A stretch of DNA of 62,998 bases, filler included, from Collodictyon triciliatum (taxonomy: Eukaryota): the NCBI GenBank assembly GCA_043381765.1. It is 7 parts of 7 records of this genome, joined end to end, with 100 filler letters (N's around TTAATTAATTAA, not from the genome) between each part and the next. Parts side by side here need not be neighbours in the genome. Positions count along the whole stretch, not along the records: positions 29,236 to 38,871 come from JBHJMP010002934.1; 6 more parts are not named here. One strand, written 5' to 3'. Both the position numbers and the translations under genes were made by a program. Shown here piece by piece: positions 1 through 62,998 of the stretch; position 1 is the first letter of the stretch, and the number at the start of each line of letters is the position of its first letter. The notes beneath the pieces were generated by a model. It worked only from the letters and a program-made list of their open reading frames with translations. It was not told the origin of the DNA and did not search any database.

Positions 1-95
1 TTTATTCTTTTATTCTTTTATTCTTTTATTCTTTTATTCTTTTATTCTTTTTTTTTTTGCCCGGTATACACATTCTGATTATTAGTTTCTGCTAG

Positions 96-3000
96 ATCCT
101 TGGGGTGCTCTTGGGTGTATATTGCTTGCTTTTTGTCGCGGCAATTGCTCGGTATGCTTATTCACTTCTTCACAAATGCTGCACCGCAAAAGACCAGTCG
201 TCATATAGTCAAGTATTTTCATACTCTTATTTTCTCATAATTTATAGGCATCAAACTTAGAATCATATCACACAAAAAATCGAAGTTCAAAGGCAATTTT
301 CCTTTATAGGTGGCGCTTCATCATTTGGGACCTCATGCATCCGTTCTTGTGATGGCTCTCCAAGTTGTGTATCCTTTTGGTGTTATACTAGCATATCATA
401 TCAGTTTGTATTTCCTTAAAGCTATCACAAATTCGTGTGTATGATGGATTTAAAGAAAGTGTCCAGCCCTGGGATACACAAAGTACAAATTGTGTATCTG
501 TCTTATTGATTTCATATTTAACTGCGCAGTCATCAAGCAAAACATGGAAAAAGTGATAGTCCAGCTTGCAGATAGCAATTCGGACATGATTGGTCCTATT
601 TTCTTGGTTGTTTTGGATGTTTGTAAACTATCAAACCTATCTTTTTTTTTTTTTACGAATGTTAGAGTTGTATTAACCTTTTTGATATTACGCCACATTT
701 CGATCGATTTGAATCATTTTGAGAATCGAAGAGATTAAAAATAAAAGGCAAGATAAGGAAATAATACCGATAACCCACTGATTCGAAGCAATCAAAGGCT
801 GCCGTGATTATCCCTCTTTGTATGGTCCCAAAAGTTGACTCTCTGAAGCAAGTATCGTTCTTTACTATTTTGAGCGCCTTTCTGATTGTTGTTGTCGTAT
901 TTGGCAAATGCATCGCCTCTGACGAATTCAAACAACTCAAATGGTCCGAAGTCGACCAGGTTTTTTTTTTTTTTGAGATTTTATAAAATATTCATCGAAA
1001 ACACAATCGTAGTTCGTATATAATAACAAATCTTACGCAATTAACCAGATTTTTTTAATTCAGTATCAATTCAACTCCGAGTTTTTTATTGCCCTGTCAA
1101 TTATCATATTCTCCTTCAATTGTAGCAGTCAGGTAACATCATATATATATTCAATTATTAGACATATGGTAATTCAAATCGTCGATGTAGTTCTTTACAC
1201 ACACACAGTGTGATTTAAAGTAATCACAGCTTAGAGCGTCGGCAAACACATCCGATTTGCGAATACTAATGTCCACGATAGTTTATATCTATCTATGCAG
1301 AGCTAGATAAGCCGACCTCCGATGCGACTGCAGAGAAGCTAGTCGTGTTTCCTATTGTATTCTCTTTGTGTAAGCCGTTTAAACACCTTAGCTCTGTGTA
1401 GAATGACTCTCAAGTGATTCGGTTATTCTGATCGTCTTCATTACATGATTTGTTCTTCTAGTCCTGTACTGCGTCATTGGAATGTTTGGCTACTTGCAGT
1501 TCCGAGGTTTTTGCACATTCCCAATGAAATTCATATAAATGTACCAGCATTTTCACAATGAATGCCGAATCTCTTCATGTTACAATTCCTTGCTATATGA
1601 ATTATGTAAAATAATGACTATATATTTCTTCCCTAGACGATGTTACAGACAATGTCCTTGCTGCATTTCCTGACGAAAAGGATGCATTAATACGTAAGAT
1701 AGATGAAGATAATCATCATCTTTGTATTTCTCTGGAAAAGGACTTTTTTCAAAACTTTTATTCTCAGAATTTTTAATCTAGAAAAGAAAAGAAAAAAGAA
1801 AACGGCAGAATTTTATTATTGATAAGCCCAATATACTGAACCCTTATGAAGTCCTGGCTAGAGTTGCATACAGCTTCATATTGGTCTTTTCGTGCCCAAT
1901 AATTTATCAACCTCTTCGTCAATCGATTGAGAAACTGATTGTACTTTTCAAACGGGGAAATCCTATTCAATATCTGCAGGTAGTTCTTTTCGTGGAAAAC
2001 AAAGGGGAAAATTGAAACAAGAAATAATGATAGTAATGATAATAATGAATATGATAATCACAATAAATATAATCATAATAAAATAAAAATAAATTTTTTT
2101 GCCACATTGAAGTGAAAAATAACGTGGTTGAGGTAGCTGCTTTTTAAAATCTGATTTGCATAATATATTTTATTGAGTAGTTTATTTTTCATGTTCCTTG
2201 ATATACTTTAGATTTTTCTTTCTTTTTTCTTCTAGTATATGATATTGAGCGTAAAGGAGAAGAATATGGAACAAAGAGCTTATGAAAATCCTTTGAATCT
2301 CACCACATCATTCGATGAAAAATTACTTGCAAGTTAGAAAACACAAGTTCGCTCTATTTTTTGTTCATGAAAATTAATAAATAAATGAGTAATGATTATC
2401 ATAGGAGACAGCCATCAATCATTCAAACTCAACACGTGTTATGGTTGATGTATCCTTTCGATTCAAACTGGTGGAAGCAATCGCTGTCATATCAGTGGCA
2501 TGTTTGGCATCCATCTTTGCCAAAAGTCTGCGACAGGTGATTTCGTTATTTATTTATTCATTCATTTATTCATTCTTCGAGCAGAATTTCTCTTCACCTT
2601 TTCGTTCCACGTGATTCTCCCATCTTCGTCTTCATTCTTAACTCCTTTTTTTTTTTTTTTCCTTTTTTTTTTGGGAAGGGGGGATTATTATGTTTTGTGT
2701 CATGAATTATTTTAGTTCAATCTGTTTTAATCAAAGCTGGCCACCGAAGCAGAACCAATGTGATTTCATTCCCTTTTACCCAACAAGATTAAAACGAAAG
2801 CTATATTTTCTCTGTCATTTCTCAGGTTTTTGCAATTATCGGAGCGCTCGGAGCATCCACACTGTGCTATACTCTCCCTGGTCTGATGTACCTGAGAACA
2901 ATGCCGCAGGTAGAATGATATTGCAATAACATACACTCTGCTGCATCAAACGAGAAGACTCACATGGATGCAAACAAACTCACATGACCGAGTAAAACAT

Positions 3001-3344
3001 GCTGCACCTTTCAAGCAGTATAAGCATCGATATGATCCTTTTGTTATTTTTGCTGTTTTCTTTTTTGAAAATAGAGTTTATCTAAATAGGCGATGTGGTA
3101 CCATAAACTGGCGCCTGCTTCGTTGGTGGTATTTGGTGTGGTTGCGTGTGTGTCCAGCATCCTCGTGTCCATCCTCCAGTTGACTGATTTGTCTGATGAC
3201 GACAAGTTCTTTGATGCTTAAAAAAAAAAAATGATACGCAAATCATAATAATAAAATAACAACTCAAATATACAGATAACCCTATGCTCTATTTGCTTCC
3301 TCATCCTCTTTTCTCTGCGTGCAGTCGAATCAACGCCATCTAGT
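96..3344 (+). CDS. Amino-acid transporter (Aa_trans / SLC38-AVT-like), multi-exon, 5' end missing
   Basis: Spliced exons give IIPLCMVPKVDSLKQVSF, IIIFSFNCSSQ, LYCVIGMFGYLQFR and VTDNVLAAFP, with many hydrophobic segments. Stop TAG at 3342-3344. Confidence 0.85.
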
Positions 3345-3367
3345 ACTAAACGGATGGAAAAGATATT

Positions 3368-6300
3368 TTAACCACACTGAAGACAATCAACCACGGCACA
3401 ATATCCTGCACTTCCTTCGGCGTTCCTTTTAATCTTGATTTCCTTTCCTTTTTCTTTTTTTCTTCTTGTGGCTTTTCGTTTGGCGATTCTTTCGAATGGC
3501 TGTGCCTTTGGTTTCCTTTGCGCCTGCTCGTCAACGACCTCGCCTCGGTTTACCACTCCATAGACGCAGCATTTTGCCAGTCAGAAAATCCTCGCAAGTC
3601 CGTGTCGGTAAATACCCTGAAAACAGGCTTTTGCTCTTGTGCTTGCGCTTGCAACTCCTTTTCCAGTCGCTCCTTGAGTCCTATTAAAGGATAGCGGGGT
3701 GGATTAGTAACGAGTGCAGAGGAACAAAGACGCACACGAAAATGTCCGGGCATATCCTGGATTTTCGGTGTTGGGTTTTGCATTATTCTGGCAGTGTGCT
3801 TCACAGCCATGTGTTATACCGGGCAATCTCGCGAAGCCGCCTTTAAGGACGATGTAGGGGTCTTTGCATCGGGCAGTTATGTCAAATGCCTTCCTGTAGA
3901 AGTTGCCGATAAAGTCGCACAGCCCCTCCCCAAGGTTCTTGCTGCCTCGGTTGAAAAGAATCTCTGGTGTTTCCAGAGCCTCAGAGTGAACTTGGATATA
4001 ATCTGGCGTGTTGGGTGACCCGAAAATTATTGGCAGCGGTTTCGTTTTTCTTTCTTCCTCTGGATCCAACATAACTTTGCAAAGCCTGGAATGAATAAAG
4101 TTAGTTTAACATTACATATTTATTGATTTACATGTCTACTGATTGATTGATTGATTGATTGGTTGGTTGGTTGGTTGGTTGGTTGGTTGGTTGTTTGTTT
4201 GTTTGTTTGTTTGTTTGTTTGTTTGTTTGTTTGTTTGTTTGTTTGTTTGTTTGTTTGCATCAGTCGTCTATAAAGTCGATTGAATTTTTGTGGTTGCCAT
4301 GTTCAAACTGTGATTTTTGTTTCTCCTCATCATTATTTATCAGACGAGAAAGAAAAAAAAAAGAGAAAGGAATGATAATTGAAATCAAACTTTTGTTTAA
4401 TCTCGTCGGCGACAAAATACAGTTTGGATTTCGATCCAACGAGCATATTCGAAGCCTGCAGGCTGTCCAGAAGAGCATTTGTGAGCTGTTCGGAACCAAA
4501 TTGGCGGATTTCAGTGTGAGGTACTCTTCCCTCGCCTACAAAACCAGAAATCTATACACAAAATTAAACATAATAATAATAATAAAATAAAATAAAATAA
4601 ATATAAAAATAATAAAAATTATGCTTACGATAAAAATAATAAAAATAATAGTTAAAAGATTCAACAAGGCGCACATCTTCATATGGAAAGAGGTAAGCAC
4701 CAGAAGGAAATGATAGAGCACATGACTGATAAACTCCACACTAAACATACTTCAAGTGTCTTTCCCATGGAAACAAGCATTCCAGTTTTTCCATAAAGCT
4801 TTTCAGGCATGAATTCGTCCTGACATTTGAAAATAACTTGAGCAACTTTCAATCGTCTTCGGTAAAATTGTTCTAAATAATCCTTCTTTTGGGTGTACAT
4901 CGAACGGCTGCAGACGACCACCAACTATGTTGTTTGTTGAAAGGAAAGAAAATCACACATTTGTGTATAGAGGCAGTCTCATGCCAATTAACTTACGTGG
5001 AAAAAAGAAAGCATCATGCATGTATTAAAGCAGAGTTCAAATTCAATTAATTTGAGTTTACTATTTTGTCTGTTGGATCAATCTTGATGATTCTTTGAAA
5101 CATATGAGAGAAATACTCTTCCATGAGGTCATTGTCCAATGAACTGCCACCCAATTCCACGATGTACTTGTGTGAGTGCCCGAATTGAAGAACCTAGAAC
5201 ATGAATGCATGTTACTGACAATAAACAAGCATACAAACAGTGTATTCTTTTCTTTTCATTTTACATTTAAATATGAGATTCTATTAGTATAATTTCCATA
5301 TGAGACTGTTTATGCAGCGAAGGATTGCAATTATTTGAATGATAACGATAATCTTAAAAATGGAGAAAACAACGAGTGTTGCCAATAAGATTACATTTTT
5401 TAGGGCATCAAATCCGTATGCTTTGAGTCCACCTCCGAGATTGTCATTGGAGATAATAGCTGGAATAACAAAGGGATATTTGTGAATACCTCGAATTCCA
5501 CAACGGATGTTGATGTACCCCTGATCAAGGACAATGATACTATCCTCTCTACTATGAATAGTATGAGGTTGATGTTTAGACATTACATCAGGGTGAACAG
5601 GTGACAGGAAGTACAGTGCCCGCTTGTGAAAATATTAAACTTGTGTTACGATGTGGTTGCGTTAACCATTTATTCTGAACTTATGTAGGTTAGATGGAAA
5701 CAAACTTGGAATTTAGTAGGCGAGGAATACGGACTGCATCGCTGCTAAACTTTGAATTTGGGGTAATCATCTCATTAGAGAAAGGAATCTGTTAGGGAAC
5801 TGAAATTAGACTAAATAGAATATATTCATAGAATAGTGGCTGTCGAGTAGAACGTGCAGGACGCCAAAAAGTGACTCAGAACAAATAGAACATCTCCCAG
5901 AAATTGACGAGGAAAAAAATATGACCAAGGGATGTGTTGATATGATACTGAACAGTGACCTTTTTTGGCATGAATGCCTCCGGCAAAAGTTCAAAGGAAG
6001 TTGATCTCAAATCTGTCGGTATAATTCATTGAATGAATGAATGCAATTTCGTGTTACCGGAGAAAATAATCATCACCTCTCCAGCTGGGGGAGTTCAATG
6101 CATATGATTTTCAGTGAGTTCAACATTATAGAAACAAAAACAAAAAAGCTATACAATTGTCTAATTCGGCGCTGATTCCAACAAAACCCGAAGTTAATCG
6201 AGTGAGATGAACGGCTTGGATAGCACCCTGGATTTTTCGGACCCAGCTTTCAAAGCTGGCTTTGTCATAGGCCATTAACTGATAAACCTGAATAATCACC

Positions 6301-9300
6301 ATGGTAAATGGAAGCCTTATCAAAATACCATGAGAAAATAAAAGAAATAGGAGACTCTTTTGAAAACGAAAAAGAAAAAAGGGAGATACATCCGTTGAGA
6401 AATCTTTTCGTTTCGAATTACCTTTTTATTGGAGTTGATTGTGAATTGGAGTGACTCATTGGAATCTTCACCTTGAAATATTCCGCATAGGGAAACTCTT
6501 TCGTTGCATATTTGATTCATGTTCTGTGATGCGAAATAAGTACAATTCTTTTTCCTCAAGGAGATTGCCACCACAAAGAGGGAATGTAGAGTATTTTACA
6601 CAACATACTTTTAAGCTTAGTGGCGAAGAAAAACTAACTGTGTGATTATTGAAGAATCGGATAAAGTCCTTGCTCAATGTAACCCAATACGGTTTATCTT
6701 TACTCAATCCAGAGCGAGAATTTTTTGATATCAAATATCCTTCGTGCAAGACTTCTTGTTGAATCGATGGCTGCGTAGATTTTGTTTGAGTGGTAGAAAA
6801 GATTGATGAGTAACTTTCAAATGAGAAAATTTTATGATGAATCAAAATCTAGGATAGATAATGACCAGTGGTGTCTTGCAATCATAGTTTTATTTTTTCC
6901 GTTTGTCTTCAATCATGATCATATTGAACTCAACACCTGAAAAGAATTTTTTTTTCTAGAATGAATAGAGTAGTTACCTTTTTCTTGTGAGATTCTAATT
7001 CCCAAGCAAAGTCTTCCGCACATGTTTCAGAATCGAATGAGTAGGATATTGCCTTTCGGTTGTAAATAAAGGACACCCTGGTGCCTGAGGCAGATGAATT
7101 GGTAATTTTTCGAATGTCAAAGATGAGAAGAGGAGTTGCATTTGAATTATCCTAATGTTTTATTGCAGTAAAAAAAAAAAATCAATAATCAATGAGTGCT
7201 GATTTTCCAATAAATTTTAATTTTTTTGCGAGACTGGACGACATATATAGTAGTATATTATAGAACAGAGAAATGGAAATAGATGATAATATATCGCTAA
7301 ATTGAACAACCGTTTCCTTGAAAACCAAGATTTGGGCTTCTTGCATTATAATCGTGTAAACAATCGAAACTATGTATGAATCGGACTTGACTCTCCATTT
7401 TAACTTTTCCATAGAGTCCTTTACAACACATAATCGTGGAAAATTATTCATCGCCATTCTATCTTATTCAATAAGCACAAGAAAAAAATAGGGCTTGGTA
7501 GTTATAAATTATTCAAAAGATGGAGCACTATATTACACCGTGGTTATGGGTTATATGACCATACCACGGATTTAGAACTGGCATTTTTGATGACTTCGGT
7601 CCAGTAATCAATATCCTCCTTGATTCCTCCAATGGAAATAATCAACTTATCCCTTTTGTAAACGACTGCTGAGAAGAATCCTGAAATACTGTTCTCAATT
7701 TTCAAATCTGCACCTCGAATATCGATAACGTGGGCACTTGTCTGAGAATAGTATTAAAATATGTTGAGATGATTAAAATAAGACAGCTTTGTTGAAGTGA
7801 TAGTCGATTAAACGTGAATTCAAGTACCCAATCTTGTGATATATAGATGGATAAGATTCAAAATGAATCCAATTGAACAGATGAAAGTGACATATAAATC
7901 GAAGGTGTGAAATATTGCGTTTTACAGAATCTTTACATAGGAAGAATATGTGATGACAAAACCTCGTTGTTGTAAATGCTCAGAAAAGCACCAGCCAGGA
8001 CACACCAATTCCATGTATAAAGCTTCTGTGAGGGCAATCTTGTCAAGACAAATGCTTGCCGGCGCTCAGATGTGTTTGGAATTTTCTTTAGTGAGTTTCC
8101 ACACAGTTTTTTTTTTTCATTTTGGTTGGAGAAGGTTCGCGTCGTAGGAAAGTATATATAAAAATTTGTTAACTAAAGTTCTCATGTACGAAATATCTAA
8201 AATTTTGGATGTTGTTTAATACATGAATTCGTATTAGTGATGCTGGTGTATGAAACATGTATTTAATGGCTTACTAGACAAGAGTAGAGAATATTACGAG
8301 AGAAAAAACAAAGGTTGTTCATTTCTTCGATCGCCAATTTGATGGCTGTGCTATCCTCCACAACCAAGTCAATAATAATTGAAGGGTAAAATAACTTAAC
8401 CAACAAGCCACCGTTTACATGTGAAGGTTCAGAAAACATTACTCGGGCAGAGTCAAAATATTTTGGTAGTTTGGAAATGTCGGTAGTTTTTTCACCCTTC
8501 AGATTTTAAAAAATAATAATAGGAAATTAATTAAAAATAAGACTTTATGGTCACAGTCGGTTAATTGTTGGTATTGTTCAATAGAGCAATTACCGAAGCT
8601 GTATAATCCATGTGGATTCCCCAACTCGAGGCCTGTAATTTACAGTCTACTTTTTGCATATTTATGCTGATAATGCGGCAAGAAACTAGACTTTGCTGTG
8701 GATTCAGGCTACTAACTCTATCGTTGGGTTGGGGAACTACAGATGAAATAAGATATGAGAAACCTTCAAAGAGATGTATTCAAAACTTACTGTCGCAACA
8801 AATCAAAAGGAAGCATACCTTCGTAGTTTAGTTTAAAAAACTCGGTTCTATTGGAACTACTTGGATTTTGAGAGGCGTTTGTCTCGGTAGCTGGTCGAAC
8901 AAGACTCGTGGTGGAAGCAGATTGAGAAATAATTGACGTCGACCGTAATCTCTGGAGCAGAACGAATAATTAGCAAGTTTTATGTTTGATGAAATTTTAA
9001 CATTTCTTTAAATAAATAAACGGGTTATCCACCTCTGCAGAAGGCTTAGCAAGAGCATCTCCCAACTGCGCATTGCGCTCTTGTAATTCGTTTATTTGTT
9101 TCAGCAAGGTACTAATTTTTCCCTCCATTTCTTCTTTACACTTCTCTAATTTGCCGGGTTCAACAAGCTGCGATTTGAGGGTACGATTTTCGTTCGAGAT
9201 GCTATCAATTTTTGCTTTCAGCTGCTCGATCTCTTGTCTCAGTGCTGGTGATTCTTCCTGAGCTTTTGCTACATCGGCAGTATTAGCAGCCGGCATGTTA

Positions 9301-9382
9301 GCTGTCGCAGTAATGGCATGGTTGACTGCATGTGTGGGGCCTGGGTCTCGTCCAGTACTCAGTCTCTGGCGGATTCTCCATT
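3368..9382 (-). CDS. Coiled-coil + about three PH-like domains + C-terminal divergent actin-fold domain, 5' end missing
   Basis: Actin-like exons: IIVLDQGYINIRCG...FVIPAII, TGMLVSMG, GEGRVPH..FGSEQLT, DEIKQKLC, ETPEILF, IVLKGGFARLPG, LKERLEKEL. PH-like exons: HEGYLISKN..YWVTL, FESWVRKI, WNWCVLAGAFLSIY, IDYWTEVI. Coiled-coil exon at about 9030-9382. The PH-to-actin splice is inferred. Confidence 0.7.
4140..4257. repeat. Compound tetranucleotide microsatellite (GATT, then GGTT, then GTTT), intronic
   Basis: Direct reading of the sequence. Confidence 0.95.
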
Positions 9383-9467
9383 CTGGATAAGACCCATTTC
9401 AGTACATATTTTTAAGGAGGATTAGGAATACATTTCCTTACATTTTTAACATTTAACTTTTTAACTT

Positions 9468-9580
9468 TTATACATCTTTTATACATCTTTTATACATCTT
9501 TTATACATCTTTTATACATCTTTTATACATCTTTTATACATCTTTTATACATCTTTTATACATCTTTTATACATCGTTTA
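9468..9580. repeat. (ATACATCTTTT)n minisatellite
   Basis: 11-nt tandem unit near the scaffold end. Confidence 0.95.
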
Positions 9581-9649
9581 TAACAAGTCATTGTGGCGAT
9601 ATTTTAAATACTCAATGATCTATCAACTGAGAAGACTTTGACCTATATC

Positions 9650-9749
9650 NNNNNNNNNNNNNNNNNNNNNNNNNNNNNNNNNNNNNNNNNNNNTTAATTA
9701 ATTAANNNNNNNNNNNNNNNNNNNNNNNNNNNNNNNNNNNNNNNNNNNN
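9650..9749. other. Artificial scaffold linker; identical linkers at 19398-19497, 29136-29235, 38872-38971, 48600-48699 and 58327-58426
   Basis: 44 N + TTAATTAATTAA (stops in all six frames) + 44 N. Segment lengths are 9649, 9648, 9638, 9636, 9628 and 9627. Confidence 0.98.
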
Positions 9750-10033
9750 ATTCTTTTATTCTTTTATTCTTTTATTCTTTTATTCTTTTATTCTTTTATT
9801 CTTTTATTCTTTTATTCTTTTATTCTTTTATTCTTTTATTCTTTTATTCTTTTGTTCTTTTATTCTTTTATTCTTTTATTCTTTTATTCTTTTATTCTTT
9901 TATTCTTTTATTCTTTCATTCTTTCATTCTTTCATTCTTTCATTCTTTCATTCCTTCATTCTTTCATTCTTTCATTCTTTCATTCTTTCATTCTTTCATT
10001 CTTTCATTCTTTCATTCTTTCATTCTTTCATTC
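9750..10033. repeat. (TTTTATTC)n grading into (TTTCATTC)n
   Basis: 8-nt tandem units. The first unit also occurs at 1-49. Confidence 0.95.
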
Positions 10034-10850
10034 TCTTTTATCGTCGATCGCAACACAAAAAATAAGCAGCAAAACTCCAGGGGAAAGAGCACCCACCACG
10101 GATATTGTCATGCTCGATCATACTCTGAAAGGTTGCCGGACCGGCCTCCTTCTTCTCCAGCGGCTCGTCCGTCCCAAGGATCGCTTTGCAGCGGAGGCAA
10201 ATCATTGCCAAACACCAAAGTGAAAGCTATCGGGAATAAATATTAATAAAAAAAAAAAAAAGTGGATCCTTGGCGCGGAAGAGTTGGGAGTGGTTGTCGG
10301 ACTTTGCTTCTAGATCGCGAGTCCAAAGACAATAGAGCTAATCATCTCGGAAACCTTGTTTCGTCACACCTTCAAACATTCTATGTGAATGCATATATAA
10401 ATTTGTATTTTTTAATGTATTAATTGATACACAATAAGTAATTAGATGCACAATTTAGTATTTTAATATACAAATGTGTAATTTCCATAAATATACATAT
10501 TCATTGAAGACCACATGGAGGCTTCTTTTTTCCACACGAAAACCACCGCTCTGCGTTGCTTGGGCGCGATCTGGCCGTGGTTGTCGAACAGGCGATGCGG
10601 AGAAGAAGCGCCAGCAAAGGAGCCACAGAGCCAACCAGTGGGATGGGCTGCGCATACTCGTTTGGTTGCTTGCTTGTCAACTCGATTTTGTGATGTTTTT
10701 CTAATCTTATTTTGTTTTTCTTTTGTTTTTCTTTTGTTTTTCTTTTGTTTTTCTTTTGTTTTTCTTTTGTTTTTCTTTGCAGCTGTCTCATTTGCGCACA
10801 CAGACTTGACTTTTTCACTTGCTCAACACAGCAGGCAAAAGTCCTCCAAG

Positions 10851-13800
10851 ATGAACTCTACAGTAACTGTGGTTGGGGATGGTACCTTTCCTTCTTGTCG
10901 TTTCTTGGGTTTTCACTCATTTGCTCATTCATTTATTATGAAAATAATTGCTTGTGTTATCTGCTTGCAAAGTGTATCAGGCTTGCAGAAGTGTGGCCAC
11001 TTGAAGAGTTTTTTTTTTTAACCCTTGCCTTGCAGCTGGCGTGGGAAAGTCGAGTCTTATTTTCCGTCTCTATAACAACAGCGTTCCAGAGAAGGTACTC
11101 ACTCTAGACTTTTTCTGAAGAAACCCACGTTAATCAAATCAGTACAAAACAGCTACAAACTCCCCTTTCCTCTTTCACAGCTTCCCTCTGTTCTGCCAGT
11201 CGTGAACTTCCCTGCATCAATCGTTCGCATCCCACACTTGAATCTTTTCCTCCAGGACACAAACAGTAAGTTTCCGTATGGGTGGATTAATGAAAAGAAA
11301 AAGTCCGCTTTCGATGGTTTAGAGTCTTATTCGGCCTCATAAAGTCCTCACCGTTTCATTAAATGAGGCAGACCGCAGACACCCATGGAATATATGCTAA
11401 ACGACTCGCCTCTCTGCGACACTTTGCAGGTGCTGATGAAGCCGCCACTCTCGAGTCCATTCAGTCCAGCAGTTTGGTTGTTGTGGTATACAGTCTCCAG
11501 AATCAAGCATCTCTTGACCGCGCTCTGAATTACTGGATTCCTGAAGCCTCGAAGCAGAATGTAAACTATCGTTTCTTTGACTTACCTTTTTATCCTGAGC
11601 ACCGACTTGCGTACCAACAAACCCATTCGATACGTTACATGTAAACACCGCCAAATGCAGAAAGAAGTTATTCTTGTGGGGACCCAAAGTGATGCCCGCT
11701 CGGTTGACCTCCTCCGCGGTTCAGAATGCATTCACAAATTGATGCAAACCAACAAGGTCAATTATAGATTATAACGTATAACAATACTTGTAGCGATGAC
11801 CAATATATATCCACTGAATCAGTCCGCTTTGATTATGCACATAGCTGGTGTACTCGATAAAACCAATCATTAAAATAGGAAAATATATGTTTTACAGAGT
11901 GTCCTCTACTATGCTGAAACTACCATAAAGAGTTCAAGCTCTTTACAAAACTTTTTTGCGAGAGTAGTTCTGTCTGTCGCTTATCCAATCCGGAATCTTG
12001 TGAACACCATCACAATGGTATTTTGTTTCTCTCTTCACCGACCCACGCCAACCTTTGCTTATTCTTCTTTTTATCTTTTTTATCTTTTTATCTTTTTATC
12101 TTTTTATCTTTTTATCTTTTTTTTTATCTTTTATCTTTTATCTTTTTTTTATCTTTTATCTTTTTTTTTGGACGTAGGAACCGACACCCCTGTTCCGAGC
12201 CTCACTTAGAGCCATTTTCTCAAAGCTGGACAGCGACAAGGATGGCCATATCTCTGATGACGAATTTAATCATATCCAGGTGCGTCGCAAAAGCCATGAA
12301 GAGGTTGTTTTTTTTTTTTTTCTCATCTAATATGATCGATTGATACAACAGGACCTTTGCTTTGGTCAGAAACTCACAGAGTCTGAAATGGAGCAGCTAA
12401 AGTCCAGTATTAGTTCAGATGATCCTGAATATGTATCGAATGCTGGCATTTCATTCAAAGGATTCATGAAAATTTTCATGGAAATGATCAATCGCGATCA
12501 GTGCTCTATTGTTTATGTTGCTTTGGTCAAGTTTGGATTCAATATCAATCTGGAAGTGCGAGAGTCTAGTCTAAAAATGTATCATTTGCATTTGAATTAT
12601 TGTAATGATTTTTCTCATACAGGATGTGTATTAACTTTTATAGATTCGCTTCTTCGGCCATTTTTTAAAAAAAATTTTTGTCATTTGTAATTTGAAAATT
12701 ATGGGATATCTTTATCTGCGCCATGTCCTAAATTTGCTGAACTTGTGGTAGTCCCAAGAAGGCTGCTGATGAAAAGTATGAGCTGAACATTAAAGGAGTC
12801 GAATATCTTTCAAATATATTCAACATAATTGGATCAGGGGATCCATGGATTGCTAGCTCTAGCTCTAGAGGTCTTTATTCAAAAAACCTTTGAAGAGAAT
12901 TATCATTGTACAGCTATGAGTCGGTGCATACATCCCAATTCACATACACATGACTTCTTTGACTAAGACAATCTCAAACATACCAGATATCAAGAAACTC
13001 TTCACCGATATCGAATTCGTGATGCCGTGGCCCAGTGATTTCCTCCAAATTGTGCCAAACACAAAGGATCGCATCACATTTCCGAGTTGGCTACTGCTAT
13101 GGAAATGGGCAATACACGAAGATTTCACTAAGGCCATGACAGCTCTTTTCTACCTCGGTGCTACTCATCCAGGAGACTTTATCGGCCATTCAAAGTAGGG
13201 TTCATAATTTTCTACTTGTTAACTTGATATCCACATGGATTCACCGACCACACGTGAATTCAAAAGGAAAATCGCACGAAATTGTGACTTATATATTACT
13301 TTGCTTCTAGGTCCTCGCGTGTTGAAAAAATGATGGGGCATGTTGAAAGAGATTTGATTGTAGGTTATATATTTGGCGCATCAGGCTCTGGAAAAACATC
13401 TTTGTTAAATACACTTCAAGGGAAGCCATTCATTCAAATCCCAGCGAAAGGACGAAACAGATCAGCCATTAACGAAATCATACCCTATAAATCAAAAGAT
13501 TTTCGCTCTCTCCTTGTAAGTATCTTCTCCAAATGTATGGGGATAAATAAATAAATAAAAGTGAAATCGTTTCGTGAGCCTTAATAATATATAAATATAT
13601 CATCGCTCAACTCTCATGTTATTTGGTTTCCCCTGGTTATTATTATTTTATTGATGTTCTTTTTACATATCGCTTTTAGTTGAAAGAATATTTACTCGAG
13701 GAAGCTGAAAGTGTCCTATCTGTGCCTAGAGTGGATGCAGATTTTGTTTTTGTTCTCTACGATGGGACAAAAAACGATACATTCGAGGAAGGTGTTTTTT

Positions 13801-14592
13801 TATCCATTCCAATTACTACTATATATCTTTTATTTCCCATATATATCTTGCAGTTCAGTGCATCCTCCTCTGAATTTCTTATTACTCGCTTATTTATCAT
13901 TTACATGTTTTTTTTTTCTCAAACAAAAAAATCGACAACATACAGCGTCGAAGGTAGCAAAGCTTGCTCATGCAACCGGGACACTCACGCTTCTCCTGAA
14001 GACGAAGGGGAATCACACTACGGTAATCATACAATGAACCCGATCATTCCTTTACATCGAAACCACTGTCTGAATTGTATTCGGTTTGCTAGAGCATCCT
14101 TTTGTTTGTCTTCCTTTCAGTAATATAATTTTTCTTTTTTTAAAAAAAAACAAAAACAACCAAAATTAAACTTAATATATTCATATCCTCCTCTTCGATT
14201 CAAAACAATTCTGACCGCATCCACCCGTAGACAATCTCCGGGGCTGAATCCGGTTTCTGTGCCAGTGCAGGCATTCCCGTCCCAATCGTGGTGAGCTCAA
14301 AGAATGGCGAGCCAGCCAACCTGTTCTCAAAGGTTCTCTTTGCGGTCATCACCAGGTCAGTCCTGACATTAATTTAAGTTTCTGTGCCTGAGCAAATAAA
14401 AGCAAATCATTCCCTGACCTCGTATCTATAAAACAAACAAATAGAAATACCAATGCCCAAAGTGCTGGCTTTGGCGACAACTTTGGGACCGTTGTTGCGA
14501 CAAGCCTGCTCTCCACGGCGATTGCCACACCTGCAGTGTATATCCTGGCCAAGTACCTGTCATCCGCCTGGCAGAAATGGACAGCAGCTTGA
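10851..14592 (+). CDS. GEM1: Mitochondrial Rho GTPase Miro, multi-exon
   Basis: GTPase 1 GDAGVGKSSL and NYWIPE; EF-hand DSDKDGHISDDE..IQDLCFGQKL; ITFPSWLLLW..FYLG; GTPase 2 IFGASGSGKTSLL; C-terminal tail anchor; stop TGA at 14590-14592. Confidence 0.92.
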
Positions 14593-16149
14593 ACCTGGAG
14601 TATGTGTCTTGATTGTGTGATGGTCCCATCGACTCCTCCACCAATCTCCCTCTCTCCACCAATCACCAGCCCACTGTTTTGTTCTCTCCCCAACCAACCC
14701 AAACCCCATTTCATCCCATAAAAGAAATCATAAACACTCGCGAACCACGTCCAGCAACTGCGATTCTGCCGACAGGGTCTCCCTGTTGACATGCAGTTGT
14801 ATCACTCCATGATTGTGTGCACAACAGGTACTTTTTTTTTGCAGGAACATAGCCATCCACGCCCGGTGTCAACGCATAATAACAAAGCACTATATTTTCC
14901 ACATATAATACATTTATGTGGTTAGTCCAGAATATTCAATAACATAGACCTAAACTGGTGATTTCAATAGAATGTTAATTCCAAGTATGCAATATTTAAT
15001 TAAAAATTCATTTTATTTATCCATATATGAGTTGTTATCTGCACAGTTCTCCACCAATGCCCAAAGCGAAAGCAGCCCAACCAAACACGCACAATAAAGA
15101 TGATTCATCTGATTCCGCCTCTTACTTGTCCCTTGTTTCTATCCAGTAATCACAAAGCCTCTCCCATCCCTGCCCACAGCCAGCGCCAGCCGAGCCTCTT
15201 CCCCAGCGTAAGTCCGCAGCCGCAAAGGATAACCCGCACGACTTTCATTAAAGCAACAACAAAAAAATTAAAAACAAAAACAACAAAAAAANNNNNNNNN
15301 NNNNNNNNNNNNNNNNNNNNNNNNNNNNNNNNNNNNNNNNNNNNNNNNNNNNNNNNNNNNNNNNNNNNNNNNNNNNNNNNNNNNNNNNNNNNNNNNNNNN
15401 NNNNNNNNNNNNNNNNNNNNNNNNNNNNNNNNNNNNNNNNNNNNNNNNNNNNNNNNNNNNNNNNNNNNNNNNNNNNNNNNNNNNNNNNNNNNNNNNNNNN
15501 NNNNNNNNNNNNNNNNNNNNNNNNNNNNNNNNNNNNNNNNNNNNNNNNNNNNNNNNNNNNNNNNNNNNNNNNNNNNNNNNNNNNNNNNNNNNNNNNNNNN
15601 NNNNNNNNNNNNNNNNNNNNNNNNNNNNNNNNNNNNNNNNNNNNNNNNNNNNNNNNNNNNNNNNNNNNNNNNNNNNNNNNNNNNNNNNNNNNNNNNNNNN
15701 NNNNNNNNNNNNNNNNNNNNNNNNNNNNNNNNNNNNNNNNNNNNNNNNNNNNNNNNNNNNNNNNNNNNNNNNNNNNNNNNNNNNNNNNNNNNNNNNNNNN
15801 NNNNNNNNNNNNNNNNNNNNNNNNNNNNNNNNNNNNNNNNNNNNNNNNNNNNNNNNNNNNNNNNNNNNNNNNNNNNNNNNNNNNNNNNNNNNNNNNNNNN
15901 NNNNNNNNNNNNNNNNNNNNNNNNNNNNNNNNNNNNNNNNNNNNNNNNNNNNNNNNNNNNNNNNNNNNNNNNNNNNNNNNNAAAAACCTCTAACCTTGCC
16001 TAACTTGAAAGGGACAATAACAAAAGAAAAAAGATTATCCAAAACGGATTCCTGCCCTCGTTCTTTTTCTTTTGATCACCTGTTAGAAAATTTCCAAGAA
16101 TATGTTAGTATTATTTAGATTTACATTACTATTTCCATTAATTCTTAGA

Positions 16150-19100
16150 GAGCTTGCTCGGGAAATCGTAGCTCTAAAAAAGCTCCGCTCAAAGCATATC
16201 ATACAAATGATTGATGTAAAATACACCCCTGATAGAATTTTCGTAGTGTTCGAATTACTCAAAGGAGGTACATTACAGTCCAAAATCGGTGAGATTTCTG
16301 TGGCATACATGTCTTTTCATTTCTATCGTCTTGTTGTAGGTTCATTGCACATTTTTTTTTAAAAATATTTCGTTCAAATTCTATGGATTAATAGCTCCTT
16401 GACTAAAATGACTGGTTGTATATGCAAGTTCATTCATGTCATTATATATACTGATCACTAAACATACATCTCCATCTTCCTGTAGTATCTAAAGGTAAAT
16501 TCCCAGAACCTGTGGCCCGATTCTTTTTCAAACAACTGATCCAAGGTGGTATTTACGCCTCTTCATTGAAAAACGAATACTTGCAAACAATGGCCTGTTA
16601 CTGATACCTAGATTTCATTCTAGCCTCAAACGATTTTAGTTCTTTTATCTCACCCCTATTGGTCTTGTANNNNNNNNNNNNNNNNNNNNNNNNNNNNNNN
16701 NNNNNNNNNNNNNNNNNNNNNNNNNNNNNNNNNNNNNNNNNNNNNNNNNNNNNNNNNNNNNNNNNNNNNNNNNNNNNNNNNNNNNNNNNNNNNNNNNNNN
16801 NNNNNNNNNNNNNNNNNNNNNNNNNNNNNNNNNNNNNNNNNNNNNNNNNNNNNNNNNNNNNNNNNNNNNNNNNNNNNNNNNNNNNNNNNNNNNNNNNNNN
16901 NNNNNNNNNNNNNNNNNNNNNNNNNNNNNNNNNNNNNNNNNNNNNNNNNNNNNNNNNNNNNNNNNNNNNNNNNNNNNNNNNNNNNNNNNNNNNNNNNNNN
17001 NNNNNNNNNNNNNNNNNNNNNNNNNNNNNNNNNNNNNNNNNNNNNNNNNNNNNNNNNNNNNNNNNNNNNNNNNNNNNNNNNNNNNNNNNNNNNNNNNNNN
17101 NNNNNNNNNNNNNNNNNNNNNNNNNNNNNNNNNNNNNNNNNNNNNNNNNNNNNNNNNNNNNNNNNNNNNNNNNNNNNNNNNNNNNATGGTCATGTGGTGT
17201 TCTACTCTATGTGATGGTTGCCGGATATATCCTACTTTTCTCCCTATTTTTACTTTAAATTCTAGTTTTGTCGATATGATTAAAGCTTACCCAAAACCAA
17301 TATGTGAAGTATATCTTTAACCATGATCACATGTACCTTGGCAATCGGAAGACGAGAAGGTGCGAAAAAAGATGATTGTTGATGGTGCAATCAGCTATCC
17401 CTCTTGGTTTTCCATGGAGCTCATAAGTAACTCTGAATAATTGCATCCTCTGCTGATTCACATTCAGAAATGTGACCGATCATTAATAATTATATTCGAT
17501 AGGTCTGCTTAAAGGAATCCTCCAAACAGACCCATCCAAGCGCTTCTCTATATCAGATATTAGAGAGTCATACTGGTTCATAAGGTACATATTCTCGCGT
17601 GTACGATTGACCTACTCCTATTTATTTTAACCTTGGTAGGGAGCTGAGATAATTCTATAATTCATGTCTTACCCTAATTCTTTTCCTCGAAAAGCGAACC
17701 TGTTCAATCTATCAAACAATCAAGTGCTTTGGAGCCTTCGCCTGCCATTCATCGAAGCTCGTCCTTCATGTCTTTCTTAGATGCTATTCATATGAGTTCG
17801 AAACTCGATACATCTTTACATGGGTAGTTCTTTTCTCTCTTTCTTTTGTCTTATTTGAATGTCTCACCTTTACAAACGCACATCAACGAATAGCCTTCTT
17901 TACTTCTACCATACCTAATTCATCCACTTTTTATTTCTTTTCTAATTTGCACAGTTCTCCCTCTGTCCCTACCTCCCCAAGACAAACAAAGGGGTCAACA
18001 GCAAACACAACTGACATGACAGAGCGAAGTGCCACCAAATCTTCCATAAGCTCACCAGAGATGAAGTCCAACAAATTGCAGATTCCGACACATTCAAAAG
18101 CTCATATCCAGCCACTCTCCCATCCTTCAACGCCTGTTCAAGCGCATAATCACATACACTTGGTGGTACCGCCCCAAAAGCACACAACAAATTCCTCCAC
18201 AAGTCCCACACAACAAGAGGGTTCTTCTGACGAGAACGAGCACCCAACTCAAACTAAGCAGGCAGGGGAAACTGAAACATCAGTAGACTCCCCGCAATCC
18301 CTGGAACGCATATGGTCCCTACCAATCGGCCTCTTTGGGGCCCAACAAAAGAAAACAATTTTTATTAGCACACAGAGACCAACAGTGAGTTCTAATGTGT
18401 TTGTATATATTTTTGGTATGCATTTGCGAATGTACTATATGGCCCAATAACTGTGTTAATTACTTTATTCAAACCGTAGGATTTAAAATTTGTCTGAAAT
18501 TAAATCGAATAACGGATTTTTTTAAGTCTAAAATCAATTTATCGCCATTACAATAAATAAGGAGTTGATGACACTTCTAACAGGCACTGTTCGAAAGCTC
18601 GGATTTATACCACAGGCCGTCAGTGGGTTAGAAGTAAACTTTTTTTTTACAAGTACTCTGTAGTAATATTAACACAGTTATTTTTCTCTCACATAAAACT
18701 ATAACTAAATACTCAAATGTCCAATCCACCCACGGGACTCTATTCTTCCTTCACTATGCTTAGTTTTTCGCACGAGAAACAAATGGAGATAACCCGCTTT
18801 CGATTCATGTGCATGCATTTCCCTTTGGAACACTCAGCATAATCTACGTGTTCCGGCAGATGGTGGGTTTTATGTGATACATGTCCTACGGCCTTCCTTT
18901 TATATATAAGGGGATATGGTCCGCACTGCCAATGTGTGTATAATAAAGATGCCTTACTGTTTTTATGGAGTTTTTTTTCTTTTCTTTGTCCATTCTATAA
19001 AAGTAATTCAGTTTGTGTGTTGCACATGATAAAAATATTCGCTCCTCCTCATATAGGGCGAACAACTCCGATTCTTTGATGTGTACAGAGATATCCTTGA

Positions 19101-19191
19101 GATGAACTGGCTTTTTATTGTCCACGACATGGATGAGACGCCCGCCAAGATACATTCGAGATTGTGTGAGCAAACCCAGGGGTGGCACTAA
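16150..19191 (+). CDS. SNF1/CAMK-group Ser/Thr kinase, CIPK-like; N-terminus and part of the catalytic domain fall in gaps
   Basis: REIVALKKLRSKHIIQM..VFELLKGGTL, ARFFFKQLI, WSCGVLLYVMVAGYVPW, ILQTDPSKRFSI; NAF-like MSFLDAIHMSSKLDTS; C-terminal KKTIFIS..LGF..GEQLRFFDVY. Confidence 0.85.
17227..17330 (+). other. U12-type AT-AC intron, 104 nt
   Basis: 5' end ATATCCTAC; branch-site-like TCTTTAAC about 10 nt before the terminal AC. Removing it restores AGYVPW (compare AGYLPF) in frame. Confidence 0.88.
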
Positions 19192-19363
19192 TACTACCTT
19201 TAAGAATGGAATCAATATAGATAAATAAAACCACAAAAGTGTTTTTTTTTCAAACATGCGTTCACGGCAGCCGATTACTACCGAAATATCACGGGCTGCA
19301 TTCTTCAAAAATAAAAAAACAATAAAAAACAATAAAAAACAATAAAAAAACAATAAAAAAACA

Positions 19364-19394
<31 letters not shown>

Positions 19395-19497
19395 CAANNN
19401 NNNNNNNNNNNNNNNNNNNNNNNNNNNNNNNNNNNNNNNNNTTAATTAATTAANNNNNNNNNNNNNNNNNNNNNNNNNNNNNNNNNNNNNNNNNNNN

Positions 19498-19600
19498 AAA
19501 CCATAAAAAACCATAAAAAACCATAAAAAACCATAAAAAACCATAAAAAACCATAAAAAACCATAAAAAACCATAAAAAACCATAAAAAACCATAAAAAA
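19498..19600. repeat. (CCATAAAAAA)n minisatellite
   Basis: 10-nt tandem unit at the scaffold start. Confidence 0.95.
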
Positions 19601-19768
19601 TAAGGATTAGTCACCTCGGACTTTAAGCATAAATCACACACCCCAATATCATATATGGTGTTGATGTTGGGAGATATACCGACACCCTTCTCTATGAAAC
19701 CCTGAACCACTCCATACCTCATTGACCGATCTTTCTATTTACCATAGGTATTCCAAAACCCTTGTGAG

Positions 19769-21899
19769 ATGTGGTTGCGGTCGCAGGTATTGAGGTCGCA
19801 TTCCCTGACTCAGTTGGCAAATACGTTTCACCGGTTTTCATCCACCGCAACATCCATTTTGGCTATTGAGTCATCTTGTGATGATTCGTGTGTTGCCCGC
19901 ATGACACTTGTACCACCATTCAACTTTACACACCAAAGTGCCGGGCAGATGGATGCACATGCTCCGTATGGTGGTGTTGTCCCGCCGATAGCCGCAAGAG
20001 CTCACATGGCGAACATTCCCAATCTTCTAGAGGCAGTGGACAGTAATTGTACCACTTCAGATGTGCAACTGAAAGGTACATTCTGACTCCCAAATTATTA
20101 TAACTTTCATTCGTACGCTTCCTCTTTTATATTCCCTTCCTGCGACGTTCCTTTATTTTTAATTTATTTTTGGTTTGTTTAATCATCCTTTTGAAACATG
20201 TAATTTGACAAAAAAATGAATTGAAAAAAGCATCACATGCAAAGATGTTGCTGTGGCTGTGACTGTGGGCCCTGGCCTATCTCCTTGTCTTCGCGTTGGC
20301 GTCGCCAATGCGCACCGATATGCTCACAGAAAGAACATACCGATTATTCCCGTCCACCATATCGAGGCACACATGCTTGTTGCTCGCCATCCACAAGTAT
20401 CACTTATCACACCAGCCTTTCCGTTCTTAGCACTCGTTCTCACAGGAGGACATACCCAGTTGGTTCTTGTTCAAGATGTTGGCAAGTATCGTCTCTTAGG
20501 TGAAACACTGGACGATGCAATTGGTGAAGCGTTTGATAAGGTGGCTAGAATACTGGGTCTCTCCCACCCAACCGCTTATGGTGCCGCGCTGGAGTTCGAA
20601 GCATCAAAGTATACACATACACAGTTGTTGCAAGGTCATGAGTCATCAGATAAGCACACACTGATTCAGTTTCCAGTGCCGATGAGACATTTGAAAAATT
20701 GTGATTTCTCCTTCGCTGGGTTGAAAACAGCAGTTCGGTATCAGATAAACTCTATATTGAAAAAAAGCTGTGTGGATAGGTTACCAGAGCAGTATGTCCC
20801 AGAAATTGCACATGCATTTCAAGTAGTTACGCAATTCTTTTTTTTTTTTTTTTTTAAAAAAAAACAAACTATTTCGCAATAGTATCTCCTCAGCCTGTTG
20901 AGAATATTTTCTATATTTTTTGATTTCTTTGATTAAAAGTGTGACTCAAAAGTCGTAGGCGCTATACCTTTTAATTATACCTTACTTCTTACAATCCATC
21001 TTGTGGTACAAAATTAAGCCCCCGAAGACTGTACTTTTTTTCTCGTTCCATTCCTAAAGTTTTGTACCCTAGAAAACTGTAACAACTCACCTTATTGAGA
21101 GAACGCGAAGAGCGATTGAATGGTCCAAAAAACTAGAGCCATCTATCAAGCACGTCGTAAGAAAGATATGTACATAGAATATAGAGTACATTTATGTATT
21201 TGAACACTTTCTTCCGCATAAATTTGTTTTAGATTGGTCTCAATTCACAATCACTTACCTGCCCATCTCCTTCTAGGTTGTATGCGGGGGAGTTGCCTCC
21301 AACAAATACATCCGTGGTCAGCTTGTAAATACCTTCGCGCAGTTGGAGGTGGATGCGGTTTTTCCAGATCCGAAATTTTGTACGGATAACGCACTTATGA
21401 TTGCCTGGGCTGCATATGAAAAAATCATCCACCACCAGCGACAGAGTTCATCTACATCGTTCCCGAAGTCATTAGGGGAGGCAACTAAGGACCTAGCTAT
21501 TCCCAACGTTTTCAAAAACGATAGCGGTACTTCTTCCCATTAAACTATAGGATGATGTGGTGCTGGATATACAAGTTCACGTCCAAGATAGCCGTTTTTG
21601 AAGACTGTTATCCTGTCGTCAGCTTTGGGTGGGTACGCTTTTACTCAAGCGTGATTTATTTCATAGAGTCCATCGACGAATCTTCCTTAAGAAAACTGGT
21701 TCAGGTCACCGCAAGGTGGCCTCTCTCTGAATCGATGAGCGAAGAAGAGGCGAAGGAGCTGAATCGCAAAGAGCCTGTAGATGAAACTCCTAAAACCACC
21801 CTTACCCCAACCCCAGCCGCCTTGCCTTCCTCTTCTGAGGACAAACTACGCCTGCTTGATAGATTCAAGGATTTGATAAAAAACATCCTCTTTCAGTAG
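19769..21899 (+). CDS. OSGEPL1: Mitochondrial tRNA N6-adenosine threonylcarbamoyltransferase (Qri7/TsaD type)
   Basis: Arg/Ser-rich presequence; ILAIESSCDDS, YGGVVP, VTVGPGL, HHIEAH, LTGGHTQL, GETLDDAIGEAFDKVAR, FSFAGLKT, GGVASN, CTDNALMIAW. Confidence 0.95.
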
Positions 21900-22820
21900 T
21901 CTGCATATTTTCAATTCTTCTCCAGAGCACCACCCCAATAAACCGTCAAACCGTCAACAAACGTAAAGTGGCAATCAGTGTCCTGCTGCAACATATATTA
22001 CGCAAAGCCTCTCCTGTTTGAAAAGATTTCTTTGCTTCCAGCACTCTGATGCGCGCGTATGCCCACGCTGTTTATTGAGCGCGTATTCAATTGACTCCAC
22101 AGAGTTCGGAAAGTATCGTGACCCTCCTGCTGTGGGAACGACAGTCCCCGAAAATCAGATTGGGAATTGGGAATCACAGGGGACAATATAAGTGCGCGGC
22201 ACATATATAAGCCCATGTGTAAAAGCCAAATCATCTCGTTAAGTCCAAGGGATAATCAAAACGCCCGATCACAACGAATCCGTGATCGTTTGCCCATCAC
22301 AATGATCAAACAAAAGGCCCGAAAAACAGAAACCCGAGCAAAGACAAAACGACGGGTAGATGCGTTCCGTGACTTTAACTCGAGCATCCTGAAAGCATAC
22401 TGTTTTCTTTCTAATTTATTCTCTCCTCGATTCCATCTTCAAACAAACCCCCCACCCCGCACGATTCCAAGCTTTCCGCCATGTCGCTTTATTCTATTGT
22501 GTGATCAACGAAATAATCTACGGACACAAAAGAAAAAAAAGAATCTACTCTCCTTTCCTGTTCCTTTTTTTTCTCTTTTTCTCTTTTTCTCTTCCCTTTG
22601 TTACACCACGGTCGCCGACGAAAAAGTCCGACACCCGACAATATATCCGTACTGCCTTTAGCATGTCTCTTTTCCACACAACAACAAAAACAATTATGAT
22701 ACTAACGAGGAACACTAACAAACTTCCACTCTTGTTTCTCCTTTTCGCAAAGTAGATCGTTTGTCGCACTATCCTATTCAAATAAAAACATATTGTCACG
22801 TACCCCCTCAAAAACACACA

Positions 22821-22876
<56 letters not shown>

Positions 22877-23264
22877 ACAAAGCACCACCACGAACTACTT
22901 TTCCGCACCCAACTTCATGTGTGACGAATAATAAAGAGAGCCAATCTCAGCCTGTCACCATGAAGCCAAGCCCCTTGCTATTGACTTTTTTTATCTTGCA
23001 AGCACGATCTTCGTCTGCAATAAAAAAAAAAAGTAACTTGTTTGCCATCAATGTCTGAAGACTCGGTTTGGCTAGTGTGTACCCCAGTTTTCTGAGACTG
23101 GCTGTGTCCAGCAGCAATGACTTTTTCTTGATGCATCCTTGTGTACTAATGACAAATTGTATATCCCCAATACTAACCCTGGCGCTGTACTTTCTCGTCC
23201 TTTGTGATCGTATGCTCTTTTCTCTGATCTGTCCACTCCTCACGCCGCCTTTTATATATGGAAT

Positions 23265-23495
23265 CAAAAAAACATAAAAAAACATAAAAAAACATAAAAA
23301 AACAAAAACAAAAAAAAGCATAAAAAAGCATAAAAAAGCATAAAAAAGCATAAAAAAGCATAAAAAACATAAAAAAACATAAAAAAACATAAAAAACATA
23401 AAAAACATAAAAAACATAAAAAACATAAAAAACATAAAAAACATAAAAAACATAAAAAACATAAAAAACATAAAAAACATAAAAACAAAAAAACA
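23265..23495. repeat. A-rich 9-10-nt minisatellite (AAAAAACAT / AAAAAAGCAT)
   Basis: Direct reading of the sequence. Confidence 0.95.
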
Positions 23496-23726
23496 AATTG
23501 TACAAATAACAAAAACACACGATTGCTGACGCCAACGATAGATATTGCAAACAAGAGTCCGATACTCGTTGCAGCATCCATAGATAGCCGCCTGCCAAAC
23601 CCCTCTCTTGATTAATCCTTTTTCCCACAAGGAGCCCCAGGACCGGAATAGGCCGCAGGCACGAAGAAAAAAGAAAACCAAAGAAAAGAGAAAGGGAGAC
23701 ACCGGAGTCACTACAGAAAAACATAT

Positions 23727-25409
23727 ATGGCCAAAACTAAAGAGTTAGCAGACAGAGATGGCAAATACGTTGTCGACTTGGGCACAGAGACAAACGGCAA
23801 ACAGGTTTACTCACCCGATACTCTGTCGCCTACTTCAAACACGGTTGCACAAATCAGGAGCGTCGGAGAAAATATCACACCTGTCAACGTTTTCTGTATC
23901 CTGAAGCACGATCTCACACAGCGCGTCATGAATGGACTGGTCTCCTGGAAGGTAATGCATTGTGCTTGTTTAACTGCTGCATTTACTTCGAGTAACCCTT
24001 CTCATTTTTTCTTTCTACGCATTATTGTATACCTGTTCATTTTTTTCCTGTGAACGATAACATTAACCATTACTGAGTTTTCCAAGACATGCAATCTGTG
24101 TATAATTGACGTAACTTCTTTATGTAACAGAACATTCTCTGGATTTAGTATTTACAACATCACTTTACCTCCAGGAAATCGTGCATACCTTGTCGCACCA
24201 TAGCCTTAAAGTTGTTTGGTGCATGAAGCCGATTTATCTCAATGCTGTTTTCTGGGAAGCTCACTACAGGGACACCATAAATACCAAGGAATCAACACAA
24301 GCAGGTACTTGTTGGTAATTACCATCACCATCTCTATGTTTTTATTTTTGACCACAAACATCTCTCCACACACTAAATCTAGCCCTAATTCTCTTCATCT
24401 CCCCCCCTTTTTTTTTTTTTTTTGGTGGACAATATTTTTTTTTTAATAAATCATTTGACAAAATGTAACAACAAAGAAAAGCTATGACTTTAATATTGTA
24501 AATTGCCATTACTACAACAGGTGACGGCCAACGTTACTTAAAAAAGATATTGGAGAGATTGCAGGATACCTATGGCATGCCAATATTGTTGCATTTAATG
24601 ACGAGTGATTTGACCCTGGCAGAGAACCTGCGGAAGAGAAAGTACGAGTTGCGTGATCATTTGATGAAACTTTCTACGATAAGCGGATGTGATAAAAGCT
24701 TGCTAATTCGTAAGTCAATTATAAATCGGATTATTCCGACGCGACACACCTTAAATATATCTGTATCTGAGATTTTTAAGTAATAATGCTCGTAAACAAT
24801 AGAATAAATAATAAGGAAATAAATTAATAAATGTGCAGACATCAGCGATGACTGGAAAGGAGCAAAATGGGAACTTGAAAATCTTGCAAGCTATATATCA
24901 TCACACCCCGACGTGCTAAGCAAGATACCGCCCGATTTGATTTCGGCACCAATGGGTCTCAACGCTCTTCCCTTTAGCAATTCTGGGTATTTCAACGATG
25001 AGGATGACGAGTCCTCGGCAGTTGACCAACAGCAGCTGACCCTCTGGTCTGCCTTGAGAGAACTTGTTGGTAAGTAACTTCCCTTGCAGTCCCAAATTCT
25101 ACACAATTTTTTAGCGGCAAAATATATCAGCAATATAATAAGTGTAAAAGAGTTTTACTTATCCTATTATTCCTTTCAACAGGGGCAGCTGAGAATTCGA
25201 AAGCCAACCCTCCTTCGTCAAACTAATTTTTCGAACCTAGTAAAACTCGTTCATCACGGTTCTGTAAGGTTTATTTTATTGATTAAAGAAATTTATTGAA
25301 CCCCGAATTCTAACATTTTTGAATTATAGTGAAAGGATATCATATATACTATGTTGCAAATAATATTGACACACTTTTCTTATTCAATATGCAGCGGGCT
25401 GTACTTTAA
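23727..25409 (+). CDS. Divergent nucleoside-diphosphate kinase (NDK/NME) domain protein with N- and C-terminal extensions
   Basis: Spliced VFCILKHDLTQR..EIVHTL..LKVV..EAHYRD..LLIHISDDWKGAKWEL parallels NDK IKPDGVQR..EII..HY.D..IIHGSD..A.KEI. The final exon is uncertain. Confidence 0.7.
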
Positions 25410-28237
25410 GATGCAATCTGATATTCGAAATGAACACAATTTTGTCCCGTGACGCCTAGATTTTAAAGCAGCTTATCTCTGCCATCCTGCGCCTTTGTAG
25501 TCTTTAACTTTTATGTCTCATGATTATTATTTTTTGAATCGAACAAAGGAAAAAAATATCTTAATCTCATTTCTAACATAAGCTTGTCATCACTATTGAT
25601 CGATGTTTCCAATTTTTATCCTTTTTTCCCACCAATCTCATTAAAAAAAAGAAAAAATAAATTGAGGACACCTAATATGGAGTTTTCCTCTTGGTAACAA
25701 GTTCAATAAACCGAAGCAACCACCCCACGCGCTGTACAGTTTCACTCTAGATGAATGGTGATTCATTTTTTTTTTTTTTTAGAGCGATAGAAAATAAGAT
25801 ATCGAATTGCATAAGGACCAACCCATCAAGCTAGGGATATAAAAGTGAGCTGCACCCATGCGTTACAAAATATCGCACAGTCGCACTTTATTCATATAAC
25901 AAAGGTGGCACATGGAGAAACCACTACCCATGCCCGTATATGTTTATGCTACTTTTATTTAAAGGCGGATCTTTCGGCATCAAGACAAAAAGCATGGCAG
26001 GAGTTTGGATGATTAAGATACCGTCATTTCCCTTTGAATGAATAAAGGAAAAAAAAAAGCTTCTATCATCTCCAAAATATATTGCCATACCTTTTGGACG
26101 GTAAACCGCCATTGAAGCTGGTCGCGCACATGCAGGACAGGTCATACAAAGGGCAATAAGATTCGCTATGCGTCCTCTCTTCTCTCTCTTCTTTTATCCT
26201 CTTTTCTTTTTTCCTTAATCAATTTTAGCATACCTATCCTTAAACTACAATTGAGATCTGGAAAACCAGACGTTTTATAGAAAGTCCCCTTTTTCATACT
26301 ATTATTTTATTTTTATTTTTATAAAAAGGACACGCTTCTATAAAATTCCTCGATTGCCGATAAACTCTCTTCAGTAGCTGGAAATACTTGGATAAGGTGT
26401 GAAAGATGAAACTCCCTAAAAGAATAATCGTACGACATTGAATTATTCTATATATCAAAACAATTAAATGTAATTGTGAGATGCGTAAATTCAAGAATTA
26501 AATGGTGGATTGCATTACAAAACTAACTGTGATGTAAACAACGCCCCATCGCATAGTTAGGTACTCTTCCACATAATAGAAAAAAAAGTAGACTTTAGTT
26601 ATCGTAGAAACATTGCAAATCAATCCAACGTATGAAGAAAATGAGTATTGCAGATCGATTTGTGCTAGATTTTTGAAGCAAAGAGACCGTATCTATTCAC
26701 TACAAAAGGGACCAGTGTTAAAAGCGGCAGACATGTTTGCTATCGAGAAAATAGAACTTTCATGAACTAGAATTTCAAAGTGGAGGGAATTCTGAAGGTT
26801 TTTGTGCGATGGCTACGATAGAGAATCTTATGTCTTTAGAAAAAAGTGAAGAATATGGGTAATATAATGTAAAATCAACACACAAACACAGCTACATCGT
26901 TCACGGAAGCAATTTATCCAGAGGTAAAGGACGTTCTATGAGTTCTGATCTATATTTATTTTATCCTGTTTACTTGAGTCGGATATACATATTTAGTGGT
27001 TTGTAGGCGATGATAGGAAAATTAATCTTGGTTTATATAGACGAGCTGGGTATATGGGCCAATCTTTTCGACACGAAAAAAAAAAGAAGCAATTTTCATT
27101 CCAGTCACAATGTCTTATACTGGATTAAGCCATACGGACAGTATTTTTCTTTGATGTTCCAAATTATAAAAAGGCATCACAATTTTCAGATGTCTTAAAG
27201 TATGACTGTTTCAAGAAAATTCATAAGAAACCAAAAAAAAAAGCTTTGGCATTGACTCTACCGCAAAAAGGCTCTGAAAGACAAATATTAGCTTTTGGTG
27301 TGATGAACTTGAACGAGGTATTCATGGAAAATGAGAATCAAAAAATTAGATAAAAAGCTCTTCAAAATGAGTATGGACCTATTATTCTAAAACATTCCGA
27401 TTAATATTTTTTCAAGATTAAAATATGCTTCACCCCATTATGATTTCGAATAATTAAGAGACCCTTTTGAAGGGTACGAGAAGATTTGACTCTTCTCCGT
27501 CGTTTACAAATGAAATAAATTAATAACGTTGTTAAAAAACAACACTTGACATGTGTTTAAGTTTACAGATAGTAAAATCTATGATTATTACCTGTAAAGA
27601 CGGTATTGGAATTATTAATATATGCTCTAAGAATTCTCCCATTTTTGAGGGGTTTGTATGATAAGCATGAATATAGTCAGACAACAAATCTGAAACTTGA
27701 GTCCTGAAAAAAATATCTGAATTCTGCGATAAAATCTCCTCAGAACTCTCAGGATAATGTGTTTTCTGACAGATATATACTTAATATTAACTATACATCG
27801 ACACTATTTTCAGATTTAGCAGCACAAAAGACAAGATTGATTCCATATACCCAGCGAAAAATTAGATATAAAACGAATCGAAATCGCTTCAGTCAAGAAA
27901 ATAACACACAGCAGAAGAGCAACTAAGACAAATAGAATTGTATCATTCAAACATAGTCTTGAAGGCTTAGAGCAAACATTAGTATTTAAGGCCATGCAAA
28001 TAGGATGCCATCCAAACAATGTCTAATTGTTGGCCATTCTACCCTCAGTCATCGCAATCTGTGGAAGCACAGACACACCCATACTACGCTGGAATACCCA
28101 AAGGACGTATGAACACATAAGCTCCAAATTATACTCTACCACCGAAAACATATGGGCCATGTGTGCATAAACTTCCTACTGTTATTTTGGTATCTTCTCA
28201 ATGCATATCTGTGCGGAAATCAGTATTTTCCTTTACT

Positions 28238-29135
28238 TTCTTTTCTTTTCTTTTCTTTTCTTTTCTTTTCTTTTCTTTTCTTTTCTTTTCTTTTCTTTTC
28301 TTTTCTTTTCTTTTCTTTTCATTTCATTTCATTTCATTTCATTTCTTTTCATTTCTTTTCTTTTCCTTTCCTTTCATTTCCTTTCTTTTCTTTCATTTTC
28401 TTTTCATTTCTTTTCATTTCTTTTCATTTCTTTTCATTTCTTTTCATTTCTTTTCATTTCATTTCATTTTATTTCTTTTAATTTCTTTTCTTTTAATTTC
28501 ATTTATTTTCTTTTCATTTCATTTCTTTTAATTTCTTTTAATTTCTTTTCATTTCTTTTCATTTATTTTATATTTTGCTCTGTTATTTTCCTTTATTTTC
28601 TATATCTTTTCTTATCTTTTCATTTCATTTTCATTTCATTTTCATTTCTTTTCTTTTCTTTTCATTTTCCTTTCATTTTCATTTCTTTTCATTTCCTTTC
28701 TTTTCCTTTCTTTTCTTTTAATTTCATTTCATTTTCATTTCATTTTCATTTCATTTTCATTTCATTTTCATTTCATTTTCATTTTCATTTCTTTTTCTTT
28801 CATTTCCTTTCTTTTCATTTCATTTCATTTCTTTTCTTTTCTTTTCTTTTTTTCCTTTCCTTTCCTTTCCTTTCTTTTCTTTTCTTTTCATTTCATTTCA
28901 TTTTCATTTTTTTCATTTCTTTTCATTTCTTTTTATTTTCATTTCTTTTCGTTTCATTTCATTTTCATTTCTTTTCATTTCTTTTCATTTTCATTTCTTT
29001 TCATTTTCATTTATTTTCATTTTCATTTCTTTTCATTTTCATTTCTTTTCATTTCTTTTCATTTCTTTTCATTTCTTTTCATTTCTTTTCATTTCTTTTC
29101 ATTTCTTTTCATTTCTTTTCATTTCATTTTCATTT
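28238..29135. repeat. Long degenerate (TTTTC/TTTCA)n pentanucleotide tract
   Basis: Direct reading. The F/S-rich ORFs here are artefacts of the repeat. Confidence 0.95.
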
Positions 29136-29235
29136 NNNNNNNNNNNNNNNNNNNNNNNNNNNNNNNNNNNNNNNNNNNNTTAATTAATTAANNNNNNNNN
29201 NNNNNNNNNNNNNNNNNNNNNNNNNNNNNNNNNNN

Positions 29236-29775
29236 CAAACACACACAAACCTTCTAGACAAACACACAAAACTTGTCAACAAACACACAAACTTATATAT
29301 TTCCCTTTATTTGATTCAAAGTGCACACAAACGTCATCAACAAACACACACAAACCTTATAGACAAACACACAAAACTTGTCAACAAACACACACAAACC
29401 TTCTAGACAAACACACAAAACTTGTCAACAAACACACAAACTTATATATTTCCCTTTATTTGATTCAAAGTGCACACAAACGTTGTAAACAACACACACA
29501 AACATTTTCAACAAATGCACACAAACCCTGTCAACAAACACACAAACGTCATCAACAAACACACATTAACCTTATTTATTTCCCTTTATTTGATTCAAAG
29601 TGCACACAAACGTCATCAACAAACACACACAAACCTTATAGACAAACACACAAAACTTGTCAACAAACACACAAACCTTATATATTTCCCTTTATTCGAT
29701 TCAAAGTGCACACAAACGTTGTAAACAACACACACAAACATTTTCAACAAATGCACACAAACCTTATCAACAAAC
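29236..29775. repeat. Composite AC-rich minisatellite with a recurring core TTTCCCTTTATTYGATTCAAAGTGCACACAAACGT
   Basis: The core occurs four times (about 29300, 29449, 29579, 29685), interleaved with CAAACACACAAA modules. Confidence 0.9.
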
Positions 29776-31475
29776 ACATCATCAACAGAAGAGGGATGTA
29801 AGATTTTAACTACGCCATGAAATAAACAAAACCTGTTCATTTCACTTTTGACTATTTATTTGATAAGGTAAAATGTTAATAAAAATAATATTAAACAATC
29901 ATTTACTGCCTCATACCTGCAGTTAAGCATAACAATCCCCGCTAACTGGAACTAAAATAACCGAAGCCAAAATGAAAACTGCTGCAGACAAACTTCAAAA
30001 TTGCACAGCCTCCGCTGCACATAGAGTGACAGAAAAGCTATGCCTACTACAGAAGGAAAACATATGCCTCGCACAGTTCCCAAGTCAGTTCTACTTTTAG
30101 CCTCCTACGTGATTGCAGTTCTCATGTGGAAAATACCCTGTGATGCTGTGCGATGTTTGTCCACGTCAACCACATTTCTAACACCATAGCCTAAAAACCC
30201 CAGCAAGACAACAATCCAGTCTGCTTTCTTCAAAGCCCACAAGCACATACTCATATTATTGTCCCACATACACCAAATAATAATCAAAGTACACAAGACT
30301 CTGCACATTTGACCTTCCCGACACAACACAGCGCGCTGAGGATGGAGAACCAAACCCGGAATTCTTAAAGAAAACATAGTTCAGCGCTTGAAGATACTCA
30401 GATATTGACTTCGAGGCTGAGTATTCAAAAAATCATAAATGTTCAGCTTTTGTGCCACTCTTCCTTGCTTTTTCAAAAAAAATTTTTAGGGGTTCGGCAC
30501 TTAAGCCTCCAACGATACCTACACCACACCACCATTGTGTCTCTATATCCCACTTGTTACTTGAAGTTACGAATCGCAGCCTCTAAGAAAAGTTATGTAC
30601 CCTTTCTTGCCGTGGCTGCGAATCTAAAGCGCAAAACATGTCATGTGTCTGCCACAAGACACTCCCTCTTCCCAAAGCATTTTGAAGCAATTGTGCGTCG
30701 TTATAGTCTGAGGTGAAGTTTGGGGGTTTGAAATTGAAGGAAAATCAACGAGCAGCTTTTGTTAAGATGCACTGTCACATCCATCATCGCACTGAAGAAA
30801 AATGAAAAAAAACAAAAAAGCCAGGTAACACGACTGTCATAAATCTGTCCACAACTTCTGCAAATAAGCGTGAGTTTGCTGCTTATCACGGTGCGTCTAA
30901 ATTTCAATGCGTCCTGCAAACTAGATGTGGTATTATCACTTATATAATATAAAGGTGATAATACCACACTAGAGGAGGCGAAATCCTAATGTCCCCCACA
31001 ACACGCAGCTCTATGTGCTCAATATTGAGCGGTTGAGAAATCGCTCACATATCTGCGCAGTGTCATAGAACAAGCGGTGCCTGGAATCGTGGCTACTTCA
31101 ATTGATAACGACAAGCCACAATGACAGGTGTCTCGAGACGACAGAAAAAACACGAACATCGCCTCGGTTATAATCCTGCCAACTCTTCATTCAGCTCAAA
31201 AGCGAGCCTCTATCTCGAGCGATGGATAGAAAAAAAAAAGCAACCCGAAAGACTAGAGCGTACTGGGACGCAACCAGGCAAACAAAAAGATGAGAGGCCG
31301 CGTTTATTGCAATCATTCTCTGTCATTCTTTCACCAAGCGACTTTCCGGAGCTAGAAAAGTGTGAACTTTGTCTTGTATCTGATCTCAAGCTATGCGCAC
31401 CAACAAATGCCGGGCATTAAATGCCTGGTAAGATCATTTTCCATCAGAAATTTTTACGACCCTTTGTAAATGGCC

Positions 31476-31680
31476 ATTGAAAAGGCGGGTGTATCATCAT
31501 TTCCCGCCAAAAGTAACGTCCAACTTAACTTTCAATCATAATATTTTTTCCTTTGACTTTCAATCATTATGAAATATTGAAATGGCGGGTGTATCATCAT
31601 TTCCCGCCAAAAGTAACGTCCAACTTAACTTTCAATCATAATATTTTTTTCCTTTGACTTTCAGTCATTATGTGATATTG
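31476..31680. repeat. Tandem duplication of a ~100-bp unit containing a GGCGGG...CCCGCC stem
   Basis: Units at 31476-31575 and 31576-31676 are nearly identical. Confidence 0.92.
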
Positions 31681-32906
31681 TCTCGACCATGTTTTTCTTT
31701 GGACGACAAAACATATAAATGGTCAATAAGACTTGCACATATATTTGGATTGCCAGTGCAAGGGTGAGAATAAAGTATTTCGCTTGGCTCTCATCGCACC
31801 ATGCGTGACCCACGTCTAGTTCAATCAGAGACACGAACCAATGCGTGCACCCACACACTAGTTGAAAATTCACCGTGACTATCCATCATGCCTTATCCAT
31901 GTGCTGAGCCCTCACAATAACCGCAATATGTTCGATATGCTTTCTTATATCATATCAGTCTGTCAAATATCACCATTCGTAAGTCAAGACATTATGTCTC
32001 TTAACATATCTATGTAACCACGAAAGGCACTCACGGACACGCCACAGGAAGCCAAGAATTAGTATTCAAAATCATCGCAATATCATTCATTCATCAATAG
32101 TGTCATGTATTGTATGTTGGCTTTCATAGCGTGGACCTATAATTGACTTGTATGAGTAAAATTTTCATTGCACTAAGTCAGGATCCTTTCATCAACTGGT
32201 CTGGTCATGGCTTTCGTTGATCATTCTATGTAGATGAATGAAACGATCGGGCAGCTTTTCAACTAATTTCTAATGGCCCGCATATAGCACACTCTCGAAA
32301 AAAATTTCTTTATACGTTTTCTTCAGATATATGGAATGCCTAGTTTTAACTTTCTGAGCTTCAGCACATTCTTCCTCTATTAGGTTGAAGGGAGGGAAAG
32401 GTTTCTGTGCTTCGTCATTGACTTTGCAGTTATCATCAAGATTTTATGATAGCCTAAGAAATATATATTCAAGAAGTGTGCTCACCTCATGTTATATCAT
32501 CAACTTATAATGTCGACTGTATCGAAGAGTGCATGTTATTACAATGAAATGAAAGCCAGTTTATTTTAACTTTACGACGAAGATATTTGTATCTAGTGTA
32601 TCAAAATGGTCACAGACTGTCTAAACCCGCCCCCCCCCCCCCATGAAATAATTCTTTAGAGCAATAAATATCTTTGATATGTTACTTTATATTTACATGC
32701 GAATCCTGAATGATGGTATAATTTTAGAATGTAACTTTTGTATGCTTTAGTGAGAAATTGTATCAACAGTTTTTTGAAATTATGATTTTTACCTATATTA
32801 CTTTCAAGGAGATTCGAAATGATGATATTAAATTCAACATAAGTAGGATATTGTTAGCTACTTTTAATCCTATTTTTTAGACTGCAATAGTGAGCAAGGA
32901 AACGAA

Positions 32907-35742
32907 ATGATGAACAAGTATACAGGATTGGCTATCATCGTAACAGGTTAGCAATACAAACGGCATCATATAGCATTGTTTCCATTATATATCGTGTTGC
33001 AATATGATGACCTATGACATCAGCATTCATGAAGCAAATTTTCAAACTGTAGCATTGGTACTTGAGAGCCAAGTAATCAATGTCAAAGGACAAGATGATT
33101 TCGTGACTCGAACACTAGTTGGCCCTGGTTCTGTGTGCAGCGTTGCTGTCACTCCTGATGGTTCGAAAATTGTCTCTGGAGGTGGAGATTATTATATTCC
33201 AGATTGGACAGTAAAAATATGGAATCTTTCTGACGGTTCTTTGATTCGCACCCTGACTGGTCATACTGGTTCTGTGTGCAGCGTTGCTCTCACTCCTGAC
33301 GGTTCACAAGTTGTTTCTGGAAGCTATGATAGAACAATCAAAATCTGGAATCTTTCTAATGGAGCTTTGATTCGTACACTGATTGGTCATACTTATTCGG
33401 TTTACAGCGTTGCTGTTACTCCTGATGGCTCAAAAATTGTGTCTGGAGGTTATGATCAAACAATCAAAATCTGGAATCTTTCTGATGGAGCCTTGATTCG
33501 CGTATTGATTGGACATCGTTGGTATGTTTACAGTGTTGCTCTCACTCCTGATGGCTCAAAAATTGTTTCTGGAAGCAGGGATAATACAATCAAAGTTTGG
33601 AATCTTTCTGATGGAGCCTTGATTCGCACATTGACTGGTCATACTAGCAGTGTTGAAAGTGTTGCTGTTACTCCTGATGGCTCAAAAATTGTTTCTGGAA
33701 GCAGTGATTGGACAGTCAAAGTTTGGAATCTTTCTGATGGAACTTTAATTCGCACATTGACTGGTCATACTGATGATGTTTACAGCGTTGGTGTTACTCC
33801 TGATAGCTCAAAAATTGTTTCTGGAAGCAGTGATTGGACAGTCAAAGTTTGGAATCTTTCTGATGGAACTTTAATTCGCACATTGACTGGTCATACTGGT
33901 AATGTTTACAGCATTGGTGTTACTCCTGATAGCTCAAAAATTGTTTCTGGAAGTGATGATAATACAATCAAAATTTGGAATCTTTCTGATGGAACTTTAA
34001 TTCGCACATTGACTGGTCATANNNNNNNNNNNNNNNNNNNNNNNNNNNNNNNNNNNNNNNNNNNNNNNNNNNNNNNNNNNNNNNNNNNNNNNNNNNNNNN
34101 NNNNNNNNNNNNNNNNNNNNNNNNNNNNNNNNNNNNNNNNNNNNNNNNNNNNNNNNNNNNNNNNNNNNNNNNNNNNNNNNNNNNNNNNNNNNNNNNNNNN
34201 NNNNNNNNNNNNNNNNNNNNNNNNNNNNNNNNNNNNNNNNNNNNNNNNNNNNNNNNNNNNNNNNNNNNNNNNNNNNNNNNNNNNNNNNNNNNNNNNNNNN
34301 NNNNNNNNNNNNNNNNNNNNNNNNNNNNNNNNNNNNNNNNNNNNNNNNNNNNNNNNNNNNNNNNNNNNNNNNNNNNNNNNNNNNNNNNNNNNNNNNNNNN
34401 NNNNNNNNNNNNNNNNNNNNNNNNNNNNNNNNNNNNNNNNNNNNNNNNNNNNNNNNNNNNNNNNNNNNNNNNNNNNNNNNNNNNNNNNNNNNNNNNNNNN
34501 NNNNNNNNNNNNNNNNNNNNNNNNNNNNNNNNNNNNNNNNNNNNNNNNNNNNNNNNNNNNNNNNNNNNNNNNNNNNNNNNNNNNNNNNNNNNNNNNNNNN
34601 NNNNNNNNNNNNNNNNNNNNNNNNNNNNNNNNNNNCAGTCTCAGTCTCAGTCTCAGTCTCAGTCTCAGTCTCAGTCTCAGTCTCAATCCCAATCCCCAAC
34701 ACAAGGTCTGCTTCACTTTATATCATGTTAAATTTTACGTATTATTACATACATGAAAGATTGACGCCGAATTTTTGCTTCTATTTGCACTTAGAATTAC
34801 ATGACCCCCTATTTTTTTTCTAGATGGCGAACATTTCATCGATTTTCATATTGACCGCATCTCTGATTCCTATCAAGTCGACCAAGTTATTTTTACAGAT
34901 GAATTGGTATGGTTTATGCTCTCGAAGCAGGATATGTTCCACTTGATTCTCTCAAACGCAGGCGAGGCTCTTGTTGGGCATAGCCCATACCATTAAGACA
35001 AAAGGTGTTCATCAACTCAAATCTTTTTAGGCTGAGGGACTCAACATAACACGGGTTCAGCTTCGTCCCTTCTACCCCGTAACCTTCGATGGCTACATCT
35101 CCCTATCAATAGCCGTACTTGAAAATGTCGGCTCGCCTGAATCCAGCATGGAAATTGTAGACAAGATATTAAACGCTGCAAGAAAGGGAAGCAAGGTACT
35201 ATGTAAATGTGCACTCTCAAACCTTCTTGTTTCTCCTGTTTTGCCGATTTTTGGCTCTTGTAAAACACATTGAACTCTGTCACACTTGCTTGCACTTATC
35301 GACGACTACCTATATGTGTGCATGTTATAGTTGAATCATTTACAGTATTTCGAACAACTATAGAAATATTATCTGCCCTTTAATCATGTGATGTATCGAA
35401 TAGGTGCTCACCGATCTTAAAGTTATGACCGTCGTTTATGAAGAAGATGTTATTGTTGTGGAGGAGAAAGTAAGTGATAATCTGTTCTGTTACGACTCAC
35501 GCAATTCAATTAGACACTGACACGACTCATAATTTCATATCCAGTCATCAGAGCGCAATCTCGACATCTATATCGGCATTGCTGTTGCAGGAGGCGTTTT
35601 GTTTCTGATAATCTGTGTTGCGCTGGTGAAGATGCGCCATAGAGCGAAGTATCTTTGCAACAAACTGTTCCACTACAAAAATATCCACGCGATGAAATCC
35701 AGCGGTGTCCAGCTTGAGTCTATCAATAGAGACACACTATAA
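32907..35742 (+). CDS. Putative type-I membrane protein: signal peptide, at least 7 near-identical WD40 repeats, (QS)n stalk, juxtamembrane domain, TM helix, short tail; spans an N gap
   Basis: Exon 1 (32907-32946) spliced to 33053 gives MMNKYTGLAIIVTALVLESQVINVKG-QDD. 42-aa repeats LIRTLTGH..V.SVAVTPDGSKIVSG..D.TIKIWNLSDG. After the gap, QSQS..PTQ splices in phase to DGEHFIDF.., then IYIGIAVAGGVLFLIICVALV-KMRHR and stop at 35740-35742. Confidence 0.72.
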
Positions 35743-36189
35743 GCGATGTCTGACTGAGTATCGGAATCACCAGCATGCACTATGGCACTTGTACTGAGTG
35801 GCCTACAGAAATAAAAGAAAAAGCAAAAAATAAACAAAAGTGTCACCGACAAATATGAAGTATGTGTATTCTGATCTACTCAGTACCCGCATTTATGCAA
35901 TTAATGAATAGCAATACGACTTTTTATTTCAGAAGCATTTGATATCGGTCAATTGTCGAATCATGATATGCGTTAGATAACACGTGTAAAAACGTGGAAT
36001 TAGATGGTATCTAAGCAGGCCTTCGGTACTTTGTATATCCACCCACACGCGCGGGGGTCTTTTTTTTTGGTTCTATTTCAATATTATTCATACTTATTAT
36101 CATGATTTCGGCTGTTTTCTTATGCTACGTAATAAACAGAGTTTCCAAACTTATTGTGAAGATTATTGTTTACTCTGTTCATCATTTAG

Positions 36190-37153
36190 TTGGATTTTGA
36201 TAATCTCTCATCAAAACTCAAGAACGAACGCTCATTTAACAGTATGCATTCTATGCAGTCCTCGATGGCTATGGCCTACTCCAAATTCTTTCGATACAAA
36301 ATATCGCCGCCAACACCCTACAAAAAGTCAAAACATCAACGATGGGGAGAAACACTGGGCATCACCCACACCCTGCTCACCGCGAGCTGGAGACAAGCAC
36401 GAACCCCGCAAGTCGTTCCAAATCACCGCTCTCTAATGCTTAATATCACCAATAGGGAGCTATGGATAGGCATACGCGCGGCAAAAGCTGGCAAAGTCTC
36501 CTAACAATGCACACTTTGCAGCAACAGTGATGAATCCATCGAGCACACATTTGTGCATGGCCTCTCGCTCAAAACCTGCTCGAAACAGTCAGTGAGACTC
36601 TTCGACTGACACTCAAGACGGCTGCGTTATTGGCCCAATCCAGGCGATATTTGGGCCTCTGCAACAACTGCGTCCAGATGCAAAAACATTCAGGGCAGTG
36701 ACGCGAGGCCATTTGCTATGGACTATGTGGATAGCACGCATATACTCACGCAAATCAAGACTTAACAACCAGCCACCCATTCCTGATAACAGGCTGGATG
36801 ACATCATACAAATCTCTTTCCTCAACAGATTCCTTCGCCACCTGCACGTTCTCTACTACTTCGACCCTGTGAGAAGAGACATGTGGAAAAAGGCTGAGAA
36901 GGAGATTCAACCTCGCCTTGTATCTCTCATGCAAGCACAAGACCCAGGCTACAGGCCAAAGCGCAGGATGCAATTGCTGATTACCGACTACTTCTCCGCC
37001 ACCCGGCCACCAAGTAGCGTCCATGCAAACGATGTCCAGCGAACCAAAGCAAACATCTTCACCATCCTGCACAAAATTGAAAGGAAGAATAAAAATAATC
37101 AAATAGCAATTGAAAGCGTGGGCGCCTTTAACAACTGCCATCGTGTATTATGA
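36190..37153 (+). mobile_element. Decayed 3' fragment of an L1/Tx1-type non-LTR retrotransposon (zf-RVT region)
   Basis: ITNREL..*QCTLCSNSDESIEHTF followed by LLWTMWIAR, interrupted by stops and a frameshift. Confidence 0.65.
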
Positions 37154-38984
37154 AATAGACAATATGACTTTTTGTTTGATGTTCTATGAATGGCACCCAA
37201 GTATGATAGTCAACTCCAAGCTAGCATTTCAATAGGCGTACCTTTTTAAAACCCTTACAAGATACTTTCCACGAGTCTTCATTCACTGTCTCGGGAACGC
37301 CCAGCGTCGCTCAACATTAACGACACAGTCAAGAGTTTGAAATCGGTCTTTGTGTCATTTTTTTCGTACTGAATAGCAAGGAAAGTTAAACGTCGCTGGC
37401 AAAGACAGAAAGCACCTGCCTCTTGAATTTGAAAACGACTCTGTTGCAGTTGATATCTATGTATTATCCACTGCAATCCATGGAATGCGAGAATTCGGCT
37501 CCTCAAGTTATTTTGGAGTCTCAAAAGGGAATGGGATTCAGTTTTGTGAGCTCAGAATATACTGGGCATTTTGCGTACGATAGTCGACAGGTTTTGGCCT
37601 GGCTCACATCCTAATTCTCCATTCAATCGAAGGCTAGAGTTTCGAGTCGCGAATAGAATTATCCCACCAGCATTCAATTCACACAAATTGTAGGAATATT
37701 ACCTAATCATGATAGAAGTGGATTTTCAGGAGAAAATTTTATGGATTTAATGTGTTTGTACCATGTACATCTAGAACTACTGCCGCTGCTGTTTTTAATG
37801 CTGCAGATAATGATGTCGTAGGTACTGTTTTTGCAATTTTTTGTTAGAATTGTTTGTACAAAACCATTTAATGTTAACTTTGCTGCATCACAAAATCCTT
37901 TAAATATTGTCGCTAATTCAGGAATAATTCACTTACCGAGGGACTATGTTACGTGTGTGAAACTGGATGTGGATTCAATCGTGAGTTGTGGATTGGATTA
38001 ATCTCTGCCAATTTTTGACGCAGTTGGAGGAAAGTTGTAGGCTCGGATATTCAGTCGTCAGGCTCAGGCTTAATGAGTTTGACATTAGGGTTTGATGACC
38101 ATCGACCACAGGTTTTAATTACAGTGTTATTGTTGCATCGCTGTACGACGTCGTCCTCGAAATTCAATCCAACCAGCAGACTTACCGCATAGAATAAAAT
38201 CCTCATTTAAGTAATGGAACCGATTATGATATTCTCATTACTTATGACTTGCGTGTTAGTGTTAGAGTGTGTGTGGAAATATGCATCGACCATTTGAAAC
38301 AAAGTTGGTGTTATGAAGGAGAGTAGAGTTCAAGAAAGAAAGACTTGCTGCACGCTGGAGCTTAGTTGGCACAAAAGTGGGGAGGGGGTAGTTTTGCCCT
38401 CTTCATTATATACCACATCTTTACCGATCTTGAAAAGTTTGAAAAGTGGATAAAAAGGAAAATAAGAAAAGAAGGCAATTTTCTGAACCATTTTGACCAA
38501 GGATAATGATATATGGATATTGTAGAGGGGAAGGGACTCATCAACCACTCGCTTTTGGGTAAAATATTATAAAATTGATTTGTTGTATTTGTTTTTACTA
38601 CATACAAAAAAAAAAAATTACAAACGTTTAAGTATTTTCGTGTGAAGACTATATCAGCTATCGCTGCTTATTCTGCCACAATAATGGTTTTGAAACTGAG
38701 TTTAAGGAAGGAGAAGCTGCGGGCTACACAGTAAAATTGGGAGACTGGGGTGAACTGACAATATAGATGAAGAAAATAGGTTATTGGGAAACAAGACATA
38801 TCTACTGCTGTTCAGGCATATGCTTACCACGGACAAACCAGTACAGATTATAAAAAGCCGATGCAAGCGCGNNNNNNNNNNNNNNNNNNNNNNNNNNNNN
38901 NNNNNNNNNNNNNNNTTAATTAATTAANNNNNNNNNNNNNNNNNNNNNNNNNNNNNNNNNNNNNNNNNNNNTTTTTTTTTTTTT

Positions 38985-39031
<47 letters not shown>

Positions 39032-39182
39032 GGAGTGATTTCCACAAGTAAAGTTAGTATTAAAAATTCGGTCATATAAGTTAATTTTTTTAATTCACAT
39101 TCATGTTTTTATTTACTCTAATATATTTGATAGGATCACTTAACCATTCGTGCCATCTTAACGGGATGATAATTTGTTTAAG

Positions 39183-43331
<4,149 letters not shown>

Positions 43332-44730
43332 TAAACAAAATAAACAAAATAAAAAATAGTCCGGTTGGAAAAAAAAAAGTTATTTACTGCCGCACACCCA
43401 TTTGTGTTGAAAATTTTACTTTGGAGCTCTCCTCGTACGAAAAGTAACCCTAGCGAATACCCCTTCCAACGCATTACATAAGGGAATCAAATAGATGAAG
43501 AAACTCTGCGAGCCTTCGGGAAGCTGGTCTTTTAATCGAATGTATATGCATAGTAGATGGAGGCCTCACTTCTTAGCAACCGGTGGTCACGGGGTTGAAC
43601 TGAGCTGGATTACGCAGCACCCGCAACTGCACCCTTAAAGCAAATCCACAAAAGGTCATGTTCGTGAATTCAGCCGCTTTCTCCGAACGTGAAATGGGTC
43701 TCCAGGTCTCGATCCGGTGAATTATAAAAATCTCGGAAAANNNNNNNNNNNNNNNNNNNNNNNNNNNNNNNNNNNNNNNNNNNNNNNNNNNNNNNNNNNN
43801 NNNNNNNNNNNNNNNNNNNNNNNNNNNNNNNNNNNNNNNNNNNNNNNNNNNNNNNNNNNNNNNNNNNNNNNNNNNNNNNNNNNNNNNNNNNNNNNNNNNN
43901 NNNNNNNNNNNNNNNNNNNNNNNNNNNNNNNNNNNNNNNNNNNNNNNNNNNNNNNNNNNNNNNNNNNNNNNNNNNNNNNNNNNNNNNNNNNNNNNNNNNN
44001 NNNNNNNNNNNNNNNNNNNNNNNNNNNNNNNNNNNNNNNNNNNNNNNNNNNNNNNNNNNNNNNNNNNNNNNNNNNNNNNNNNNNNNNNNNNNNNNNNNNN
44101 NNNNNNNNNNNNNNNNNNNNNNNNNNNNNNNNNNNNNNNNNNNNNNNNNNNNNNNNNNNNNNNNNNNNNNNNNNNNNNNNNNNNNNNNNNNNNNNNNNNN
44201 NNNNNNNNNNNNNNNNNNNNNNNNNNNNNNNNNNNNNNNNNNNNNNNNNNNNNNNNNNNNNNNNNNNNNNNNNNNNNNNNNNNNNNNNNNNNNNNNNNNN
44301 NNNNNNNNNNNNNNNNNNNNNNNNNNNNNNNNNNNNNNNNNNNNNNNNNNNNNNNNNNNNNNNNNNNNNNNNNNNNNNNNNNNNNNNNNNNNNNNNNNNN
44401 NNNNNNNNNNNNNNNNNNNNNNNNNNNNNNNNNNNNNNNNNNNNNNNNNNNNNNNNNNNNNNNNNNNNNNNNNNNNNNNNNNNNNNNNNNNNNNNNNNNN
44501 NNNNNNNNNNNNNNNNNNNNNNNNNNNNNNNNNNNNNNNNNNNNNNNNNNNNNNNNNNNNNNNNNNNNNNNNNNNNNNNNNNNNNNNNNNNNNNNNNNNN
44601 NNNNNNNNNNNNNAGTCTGCGAACTCGTTGAACCAATGCAAGCTGCTCAGCTGGATTTAAAATTGAATAAAACATTACTACCAAATAATTATGTGCGTTT
44701 GTTTTTAAATACTAATATAAATATTAAAGT

Positions 44731-45252
44731 ATGCCGGAAATTCCAGAAAATATTAAAAAAGAATTGCCCAAAGATTTCGATGAAGTTTGGGAGGTTGTTG
44801 AAATCGGAGACATTCAAAAGAATGATTATATTTCCTATTTCCCCAAGCCCCGCAAATATCAATCGCGTGACTCTGAAACAAAGCCCCAGCTAGTGAAAGG
44901 CGGATATGTTACATTCACCCCAGACGAAGAGAAAAAAGAAATTCGCGGCACAAAAGAAAATGTAATTGGTTTGCGCAGTTTCAAATCAAAGTGGTCTATT
45001 AGCGAATCAGATGTTTATTTCTTTTGCAAGTCAAAGAAAGACTCGAAAGAGATTTTGAAAAAAGGAATTGCGAAAGCCAATGAGACAAAGACCGAGGTAC
45101 GCAAACGCAAGGCCGAAATACTCAAGGACGAAATCAAGGAGGCGGAAAAGATGAGCGTCAATAAAGAGGCCATTGAGGAGGCTGTAAAGGCCGCCGCTGA
45201 GACTGATTCTCCAATTAAAAAAAAAAGAGGCAGACCAAAGAAGAAGGTCTAA
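44731..45252 (+). CDS. Hypothetical Lys/Glu-rich protein with a C-terminal AT-hook (element ORF)
   Basis: Intact 173-aa ORF ending KKKRGRPKKKV. Its stop overlaps the integrase stop at 45249-45252. Confidence 0.8.
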   Translation: MPEIPENIKKELPKDFDEVWEVVEIGDIQKNDYISYFPKPRKYQSRDSETKPQLVKGGYVTFTPDEEKKEIRGTKENVIGLRSFKSKWSISESDVYFFCKSKKDSKEILKKGIAKANETKTEVRKRKAEILKDEIKEAEKMSVNKEAIEEAVKAAAETDSPIKKKRGRPKKKV

Positions 45253-46439
45253 GTTTTATTTCTTCTGGCAGCGCGTTCTGCGCGAGAAGTAGCTTGAGCT
45301 GTCTTTGTCGCCTCATTGAACTTGAATAAATCTTTCTCCTCTAAACCAGAGGCCCCTTTCATTTTTCGAGGCTTTGCTTCTTTTAAAAATTCATCCAAGT
45401 CGTCTTGCTCTTCAAATTCTTTGACGAGTTGTTTTTTGGGTTTATGTGTTTTGCCTTTGGTGACTGTGTCGTCGATCAGAAGCAAGTCAGAGCGCTTGAA
45501 ATTTGTCTTTGCGATTTTCGCATTGGTTGATTCGACTTTGACATAAGGCACAGCCCATTCGCTGGTTGGTTTGCTTTCTTTGATGACTGTATATATTTCA
45601 TTACTCCAACGGGGCAAGTACCCCTTTGAAGTTTTCAGTTTTTGTTTTATATTCACAGGCAGGTCAGTCTTCTCAAGAAGTATTCTGACTTTGTCTCCAG
45701 GTTGGAATGGTTTGTCCTTGCCGGCATTCTGATTCTTTTTGCCTGCATATTTTTTTTGGTTCTCGATAATTTGCTCCTGGTACTTTGGCAAAACCGCAAC
45801 ATCAGGCACAACCTTTGTTGTTTCATTTTTGACAAGATTAATAGAGTCTGTGAATTCTCTGAGATGGGGGATTGGGTCGTCGCCAGTCTTTTGCAGATAG
45901 CCGTAGAGTGCGCGCTTGATTGTGCCATTGGCTCTTTCGACAAAGGCATTGGTCGTGGGATTACCTGGAGAACTTTTCACGCTTTTAATATTATTACTTT
46001 CTAAAAGTTTTGGAACTTCACCTTCAAATTCTTTTCCATTGTCTGACTGAATGGTCGTGACCAATTTATATTCTTTAATAAACTTTTCTAATTGCTGGGA
46101 TACTTCTTTGCTGGAATTTGCCTTCAGTGGATAGGCCCACAGCTTTCGCGTGAATACATCAACACAAGTCAGAATATATTTCGCGTCTTCTGATTCCAGG
46201 TTTCCTACATCAATCGTGTCTATCTGAATGTACCCTGGTTTGAATCGCATCATGGTTGCTTGTTTGCGTTCTGACTTTCTCGCTTGGAGAGTTTGGTAGT
46301 CTGGTTGCTGTTTGAGAAATTCTTCGACAGTCTTTTTTTTAATTCCAAATTCTTTGACCAGCGCCCAAAGTCCGGCAACTGAATTTGTGTGCTTGGGTGC
46401 ATTATAATACTTTTCCAATATTTTCATTTCGTCAGTCAT
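45249..46439 (-). CDS. Retroviral-like (rve) DDE integrase, Polinton/Maverick c-integrase type
   Basis: QIDTID, YILTCVDVFTR, IQSDNGKEF and AFVERANGTIK (D,D-35-E); C-terminal FQPGDKVRI..KGYLPRWSNEIYTV; no chromodomain visible. Confidence 0.93.
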   Translation of the reverse strand: MTDEMKILEKYYNAPKHTNSVAGLWALVKEFGIKKKTVEEFLKQQPDYQTLQARKSERKQATMMRFKPGYIQIDTIDVGNLESEDAKYILTCVDVFTRKLWAYPLKANSSKEVSQQLEKFIKEYKLVTTIQSDNGKEFEGEVPKLLESNNIKSVKSSPGNPTTNAFVERANGTIKRALYGYLQKTGDDPIPHLREFTDSINLVKNETTKVVPDVAVLPKYQEQIIENQKKYAGKKNQNAGKDKPFQPGDKVRILLEKTDLPVNIKQKLKTSKGYLPRWSNEIYTVIKESKPTSEWAVPYVKVESTNAKIAKTNFKRSDLLLIDDTVTKGKTHKPKKQLVKEFEEQDDLDEFLKEAKPRKMKGASGLEEKDLFKFNEATKTAQATSRAERAARRNKT

Positions 46440-46476
46440 AATTTAATTTATAAAATATTATTTATTTAAAAACGCG

Positions 46477-46717
46477 CGCCCCCTCCAACAACTTTCCGCC
46501 TCCGCTTGATGATCGAGTGGTGGAGCTTGAGCCCTTAGCCCCCGGGCTCCAATCGCCTATATTATTCTATTTTATTTTTTTAAAATTTTAAAATTTTAAA
46601 ATAAAAAAAGAAGATATATAAAAGGATTTGGGCAGGAAAAATTCTTAGCCATTGACCATCAATCTCAACATTAAGAAAATGAATTCAGCGGATGCGGAAA
46701 ATTGTTGGAGGGGGGCG
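46477..46717. promoter_or_regulatory. Nested inverted-repeat (fold-back) region between the integrase and the Zn-binding ORF
   Basis: Outer arms at 46477-46506 and 46687-46717, plus inner stems and a central palindrome TTTAAAATTTTAAAATTTTAAA. Function is inferred. Confidence 0.6.
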
Positions 46718-46720
46718 ATT

Positions 46721-47179
46721 TTATTTTGGTATGCGGCGGCAGACTGAACACTTTGAATGTTTAGGTTCGCATTCTTGATTGCATTTATCACAAAGTCCTT
46801 TTCGACATTTATTGCATCTATTGACTATTCGATTCAAATGCGGCTCGTGGCATATGTCGCAGTTGCGGCCGCTGGCACATCTGTCTGGCAAAAATTGTTT
46901 TTTACAACAGCTACCCAATGTTATAATTTTTTTGCCGTCGGTAATCCAATGATTGTATTTAATCCAGTGTGTGCACACACATTCAGATGTAGGAGGGGGC
47001 AGTTCAAGGTGTAAGAACATCTCTGGATTTGATTTGATACATAGAATGTGATACGATAATCCATCACTGGCATCATCTCCACCAATGTACCACCAACCAT
47101 TTAAGTCTGCTGGTACCATTTTATATTTGCTGTAAAGTCCATCGATAAAATTTTTGTGCAATTCGTAATCAGCTTCCAT
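46721..47179 (-). CDS. Cys-rich putative Zn-binding protein, large-DNA-virus-like (element ORF)
   Basis: CVCTHWIKY...LGSCCKKQF motif plus four CxxC pairs; intact 152-aa intronless ORF. Confidence 0.8.
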   Translation of the reverse strand: MEADYELHKNFIDGLYSKYKMVPADLNGWWYIGGDDASDGLSYHILCIKSNPEMFLHLELPPPTSECVCTHWIKYNHWITDGKKIITLGSCCKKQFLPDRCASGRNCDICHEPHLNRIVNRCNKCRKGLCDKCNQECEPKHSKCSVCRRIPK

Positions 47180-47228
47180 TATGAAAAAACTATTTCGACA
47201 ACTTTAAATTTAAAATCAATTTTTGTTT

Positions 47229-47555
47229 TCACCACAAGAAATGCCACGCCCAGAATCCCGCACTCCTTGGGTCATCTATGTTATCTTTGGCGTGGCGCTT
47301 TCTGTATTGTGCCCGTTGTTTTGAATCATTCGTATCTAATGATTTATAAAATCCGAATTGATCTTTGTAGTGTTTGTATCGTCTGTCTCCAAAATGCACA
47401 GGGCTTGATAGCATTCTAACAAAGTCTCCCTTAATTTCTGGGTGGGGTTGTTTGGGTCCCGCAAGCCAGGCTGTATATTTTTTATTTTTATTTAGCGACG
47501 GTTTAATAACATAAGTCTGCCCTTTCACCTTGACTTCTTTTTTAAATTCACTCAT
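47229..47555 (-). CDS. Tlr6F-like (DUF5754-like) small basic protein (element ORF)
   Basis: KPS..KNKKY...VHFGDRRYKHY...R..YRKRH...SAGFWAWHFLW matches the motif pattern I recall for this virus/PLV family. Confidence 0.75.
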   Translation of the reverse strand: MSEFKKEVKVKGQTYVIKPSLNKNKKYTAWLAGPKQPHPEIKGDFVRMLSSPVHFGDRRYKHYKDQFGFYKSLDTNDSKQRAQYRKRHAKDNIDDPRSAGFWAWHFLW

Positions 47556-47730
47556 ACCATTTGCGTAGAAAATATTCTAGTATATTCTAGAACATTGCAC
47601 ACAGATGTTGCCAAATCTGGAAATTATCCATATATAGATGGATGCAGGGGTATATAAAGGCGCAGGAAATTAAAAGACGGAATAAACTGATACTTTTATA
47701 TTCTAGGTATATAGAATATAAAAGTATCAC

Positions 47731-48313
47731 ATAAGGTCTCATTTGCAACCACCGAACCATGAGGTAGCTTCACTTTGCAGGATATCGGGGCAGACTCGCA
47801 GCAGAAGCAACACACCGTTTTTGTGTTTTCACCTTCGATGGGGACTTCAAATATTGGCTTGGTCGCATCTTGCACGCGAAACAGGAGAACGTCAAGTTTA
47901 TCCTTCGGGTCGACCTTCCAAGACAATAAAATTCTGGCCTTAAGCGAGTACTTTATGTTCCCAGATTCTCCTTTGAATGAGGATGGAAGAGTGTTATCTG
48001 TTGGAAAGGTGAAGTAAAAAGGAAGTCGATATTCTCCAGCAGTAATCTCGCTCGTTCCGCCAGTCAAACTGGGTTTCCAAACGTCTTGTTTCTGCTCATA
48101 AAAAGTTTTCCTCTCGCTGTGTGATGAGTCATTATCGATGCGTACGAGAGTATCGACTTTTCCAGTAAAGCGAACCAACACGCCGAAGGGACTAATTGGG
48201 CTGGAGACAGACAAACAAATAAATCCTCTAAGAGGTTGGTTCGAAAAATGCGCTTGGGTTGAAGGAGACTCTGTCTCGATCTTGACTTTGACCCCACCAG
48301 TTAGGTATTCCAT
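47731..48313 (-). CDS. Alpha-arrestin-domain protein, first exon; probable continuation at about 44614-44686 and into the gap
   Basis: VRFTGKVDT, ITAGEYRLPFYFTFP..LPSSFKGESGNIKYSLKA, CCFCCESAPISCKVKLP..VVANETL. A downstream LALVQRVR resembles the arrestin-C strand. Confidence 0.85.
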
Positions 48314-49074
48314 CTGCGCAAGTTCTATTGGCTTGTTTTTCGAGGGTTATTTTCAATAGTCTGATACTCGTGTTTGCTTAGTTTTCTTTGCTTTTGCTGT
48401 TTTTTCTTCTTTTTCTTCTTTTTTTTCTTTTTTTCATTTTTCATTTTTCATTATTTGTAATTTTTTGTAATTTTTTGTCCATTTTTTTAGTTGTCTCATC
48501 GTTTTATTTTATTTTTCGTACTTTTCTTCATTCTTGGTTCTTTTTTGTTTAAGTTTTCGTTTTCCATCCTTTTTTTTTTTTTTTTTTTTTTCTTTCTTTN
48601 NNNNNNNNNNNNNNNNNNNNNNNNNNNNNNNNNNNNNNNNNNNTTAATTAATTAANNNNNNNNNNNNNNNNNNNNNNNNNNNNNNNNNNNNNNNNNNNNG
48701 AAGAAAAGAAGAAAAGAAGAAAAGAAGAAAAGAAGAAAAGAAGAAAAGAAGAAAAGAAGAAAAGAAGAAAAGAAGAAAAGAAGAAAAGAAGAAAAGAAAA
48801 ACCAAAACAAAAACATGAGAAGCGGAATGAAGTTTTGCTGTAGCTGACTGAAAAAATTAAATAAGGAAATACATAATCCATTTCAATTGGCGCTCACATT
48901 TATAAACATATTTGATTCGAAGAAATGTTTTAATTTAGTATTAAAATTTGTTACCAATAAACCTTTTTTTTAAATGATATGATATGTAATTGAATTCCAA
49001 AGTTTCACTTTTAATTTCATGCTTTACCACAAACAATATCCGCACGCTCACCAAACAACATGTTATGCACAAAG

Positions 49075-52000
49075 GAAATCAAAGTACCCGCTTCAAAGTG
49101 CAATTTCAGCACCACAATCGATGGTGATGGTTACAATGACAACACGATGATGGCATCCTTGGACGAAGCCAATCTCCTTCAAAACCTCCGACACAGACTC
49201 CAACACGGAAAAATATACGTAATAAATTTCTCTTTCAATTCGCTAATGCAAATATGGTAATAATAATTCCTCTTCACCTCAAATCCAGCTGTGATTTAAC
49301 TTCCAGCTTAACGCTTACAAAACCTCCTTAAATACCACACGAAGCTAACATATTCAAATACAAAAACATAAAGCTTAAGTCAGTAATGTCCGAACACTTA
49401 TGAACAATGATTTGATATTCCTTTCATGCGTAATGTGCCGTCATATCCCGTCGTTTCGCACCTTTTTAACTCTCATTCAGCTTATCACAACTGTTTACGC
49501 GAATCAATTACAACATATCCAGACTTACACGGGATACATCCTTTTGGCGATCAATCCATTTCAGTCTATTACAAACACGTATGGCCCTGAGGTGATTGAA
49601 ATGTATCGCGGCAAGCCCATGGGTCAACTTCCTCCTCATATATACGCCGTAGCCGATCGCGCATATCGCTCTATGAAGTGTGGTATGTTAAACGGAATTA
49701 TACTATTCTATTACACGAACATTCCATTTTTCCTCGAAAGATAAGAGTCTTACGGTCCTTTTTTTTTTCCGCCATATAACCTGATTCACCTATACAGAGA
49801 GAAAAAGTCAATCAGTACTGATTAGTGGAGAAAGTGGGGCAGGGAAAACAGAAAGCAGCAAGTTTCTCATACAATATCTTGTTACTGTCGGAGGTCATGC
49901 AACCACAACAAATCTTGAAAACCGCATCATATCAAGGTGATTAAAATCAATTCGAATATATGTAATTTACTTATGAATTCCGCGATTCACATAAAGCATG
50001 AGTCATTTGCATAGTCTCATTTTCCATTATGATTTCGACTCTGATATTGAACGAAACCACCACGACTAGTGCTTATCAACACATGTAATCCATTCCAAAT
50101 TCTTTTCACTTAACAAGTATACTTTTTTCTCCTCAAAATCGGCATAGTAATCGAATATTGGAGTCCTTTGGTAACGCCCGCACGGTGCACAACAACAATT
50201 CATCTCGTTTTGTAATTTTAACACTCCACCAATTCGTCATAACTTTGGGCCTTTAAATAGTCGCAATTTAAATTATACTCTTTGCAATGGTTAATTTAAA
50301 ATGAAGCAATAACAATGCTTTGTCATTAAAATCATGTCAATTGGCCATCCCATTAATTTAATACCTTTTTTTTTAAAAAAAATATTAGGGAAAATTTATT
50401 CAAATCCATTTCAACGACGCCTTCCGTGTTTCGAAGGCTGCCGTTGTCACATGTAAGTGCACATTCCAACCTGTATCCTTGGCTATCGCTGTATTTTTTT
50501 CGATATTATCGTGGCTCTATGAATCGAAAAAAGGAAAAAAATTGTGACCAAACTCTATTAAACTAACTCCCCAAATTTCCAAATAAAATCATATGTCATC
50601 GCTTACAAAATAAGATTTGCTGGAAAAGGTACTCACTACTGTTAATAAAACACGCACATGTTCATTATTTAAACAGAAATTTAGTTAATTGAAGGTAAAC
50701 ATATAAAATTCTTTTTATTCTAATGGGTGTCGCTTCTGTATTAGTCTCGAGTTGTCTGGCAAGCAGATAAAGAGCGTAATTTTCACATATTTTATCAGCT
50801 TTGCGCCGGTGCACCCACAGAGCTGAAAGGTTTCTTCATATCTCTCAACCTCCTATTTTTTTTTAAAAAAATTTAGGAACAAAAATTTAAAAGACATAGT
50901 CAAGACTTACACCTCAATCCCCTCTCACAATTATGGATGGTGTAAACTGGCATATTATAGCGAGATTTATATGCTGTATTTGACATGTCCTTTTTTATTT
51001 TTAATTCTGAAAGCCTACTCTCATGTTTCAAAAAAAAATGAATAGCGGATCTGAAATTGAATGAGCAATCTGAATTTCGGTACTTAACCACGGGAAATCC
51101 TACCAAAAAAGACTCTGATGCTGATTCAGAACGATTTACTGAGCTCCAGGCAATCATTTATTACTGCTTGCATATTCATTTTACTCTATGTTACGATTTT
51201 TAATATACTTTTTGCTCTACTTTATCATATTTAGGCTGCCTTGGAAATATTCGGAATGAATACTGAACAGCAAAAGCAAATATTCCGCATTTTGGCTGGG
51301 ATTCTACATCTTGGTAATGTCACTTTTGCAGACAATCGAGAGGGTCATGCAGAAATGACGGAGATGCAATGTGAGAATTTATTTTTTGAATGAACTTACT
51401 CAGGTTTTATGATTAAACATCTGGGTCTTTGTTTTATGAAAATGAACAATGCTCATGCACAGCCGTTTATTTGTTCTCACAAAACCACAACCTCAACCTT
51501 TTCCTGATAGCAATAGAGAACGCGGCTGTTCTTCTAGGAATTCGTGCAGAGTTTTTGATACAAAATCTGTTAACCAGGAAGATGGAATCATCCTCAAGGA
51601 AACGCTCTCTGATTGAAATCCAATTATCTGCCGAACAGGTCAGCGTCAATATGACACTCATACAATGTCAATCAAATAATTCACAATCTACGATATATAC
51701 GAATCCTGAAAAAGATACAATTAGTATTTGCCATTTCATGGATTGACTAAAATAATTTGCGCATTCGAATACGTTAGGCCCATTCCTCGAGGGACACGAT
51801 GGCAAAGACAATCTATGGAAGATTATTCGATTGGATTGTTCAGAAAATAAACACATCGCTCAGTAACTCTTCAGCTCAGTCAGTGTCATTTATCGGTATT
51901 TTGGATATATTTGGCTTCGAAAATAATGAGGTATATTAATTCGTTGGCAGAAATCTCGCATCTAACAAGAATTTCTCGATAGATAGAGATCTATAATGTA

Positions 52001-55000
52001 TTTTCTCCGCCAAATTTCGTTTACGACTGTTGACTATTTGATTATATATATTTTTCTTATAGTGTACTATACCACCTCCATATGGATTATAAAATATACG
52101 TTCATTTCTCTCAGGTGAACCATTTGGAACAGTTATGCATAAACTTCTGTAATGAGAAGCTCCAACACCATTTTAACAAATGCATTTTCCTACAAGTAAC
52201 TTTTGTATTCATTTGATTTAACACGCTACAGTATTTTAGTGCCATTAAGTTTATTCTTGGAAACACTGTTAGTCAATTTACTTTAATGTTAGTGTCATTT
52301 GTTAAAGTTTATATCGTAATCAAAATCTATTATTTTTTTTACAGGAAAATGAAATTTATAAGAGTGAAGGAATCCCGTGTCCGGATATCACTTTTAAAGA
52401 TGTGCAGGGCTGTCTCGATTTGATTGAAAAGGTAGCTTTAGCTGAGGCTTGTACATATTTGCGTACACATTTCTACAATAAATTAGCACTCTGTCGCATT
52501 TAATTACCAAAGAAGTTCATGCCTTTGGAGTCTATGCATCAAATCATTGACATACATATCATTTTACTTTTTTTCATTAAGTAGAACGCAAATTTGTAAA
52601 CTTTGAAAACAACAAACTCGTAAAGGGTACAGGCATATTTCCTCTACTCGATGAGGAATGTCGGTTTCAGAATGGAAAATCATCCAACTTTACAGCTCGC
52701 GTGAAAGGCAAGTTTGCAAATCACCCAAATCTCAAACAAGCCAAGAAAGTATCAAATCAGGCTGAGGCATTTTCAATCGCACACTATGCTGGAGAGGTTT
52801 TGACATTTTCAACTATATCTGAAAAAAATGAAGAAACTACTTCTGGGACAAGACATTCTCTAAAACTGTATCAATTCGTTTAATAATCCACACTTTTAAT
52901 GATTTTTGACATTCGCATATCTTTAATTTAATTTTTCACGTAAAAGGTTACTTACCAAACAAACATGTTTTTGCAACAAAACAACGATTCTATCCATCCT
53001 GACTTGAAAGGGTTGTTGGACGAAAGGTCTTTTATTTGTTTCTATAAAACTATCATTACCATAAACATTTTTTCTACACACCCGTTGAACTTCAATTTGT
53101 ACTAACGTTGTAATTATTTTTTTTTTTATTACTGTGAAGCACTTTGCCAATAATTCGCTCTCCTGTCGTAAGTATTTCTTTCTTTTAGATGGTTTAAAGA
53201 CAAAGTTGCGATTTTTCTTGCCTCTCCCAAAAACTTTATATCGAATGAACTGTTTGTTTTAAATGTTTATGTAGATTACCTTTTCTTTTATAACCATTCA
53301 CTCGTATATGGACATATTCACTCTTTAACTTATGAAAGGAAAATGGGAACTCGACCGAAGCTCGCTCACGATTCAAAAGTGTAACTGCCGAATTTGTGGT
53401 ACGTGCACCACTTACATCAAGCAGGGCGTGGAAGCCAATATCATAAAATTATTTTGTACTCTGGACAATTATTCAATATGAACCCTTTTTTTCTTTCCCC
53501 GCCAGAATTCTCACTTTATTCTTTTGGCCACCCAGAAACAACTCAATAGTCTCATGCAAGTTCTTGAAAATACAACTTCCCACTATGTTCGGTGCATTAA
53601 GCCAAACTCCAGTCAGTCACCACAACTGTTTACCAGTTCAAGGTTTATTAATCTTCCATAAGAACTTTACATCTCCATGAACGATATATTTTTAATATGA
53701 TTTTGAATGTGTAGCGTCCTCAAGCAACTTCGATGCAGCGGAATGATAAATACGCTTACGCTGATGAATACAGGGTATCCGACAAGATGTCCATACGATC
53801 ATTTGTTAGAGAGGTATACCTATATCCGACATGTATTTCTTAGGTTTAATAAAGCTCCGACATGATAGCTTTTAATCATACTATTTTATGCAAGGTTTAA
53901 TTACTCTGTCAACTTTTGTCGGTTTTTTTTTTCACAGCTTTATTCATATATTCCTTAGATATCAAAATGTGCTTCCTTCAACTCTTGCCACTCTATCAGC
54001 TCATAACTTTGTCGCAGCCCTATTTTTATCACTGGATGTCCCTCTTGAGGACTACAAACTTGGAGTAACAAGAGTTTTCTTGAAGGCTGACAAGGTTTTA
54101 TTCAATTATTTGACTTTTTTGTGTCCAAGCCAATCCTTACGTCTTCAAATCGACATGAATGATATACGTTAACCACAGGCTCTGTTTACCTTAAGTACTA
54201 CTCGAAAGATTATTGGAATTTAGAATAATTTATTCTCTCTTTTTTTTCCTTTTTTTTTTTTTTACTGCATCTAAGCTTTCGCTTATTGAGGAGCTAAAAG
54301 GAAATGGTACAGAGCCTTCCCCTGATATTGTAAGGAAAATTAAATCATTTGTTTCAAGAAGACGGTTAAAACAAGTGGTTGCATTATCGGTCGCGTATGT
54401 AAGATGTAAGTATTTAATTTTCCATAATTCTTGATGCCAGGCTTATCAATTTTTTTTATAAATTATTATCATAAGTATATAATTTGAATCAATATTTTCT
54501 CTCCCAAAACGAATTACTACTATTAATAACCAATTTTTTAAAGTAAGAAAAACTCTTCATCAGATGAGGGCAGTCTCTTGGCTGTCAAAGTACACTTTTT
54601 ATATTTATTATTCTCCTTATTCTGCTTGTTCTTGTATTTTGCGTATTCTTTGGCAACAATAAAAAAAAGTGCACAATTGAATATTAGATTCTAAAATAAG
54701 TTCTGGTTTACTGCAGATTTGTCAGAATATTATGTTTAATCTCGAAACCGATGAGAAATCTGGTTAGCTTCGCCCGTACTAAACTGAGGAGTCGTGCTGC
54801 TATTCAAATTCAGAAAAGTAGTTTCTAGTTTATAGTTAGGAGTAGTACACAAAAGTATATATTGCCCTTAAATCCCTCATTTTTTCTGGTTTTATAAAAT
54901 TTGCTTACTCTCATGCTGAAATATAGATGTCAGGATGGTAATAGCCAGAATGAAATACAAACAAATTAAAGCTGCATGTATTATTATTCAGTCTTTTACA

Positions 55001-57880
55001 AGAGGGGCTTTATGTCGAAAGAAGTGTGATGCATTAAGAAAAGAAAACCTAAGGCAGCAGAAATACCTTGCTGATGTAGTAACTATCCAGGCACTCGTAA
55101 GAAGATTACTCTCTCGTCGCTTACTTTTCGTCTTAAAGAAAGAGAAATTACAGCAAATTAAAATCGAACAAGAAAGAATTGAGCAAGAAAGAATCGAAAA
55201 AGAACGACTTGAACAACAAAGAATCGAAGAAGCACGAATCGAAGAAGCACGAATCGAAAAAGAACGACTTGAACAAGAACGACTTGAACAAGAACGAATT
55301 GAACAAGCACGAATCGAACAAGAACGAATCGAACAAGAACGAATCGAACAAGCACGAAACGAACAAGAGCGAATTGAACAAGAACGAATTGAACAAGAAC
55401 AAATCGAAAAAGAACGAATTGAACAAGAACAAATCGAAAAAGAACGAATTGAACAAGAACGAATTGAACAAGAACGACTTGAACAACAAAGAATCGAACA
55501 AGAACGAATTGAACAAGAACGAATTGAACAGCAAAGAATTGAGCAAGAACAAATCGAAAAAGAACGACTTGAACAACAAAGAATCGAAGAAGCACGAATC
55601 GAAGAAGCACGAATCGAAAAAGAACGACTTGAACAAGAACGAATTGAACAAGAACGAATTGAACAAGAACAAATCGAAAAAGAACGAATTGAACAAGAAC
55701 GAATTGAACAAGAACGAATTGAACAAGAACGAATTGAACAAGAACGAATTGAACAAGAACGAATTGAACAAGAACGAATTGAACAGCAAAGAATTGAGCA
55801 AGAACAAATCGAAAAAGAACGACTTGAACAACAAAGAATCGAACAAGCACGAATTGAACAAGAACTAATTGAACAAGCACGAATTGATCAAAAAGGAATC
55901 GAGGAGATACGTATTGAAATAGAAAGTCAGGAAGTAGAGCCCATGGAGGTATTGCATAGTATACATGTCGAACCTTCTGAGATAGCAGAAATCACGAATG
56001 CTCCAAAGGTGCGCCATACTGAGCGATGCGCTAATGAAACATTGGAGGAGGTACTCGAGGGCGAATATGTACAAACATCCACTTACTGTAATTACAAAGA
56101 GGTTGGCCTTTAACCTGAATCATTTTCCTTTGATAGTTTGTTGGTCTCATGAATTTTTATCTCGAGACCTCTAATCGTCGCTTGATTCATGTGATTTCAA
56201 ATATTAGATGTCATCAACAAGTAAATCAGTATCACTCGTAAACATGCCGAAATTCCAAGACACTTTCCGAAATAATGGAAAAGAAATGCACGAATATATG
56301 GTATGCTTATGGATTTGCCATTAATTTTTTAAAATGAAGTGTAAGCGCAAATTGAACTTATTTTAAACGAATATGTATCTTCGATGCTCAGGGTGCAACT
56401 TTAAGTGAAGAAATGAAGAAGTTACGACAAGAGGTAGCTCAGTTGCGAGGAGAAAATGATGATTTAAAATCACAGGTTGAATGCATGAGAGAAAAAGGAA
56501 AATCTTACAACATTCTCTTTATTTATTTTTGTATCAATATCATGTAAGTTCCTATCTATTGAATCAATGTTACTTTAAGTACCGCAAAGAGAAAGATGTT
56601 TTATACAGAGGAATTCACATATATTACGTCACGCATTCAAGTTGATTCGAAAAACGGATGACTGCACCTACTTTGCATGTAATGCTGAGGCTGTCTTGAG
56701 GGACCACACGAAGCTTAGTGACGAGTTTCTTGAGCTCCNNNNNNNNNNNNNNNNNNNNNNNNNNNNNNNNNNNNNNNNNNNNNNNNNNNNNNNNNNNNNN
56801 NNNNNNNNNNNNNNNNNNNNNNNNNNNNNNNNNNNNNNNNNNNNNNNNNNNNNNNNNNNNNNNNNNNNNNNNNNNNNNNNNNNNNNNNNNNNNNNNNNNN
56901 NNNNNNNNNNNNNNNNNNNNNNNNNNNNNNNNNNNNNNNNNNNNNNNNNNNNNNNNNNNNNNNNNNNNNNNNNNNNNNNNNNNNNNNNNNNNNNNNNNNN
57001 NNNNNNNNNNNNNNNNNNNNNNNNNNNNNNNNNNNNNNNNNNNNNNNNNNNNNNNNNNNNNNNNNNNNNNNNNNNNNNNNNNNNNNNNNNNNNNNNNNNN
57101 NNNNNNNNNNNNNNNNNNNNNNNNNNNNNNNNNNNNNNNNNNNNNNNNNNNNNNNNNNNNNNNNNNNNNNNNNNNNNNNNNNNNNNNNNNNNNNNNNNNN
57201 NNNNNNNNNNNNNNNNNNNNNNNNNNNNNNNNNNNNNNNNNNNNNNNNNNNNNNNNNNNNNNNNNNNNNNNNNNNNNNNNNNNNNNNNNNNNNNNNNNNN
57301 NNNNNNNNNNNNNNNNNNNNNNNNNNNNNNNNNCGCAGCTGTTCTGATTCTTTACATTATCAAACTGAGCTTGAAATACTGAAAATGAAAGTAAGCATTA
57401 CTGATTTACACAATCGCAATACATATAAATACACGATAATGCCTTTGACAAACAAATCAGAAACAGCCGTTGCTAGAAAGTCACTAAATATTTCCCCTGG
57501 AACACGAAATTATTAATCCTTTTTTTTTTTTTGGCCAAACAGATAGCTGAGCTAGAGACAGAGCTCAAGAACACTCATGATACAAACGTACTTATATTAT
57601 TATTTCAAAGATGATTATGTGTTTTATTAAATGCTATCCGCGCTATCTGAGTTAAAGAAAGGATGTTAAATTTATGCAGATATGCGAAAAACTAGCGAAG
57701 GTTAGTAATGAAGAATTGGAATTGGAGTTTCCTAGCCAAGCAGAAACATTTTGCCCATCACCTGCAAGAAAAAAATGGAAAACTGTGAACAAAAGAAAAT
57801 CCGAGTCTGATGAAAATGAGGTTTCAATTAGAGCCATTGTTAAAGAAATACCCGACTCGTTGCTTGACAAGATATATTAA
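49075..57880 (+). CDS. Myosin heavy chain, class VI-like motor, with IQ motifs, a long (IEQER)n tract and a coiled-coil tail; 5' end probably missing, tail crosses a gap
   Basis: [86 protein letters not shown] motifs IQSFTRG and IQALVRR. Confidence 0.95.
55160..55888 (+). repeat. Coding 15-bp minisatellite, about 48 IEQER-like pentapeptides
   Basis: Variants of GAACAAGAACGAATT with higher-order block duplications. Confidence 0.95.
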
Positions 57881-58224
57881 CAAAAGTATCATATAGGCAA
57901 TAATGCCACACTTTTTTTTAAAAAAGAAAACGAAACACACTCTTTTACCCCGTGTCTGTATTCTGAAACGTGGTGCTTAAGATAAAATATTCTTGGCCAT
58001 TCTTGTTCATGTAACTTAATCGCTACAGAATCCCCAGCCAATGACCAAATCTATCGTATCAGAGCCACCAAAATTTGTCGTGAGTGCCCCACTCTTGTCA
58101 AAGCACAGAAGTCAATTACATAACAATAAATTCAGTGCGCTTTAGCTATAAAACAACTAGTGACACCAACTAATACAGATACAGACAGACATTTATTTCA
58201 GTTACCCAGTATCGGATTTAATGA

Positions 58225-58546
58225 AAACACAAACACACAAACACACAAACACACAAACACACAAACACACAAACACACAAACACACAAACACACAAACAC
58301 ACAAACACACAAACACACAAACACACNNNNNNNNNNNNNNNNNNNNNNNNNNNNNNNNNNNNNNNNNNNNTTAATTAATTAANNNNNNNNNNNNNNNNNN
58401 NNNNNNNNNNNNNNNNNNNNNNNNNNATTGTATTGTATTGTATTGTATTGTATTGTATTGTATTGTATTGTATTGTATTGTATTGTATTGTATTGTATTG
58501 TATTGTATTGTATTGTATTGTATTGTATTGTATTGTATTGTATTGT
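58225..58546. repeat. (ACAAACAC)n and (TATTG)n tracts on either side of a linker, on two different scaffold ends
   Basis: Direct reading of the sequence. Confidence 0.95.
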
Positions 58547-60445
58547 AACGTGCTATGTTCTGTTGTTCTCATCGGCAATCGACTATCCTCAGAGGGAAAA
58601 TACGATAAAATAAACCGAACAAAAAAGGAGTCATAAGAGACGATGGATAAACCTGTGATTTGCGCTCATCCTTTCGAACTACTTCGGAGGTTGATCAAAG
58701 CCTTCAAGGGCGGAATCGACCTGTTAAAAAAGTGGGCGGAGTCTTTAAGATAGAAATATGCGCAAAGGAGCCTCAATTGAAAGAATCCAAAAACTGAAAA
58801 AAACTGAAAAAACTGAGAAAACTGAGAAAACTGAGAAAACTGAGAAGAGAAGAGAAGAACTTGACCCCTCGCTCTCGCAGGATAGTATGGCTCTTAACGA
58901 AAGAAAAAGAGTAGCAGGTGCGCCAAAACTCAACAGCCGATTAAAGCATGGCCAAAATGAATGGGTCAAGCGACAGTTTGTGTTGAGCCAGAGATCGGGA
59001 TAGTAAAAGAGGAAGAAAAAGAGAAAAGACAGAATGGCCTGAAACACGAGGCGTAGCTTTTGTATTTTTCTCGATTACTGTTCCTGTGTTGATTGATCCA
59101 AAGAATATTCCATAACGTTGCCCCTGTTTCGTTGTCTTATCACCAAACGAAACCTCCCGTCATTTCCGCTTACGCAAACCAACAATTTGTTCATTTGCTC
59201 GCATCCTTTCATTGCCCTTTCCCCTTTATCCCATAATATGTTTGTTTCTTTGTTTGTTTGTTTTTTCTTCCTTTTCATATTTCTTTTTTTTGATCGGTTG
59301 TTGAGGCCCGAGTTTTTCAATGGAGACGTTTGAACCAGAAGCCCGGTGTCAAAGAAAAGCCGGGCGAAAGTGCAAGTTCCAGAAAAGGGTGTGAACTTAC
59401 GATAAAATCCTCCGAATTTGTCTTTTCAAGGTTTCTGCTTTCCTTTCCATCTAAACCGATATTTTCTGCACATAAATTCTGCACGTGAATGCAGAATATA
59501 GATCATAATACATATTTTCCAGAATAAGTATCAATTCACAATTCGTCAAAATCAAGAAGAACTTCAGACAAGCACGATCAAAAACTGCAGCTGGGCGACA
59601 AGGAGAGAAGAAGCGAACAAGAAAACCAAGCCACTCAACGAACAAAAACTTGCGACATCGTCCAATCCAAACTCTGACTATATCTATCTGTCTGCAGAGA
59701 ATGCCACTGGCGAGCAACTCACGCTCGAGACTCACACTGGATCCGCGGCTGATCAAAAAAAAGGTGAGACCCGGACACCGAATCCCTTCGCAAACACAAA
59801 CACAAACACAAACACAAACACCTGCTTGGAAGGGTAGAGAGAGGCAACCCTTTCACACTTTTCCTTTGACCAAAACTCAAGCCACGCTACCCTCACGCAG
59901 GATTTTGTTCAGTGGGATCAGGCCTCCAACTTCATCTACCCCAACGAGTGGGACGAAGCCTGCACAAATCGAGTCGTCATCAAGGCGAGATTCTTACCTC
60001 ACTGGACATCCGCATATCACACCATAAGAAAAGAAACAAAGAAACAAAGAAACAAAGAAACAAAGAAACAAAGAAACAAAGAAACAAAGAAACAAAGAAA
60101 CAAAGAAACAAAGAAACAAAGAAAAAGCAAGTCGCTGCCTATTCCATCCATCTGCAAACCAACACACAAGCGCACTCACAGGATCCAAACACAAAGCCGT
60201 TCGGCCTGGCAAACACGCTCTTCTCCACACCGCGCTACCCTTCGCTATGGACTCTGGCCTTCCTTGCCGTCCTCTCCCTTCTTCTGTACTTGACCCACGA
60301 GAAAACGCTCTACTCCTGAGCACCCAACAAACAGACAAATACACGCCCGCCTTCCATACTTCCCGACATCTCGCTTTAATCCGTTTGTTTATTTGTCAGC
60401 ATCGTCTCGTAAAATCCGGGCGAATCCCCCAAAAGCCGATCCTCC

Positions 60446-62202
60446 TTAGCGGCCAAACATCGACTTGTACAGGTTCTTCTCGGCTACTTTGGCCTCGGCC
60501 TCCTTCGCCTTGGTCTTTGCCAGAGCTGTCTTGATCTCCTTGTCCTCCGGCGTGATTTTGAGTGCAGCCTCAAAGTCTGCATTTGCCTTGCCGAAGTCTG
60601 AGTTGAGTACATGAGCCTGGCCGCGGCGGAAGAGTGCCTTTGTGTTGTTGGCGTCCAGCTCGATTGCCTGGCAAAATCATCGCAGATAAGGCTGAGGGCT
60701 CACACGACTGCGACGGAGAGAAAAGAAAGAAGAAATGGCTGGGGGGGAAGGAGGCGACATCATGGCATATCGGGATGTAGAGCACATCATCTAAGTGCCG
60801 CTTCCGGTTGGTCGGCGAGTGTGCGGTTCTTACCTTGTTGCATGACGAGATGGTGTTTTTTGCGTCGCCGCTTTTGAGATAGCAGGCGCCAAGATTGAGG
60901 TAGAGGGGAAGCTTGAGAGCCTCGACTTGCTGTTCTTGTTCCTCGTTGAGATCATACGTGCCTTCAAGACGCTTCACAGCCTATTGAAACGAACGGATGA
61001 GCTCAAGGGATGGGGTGCGTTAGGATCGCTATCTCTTGTTTCGCGATGAGTCTAGGGCTTGCGTCTGGAGTGGATTGGGCGGACACATCACAACATTGAA
61101 GGAGAGGCTTGTTGGATGACACGATACCTTGTCGTATTTTGCAATGGCGGGAACAATGCTTCCGGCGCGGAACAAAGCATTCCCTTCTTCCCTGAGCTTT
61201 GTCGCAGTCTCGATTTTCTCGACAGGGGTCATCTCCCATTCCTCTTTCTTTAGATGCAGAAATAAAACAGAGCATAAAGATACAGGATGAGTTATCTGTA
61301 TCTGTTATCGTCGGTCGTTTCCAGATATGAAGAAGCTGGACATTTAGATGCAATATGAGACAAACCTCAGACTCTTCAAAGCCAAGCAGCTCGACCTCGA
61401 AGGAGAGTGTGGCTCCTCCGGGGATCTTCGGCGGGCTTCCAGAGGCGCCATACGCGAAGTCTGAACGGCAGAGAAGCACGGCTAACTCGCCGATCTTCAT
61501 CGTGGCCACACCTTGATCCCATCCTTTGATGACTTGGCCTGGTGGAGGTGTGTGGCTCTCGGTTAGTTGGGAAAAAGTTTGTGTTTGATTCTGGGGGTGG
61601 CAAGCCGGGTGCTTTCAAGTCGAGGACTAAAAGGGTCGGACATGAAAAGACAATAAAGATCAGGGTGGACCGCAAACCTCGGCCGATCTTGAATTCAAAG
61701 GGGGTTCCGCGTCCGCGGCTGGAGTCAAACTCGGACCCGTCCAAGAGAGTTCCGACGTAGTGGACTATGATGCAGAAGACAGGTTTGCACGAGATAGACA
61801 AAGAGAAACTTTGTGCCAAAAAGTTAAAATACGGGTTCTGGGAGAAAGGGCCGAGAATACGGAATCCTCTGAGAGAGAGAGAGAAGAAAGAGAGAGAAAA
61901 AGGAGAAAAAAAAAGAGAAAAAAAAGAGAAAAAAAAGAGAAAAAAAAGAGAAAAAAAAGAGAAAAAAAAGAGAAAAAAAAGAGAGAAAAAGAGAAAAAGA
62001 GAGAAAAAAGGAACGAAGAAAAGAATGAAAAAGAAAATAACATGGATCGTACATGAAATGAAAGGTAAGAAACGTGGATCGTACCGGTTACTTTGCTTCC
62101 GGGAGTTGGGCTGGCGCCGTCTCCTTCTCTGATGACCTTCTTGATAATGCCTCCATCGCCAGTGATGTCTTCCTCACGGAGATACGCCTTTTCTGCAGCC
62201 AT
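60446..62202 (-). CDS. FKBP-type peptidyl-prolyl isomerase with TPR repeats (single FKBP domain, FKBP4/5-like)
   Basis: [75 protein letters not shown] exons [27 protein letters not shown]; ends LYKSMFGR*. Confidence 0.95.
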
Positions 62203-62998
62203 TACTACTTGTCTTGTTCTCGGTGTATGTTTTCTGTTTCGTGTCCGTGAGTTTCTCTGCTTGGCGCTTTGAGGGCCCAACTCCTCAGCCCCAGCTTACT
62301 TCATTCTCTCTTTCACAACTCCTCCTCTCGGGAAATACCGGTTGTTCTTCTACCGAATAGACTTCCCAGCTGTTGTAGCCTTTTCGCGCTTGCCACGCCC
62401 GAACTTTAGTGCTTATTCAATAGGCACAAACAAGTCATAAAGGCTGGAAGATGCTTCCAGTGTCTTCTCGAATCTTCTCGTTTTTTTCGTGAAGGGTTGC
62501 AGTTGGAACAGCAGCTGTATTTTCCACATTTGAATAGTTGGAACTCCCGAATCCAGATTCGTTCAGCATCACATCCGCACAAACGACTTCGTCACAAAGT
62601 TCTTTATCACCTTTCCCAAACGCAGCAAAACGCAATCACAGCCTCCTCCCAAGTCACAGTCCAGATTCTCTTGATTGATCCGTTCCTAAATGAAATAAAG
62701 CCGTAAAATTACCCTGAATAATCAAAAGAAACGCGGAAGGAACGGATTGAGAAAGAGGAGGTTGACTCGTAAGCCTATGCCGCTGTGACGCACGTTGAGA
62801 AAGGCACTCAATAATGCCAGGCGCGAGTAATGGCGATCCACTCGTGGAAATATAAAGAAAACAACCACCTACGCCTATCATCCCTTCGCACACTTTCATA
62901 CCCTTCCCAAAGTGCCCAGCCGTTCAAAAAACAAAAAACAAAAAACATAAAAACATAAAAACATAAAAACATAAAAACATAAAAACATAAAAACATAA

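Follow-up and report, generated by a model that had tools for sequence, protein, structure and literature searches.

To our knowledge, proteins with the actin fold almost always stand alone, the few natural fusions, such as filactin, have unclear roles, and the Arp classes described so far are likewise stand-alone proteins. Nuclear Arps are members of remodelling complexes and do not polymerise, and divergent non-polymerising Arps show changed phosphate loops and low identity to actin. Yeast Num1 has an N-terminal coiled coil and a single C-terminal PH domain but no actin-fold domain. The available parts of two reports describe filactin of Dictyostelium discoideum as a protein of ~100 kDa, in which a C-terminal actin-type domain follows a long N-terminal extension (PMC2441452, PMC5225641).

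The window analysed here is a stretch of 62,998 nucleotides (filler included) from Collodictyon triciliatum, a freshwater eukaryote (assembly GCA_043381765.1). One locus in it is very probably a single-gene fusion, with one gene, one mRNA and one reading frame joining a coiled coil, a putative array of PH-like modules and a predicted actin-family domain. The expression data were spliced cDNA contigs of four runs (X1-X4) on the locus, with X1 and X2 originating from one study. The gene comprises 19 minus-strand exons separated by 18 GT..AG introns, and its single open frame of 955 codons runs from ATG 9296 to TAA 3552-3550, with an in-frame stop (9399-9401) upstream of the ATG. Its features are as follows.

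9297-9461, minus strand: 5' untranslated region, minimum extent (X1 record 3, 9272-9461; X2 record 9, 9033-9382).
9033-9296, minus strand: exon 1, start codon 9296-9294 and predicted coiled coil, aa 1-88 (joint 8951>9033 in X1, X2 and X3).
8819-8951, minus strand: exon 2, Ser/Thr-rich linker, aa 89-132 (upper border from joint 8951>9033; lower border deduced from contig arithmetic, GT..AG and the open frame).
8275-8736, minus strand: exons 3-4 (8736-8594, 8496-8275), putative PH-like module 1, aa 133-254 (joint 8085>8275 in X1, X3 and X4; X1 record 2 on 8275-8495; introns 8737-8818 and 8497-8593 deduced).
7565-8085, minus strand: exons 5-6 (8085-7963, 7741-7565), putative PH-like module 2, aa 255-354 (joints 7741>7963 and 7417>7564).
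6978-7418, minus strand: exons 7-8 (7418-7311, 7151-6978), putative PH-like module 3, aa 355-448 (joint 7150>7310; intron 6771-6977 deduced).
6155-6770, minus strand: exons 9-11 (6770-6639, 6523-6422, 6287-6155), putative PH-like module 4, aa 449-570 (joints 6523>6639 and 6285>6420 in X1 and X3).
5960-6012, minus strand: exon 12, linker mini-exon of 53 nt (joints 6012>6155 and 5788>5960 in X1 and X2).
5706-5788, minus strand: exon 13, linker mini-exon of 83 nt (joints 5788>5960 and 5551>5706 in X1 and X2).
5552-5705, minus strand: intron enclosing ATG 5583 (joint 5551>5706, GT..AG; depth of bin 5420-5654 equal to exon-only cover).
3553-5551, minus strand: exons 14-19 (5551-5395, 5193-5062, 4924-4751, 4551-4391, 4085-3820, 3680-3553), predicted actin-family domain, aa 616-955 (joints 5191>5393, 4924>5062, 4084>4390 and 3679>3819; intron 4552-4750 from contig arithmetic).
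3550-3552, minus strand: stop codon TAA (no indel in the X1, X2 and X4 contigs).
3222-3549, minus strand: 3' untranslated region, into which the 3' end of a convergent plus-strand gene extends (X1 record 1 is unbroken across 3088-3679 and continues over a plus-strand GT..AG joint, 2907>3088).

An initial annotation had proposed a continuous run of same-strand exons at this locus, and the one 955-codon frame between 9296 and 3550 on the minus strand bears this out. Its claim of one protein with a divergent actin fold behind a coiled coil and PH-like modules agrees with the spliced cDNA contigs and the unbroken frame and, for the actin part, with a profile match. Two of its borders had to be revised. 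The span had been drawn to 3368, whereas coding already stops at the TAA, and the AAG acceptor placed upstream of the presumed actin Met gives way to the real joint 5551>5706, so that ATG 5583 and the open stretch before it are intronic. The coiled coil that it had predicted upstream is supported, at about aa 9-85, by the translation of exon 1. At E<=1 this exon matched 106 families of Pfam, without exception coiled-coil types and below the curated cut-offs (best 6.6e-06), and a heptad scan found two stretches with up to 88% hydrophobic residues at the a/d positions.

The middle ~430 residues read by pattern as four PH-like modules of 94-122 residues each. In modules 2, 3 and 4 (exons 6, 8 and 11) a closing amphipathic helix carries a Trp, a feature given as a hallmark of PH domains in the available part of PMC4746654; module 1 has a C-terminal helix without Trp. 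Modules 2 and 4 open with the usual hydrophobic/basic strand pattern in the translation. The initial reading named about three PH-like domains; by pattern the number is four, and no profile support was obtained at the exon level from Pfam or the PDB. The PH profile of Pfam matched none of 18 ORFs and none of 15 exact exons, a weak test, as each module is split over two to three exons, and PDB searches with three PH-part exons returned no PH chain and nothing related. The four modules show no significant mutual similarity (best BLASTP E 0.026), a hydrophobic-moment scan was uninformative, and no clear basic phosphoinositide motif was found when the first strands were inspected by eye in the translation. 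The failed searches and the dissimilarity of the modules would fit another beta-rich or a novel fold, which would alter the targeting part of the protein but not the fusion. The module lengths, the Trp helix closing three of the four modules and the strand pattern of modules 2 and 4 speak against such a fold, which we consider rather unlikely, and a PH-like fold is moderately favoured for this region.

The junction between the PH-like and the actin part is covered by transcripts. X1 record 2 is a spliced contig of 2516 nt spanning 4021 to 9276, and the 14 minus-strand GT..AG joints listed in the contigs include the three that link the two parts (6012>6155, 5788>5960 and 5551>5706). The interval from 6155 to 5551 (603 bases) is not one intron but contains mini-exons 12 and 13, which together encode a 45-residue linker. 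The linking joints occur in two of the four runs, X1 and X2, with zero cover over them in X3 and X4. Since the contig depths at these joints are nearly equal in X1 and X2 (12.7 and 12.6) and their differences identical, the two runs may not be independent. Loose contig ends at 4021, 4050, 4829 and 6233 carry the reverse complement of the SMART template-switch oligo, so the contigs derive from cDNAs; as contigs, they drop rare forms and cannot demonstrate the full length of every molecule.

The same locus could in principle be split between two genes, with a TAA near 6126 closing a coiled-coil/PH-like gene and ATG 5583 opening an adjacent actin-like gene; the joined contig would then arise as a read-through or conjoined transcript, or as an assembly merge via shared exons, without any role as a fusion protein. 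Retention of intron 6013-6154 would end the upstream frame 9 codons later, ATG 5583 shares the frame of exon 14, an in-frame Met is also present in exon 13, and the actin-part contigs are deeper than the upstream ones (32-44 versus 12.7). Moreover, a contig across two genes would not prove a single transcript. However, all three linking joints are GT..AG on the strand of the gene, introns 6013-6154 and 5552-5705 are uncovered in X1 and X2, and the greater 3' depth fits 3'-biased SMART cDNA together with the convergent-gene overlap. No exon chain other than the observed one leaves the actin part in frame, as retention of intron 6013-6154 or skipping of either or both mini-exons leads to stops or a wrong frame; by our estimate, such a frame would be open by chance in a few percent of cases. 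In addition, an X2 contig whose template-switch end at 6233 marks a cDNA 5' end begins inside PH-like module 4 and reaches the actin part. A PH gene stopping near ATG 5583, the outcome that the initial annotation had set against its own proposal, left no transcript in these data, and the bin depths along the gene, from arithmetic on the depth table, equal exon-only cover. We therefore regard two separate genes as improbable and retain the single fused gene. Because mini-exons as short as 53 and 83 nt form the link, an automatic gene caller would miss such a gene or break it up.

Both halves of the gene appear to be under purifying selection. In the coding region (2865 bases), 22 differences are listed, and at most 36 are present; 12 of the 22 are synonymous, and pN/pS is ~0.23 in each half. 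The coding region of X1 and X2 contains no stop and no indel, whereas between 3368 and 3549 X1 differs at 10 of 182 bases and has a 3-nt insertion.

We assign the last ~340 residues (aa 616-955) with high confidence, on the grounds of a profile comparison, to a very divergent and shortened actin-family domain. A profile of 14 giant-virus actins gave this domain 30.7 bits (E about 1e-11), whereas 200 shuffles and the reversed sequence reached 6.0 bits at most and 120 TsaD proteins 11.1 bits at most. The alignment runs colinearly along profile positions 71-345 of 380, and 57 of the 199 actin columns with at least 90% conservation are kept. Identity to 11 full-length giant-virus actins is 23.2-26.4%; these viral actins themselves share 62-70% with animal and fungal actins. 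The best real PDB neighbours of exon 18 are Arp2 chains, with an end-to-end match to Arp2 residues 221-309 at an E value of only about 1. The Pfam actin model (PF00022), run on single exons of 42-88 aa, matched none of the six actin-part exons.

The nucleotide-binding motifs of actin are retained in part. The first phosphate loop, which in the 14 references reads D-x-G-S-G-x-x-K-x-G-F-x-G, keeps the Asp, the first Gly, the basic residue and two later Gly, with the Ser-Gly pair changed to Tyr-Ile. The second phosphate loop (D-S-G-D-G-V-x-H) reads S-M-G-K-T-L-E-I and keeps only the central Gly; of its surroundings, the adjoining T-G and a later P-H are conserved. Altogether, five phosphate-loop positions and one nearby His are replaced. 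Exon 18 contains the G-G and P-G of the adenosine loop (S-G-G-x-T-M-x-P-G), and the Gln of the IQA motif is present. The frame ends 8 residues past the conserved Trp, leaving the last 28-30 actin residues without counterpart and the C-terminal part of actin subdomain 1 incomplete, and the frame downstream of TAA 3552-3550 brought no gain in actin score.

These features tentatively suggest a tether or adaptor rather than a polymerising actin. The coiled coil may pair two chains, and the PH-like array could anchor the paired chains to a membrane or a protein partner. The actin-like domain would probably be unable to hydrolyse ATP as actin does and, at the anchored site, might serve as a module that binds actin filaments, their ends or actin-binding proteins. 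A single fused gene encoding such a tether or adaptor protein is the best explanation overall, held with slightly less than even confidence. It is improbable that the protein is a self-contained filament seed or end-cap anchored to a membrane; in this case the coiled coil would set two actin-like domains side by side, in the manner of Arp2 and Arp3 within the Arp2/3 complex, with the PH-like array putting this pair on the membrane. If true, the actin fold itself would make up a nucleator or capper within one polypeptide chain, a type not known from earlier descriptions. The membrane-targeted nucleator or cap suggested by the initial annotation is a conjecture. By analogy with tandem-PH histone chaperones, the PH-like modules could instead bind histones or peptides in a nuclear or chromatin protein with the actin-like domain behaving like a nuclear Arp, which the changed phosphate loops, the actin identity of about 24% and the lack of a clear lipid-binding motif by eye would fit, but the idea is pure analogy, neither a nuclear localisation signal nor a chromatin-type domain was seen on reading, none of the 18 ORFs and 15 exact exons matched a chromatin-family profile in Pfam, and we judge it unlikely.

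The significance of the locus lies in a very divergent, shortened actin-type domain that is expressed on one chain with a coiled coil and a putative targeting array. If true, this architecture would represent a further way of reusing the actin fold as a binding module and a tractable test case for an actin-like domain as a tethered cap or seed. A search of 1.84 billion representatives found no relatives of exon 18, the four matches being unrelated proteins, and the searches made revealed no other case of a divergent actin domain combined with a coiled coil and PH-like modules, but this lineage is poorly sampled.

Among known systems, the Arp1-Arp11 classes and the orphan Arps and actin-like proteins of protists likewise have 20-30% identity to actin with core motifs kept, and the paper on the Tetrahymena tArp contains no occurrence of a PH or coiled-coil term. 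Drosophila Arp53D also has a divergent actin fold and an N-terminal addition, which sets its localisation, but that tail is short and unstructured, whereas the protein described here has ~615 residues of folded-looking modules and comes from a protist. Num1-type cortical anchors resemble it in working principle only, as cytoskeletal tethers with an N-terminal coiled coil and PH-type membrane targeting; they have no actin fold, and the one PH domain that they carry lies at the C-terminus. Filactin, as portrayed in the available parts of its reports, follows the same plan, a long N-terminal extension and then a C-terminal actin-type domain, but its actin domain is near conventional actin and joins actin rods. 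In contrast, the domain of the Collodictyon protein is 23-26% identical to actins, has a replaced second phosphate loop and ends 28-30 residues short, and its extension, compared to that of filactin by description, consists of a coiled coil and putative PH-like modules.

The initial annotation had placed a coiled coil, PH domains and an actin fold on a single chain, an arrangement supported by cDNA splice joints, an open reading frame and an actin profile, but with a PH portion that lacks a profile match. Six sequencing runs were matched to the window, and the assembled contigs of four (X1-X4) were compared in detail. X1 and X2 belong to one study, are labelled 'RNA?' and contain spliced contigs, including X1 record 2 (2516 nt), which spans 4021 to 9276. 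Among 15 listed splice joints (of 20), 14 correspond to GT..AG introns of the minus strand, and after six joints had been moved by 1-2 ambiguous bases (flagged as such), all 14 listed introns were GT..AG. By our own arithmetic, the depth of X1 and X2 in each bin equals the contig depth multiplied by the exonic share, indicating that the introns are without cover. At 4021, 4050, 4829 and 6233 the contigs have loose ends that read as the SMART template-switch oligo in reverse complement, as matched to the oligo table in PMC8579666. Based on the exon-only depth, the canonical joints and this oligo at the loose ends, X1 and X2 are cDNA.

The stretch initially considered as a possible intergenic gap is crossed by the joints 6012>6155, 5788>5960 and 5551>5706, each found in both X1 and X2 (two of the four runs), so that a single message is upheld, but the crossing proceeds via two mini-exons (exon 12, 6012-5960; exon 13, 5788-5706) and not as one intron. 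Since the loose end at 6233 falls within exon 11, the final exon of the PH-like part, one or more assembled cDNAs begin in that part and reach the actin part by way of exons 12 and 13. Four joints in the 5' half were found independently in X3 (a freshwater metatranscriptome) and one in X4 (an aquatic metatranscriptome), with the linking exons lying outside the cover of both runs. Support for the fusion from cDNA comes from one study, and the observation is real and beyond chance.

The predicted coiled coil was confirmed in exon 1, whose matches (E≤1) to 106 Pfam families were exclusively of coiled-coil types and below the family cut-offs. A heptad scan placed it in two stretches, approximately aa 9-44 and aa 45-84, in which as many as seven of eight a/d positions are hydrophobic. 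It is followed by a region rich in Ser, Thr and Asn (aa 89-140) and by four units of 94-122 residues each (aa 133-565), one more than the approximately three PH domains counted initially. From our reading of their patterns, without statistics, units 2, 3 and 4 appear to close with a Trp-bearing helix, and units 2 and 4 seem to open with the usual strand pattern of PH domains. Exon-level queries produced no PH profile in Pfam and no PDB match, the four units have no significant mutual similarity by pairwise BLASTP or MAFFT, and a hydrophobic-moment scan of this part was uninformative. That the middle part is something other than PH-like is a possibility of some weight, if unlikely; we refer to its units as putative PH-like modules.

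The gene model comprises 19 exons with a single 955-codon frame from ATG 9296-9294, preceded by an in-frame stop, to TAA 3552-3550. Four introns (8737-8818, 8497-8593, 6771-6977 and 4552-4750) were placed by three joint conditions: exon sums in agreement with the record coordinates (X1 record 2, X2 record 6), GT..AG borders and an open frame. The frame of the actin part is kept only by the exon chain 11 -> 12 -> 13 -> 14, and retention of intron 6013-6154 or skipping of exon 12, exon 13 or both leads to stops or the wrong frame; a read-through product of two neighbouring genes, which a single cDNA crossing both parts might also reflect, has a low probability. The acceptor proposed upstream of the Met at 5583 was not borne out, as this ATG and its preceding open stretch lie inside intron 5552-5705 and the actin part is accepted at the AG at 5553-5552. 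The intronic ATG 5583 (window 5552-5634) shares the frame of exon 14 and reads into this exon without a stop, so an internal promoter could yield an actin-like isoform on its own; the stretch 5552-5634 is without cover in X1 and X2.

The source of X1 and X2 is a close relative, whose pieces match the window at 90% to over 99%. Based on the 40 listed differences (of 54), 22 are coding, including 12 synonymous and 10 nonsynonymous changes and no stops, and all four listed indels fall outside the coding region. With Nei-Gojobori site counts, pN/pS was ~0.23 both for aa 1-615 and for aa 616-955. Past the stop codon, there are 10 differences in 182 bases and an insertion of three bases, a divergence as expected of an untranslated region. 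The final codon before the unchanged stop (window 3554) encodes Leu in X1 and X2 versus Trp in the window.

As references for the actin part, we used 14 giant-virus contig loci obtained with a back-translated short conserved actin motif, all of which contain an actin ORF (11 full length, three partial). Giant-virus actins have been described in the available part of PMC8850707. The profile of these 14 proteins matched the spliced protein with 30.7 bits (E 7.9e-12 for one target), colinearly from profile positions 71-345 of 380 to aa 675-947 (envelope 613-953). The best score among 200 shuffles and the reversed sequence was 6.0 bits, and the best of 120 proteins of TsaD, another family of the wider actin-like ATPase fold, was 11.1 bits. 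The divergent actin fold recognized earlier is thus upheld, with statistical support for its assignment to the actin family. When aligned by MAFFT to the 11 full-length viral actins, the domain had 23.2-26.4% identity over 320-328 columns; of the 199 columns with at least 90% conservation in these actins, 57 are kept. Pfam searches with single exons and stop-to-stop ORFs matched coiled-coil types in exon 1 only, with no actin match for any actin-part exon, and PDB searches with exons 14, 16, 18, 6, 8 and 4 produced a sole hint, an end-to-end match of exon 18 to Arp2 (E ~1). Consensus-TPR matches to exon 18 were rejected as repeat artefacts.

The first phosphate loop retains Asp, Gly, a basic residue and two Gly, with Ser-Gly changed to Tyr-Ile. 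In the second loop, Asp-Ser-Gly-Asp-Gly-Val-x-His is replaced by Ser-Met-Gly-Lys-Thr-Leu-Glu-Ile, with the preceding Thr-Gly and the following Pro-His kept, as are the Gln of the IQA motif, the Gly-Gly and Pro-Gly of the adenosine loop and the Trp near the domain end. Among the replaced positions are those by which actin holds the phosphates of its nucleotide and the catalytic water, from which we infer that the ATPase activity of this domain may be weak or absent. The frame stops eight residues past the conserved Trp, leaving approximately 28-30 C-terminal residues of actin without counterpart. The coding limit had been set at 3368, but the downstream frame, appended with X at the stop, left the profile score at 30.7 bits, and no indel was present at the stop in the X1, X2 and X4 contigs. 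With no score gain, cDNA without indel and high divergence, we rejected this frame as the missing C-terminus.

The region belongs to a eukaryotic nuclear genome; beside the fusion gene, whose exons are all on the minus strand, the window encodes a Miro-type EF_assoc_2 exon, a protein kinase, TsaD/Qri7, WD40, an rve integrase, arrestin-N, myosin and FKBP, with the following located features:
20220-20879, plus strand: conserved exon of TsaD/Qri7, whose best database match, named for a green alga, has only 54% identity
32974-34731, plus strand: WD40 gene with very regular, near-identical 42-residue repeats, interrupted by a long N run
44728-45249, plus strand, and 46724-47203, minus strand: long open frames flanking the rve ORF
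45252-46442, minus strand: rve integrase core ORF of 397 aa (E 3e-13), probably a mobile element
49379-56113, plus strand: myosin gene (head exons 49379-49741 and 52581-52880), with an IQ motif after the head exons and then ~300 residues of near-perfect Glu/Arg/Ile/Gln repeats

A convergent plus-strand gene (2692-3221; GT..AG intron 2910-3089) has a hydrophobic C-terminus resembling a membrane span, which ends at 3221, and its stretch 2642-2926 has no Pfam match. It ends within the 3' untranslated region of the fusion gene, so that the two overlap at their 3' ends, and both are merged in X1 record 1. Immediately upstream of 9461, where the cDNA cover ends, there are tandem repeats at 9465-9582 and, beyond the record boundary, at 9750-10034 (10.7 copies of an 11-nt unit and 35.6 copies of an 8-nt unit, with N runs between). 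Introns of the actin part carry microsatellites at 4143-4257 and 4565-4650 (28.8 copies of a TTGT-type unit, and AT-rich arrays with periods of 6 and 9 nt).

When 1.84 billion representatives were searched by HMMER with exon 18, four matches and no true relative emerged; these four, none with an actin domain, were rejected as chance. A word search of longer proteins with this exon yielded 21 candidates, none of which scored, and of the 178 and 513 pattern matches of exons 18 and 4 in JGI metagenome contigs none was confirmed. The low best identity of the conserved TsaD exon indicates that this lineage is hardly sampled in protein collections, which makes the absence of relatives weak evidence. 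The earlier statement that no multi-PH-actin protein is known agrees with our searches: the literature, supplements aside, contained no PH-actin architecture, and none of the best 120 of 606 long proteins with a conventional-type actin domain has a PH domain (PF00169).

In the proposed mode of action, the coiled coil would dimerise the protein and the PH-like array would anchor it to a membrane or a protein partner; a nuclear, Arp-like role for the same actin-family domain is improbable. The actin-like domain may be a module that binds filaments, their ends or actin-binding proteins. It would not be a polymerising subunit and probably has no ATPase of the actin kind, with the last part of subdomain 1 absent; a polymerising variant resembling filactin is very improbable. 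In the boldest reading, to which we give little credence, the tethered pair of actin-like domains would form a filament seed or cap. Among the nearest described proteins, filactin carries a long extension ahead of a conventional actin (PMC2441452 and PMC5225641), and Arp53D has a short N-terminal extension that directs its localisation.

What the first reader, a model, noticed from the sequence alone, without database searches (positions are those of the whole stretch)
32907..35742. Candidate cell-surface receptor with an extracellular, high-identity WD40 propeller
Splice phases are consistent with signal peptide, WD40 x7 or more, (QS)n stalk, a ~100-aa juxtamembrane (possibly SEA-like) domain, TM helix with basic stop-transfer, and a short tail. 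WD40 domains are almost always intracellular. Repeats with this internal identity are best known from cytosolic fungal HNWD NLRs (HET-E/D/R). Every repeat carries an N-L-S glycosylation sequon. This may be an undescribed variable non-self, prey or pathogen recognition receptor (inference).
Basis: partly seen in the sequence, partly recalled or inferred. Interest (0 to 1): 0.85.

Follow-up and report, generated by a model that had tools for sequence, protein, structure and literature searches.

The report
Membrane protein with outward-facing WD40 propeller
A freshwater microbial eukaryote expresses a gene that appears to put a normally intracellular WD40 propeller, made of near-identical repeats that differ mainly at their binding positions, on the outer side of a membrane; an assembly gap still leaves open whether it is all one gene.

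Summary
Seven GT-AG exons on the + strand (32907-35742) encode, in order:
- a signal-peptide-like N-terminus;
- seven complete 42-residue WD40 repeats plus the start of an eighth (Pfam PF00400, E 1.2e-77);
- a 614-N scaffold gap;
- a (QS)10 stretch;
- about 105 residues of no known family;
- a strong TM helix with charge flanks of -3 and +5;
- a 37-residue basic tail.

Spliced contigs from one public run confirm four of the five visible introns. These include the join of the signal-peptide exon to the WD40 exon, which removes the internal Met at 33004.

Repeats are 64-88% identical. Variation sits at five positions, three of which are the published top-face hotspots (R1-2, R1, D-1). All seven repeats carry an N-L-S sequon, against 2.3% of the repeats in the 120 best relatives.

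Still unproven:
- continuity across the gap;
- the QS exon;
- the SEA-like idea;
- any function.

WD40 arrays outside the cytoplasm are already described in bacteria, so I rate this a new variant of a known kind. Confidence in the single type I protein is about 0.6. Interest is 0.6.

The parts
32879..32906 (+). 5' untranslated leader seen in a cDNA contig
   Evidence: X1 record 1 starts at 32879. There is an in-frame stop upstream and no ATG before 32907.
32907..32946 (+). Exon 1: start codon and the first 13 residues plus one base of the signal-peptide-like segment
   Evidence: The splice to 33053 is confirmed by an X1 contig with 0 differences in this exon.
32947..33052 (+). Intron 1 (106 nt, GT..AG); contains the in-frame ATG at 33004
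   Evidence: Joint 32944/33051 with the cut +2, GT..AG.
33053..34021 (+). Exon 2: end of the signal peptide, a short linker, seven WD40 units (33121-34014) and the first two codons of an eighth; runs open into the gap
   Evidence: Pfam, repeat table, TRF, AlphaFold2 model with 28 strands, Foldseek against 7bie and 2ymu.
34022..34635 (.). Scaffold gap of 614 N inside the repeat array
   Evidence: not bridged by any contig laid.
34636..34705 (+). Putative exon 3: (CAGTCT)8.3 read as (QS)10 then S-P-T-Q, with a phase-1 GT donor
   Evidence: There is no RNA evidence because the read tool skips this repeat.
34706..34823 (+). Putative intron 3 (118 nt, GT..AG, long pyrimidine tract); unverified
   Evidence: A DNA contig of X2 covers 34706-34910 unspliced with 0 differences.
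34824..34906 (+). Exon 4: start of the membrane-proximal domain. Its frame is open from 34805 with no ATG, so coding must come from upstream.
   Evidence: the donor at 34906 is confirmed by an X1 contig.
35031..35195 (+). Exon 5: 55 residues of the membrane-proximal domain, with an N-I-T sequon
   Evidence: Both junctions are confirmed. No family or homologue was found.
35404..35469 (+). Exon 6: last 22 residues of the membrane-proximal domain
   Evidence: Both junctions are confirmed.
35545..35742 (+). Exon 7: TM helix (35566-35628), 37-residue basic tail (35629-35739) with a Y-K-N-I motif, and TAA stop
   Evidence: junction confirmed.
35743..35849 (+). 3' untranslated region with AATAAA at 35810 and 35829
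   Evidence: The X1 contig ends at 35849.

Best explanation
This is one gene for a single-pass type I membrane glycoprotein of a freshwater microbial eukaryote.

How it would be made. A cleavable N-terminal signal peptide takes the chain into the ER. The TM helix, followed by basic residues, stops transfer. As a result, one (possibly two) canonical seven-bladed WD40 propellers, a Gln/Ser stalk and a membrane-proximal domain of about 105 residues face the outside or the lumen of endocytic organelles. Only 37 residues stay in the cytosol.

How it would work. The propeller is built from recently duplicated or homogenised 42-residue repeats. Their differences are concentrated on the top-face contact positions, and each blade carries an N-glycosylation sequon at the C-D turn on the opposite face. 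It most likely acts as a binding or recognition module for an external ligand. It would be coupled to uptake or to a partner protein, not to an enzyme of its own.

What is shown: the sequence anatomy, the fold model, expression and four splice junctions.

What is inferred: signal-peptide function, continuity across the gap, glycosylation, surface location and ligand binding.
For: 1. All junctions are GT-AG and the phases match.

2. Spliced contigs of run X1 join 32946/33053, 34906/35031, 35195/35404 and 35469/35545. The first of these contigs starts 28 nt before the ATG at 32907.

3. The N-terminus has a lysine, a 13-residue hydrophobic core (KD 2.25) and polar residues with small-residue cleavage candidates.

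4. The TM helix scores KD 2.93. Its flank charges are -3 on the N side and +5 on the C side, which by the positive-inside rule puts the N side outside.

5. The C-terminal part has no start of its own. The exon 4 frame is closed at 34802 and has no ATG before the cDNA's 5' end. A transcript beginning at 34853 would meet three out-of-frame ATGs with 7-11-codon ORFs before the first in-frame ATG at 35148. The N-terminal part has a signal but no stop or anchor, so the two halves complement each other.

6. WD40 identity is firm:
- PF00400, E 1.2e-77.
- Best AlphaFold2 model pLDDT 87.3, pTM 0.85, 28 strands.
- Foldseek TM 0.87 and rmsd 0.9-1.1 A to 7bie_A and 2ymu_A.
- phmmer to 2ymu_A, E 2.7e-194.

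7. Across the 42 repeat positions, 23 are invariant and five (4, 5, 7, 23, 25) take 3-5 residue types. Positions 5, 7 and 23 are R1-2, R1 and D-1 as defined in PMC3419727 (passages). Crude dN/dS is 1.55 at these five codons and 0.38 at the other 37. The five were picked after seeing the variation, so this is descriptive only.

8. The sequon W-N-x-S/T is in 7 of 7 repeats here. In the 120 best relatives it is in 45 of 1932 repeats, and in at most 5 of 23 in any one protein. Sequon density is 2.08 per 100 residues here, against a median of 0.25 and a maximum of 1.43.
Against: - No contig bridges the 614-N gap or the 34705/34824 junction. The QS exon has no RNA support.
- The only cDNA 5' end seen for the C-terminal part lies inside exon 4, at 34853.
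- The scaffold is a 9.6-kb short-read piece. Other WD40 transcripts with similar repeats exist in X1, shown by loose ends and by 25 of 38 laid contigs below 99% likeness. Scaffolding through the repeats could therefore be wrong.
- Signal peptide and topology rest on simple rules. No dedicated predictor was available.
- X1 is only guessed to be RNA by its record. Its RNA nature rests on the four spliced joints and on an adaptor-like loose end that I recognise from memory.
- Only 1 of 5 AlphaFold2 models was confident; the others scored 40-59.
- The propeller part has only two cysteines. It lacks the per-blade disulfides that CRINKLY4 authors regard as an adaptation to the outside.
- The seven sequons are not independent, because the repeats share recent ancestry and identical codons.
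- The C-terminal module has no homologue to corroborate it.
Confidence: 0.6

Rival explanations
1. There are two genes. A secreted, soluble signal-peptide-plus-WD40 protein ends inside the gap. A separate membrane protein, with its own first exon hidden in the gap, supplies the QS stretch, the membrane-proximal domain and the TM helix.
For: Nothing bridges the gap. The X1 contig depths differ, 10 for the exon 1-2 contig and 27 for the C-terminal contig. The gap size is only an estimate, and repeat arrays of this kind are collapsed in short-read assemblies (PMC12222747 abstract).
Against: An estimated 614 nt would have to hold the rest of repeat 8, a stop, a 3' UTR, a promoter, a 5' UTR and a signal-peptide exon. 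Both halves lie on the same strand. Each lacks exactly what the other has: the first has a signal but no stop or anchor, the second has an anchor but no start. Even under this rival the WD40 propeller would still enter the secretory pathway.
Confidence: 0.2
2. The WD40 is cytosolic and held on an organelle or plasma membrane by the C-terminal helix. The N-terminal hydrophobic stretch is not a working signal peptide, and the protein is inserted after translation with its short tail in the lumen.
For: Eukaryotic WD40 domains are overwhelmingly cytosolic or nuclear (established knowledge). The TM helix lies only 37 residues from the C-terminus. The ectodomain is poor in cysteines.
Against: The flank charges of -3 and +5 favour the tail in the cytosol. 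The N-terminus has the n/h/c layout of a signal peptide and is the true 5' coding end in the cDNA contig. A sequon on every blade would be pointless in the cytosol and is rare in relatives. A 37-residue tail is long for a tail anchor (established knowledge, recalled).
Confidence: 0.1
3. The join is a scaffolding chimera. Read pairs falling in near-identical WD40 repeats of paralogues linked the wrong N-terminal contig to this C-terminal contig.
For: The window is a concatenation of ~9.6-kb scaffolds joined by N44-TTAATTAATTAA-N44 spacers, so the assembly is fragmented. Several related WD40 sequences are present in X1.
Against: The right-hand contig still needs an upstream coding exon on the same strand. 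Read pairs placed a WD40 array within insert distance of it. Strand and orientation agree.
Confidence: 0.08

Closest known systems
Highly repetitive (HR) WD40 proteins of cyanobacteria and other bacteria; solved example 2YMU, its designed derivatives (WRAP-T), and PkwA (5YZV)
   Same: Canonical 42-residue G-H ... W-N repeats. Best sequence match in the PDB is 2ymu_A, E 2.7e-194. Model TM-score 0.87 at 49% identity. Mean internal identity is about 0.75, my mean of the matrix, which is above the 0.7 cut-off used for 'HR' in PMC5587647. Hotspot positions are diverse in an otherwise conserved repeat (PMC5587647 passages).
   Different: This one is a spliced eukaryotic gene, with a signal peptide directly before the repeats and a C-terminal membrane anchor. 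It has an N-L-S sequon on every blade, whereas sequons occur in 2.3% of relatives' repeats.
Bacterial membrane-spanning Ser/Thr kinases with periplasmic WD40 arrays (Planctomycetota, Myxobacteria; PMC11032199)
   Same: Single-pass membrane protein with a tandem canonical WD40 array predicted on the non-cytoplasmic side, presumed to be a sensor (passages). Six of the 120 best relatives here carry PF00069 plus a TM-like segment before the WD40 part.
   Different: The orientation is reversed: in the bacterial proteins the kinase is N-terminal and inside, and the WD40 is C-terminal. Here the cytosolic part is only 37 residues with no kinase. The host is a eukaryote and the route is ER/Golgi with glycosylation sequons.
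Fungal HNWD NLRs (HET-E, HET-D, HET-R)
   Same: WD40 repeats with high internal conservation, a few hypervariable sites on the interaction surface, and collapse in short-read assemblies (PMC12222747 abstract and passages).
   Different: HNWD proteins are cytosolic HET-NACHT-WD40 proteins. Here there is no NACHT or HET domain; the WD40 array starts about 10-17 residues after the predicted signal peptide cleavage sites (after residue 19 or 26). Repeat identity is 64-88%, against over 80% to 100% reported for HNWD.
CRINKLY4 receptor kinases of plants (ectodomain described as a WD40 domain)
   Same: Type I membrane receptor whose ectodomain is a seven-bladed propeller carrying N-glycans (bioRxiv 10.1101/2020.08.10.245050, passages).
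   Different: The closest structural relatives of the CRINKLY4 propeller are BLIP-II and UVR8. It has one disulfide per blade and a buried N-terminal strand, and is followed by a cysteine-rich domain and a cytoplasmic kinase. The present propeller is a Pfam PF00400 G-beta-type WD40 with two cysteines and no kinase.
   Same: Multivalent extracellular propeller made of similar blades and used for recognition of microbes. This is the nearest functional analogy for the proposed mechanism.
   Different: They belong to different repeat families, not WD40. No sequence relation was tested.

Membership tests
WD40 repeat (Pfam PF00400, G-beta type) | Profile match above the curated cut-off in several consecutive repeats | tested here: met
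   253.5 bits against a cut-off of 27, E 1.2e-77, 7 stretches.
WD40 repeat (Pfam PF00400, G-beta type) | Seven four-stranded blades closing into a propeller | tested here: met
   AlphaFold2 best model pLDDT 87.3, pTM 0.85, 28 strands, though only 1 of 5 models was confident. Foldseek to 7bie_A and 2ymu_A gives TM 0.87 and rmsd 0.9-1.1 A.
WD40 repeat (Pfam PF00400, G-beta type) | Residues of the D-H-S/T-W hydrogen-bond tetrad | tested here: met
   H2, S20, D24 and W30 are invariant in 6 of 6 full units. The tetrad is defined in PMC3419727 and PMC5587647. Geometry was not examined.
Highly repetitive WD40 class (Hu et al. 2017) | Internal repeat identity of at least 0.7 | tested here: met
   The mean of the 15 pairwise identities is about 0.75. 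The paper's own procedure was not reproduced.
Fungal HNWD NLR (HET-E/D/R) | NACHT NTPase and an N-terminal effector (HET) domain before the WD40 array; cytosolic | tested here: not met
   Only WD40-type families match exon 2. The array begins about 17 residues after the hydrophobic N-terminus. There is no room for a NACHT domain upstream, because the cDNA contig starts 28 nt before the ATG.
Fungal HNWD NLR (HET-E/D/R) | Repeats highly alike, with variation confined to a few surface positions | tested here: met
   Three of the five variable positions are R1-2, R1 and D-1.
Type I membrane protein | N-terminal signal peptide | tested here: inconclusive
   The n/h/c layout is present by hydropathy and the small-residue rule. 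No trained predictor was available.
Type I membrane protein | Single TM helix with the positive side towards the C-terminus | tested here: met
   KD 2.93 over 19 residues; flank charges -3 and +5.
Type I membrane protein | Signal peptide and anchor on one polypeptide | not testable with these tools
   Gap 34022-34635 is not bridged.
   Exons 4-7 scanned one by one gave no SEA hit at E <= 1. The spliced domain could not be handed to the profile or fold tools, so the domain as a whole was not tested.
CRINKLY4-type ectodomain | One conserved disulfide per blade, a cysteine-rich domain and a cytoplasmic kinase | tested here: not met
   Two cysteines in 336 residues of the N part, a 37-residue tail and no kinase.
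Bacterial STK-TM-WD40 sensors | Cytoplasmic Pkinase domain on the same chain | tested here: not met
   No Pkinase match in any exon. The kinase fragment at 16087-16359 lies on another scaffold.

The most novel reading that the evidence does not exclude
This may be one member of a diversifying family of surface receptors in a protist. Such a family would use a glycosylated, highly repetitive WD40 propeller as its variable recognition module. Repeat shuffling and changes at the top-face hotspots would generate specificities for prey, pathogens or non-self cells. It would be an extracellular counterpart of the cytosolic HNWD receptors of fungi. It may have been built from a bacterial type of WD40 array already used outside the cytoplasm.
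Probability: 0.2. Interest if true: 0.85.

Novelty: new variant of a known kind. Interest (0 to 1): 0.6.

Why it matters
Canonical WD40 propellers are the textbook intracellular scaffold of eukaryotes. A eukaryotic protein that displays one outside the cell would be new in several ways. Its blades are kept alike, its contact residues vary, and each blade appears prepared for glycosylation. It would add WD40 to the short list of repeat folds used for variable extracellular recognition (LRR, Ig and others). It would also give a tractable handle on how free-living protists tell prey, pathogens or kin apart.

A practical point follows too. Such genes sit exactly where short-read assemblies break, so they are likely to be under-counted.

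Tried and rejected
Homologue and family searches for the C-terminal module
The C-terminal exons had no hit except a sub-threshold HIG_1_N match on the TM exon.
- Exon 5 against the 5.8-billion-protein set, looking for longer proteins: none at E <= 0.01.
- Exon 5 against 1.84 billion representatives: one hit, P0241, E 1.6e-11. P0241 is a protein with nine Big_5 Ig-like repeats and a Por secretion tail. It matches only 25-29 residues at 22-29 bits per repeat, and the score is summed over eight near-identical repeats. Big_5 itself does not hit exon 5. I treat this as a weak lead, not homology.
- ESM Atlas with exon 5: no usable hit.
- JGI metagenome contigs: exon 5 peptides gave 531 pattern matches but none was confirmed. 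An exact 30-mer of exon 4 gave 0 matches. The gap could therefore not be closed.

Context
- Paralogues in the window: tblastn of both halves found only the gene itself at E < 0.5.
- Own genome: not held.
- Taxon: the TsaD-like exon on another scaffold is at most 54% identical to anything, with green algae on top. The lineage is unresolved.
- Neighbours on the gene's own scaffold (29236-38871): 56 ORFs of 45 residues or more had no Pfam hit above cut-off.

Read data
- Runs X2, X3 and X6 hold small shares, mostly short WD40-like pieces at 90-99% likeness. Two DNA contigs match uniquely with 0 differences: X2 at 34706-34910 and X3 at 35358-35508. I draw no habitat or abundance conclusion beyond 'freshwater and lake records hold pieces of it'.
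- Differences in X1 contigs fall in the variable codons at 9 of 20 changed letters in units 2-7. Those contigs may come from other repeats, paralogues or k-mer chimeras, so this is not counted as population evidence.

Literature
- Searches for eukaryotic canonical WD40 ectodomains returned only CRINKLY4 and one review using the phrase 'extracellular WD40'. This covers only the held library and those phrases. Supplements were not seen.
Full report
**What is in the sequence**

Reading 32500-36300 and translating it gives a seven-exon model on the + strand:
- 32907-32946
- 33053-34021
- a run of 614 N (34022-34635)
- 34636-34705
- 34824-34906
- 35031-35195
- 35404-35469
- 35545-35742, ending in TAA

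All five visible introns start with GT and end with AG, are 75-208 nt long, and keep the frame.

**N-terminal half**

Exon 1 plus the first codons of exon 2 give a lysine at position 4 and a 13-residue hydrophobic core (Kyte-Doolittle 2.25). A polar stretch follows, with small-residue cleavage candidates after residues 14, 19 and 26. The repeat array then starts almost at once.

Evidence that this is a canonical WD40 array:
- Pfam PF00400 matches at E 1.2e-77 (253.5 bits, cut-off 27) in seven stretches.
- Tandem Repeats Finder reports period 126, 6.4 copies, 86% matches at 33214-34021.
- There are seven complete units. The first has a four-residue insertion. The eighth opens with G-H at the edge of the gap.
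- A single-sequence AlphaFold2 run gave one confident model out of five (pLDDT 87.3, pTM 0.85; the others 40-59), with 28 strands, which is seven four-stranded blades.
- Foldseek places this model on 7bie_A and 2ymu_A (TM 0.87, rmsd 0.9-1.1 A, 49% identity) and on PkwA, 5yzv.
- By sequence, 2ymu_A is the best solved relative, E 2.7e-194.

**Repeat variation**

The six 42-residue units are 64-88% identical in protein and 78-92% in DNA. My mean of that matrix is about 0.75, above the 0.7 used to define 'highly repetitive' WD40 proteins in PMC5587647 (passages).

Of the 42 positions, 23 are invariant and 14 take two residue types. Five positions (4, 5, 7, 23, 25, counting from G-H) take three to five types.

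PMC3419727 gives a sequence rule for the top-face hotspots: (V/L/I)-R1-R2-(V/L/I), and the residue before the tetrad Asp (passages). Under that rule, positions 7, 5 and 23 are R1, R1-2 and D-1, the residues that generally make top-face contacts. Positions 4 and 25 are their neighbours.

A crude Nei-Gojobori count gives dN/dS 1.55 at the five codons and 0.38 at the other 37. I chose the five after seeing the variation, so this is a description, not a test.

The same pattern, repeats kept alike with a few hypervariable surface sites, is what defines the fungal HNWD repeats (PMC12222747 abstract and passages). That paper also reports that such arrays cannot be rebuilt from Illumina assemblies, which fits the gap sitting inside this array.

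**Sequons**

All seven units carry N-L-S directly after the repeat's conserved tryptophan, and exon 5 has one N-I-T.

In the 120 best relatives, 45 of 1932 repeats (2.3%) have a sequon at that place, and no protein has more than 5 of 23. Overall sequon density here is 2.08 per 100 residues, against a median of 0.25 and a maximum of 1.43.

The seven copies use identical codons and share ancestry, so they count as one event that has been kept, not as seven.

From the general WD40 topology (established knowledge), this turn lies on the face opposite the hotspots. Glycans there would leave the binding face free. This is inference.

**C-terminal half**

After the gap come:
- (CAGTCT)8.3, read as (QS)10;
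- about 105 residues spread over exons 4-6;
- a 21-residue helix (KD 2.93), with an acidic N-flank (-3) and a basic C-flank (+5);
- a 37-residue tail that contains Y-K-N-I, the form of a tyrosine sorting motif. That reading of the motif is inference from established knowledge.

The exon 4 frame is closed at 34802 and holds no ATG, so coding must enter from an upstream exon.

**Expression and splicing**

One public run (X1, 'organism A', whose record is only guessed to be RNA) holds a third of the sampled words. Nine further runs from freshwater or lake records hold small shares.

Laid on 32700-35900, X1 gives two key contigs:
- A 454-nt contig starts at 32879 and joins 32946 to 33053. It has no difference in exon 1.
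- A 617-nt contig joins 34906/35031, 35195/35404 and 35469/35545, and ends at 35849 after AATAAA.

All four joints are GT..AG. Four of the five visible introns are therefore confirmed.

The second contig carries a 23-letter loose end at 34853 that I recognise from memory as the end of a template-switch oligo. This marks a cDNA 5' end inside exon 4. A true transcript start there would have to pass three short out-of-frame ORFs before an in-frame ATG at 35148, which would give only 103 residues. I therefore read it as a truncated cDNA.

Nothing covers the QS exon, because the tool skips that repeat. Nothing covers the 34705/34824 junction or the gap.

**Setting**

The paired 44-N blocks in the window flank TTAATTAATTAA, a six-frame stop spacer. 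The pieces between them measure 9648, 9638, 9636, 9628 and 9627 bp. The window is therefore a chain of separate scaffolds sorted by size.

Only 29236-38871 is physically linked to this gene. On that piece I found satellite repeats and no ORF with a Pfam match above cut-off (56 ORFs).

The Miro-like, kinase, TsaD, integrase, arrestin, myosin and FKBP fragments lie on other scaffolds. They show only that the assembly is from a eukaryote. The TsaD-like exon is at most 54% identical to any protein found, with green algae on top. The lineage stays open.

**Relatives**

The WD40 exon finds 6251 proteins at E <= 1e-20 among 8000 scored candidates. The 120 listed are bacterial, fungal and Reticulomyxa proteins, mostly STAND NTPase or kinase fusions, at 28-58% identity. 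The list is ordered by total bits, so a shorter near-identical protein could have been hidden.

A crude hydropathy scan finds a TM-like segment in 42 of these 120. Eleven have one within the first 70 residues. Six carry a kinase domain with a helix before the WD40 part.

Periplasmic WD40 arrays on membrane kinases are described for Planctomycetota (PMC11032199, abstract and passages). The statement that WD40 is almost always intracellular therefore needs the qualifier 'in eukaryotes'.

In the held library, the phrase 'extracellular WD40' occurs in only two papers. One is the CRINKLY4 structure paper. The closest structural relatives of that propeller are BLIP-II and UVR8, and it is disulfide-stapled, so it is a different kind of propeller.

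The C-terminal module has no relative that I accept.

**Interpretation**

The most economical reading is one type I membrane glycoprotein that shows one or two WD40 propellers to the outside or to the lumen of endocytic compartments. I put this at 0.6. The rivals:
- Two genes meeting in the gap (0.2). The propeller would still be secreted.
- A cytosolic, C-terminally anchored WD40 (0.1).
- A scaffolding chimera between paralogues (0.08).

A ligand-binding, recognition or uptake role is inferred from three things: hotspot-focused variation, the short tail with a sorting-type motif, and analogy to propeller lectins (recalled). No experiment or comparison here tests it.

**Verdict**

This is a new variant of known kinds: highly repetitive WD40 arrays, and bacterial extracytoplasmic WD40 sensors.

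It is interesting (0.6) because a canonical WD40 ectodomain on a eukaryotic type I protein, glycan-ready and varying at its contact residues, does not appear in the literature I could search. Three things hold the score down: the unbridged gap, the lack of a trained topology prediction, and the absence of any relative of the anchoring module.

Noticed in passing
window 9650-9749, 19398-19497, 29136-29235, 38872-38971, 48600-48699, 58327-58426: Each site is N44-TTAATTAATTAA-N44, a six-frame stop spacer. The pieces between them shrink steadily (9648, 9638, 9636, 9628, 9627 bp). The window is therefore a chain of separate scaffolds sorted by length, not contiguous genome, and gene neighbourhood across spacers is meaningless.
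   Followed up: yes
window 28226-29135 and 29241-29778: A (TTTTC)n satellite of about 179 copies ends one scaffold. Arrays of 21-, 23-, 44-, 64- and 108-nt CA-rich tandem repeats begin the next. Scaffold ends generally sit in simple repeats.
   Followed up: partly
window 31476-31680: A 100-nt unit repeated twice at 95% identity, 1.2 kb upstream of the gene. Its function is unknown.
   Followed up: no
window 19748-20879 (+): Two exons of a bacterial-type TsaD/Qri7-like tRNA threonylcarbamoyl transferase (PF00814, E 8.5e-41). The best relatives are at only 54% identity, with green algae first. The organism has no close relative in the protein set.
   Followed up: partly
window 45252-46442 (-): A 397-residue open frame with an integrase core domain (rve, E 3e-13), probably a retroelement or DNA transposon remnant on another scaffold.
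   Followed up: no
window 49379-56110 (+): Myosin head exons followed by a 397-residue open frame with an IQ motif and a proline-rich, extensin-like stretch.
   Followed up: no
window 33239-33673, loose ends of X1 contigs: Several X1 contigs share 40-130 letters with the repeats and then run on into different WD40-like sequence. The organism therefore expresses other WD40 genes with similar repeats. Whether these carry a signal peptide or an anchor is unknown.
   Followed up: partly
P0241 (1556 aa) against window 35031-35195: The only database hit of exon 5 is a protein with nine Big_5 Ig-like repeats and a Por secretion tail. It shares a 25-29-residue strand motif in each repeat. This is possibly chance, possibly a hint that the membrane-proximal domain starts like an Ig-like sandwich.
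   Followed up: partly

Follow-up and report, generated by a model that had tools for sequence, protein, structure and literature searches.

Do four closely spaced genes on one scaffold of the Collodictyon triciliatum genome make up a complete mobile element of about 3 kb, or are they the visible end of something larger? The window in which they lie, by which we mean the whole stretch of DNA analysed (62,998 nucleotides, GenBank assembly GCA_043381765.1), contains six linkers separating pieces of 9649, 9648, 9638, 9636, 9628 and 9627 bp; it is therefore a chain of separate ~9.6 kb scaffolds, and everything beyond 48699 belongs, given the linker that ends there, to a different scaffold from that of the element (Table 1). 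We consider it probable that an integrated Polinton-like virus (PLV) ends here and that the four ORFs form its terminal block on the integrase side. Its left part would lie in an assembly gap or have been lost, and the apparent 3 kb size is best explained as an effect of the assembly and not as a property of the element family.

Table 1. Features of the element and its scaffold, in window coordinates
Feature	Position	Strand	Evidence or remark
Spliced 1,4-alpha-glucan branching enzyme gene, host flank of the element's scaffold	38972..43250	+	Exon matches
873-N run	43741..44613	.	Would conceal the element's further course to the left
Spacer ahead of ORF1, towards the presumed, unseen helicase gene	44614..44730	+	Aligns with L001 1838-1723
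ORF1, 173 aa, N-terminal domain and basic RGRP tail (AT-hook-like)	44731..45252	+	Translation
rve DDE integrase, retrovirus-type, 396 aa	45249..46439	-	Pfam rve, rve_3
28-nt inverted repeat pair, 46479-46506 / 46687-46714	46479..46714	.	Around an AT-rich 180-nt spacer in the integrase-ORF3 interval
ORF3, 152 aa, Cys-rich, large virus-associated family	46721..47179	-	Homologue and fold searches
ORF4, 108 aa, Tlr6F/DUF5754-like	47229..47555	-	Pfam, Atlas, homologues
Right end of the element and arrestin junction	47556..47735	.	Sequence from the ORF4 end to the arrestin homology
Alpha-arrestin N lobe and first C-lobe strands, then broken off; host flank	47696..48313	-	Arrestin_N, E 4.2e-17 (Pfam)
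Linker N44-TTAATTAATTAA-N44	48600..48699	.	End of the element's scaffold

Four intact genes with PLV affinities

A first, sequence-only reading of this DNA had described four intact, tightly packed and intronless ORFs, and this description holds: all run from ATG to stop, with a 4-nt overlap followed by spacers of 281 and 49 nt. The full DDE triad that it gave to the integrase is likewise confirmed, as the protein matches Pfam rve (E 2.9e-13, 50.4 bits against a cutoff of 32.6) and also rve_3; among 18 aligned relatives, all keep D74 and D133 and at least 90% keep E168. The best solved relatives of the family profile are the PFV, Ty3, HTLV and HIV integrases (best E 1.6e-16), and the integrase of a PLV-like IMG/VR contig (L081) is 29% identical over residues 30-336 (E 2e-28); the Chromo domain present in the nearest IMG/VR relatives is missing from that of the element. 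Prokaryote genome contigs gave only distant IS-like or stray matches, with at most 34% identity over the core, and the 'phages' collection one weak transposase match for the integrase and none for ORF4.

The remaining genes point to the same affinity to varying degrees. ORF1 ends, as its translation makes plain, in the basic stretch that we take to be the AT-hook reported earlier; the protein matches no Pfam family, and its Atlas matches are leads from which no family can be named, since all score below 0.9 (TM below 0.45). Its homologues lie tail-to-tail with the integrase in four of the 94 loci compared (L001-L004), and no member of the ORF1 family was found apart from this integrase family. 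Comparison with L001, a metagenome contig, shows purifying selection on both ORF1 and the integrase (dN/dS 0.17 and 0.21, respectively). ORF3 belongs to a family of 551 representatives at E<=1e-3 (174 at E<=1e-10), in the shared region of which no Pfam family was detected in 24 members scanned. Its confident AF2 model (pLDDT 93.5) supports the viral-type protein of the sequence-only reading, in that Foldseek matches it to uncharacterised pithovirus, iridovirus and entomopoxvirus proteins (E 3.8e-8 to 1.7e-6); no match was obtained among solved structures (Foldseek best E 1.8; VIA best Z 2.4), and at the sequence level there is a weak FYVE/RING-like profile match (E 2.3e-4).

The Tlr6F-like protein also finds support: on sequence comparison, ORF4 is likely a divergent member of the Tlr6F/DUF5754 family. 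Its Pfam DUF5754 match (E 0.0046, 17.4 bits) falls below the 27.4 cutoff, 29 of its 30 Atlas neighbours sit in DUF5754 clusters (top score 0.95), and a homologue (P0046) has a precomputed PF19058 match. Relatives at 28-36% identity occur on IMG/VR contigs of 23.8, 25.2, 25.8 and 129 kb. DUF5754 is equated with Tlr6f in passages of one paper (PMC12220804).

Within the block, the 28-nt inverted repeat yields two matches within three mismatches against 0 expected, and occurs nowhere else in the window, nor in the collected loci. The giant-virus early promoter motif AAAATTGA occurs upstream of ORF1 and ORF3, and is not enriched (13 matches in the window versus 15.8 expected).

The left edge of the element is an assembly gap

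The sequence-only reading had called the element compact at about 3 kb, beginning it 38 nt from the 873-N run, which means that the left end is absent from the sequence; indeed, the visible left edge at 44614 directly adjoins the run. What lies beyond is suggested by L001 (4.3 kb), the nearest relative by DNA, which is 93.7% identical over 1727 nt comprising ORF1 and the integrase. The alignment extends to the base directly following the run, past which L001 continues into a gene for a 759-aa primase/superfamily-3 helicase, with its stop codon 52 nt beyond the region matching the spacer. This ORF matches DUF5906 (E 1.3e-14), and its family profile matches solved 'Primase' chains (E 1.1e-7). 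A self-contained unit of 3 kb devoid of replication genes thus loses its footing, as its nearest relative has a primase-helicase just beyond the gap edge.

Is this arrangement general? L003 shares the L001 gene order of integrase, ORF1 and helicase. Exact copies of the integrase (P0001) and ORF1 (P0057), as well as a helicase (P0049) 87% identical to that of L001, each occur on four contigs, the longest of 17,215 bp, which is circumstantial evidence that exact ORF1 and integrase share contigs with a P0049-type helicase. Two further integrase/helicase pairs match in contig size (9411 and 4655 bp), and an ORF3 homologue and an integrase homologue both fall on a contig of 5865 bp, again by size match. 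In the collection searched, exact ORF4 is present on a 987-bp contig only and exact ORF3 is absent, so the linkage of ORF3 and ORF4 to the integrase comes from the window and one fingerprint. The family gene order would accordingly read as a primase-helicase (about 780 aa) followed by ORF1, both pointing towards a convergent series of rve integrase, ORF3 and Tlr6F-like gene.

As the gap adjoins the block, and a large replication gene occupies exactly this place in close relatives, we read the four ORFs as the end of a PLV and not as a 3 kb mini-element; the left part, beginning with the helicase gene, would be hidden in the 873-N gap or lost from this copy. Accessory genes typical of PLVs are Tlr6F, a primase-superfamily-3 helicase and an integrase (rve or tyrosine), and we found a Tlr6f-like ORF4 and an rve integrase in the window and a DUF5906 helicase in L001, supporting the Polinton/PLV affinity first proposed. 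The DDE integrase would insert a linear dsDNA genome and the primase-helicase would begin its replication, and ORF1, with its RGRP tail, and ORF3, with its zinc-type Cys clusters, may serve as DNA-binding accessory proteins.

Host flanks and the arrestin junction

Host arrestin sequence had been thought to bound the element on both sides; the right side stands, and the left does not. On the right, residues 21-193 of the arrestin ORF align with residues 42-220 of 7usy_J, a 469-aa chain from a solved arrestin-domain protein (E 5e-7), and the homology ends at residue 193 (about window 47735), so that of the two lobes this flank holds the N lobe and, from the C lobe, only about 50 residues. To the left of the gap, no arrestin match was found with Pfam in 20 ORF pieces (12 and 8 in two scans), nor in PDB sequence searches with two ORF pieces; a 55-codon ORF running out of the gap (43576-43740, minus strand) shows no arrestin signal, and neither Pfam nor PDB sequence searches detected a C lobe elsewhere on the element's scaffold. 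The left flank instead holds the branching-enzyme gene, with one exon (40256-40507) matching human GBE1 chains (E 8e-23) and another (42353-42496) aligning with residues 566-605 of a 706-aa branching enzyme (E 1.5e-5). A candidate minus-strand C-lobe exon at about 42722-42805 was rejected after empty Pfam and PDB searches. By its likeness to branching-enzyme sequence, the stretch resembles the antisense of a branching-enzyme exon, though the plus-strand ORF at this place had no match in a PDB search.

The best reading places the element within or beside a host alpha-arrestin gene, which it would break at the start of the C lobe. A perfect palindrome (18+6+18 nt, 47688-47729) sits at the junction, and it is here that an assembly chimera could have arisen, free viral DNA having been joined to a host arrestin contig with no integration. 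We regard this as improbable. The palindrome itself speaks for it, as does the provenance of the 20 runs listed as sharing words with the window, since all those with an organism recorded are metagenomes (maximum share 0.53; four of the 20 have no organism record, and two small-share rows have coded organism names), with no RNA runs among those listed. Moreover, the independent 987-bp contig with the exact ORF4 can extend no more than about 150 bp past the ORF3-ORF4 block, and hence ends before the arrestin. On the other hand, the contig is unbroken from ORF1 through to the arrestin, the element encodes an integrase, and PLVs bearing rve normally integrate into protist genomes, according to passages of PMC12220804.

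Terminal inverted repeats (TIRs) were also sought, and no inverted match was seen between the element's right end and the left flank or other visible sequence, the left end being hidden by the gap. A 17-of-18-nt repeat (42518-42535 / 47717-47734) was discarded, being at about chance level in AT-rich DNA; its left copy lies inside the branching-enzyme gene region.

How much of the element is present?

Other long N-runs in the window span 516-690 N, and are flanked by low complexity, WD40 repeats or a hexamer microsatellite; as such flanks are expected of scaffold gaps, we favour reading the long N-runs as real gaps of this kind and not as masked sequence. Should the estimate of 873 N hold, the gap is too short for a 2.35-kb helicase gene, and the copy is truncated. 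Could this copy, then, be a left-truncated or internally deleted dead-end fragment of a larger PLV, holding ORF1, integrase, ORF3 and ORF4 with at most a stub of the helicase? This would be the recent deletion derivative of the sequence-only reading, and we rate it as possible, though rather unlikely. The gap size is in line with the other gaps, which resemble estimated ones, the absent arrestin C lobe must also fit within 43250-44613, and no helicase remnant was found by tblastn (E<=0.01) in the window, including left of the gap; deleted relatives also exist, such as L003, with its 232-aa integrase that lacks the C-terminal third. However, all four ORFs are intact, the contig fingerprint also pairs exact ORF1 and integrase with a full helicase, and gap sizes in short-read scaffolds are unreliable beside repeats. 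The contig break at this gap, moreover, is not in low-complexity sequence, consistent with a repeat there, for instance a helicase gene present in several copies. On the plain question of whether this copy is whole or left-truncated, the balance tilts only slightly towards whole. The practical lesson is that a fragment of an element can pass for a compact whole where N-runs interrupt joined scaffolds.

PLV genomes measure about 14-40 kb, with TIRs and, if rve-integrated, target site duplications of 5-6 bp, and their morphogenetic module comprises a double jelly-roll major capsid protein (MCP), a minor capsid protein (mCP) and an A32-like packaging ATPase. Neither the visible 3.1 kb nor L001-L004 contain capsid or packaging genes, and PolB was found neither in the window's element nor in L001, the relatives carrying a primase-helicase; the hidden part of the element may yet carry one. 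A minimal, helper-dependent element, as suggested at first, gained no positive support. We think it very unlikely that the element is a capsid-less integrating replicon of about 5.5-6 kb (primase-helicase, ORF1, integrase, ORF3 and Tlr6F-like gene) spread by a helper virus, and have as little confidence in the attendant idea of a PLV-derived family, widespread in freshwater and subsurface metagenomes, that resembles transpovirons with an integrase of their own and takes its particles from another virus. Many relatives do lie on contigs of only 4.2-4.8 kb, yet short contigs are usual in these collections, and family genes also occur on contigs of 9.4-17.2 kb, among them a 12,876-bp contig with P0048. 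The family has so far shown no capsid gene, the longest DNA read being that of L001, and the helicase family is absent from IMG/VR; against this, all distant relatives with readable context lie on contigs of 13-25 kb that include a packaging ATPase. Were the replicon real, it would be informative about the loss of capsids in virus-derived elements.

Transpovirons are not known to have an integrase, and the element differs from them in having one and in that its copy sits in host DNA. They are described as linear plasmids of giant viruses (PMC3671162), and the likeness, should the small replicon be real, would be a size of a few kb, a helicase with a zinc-type protein, and no capsid.

The distant relatives bring us back to the end of a larger PLV. 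Single-protein scans of IMG/VR gave no close relatives of the integrase, ORF4 or helicase, and an alignment search there found no relative of this helicase family; the integrase, the helicase, ORF3 and ORF4 each have more remote relatives there, on contigs of 13-25 kb with an A32 packaging ATPase. The nearest integrases share contigs with a Pox_A32 ATPase (four of four annotated loci, L081-L084) and a D5-like helicase, two A32-bearing contigs (L125 and L129) carry a DUF5906 helicase and then an ORF3-like gene, and L133 and L136 hold ORF3-like and ORF4-like genes together.

Comparison with known integrating elements

With Polintons/Mavericks the element shares a retrovirus-type integrase with the DDE triad and integration into eukaryote DNA, whereas its relatives use a primase-helicase and not a protein-primed PolB, and its visible part has no protease, capsid genes or TIRs. 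The Tlr1 element of Tetrahymena, as passages of PMC4642659 present it, also combines an rve integrase with a Tlr6F-type small protein, and differs in having a PIF1-like superfamily-1 helicase versus the DUF5906/superfamily-3 enzyme of the element's relatives.

Closest are the rve PLVs of cryptophyte and other protist genomes (passages of PMC12220804 and PMC4642659), which likewise combine a Tlr6F/DUF5754 gene with an rve integrase close to one of the ends. PLVs bearing rve with a helicase gene beside the integrase are described in PMC12220804, and in the element's close relatives a primase-superfamily-3 helicase gene has this place. Differences are that no MCP, mCP or packaging ATPase has been seen in the element's family, within DNA of at most 4.3 kb, and that its integrase lacks the Chromo domain. 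If our main reading is right, the locus adds one more integrated PLV in a freshwater eukaryote, and records a PLV lineage, without close relatives in IMG/VR, that joins an rve integrase and a DUF5906 primase-helicase to a so far unnamed ORF1 family. Further likenesses to the rve PLVs are the compact, intronless genes, the insertion in a eukaryote genome, and the A32 ATPase contigs on which distant relatives of four of the element's genes are found.

Scaffold frame and assembly gap

Six linkers of the form N44-TTAATTAATTAA-N44 interrupt the window (9650-9749, 19398-19497, 29136-29235, 38872-38971, 48600-48699 and 58327-58426), and the pieces between them become steadily shorter (9649, 9648, 9638, 9636, 9628 and 9627 bp); the window thus strings together separate scaffolds sorted by length, and sequences that meet at a linker do not truly adjoin. 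The Polinton-like virus (PLV)-like block belongs to the scaffold spanning 38972-48599, and the myosin gene beyond 48699, being on a different scaffold, is no true neighbour of it. On the block's own scaffold, 117 nt upstream of ORF1, lies a run of 873 N (43741-44613), and since this run adjoins the element, the element's left end is absent from the sequence. The other long N-runs of the window look like real scaffold gaps, bordered as they are by A-rich low complexity, WD40 repeats or a hexamer microsatellite. A gap of 614 N separates an intronless ORF with seven WD40 repeats (32974-34021), which runs into it, from a (CAGTCT)n microsatellite (34636-34700).

The four-ORF block and its proteins

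Features of the element (four ORFs between 44731 and 47555) and of its host flanks
Feature	Position	Strand	Remarks
1,4-alpha-glucan branching enzyme gene, spliced	left of gap	+	exon matches in text
ORF1	44731-45252	+	173 aa
Integrase	45249-46439	-	396 aa
ORF3	46721-47179	-	152 aa
ORF4	47229-47555	-	108 aa
Alpha-arrestin N lobe	47696-48313	-	Arrestin_N, E 4.2e-17

Each ORF runs from ATG to stop without internal stops, the convergent ORF1 and integrase overlap by 4 nt, and the remaining spacers measure 281 and 49 nt, bearing out the intact, tightly packed block described in the sequence-only reading. GC content is 0.39-0.41 across all four ORFs, against 0.34 in the adjacent spliced host gene region. 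The interval from the integrase start to the ORF3 stop contains a GC-rich 28-nt inverted repeat (46479-46506 / 46687-46714; 2 mismatches, 0 expected by chance) that flanks a 180-nt AT-rich spacer; no further copies were found in the window or loci, and a small nested insertion and a regulatory hairpin are both possible explanations. The motif AAAATTGA stands in sense orientation ~30-70 nt upstream of ORF1 (44659-44666, +) and ORF3 (47216-47223, -), and the former is kept in L001, the closest metagenome contig (1786-1793, -); overall the motif is not enriched (13 matches against 15.8 expected).

Most annotations previously proposed for the four ORFs were right. The integrase clears the Pfam rve threshold, and its full DDE triad stands: D74 and D133 never vary among 18 aligned relatives, and E168 is present in at least 90%. 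The best solved relatives of its family profile are retroviral and Ty3 integrases (best E 1.6e-16). ORF4 matches DUF5754 in Pfam below threshold, PF19058 is carried by one of five homologues, and 29 of its 30 Atlas neighbours are virus-derived DUF5754 clusters; an excerpt of PMC12220804 equates the two names ('Tlr6f (PF19058-DUF5754)'), and according to one of PMC4642659, Tlr6f is a conserved protein of nearly every PLV, of several virophages and of many giant viruses. The family of ORF3 is large (551 representatives at E<=1e-3) and has no Pfam model; in the 24 members scanned, the only domains identified are additional ones of the zinc-ribbon, GRF or DUF5710 type. Its confident AF2 model (pLDDT 93.5) resembles uncharacterised pithovirus, iridovirus and entomopoxvirus proteins (E 3.8e-8 to 1.7e-6), with no fold match among solved structures. 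ORF1, which ends in a basic RGRP stretch at its C-terminus, found no family in Pfam or the Atlas.

Host flanks and the right junction

Left of the gap, one exon of the branching enzyme gene (40256-40507) matches human GBE1 (E 8e-23) and another (42353-42496) matches branching enzyme residues 566-605 of 706. On the right, residues 21-193 of the arrestin ORF align with 42-220 of a solved 469-aa arrestin-domain protein, which places the break in the gene at ~47735, shortly after the C lobe begins. Arrestin had been proposed on both sides of the element; we confirm the N lobe on the right, and searches left of the gap, with 20 ORF pieces against Pfam and two against PDB sequences, did not find the rest, which may lie inside the 873 N.

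Could the element and the arrestin have been joined artificially, with no integration at all? A perfect 18+6+18 nt palindrome (47688-47729) marks their border within the junction region 47556-47735, its right arm falling within the last codons of the arrestin ORF. The sequencing runs listed as sharing words with the window are metagenomes wherever an organism is recorded (share at most 0.53), and an independent 987-bp contig with an exact ORF4 must end before the arrestin. Against this, the contig is unbroken from ORF1 into the arrestin, and we regard a chimera as improbable. A 17-of-18-nt direct repeat links the branching-enzyme gene region (42518-42535) with the palindrome arm (47717-47734), probably by chance in AT-rich DNA.

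Relatives beyond the gap edge

Scanning metagenome contigs with the integrase alignment gave 588 pattern matches; 278 of these were relatives, and 80 were kept. The top one, L001 (4321 bp), shares 93.7% identity with window positions 46339-44614 over 1727 nt, reaching the first base after the N-run; 52 nt further on, a 759-aa ORF has its stop codon. Since this ORF matches DUF5906 (E 1.3e-14; its PriCT_2 match is weak) and its family profile matches solved 'Primase' chains (E 1.1e-7), it is a primase/superfamily-3 helicase. Contigs L001-L004 each have an ORF1 homologue arranged tail-to-tail with the integrase, and in L003 a helicase is also present beyond ORF1. At both of its ends (1-136 and 4197-4319), L001 repeats stretches from within its integrase and helicase genes, fused in an altered order, either as a rearranged copy or as an assembly or amplification artefact. 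The L003 integrase (90-788) stops at 232 aa, without its C-terminal third, with ORF1 and helicase in the usual order; L003 is a deleted or decaying copy.

Contig fingerprints (the number of contigs carrying a protein and the size of the longest) point the same way. The exact integrase (P0001), the exact ORF1 (P0057) and a 782-aa helicase 87% identical to that of L001 (P0049) each occur on 4 contigs, the longest of 17,215 bp. Shared contig sizes also pair integrase P0017 with helicase P0051 (9411 bp), integrase P0002 with helicase P0054 (4655 bp), integrase P0041 with ORF3 homologue P0071 (5865 bp), and the exact ORF4 with an 84%-identical ORF3 (P0059/P0067, 987 bp). Circumstantially, these fit one gene order: helicase > ORF1 > < integrase < ORF3 < ORF4. 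Lineage variants form a mosaic across the metagenome runs of 10 studies, most of them on freshwater, lakes or the subsurface. P0002 is 89% identical to the window's integrase and its paired helicase only ~40% to that of L001; P0059/P0067, an exact ORF4 beside a diverged ORF3, is also mosaic.

Whether this copy is whole, with its helicase side hidden in the gap, or truncated is finely balanced. For a whole copy, to which we give slightly better than even chances, speak the fingerprint tying the exact ORF1 and integrase to a full helicase, the intactness of all four ORFs, dN/dS values against L001 of 0.17 (ORF1) and 0.21 (integrase), and a contig break away from low complexity, as expected at the start of a multi-copy gene. 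For truncation, which falls a little short of even, the gap is written as 873 N, less than the 2.35-kb helicase gene, the arrestin C lobe must fit the same space, no helicase remnant is visible in the window, and deleted relatives such as L003 are known. The self-contained 3 kb element proposed earlier, without replication genes and with arrestin on either side, rests on reading across the assembly gap and is not supported; most likely, the block is the integrase end of a larger, ordinary PLV that has integrated, or such a PLV in truncated form. Its lineage combines an rve integrase without chromodomain, a DUF5906 primase-helicase and a private ORF1 family.

Distant relatives

No close relatives were found in IMG/VR, and context was therefore taken from distant ones. 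The nearest integrases there are 24-30% identical, on 16-25 kb contigs (14 of 88 pattern matches). All four annotated loci (L081-L084) carry a Pox_A32 packaging ATPase and, variously, a sub-threshold double-jelly-roll match, tyrosine recombinases, a D5-like/DUF5906 helicase and GIY-YIG nucleases. ORF3 relatives (27 loci) occur on giant-virus bins and also on 13-25 kb contigs: in L125 and L129 a DUF5906 helicase of ~760 aa is directly followed by an ORF3-like gene, with A32 on the same contig, and L133 and L136 hold ORF3-like and ORF4-like genes together. The gene set is that of PLVs, an affinity rightly recognised from the sequence alone. The excerpt of PMC12220804 describes rve-bearing protist PLVs with TIRs of hundreds of bp and 5-6 bp TSDs, in one cluster of which the helicase gene also adjoins the integrase, immediately upstream. 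The 13-kb contig L125 additionally encodes a GIY-YIG protein and a telomere resolvase ResT/TelK (162-1550; E 2.6e-17), which suggests that it is a PLV-like genome with hairpin ends.
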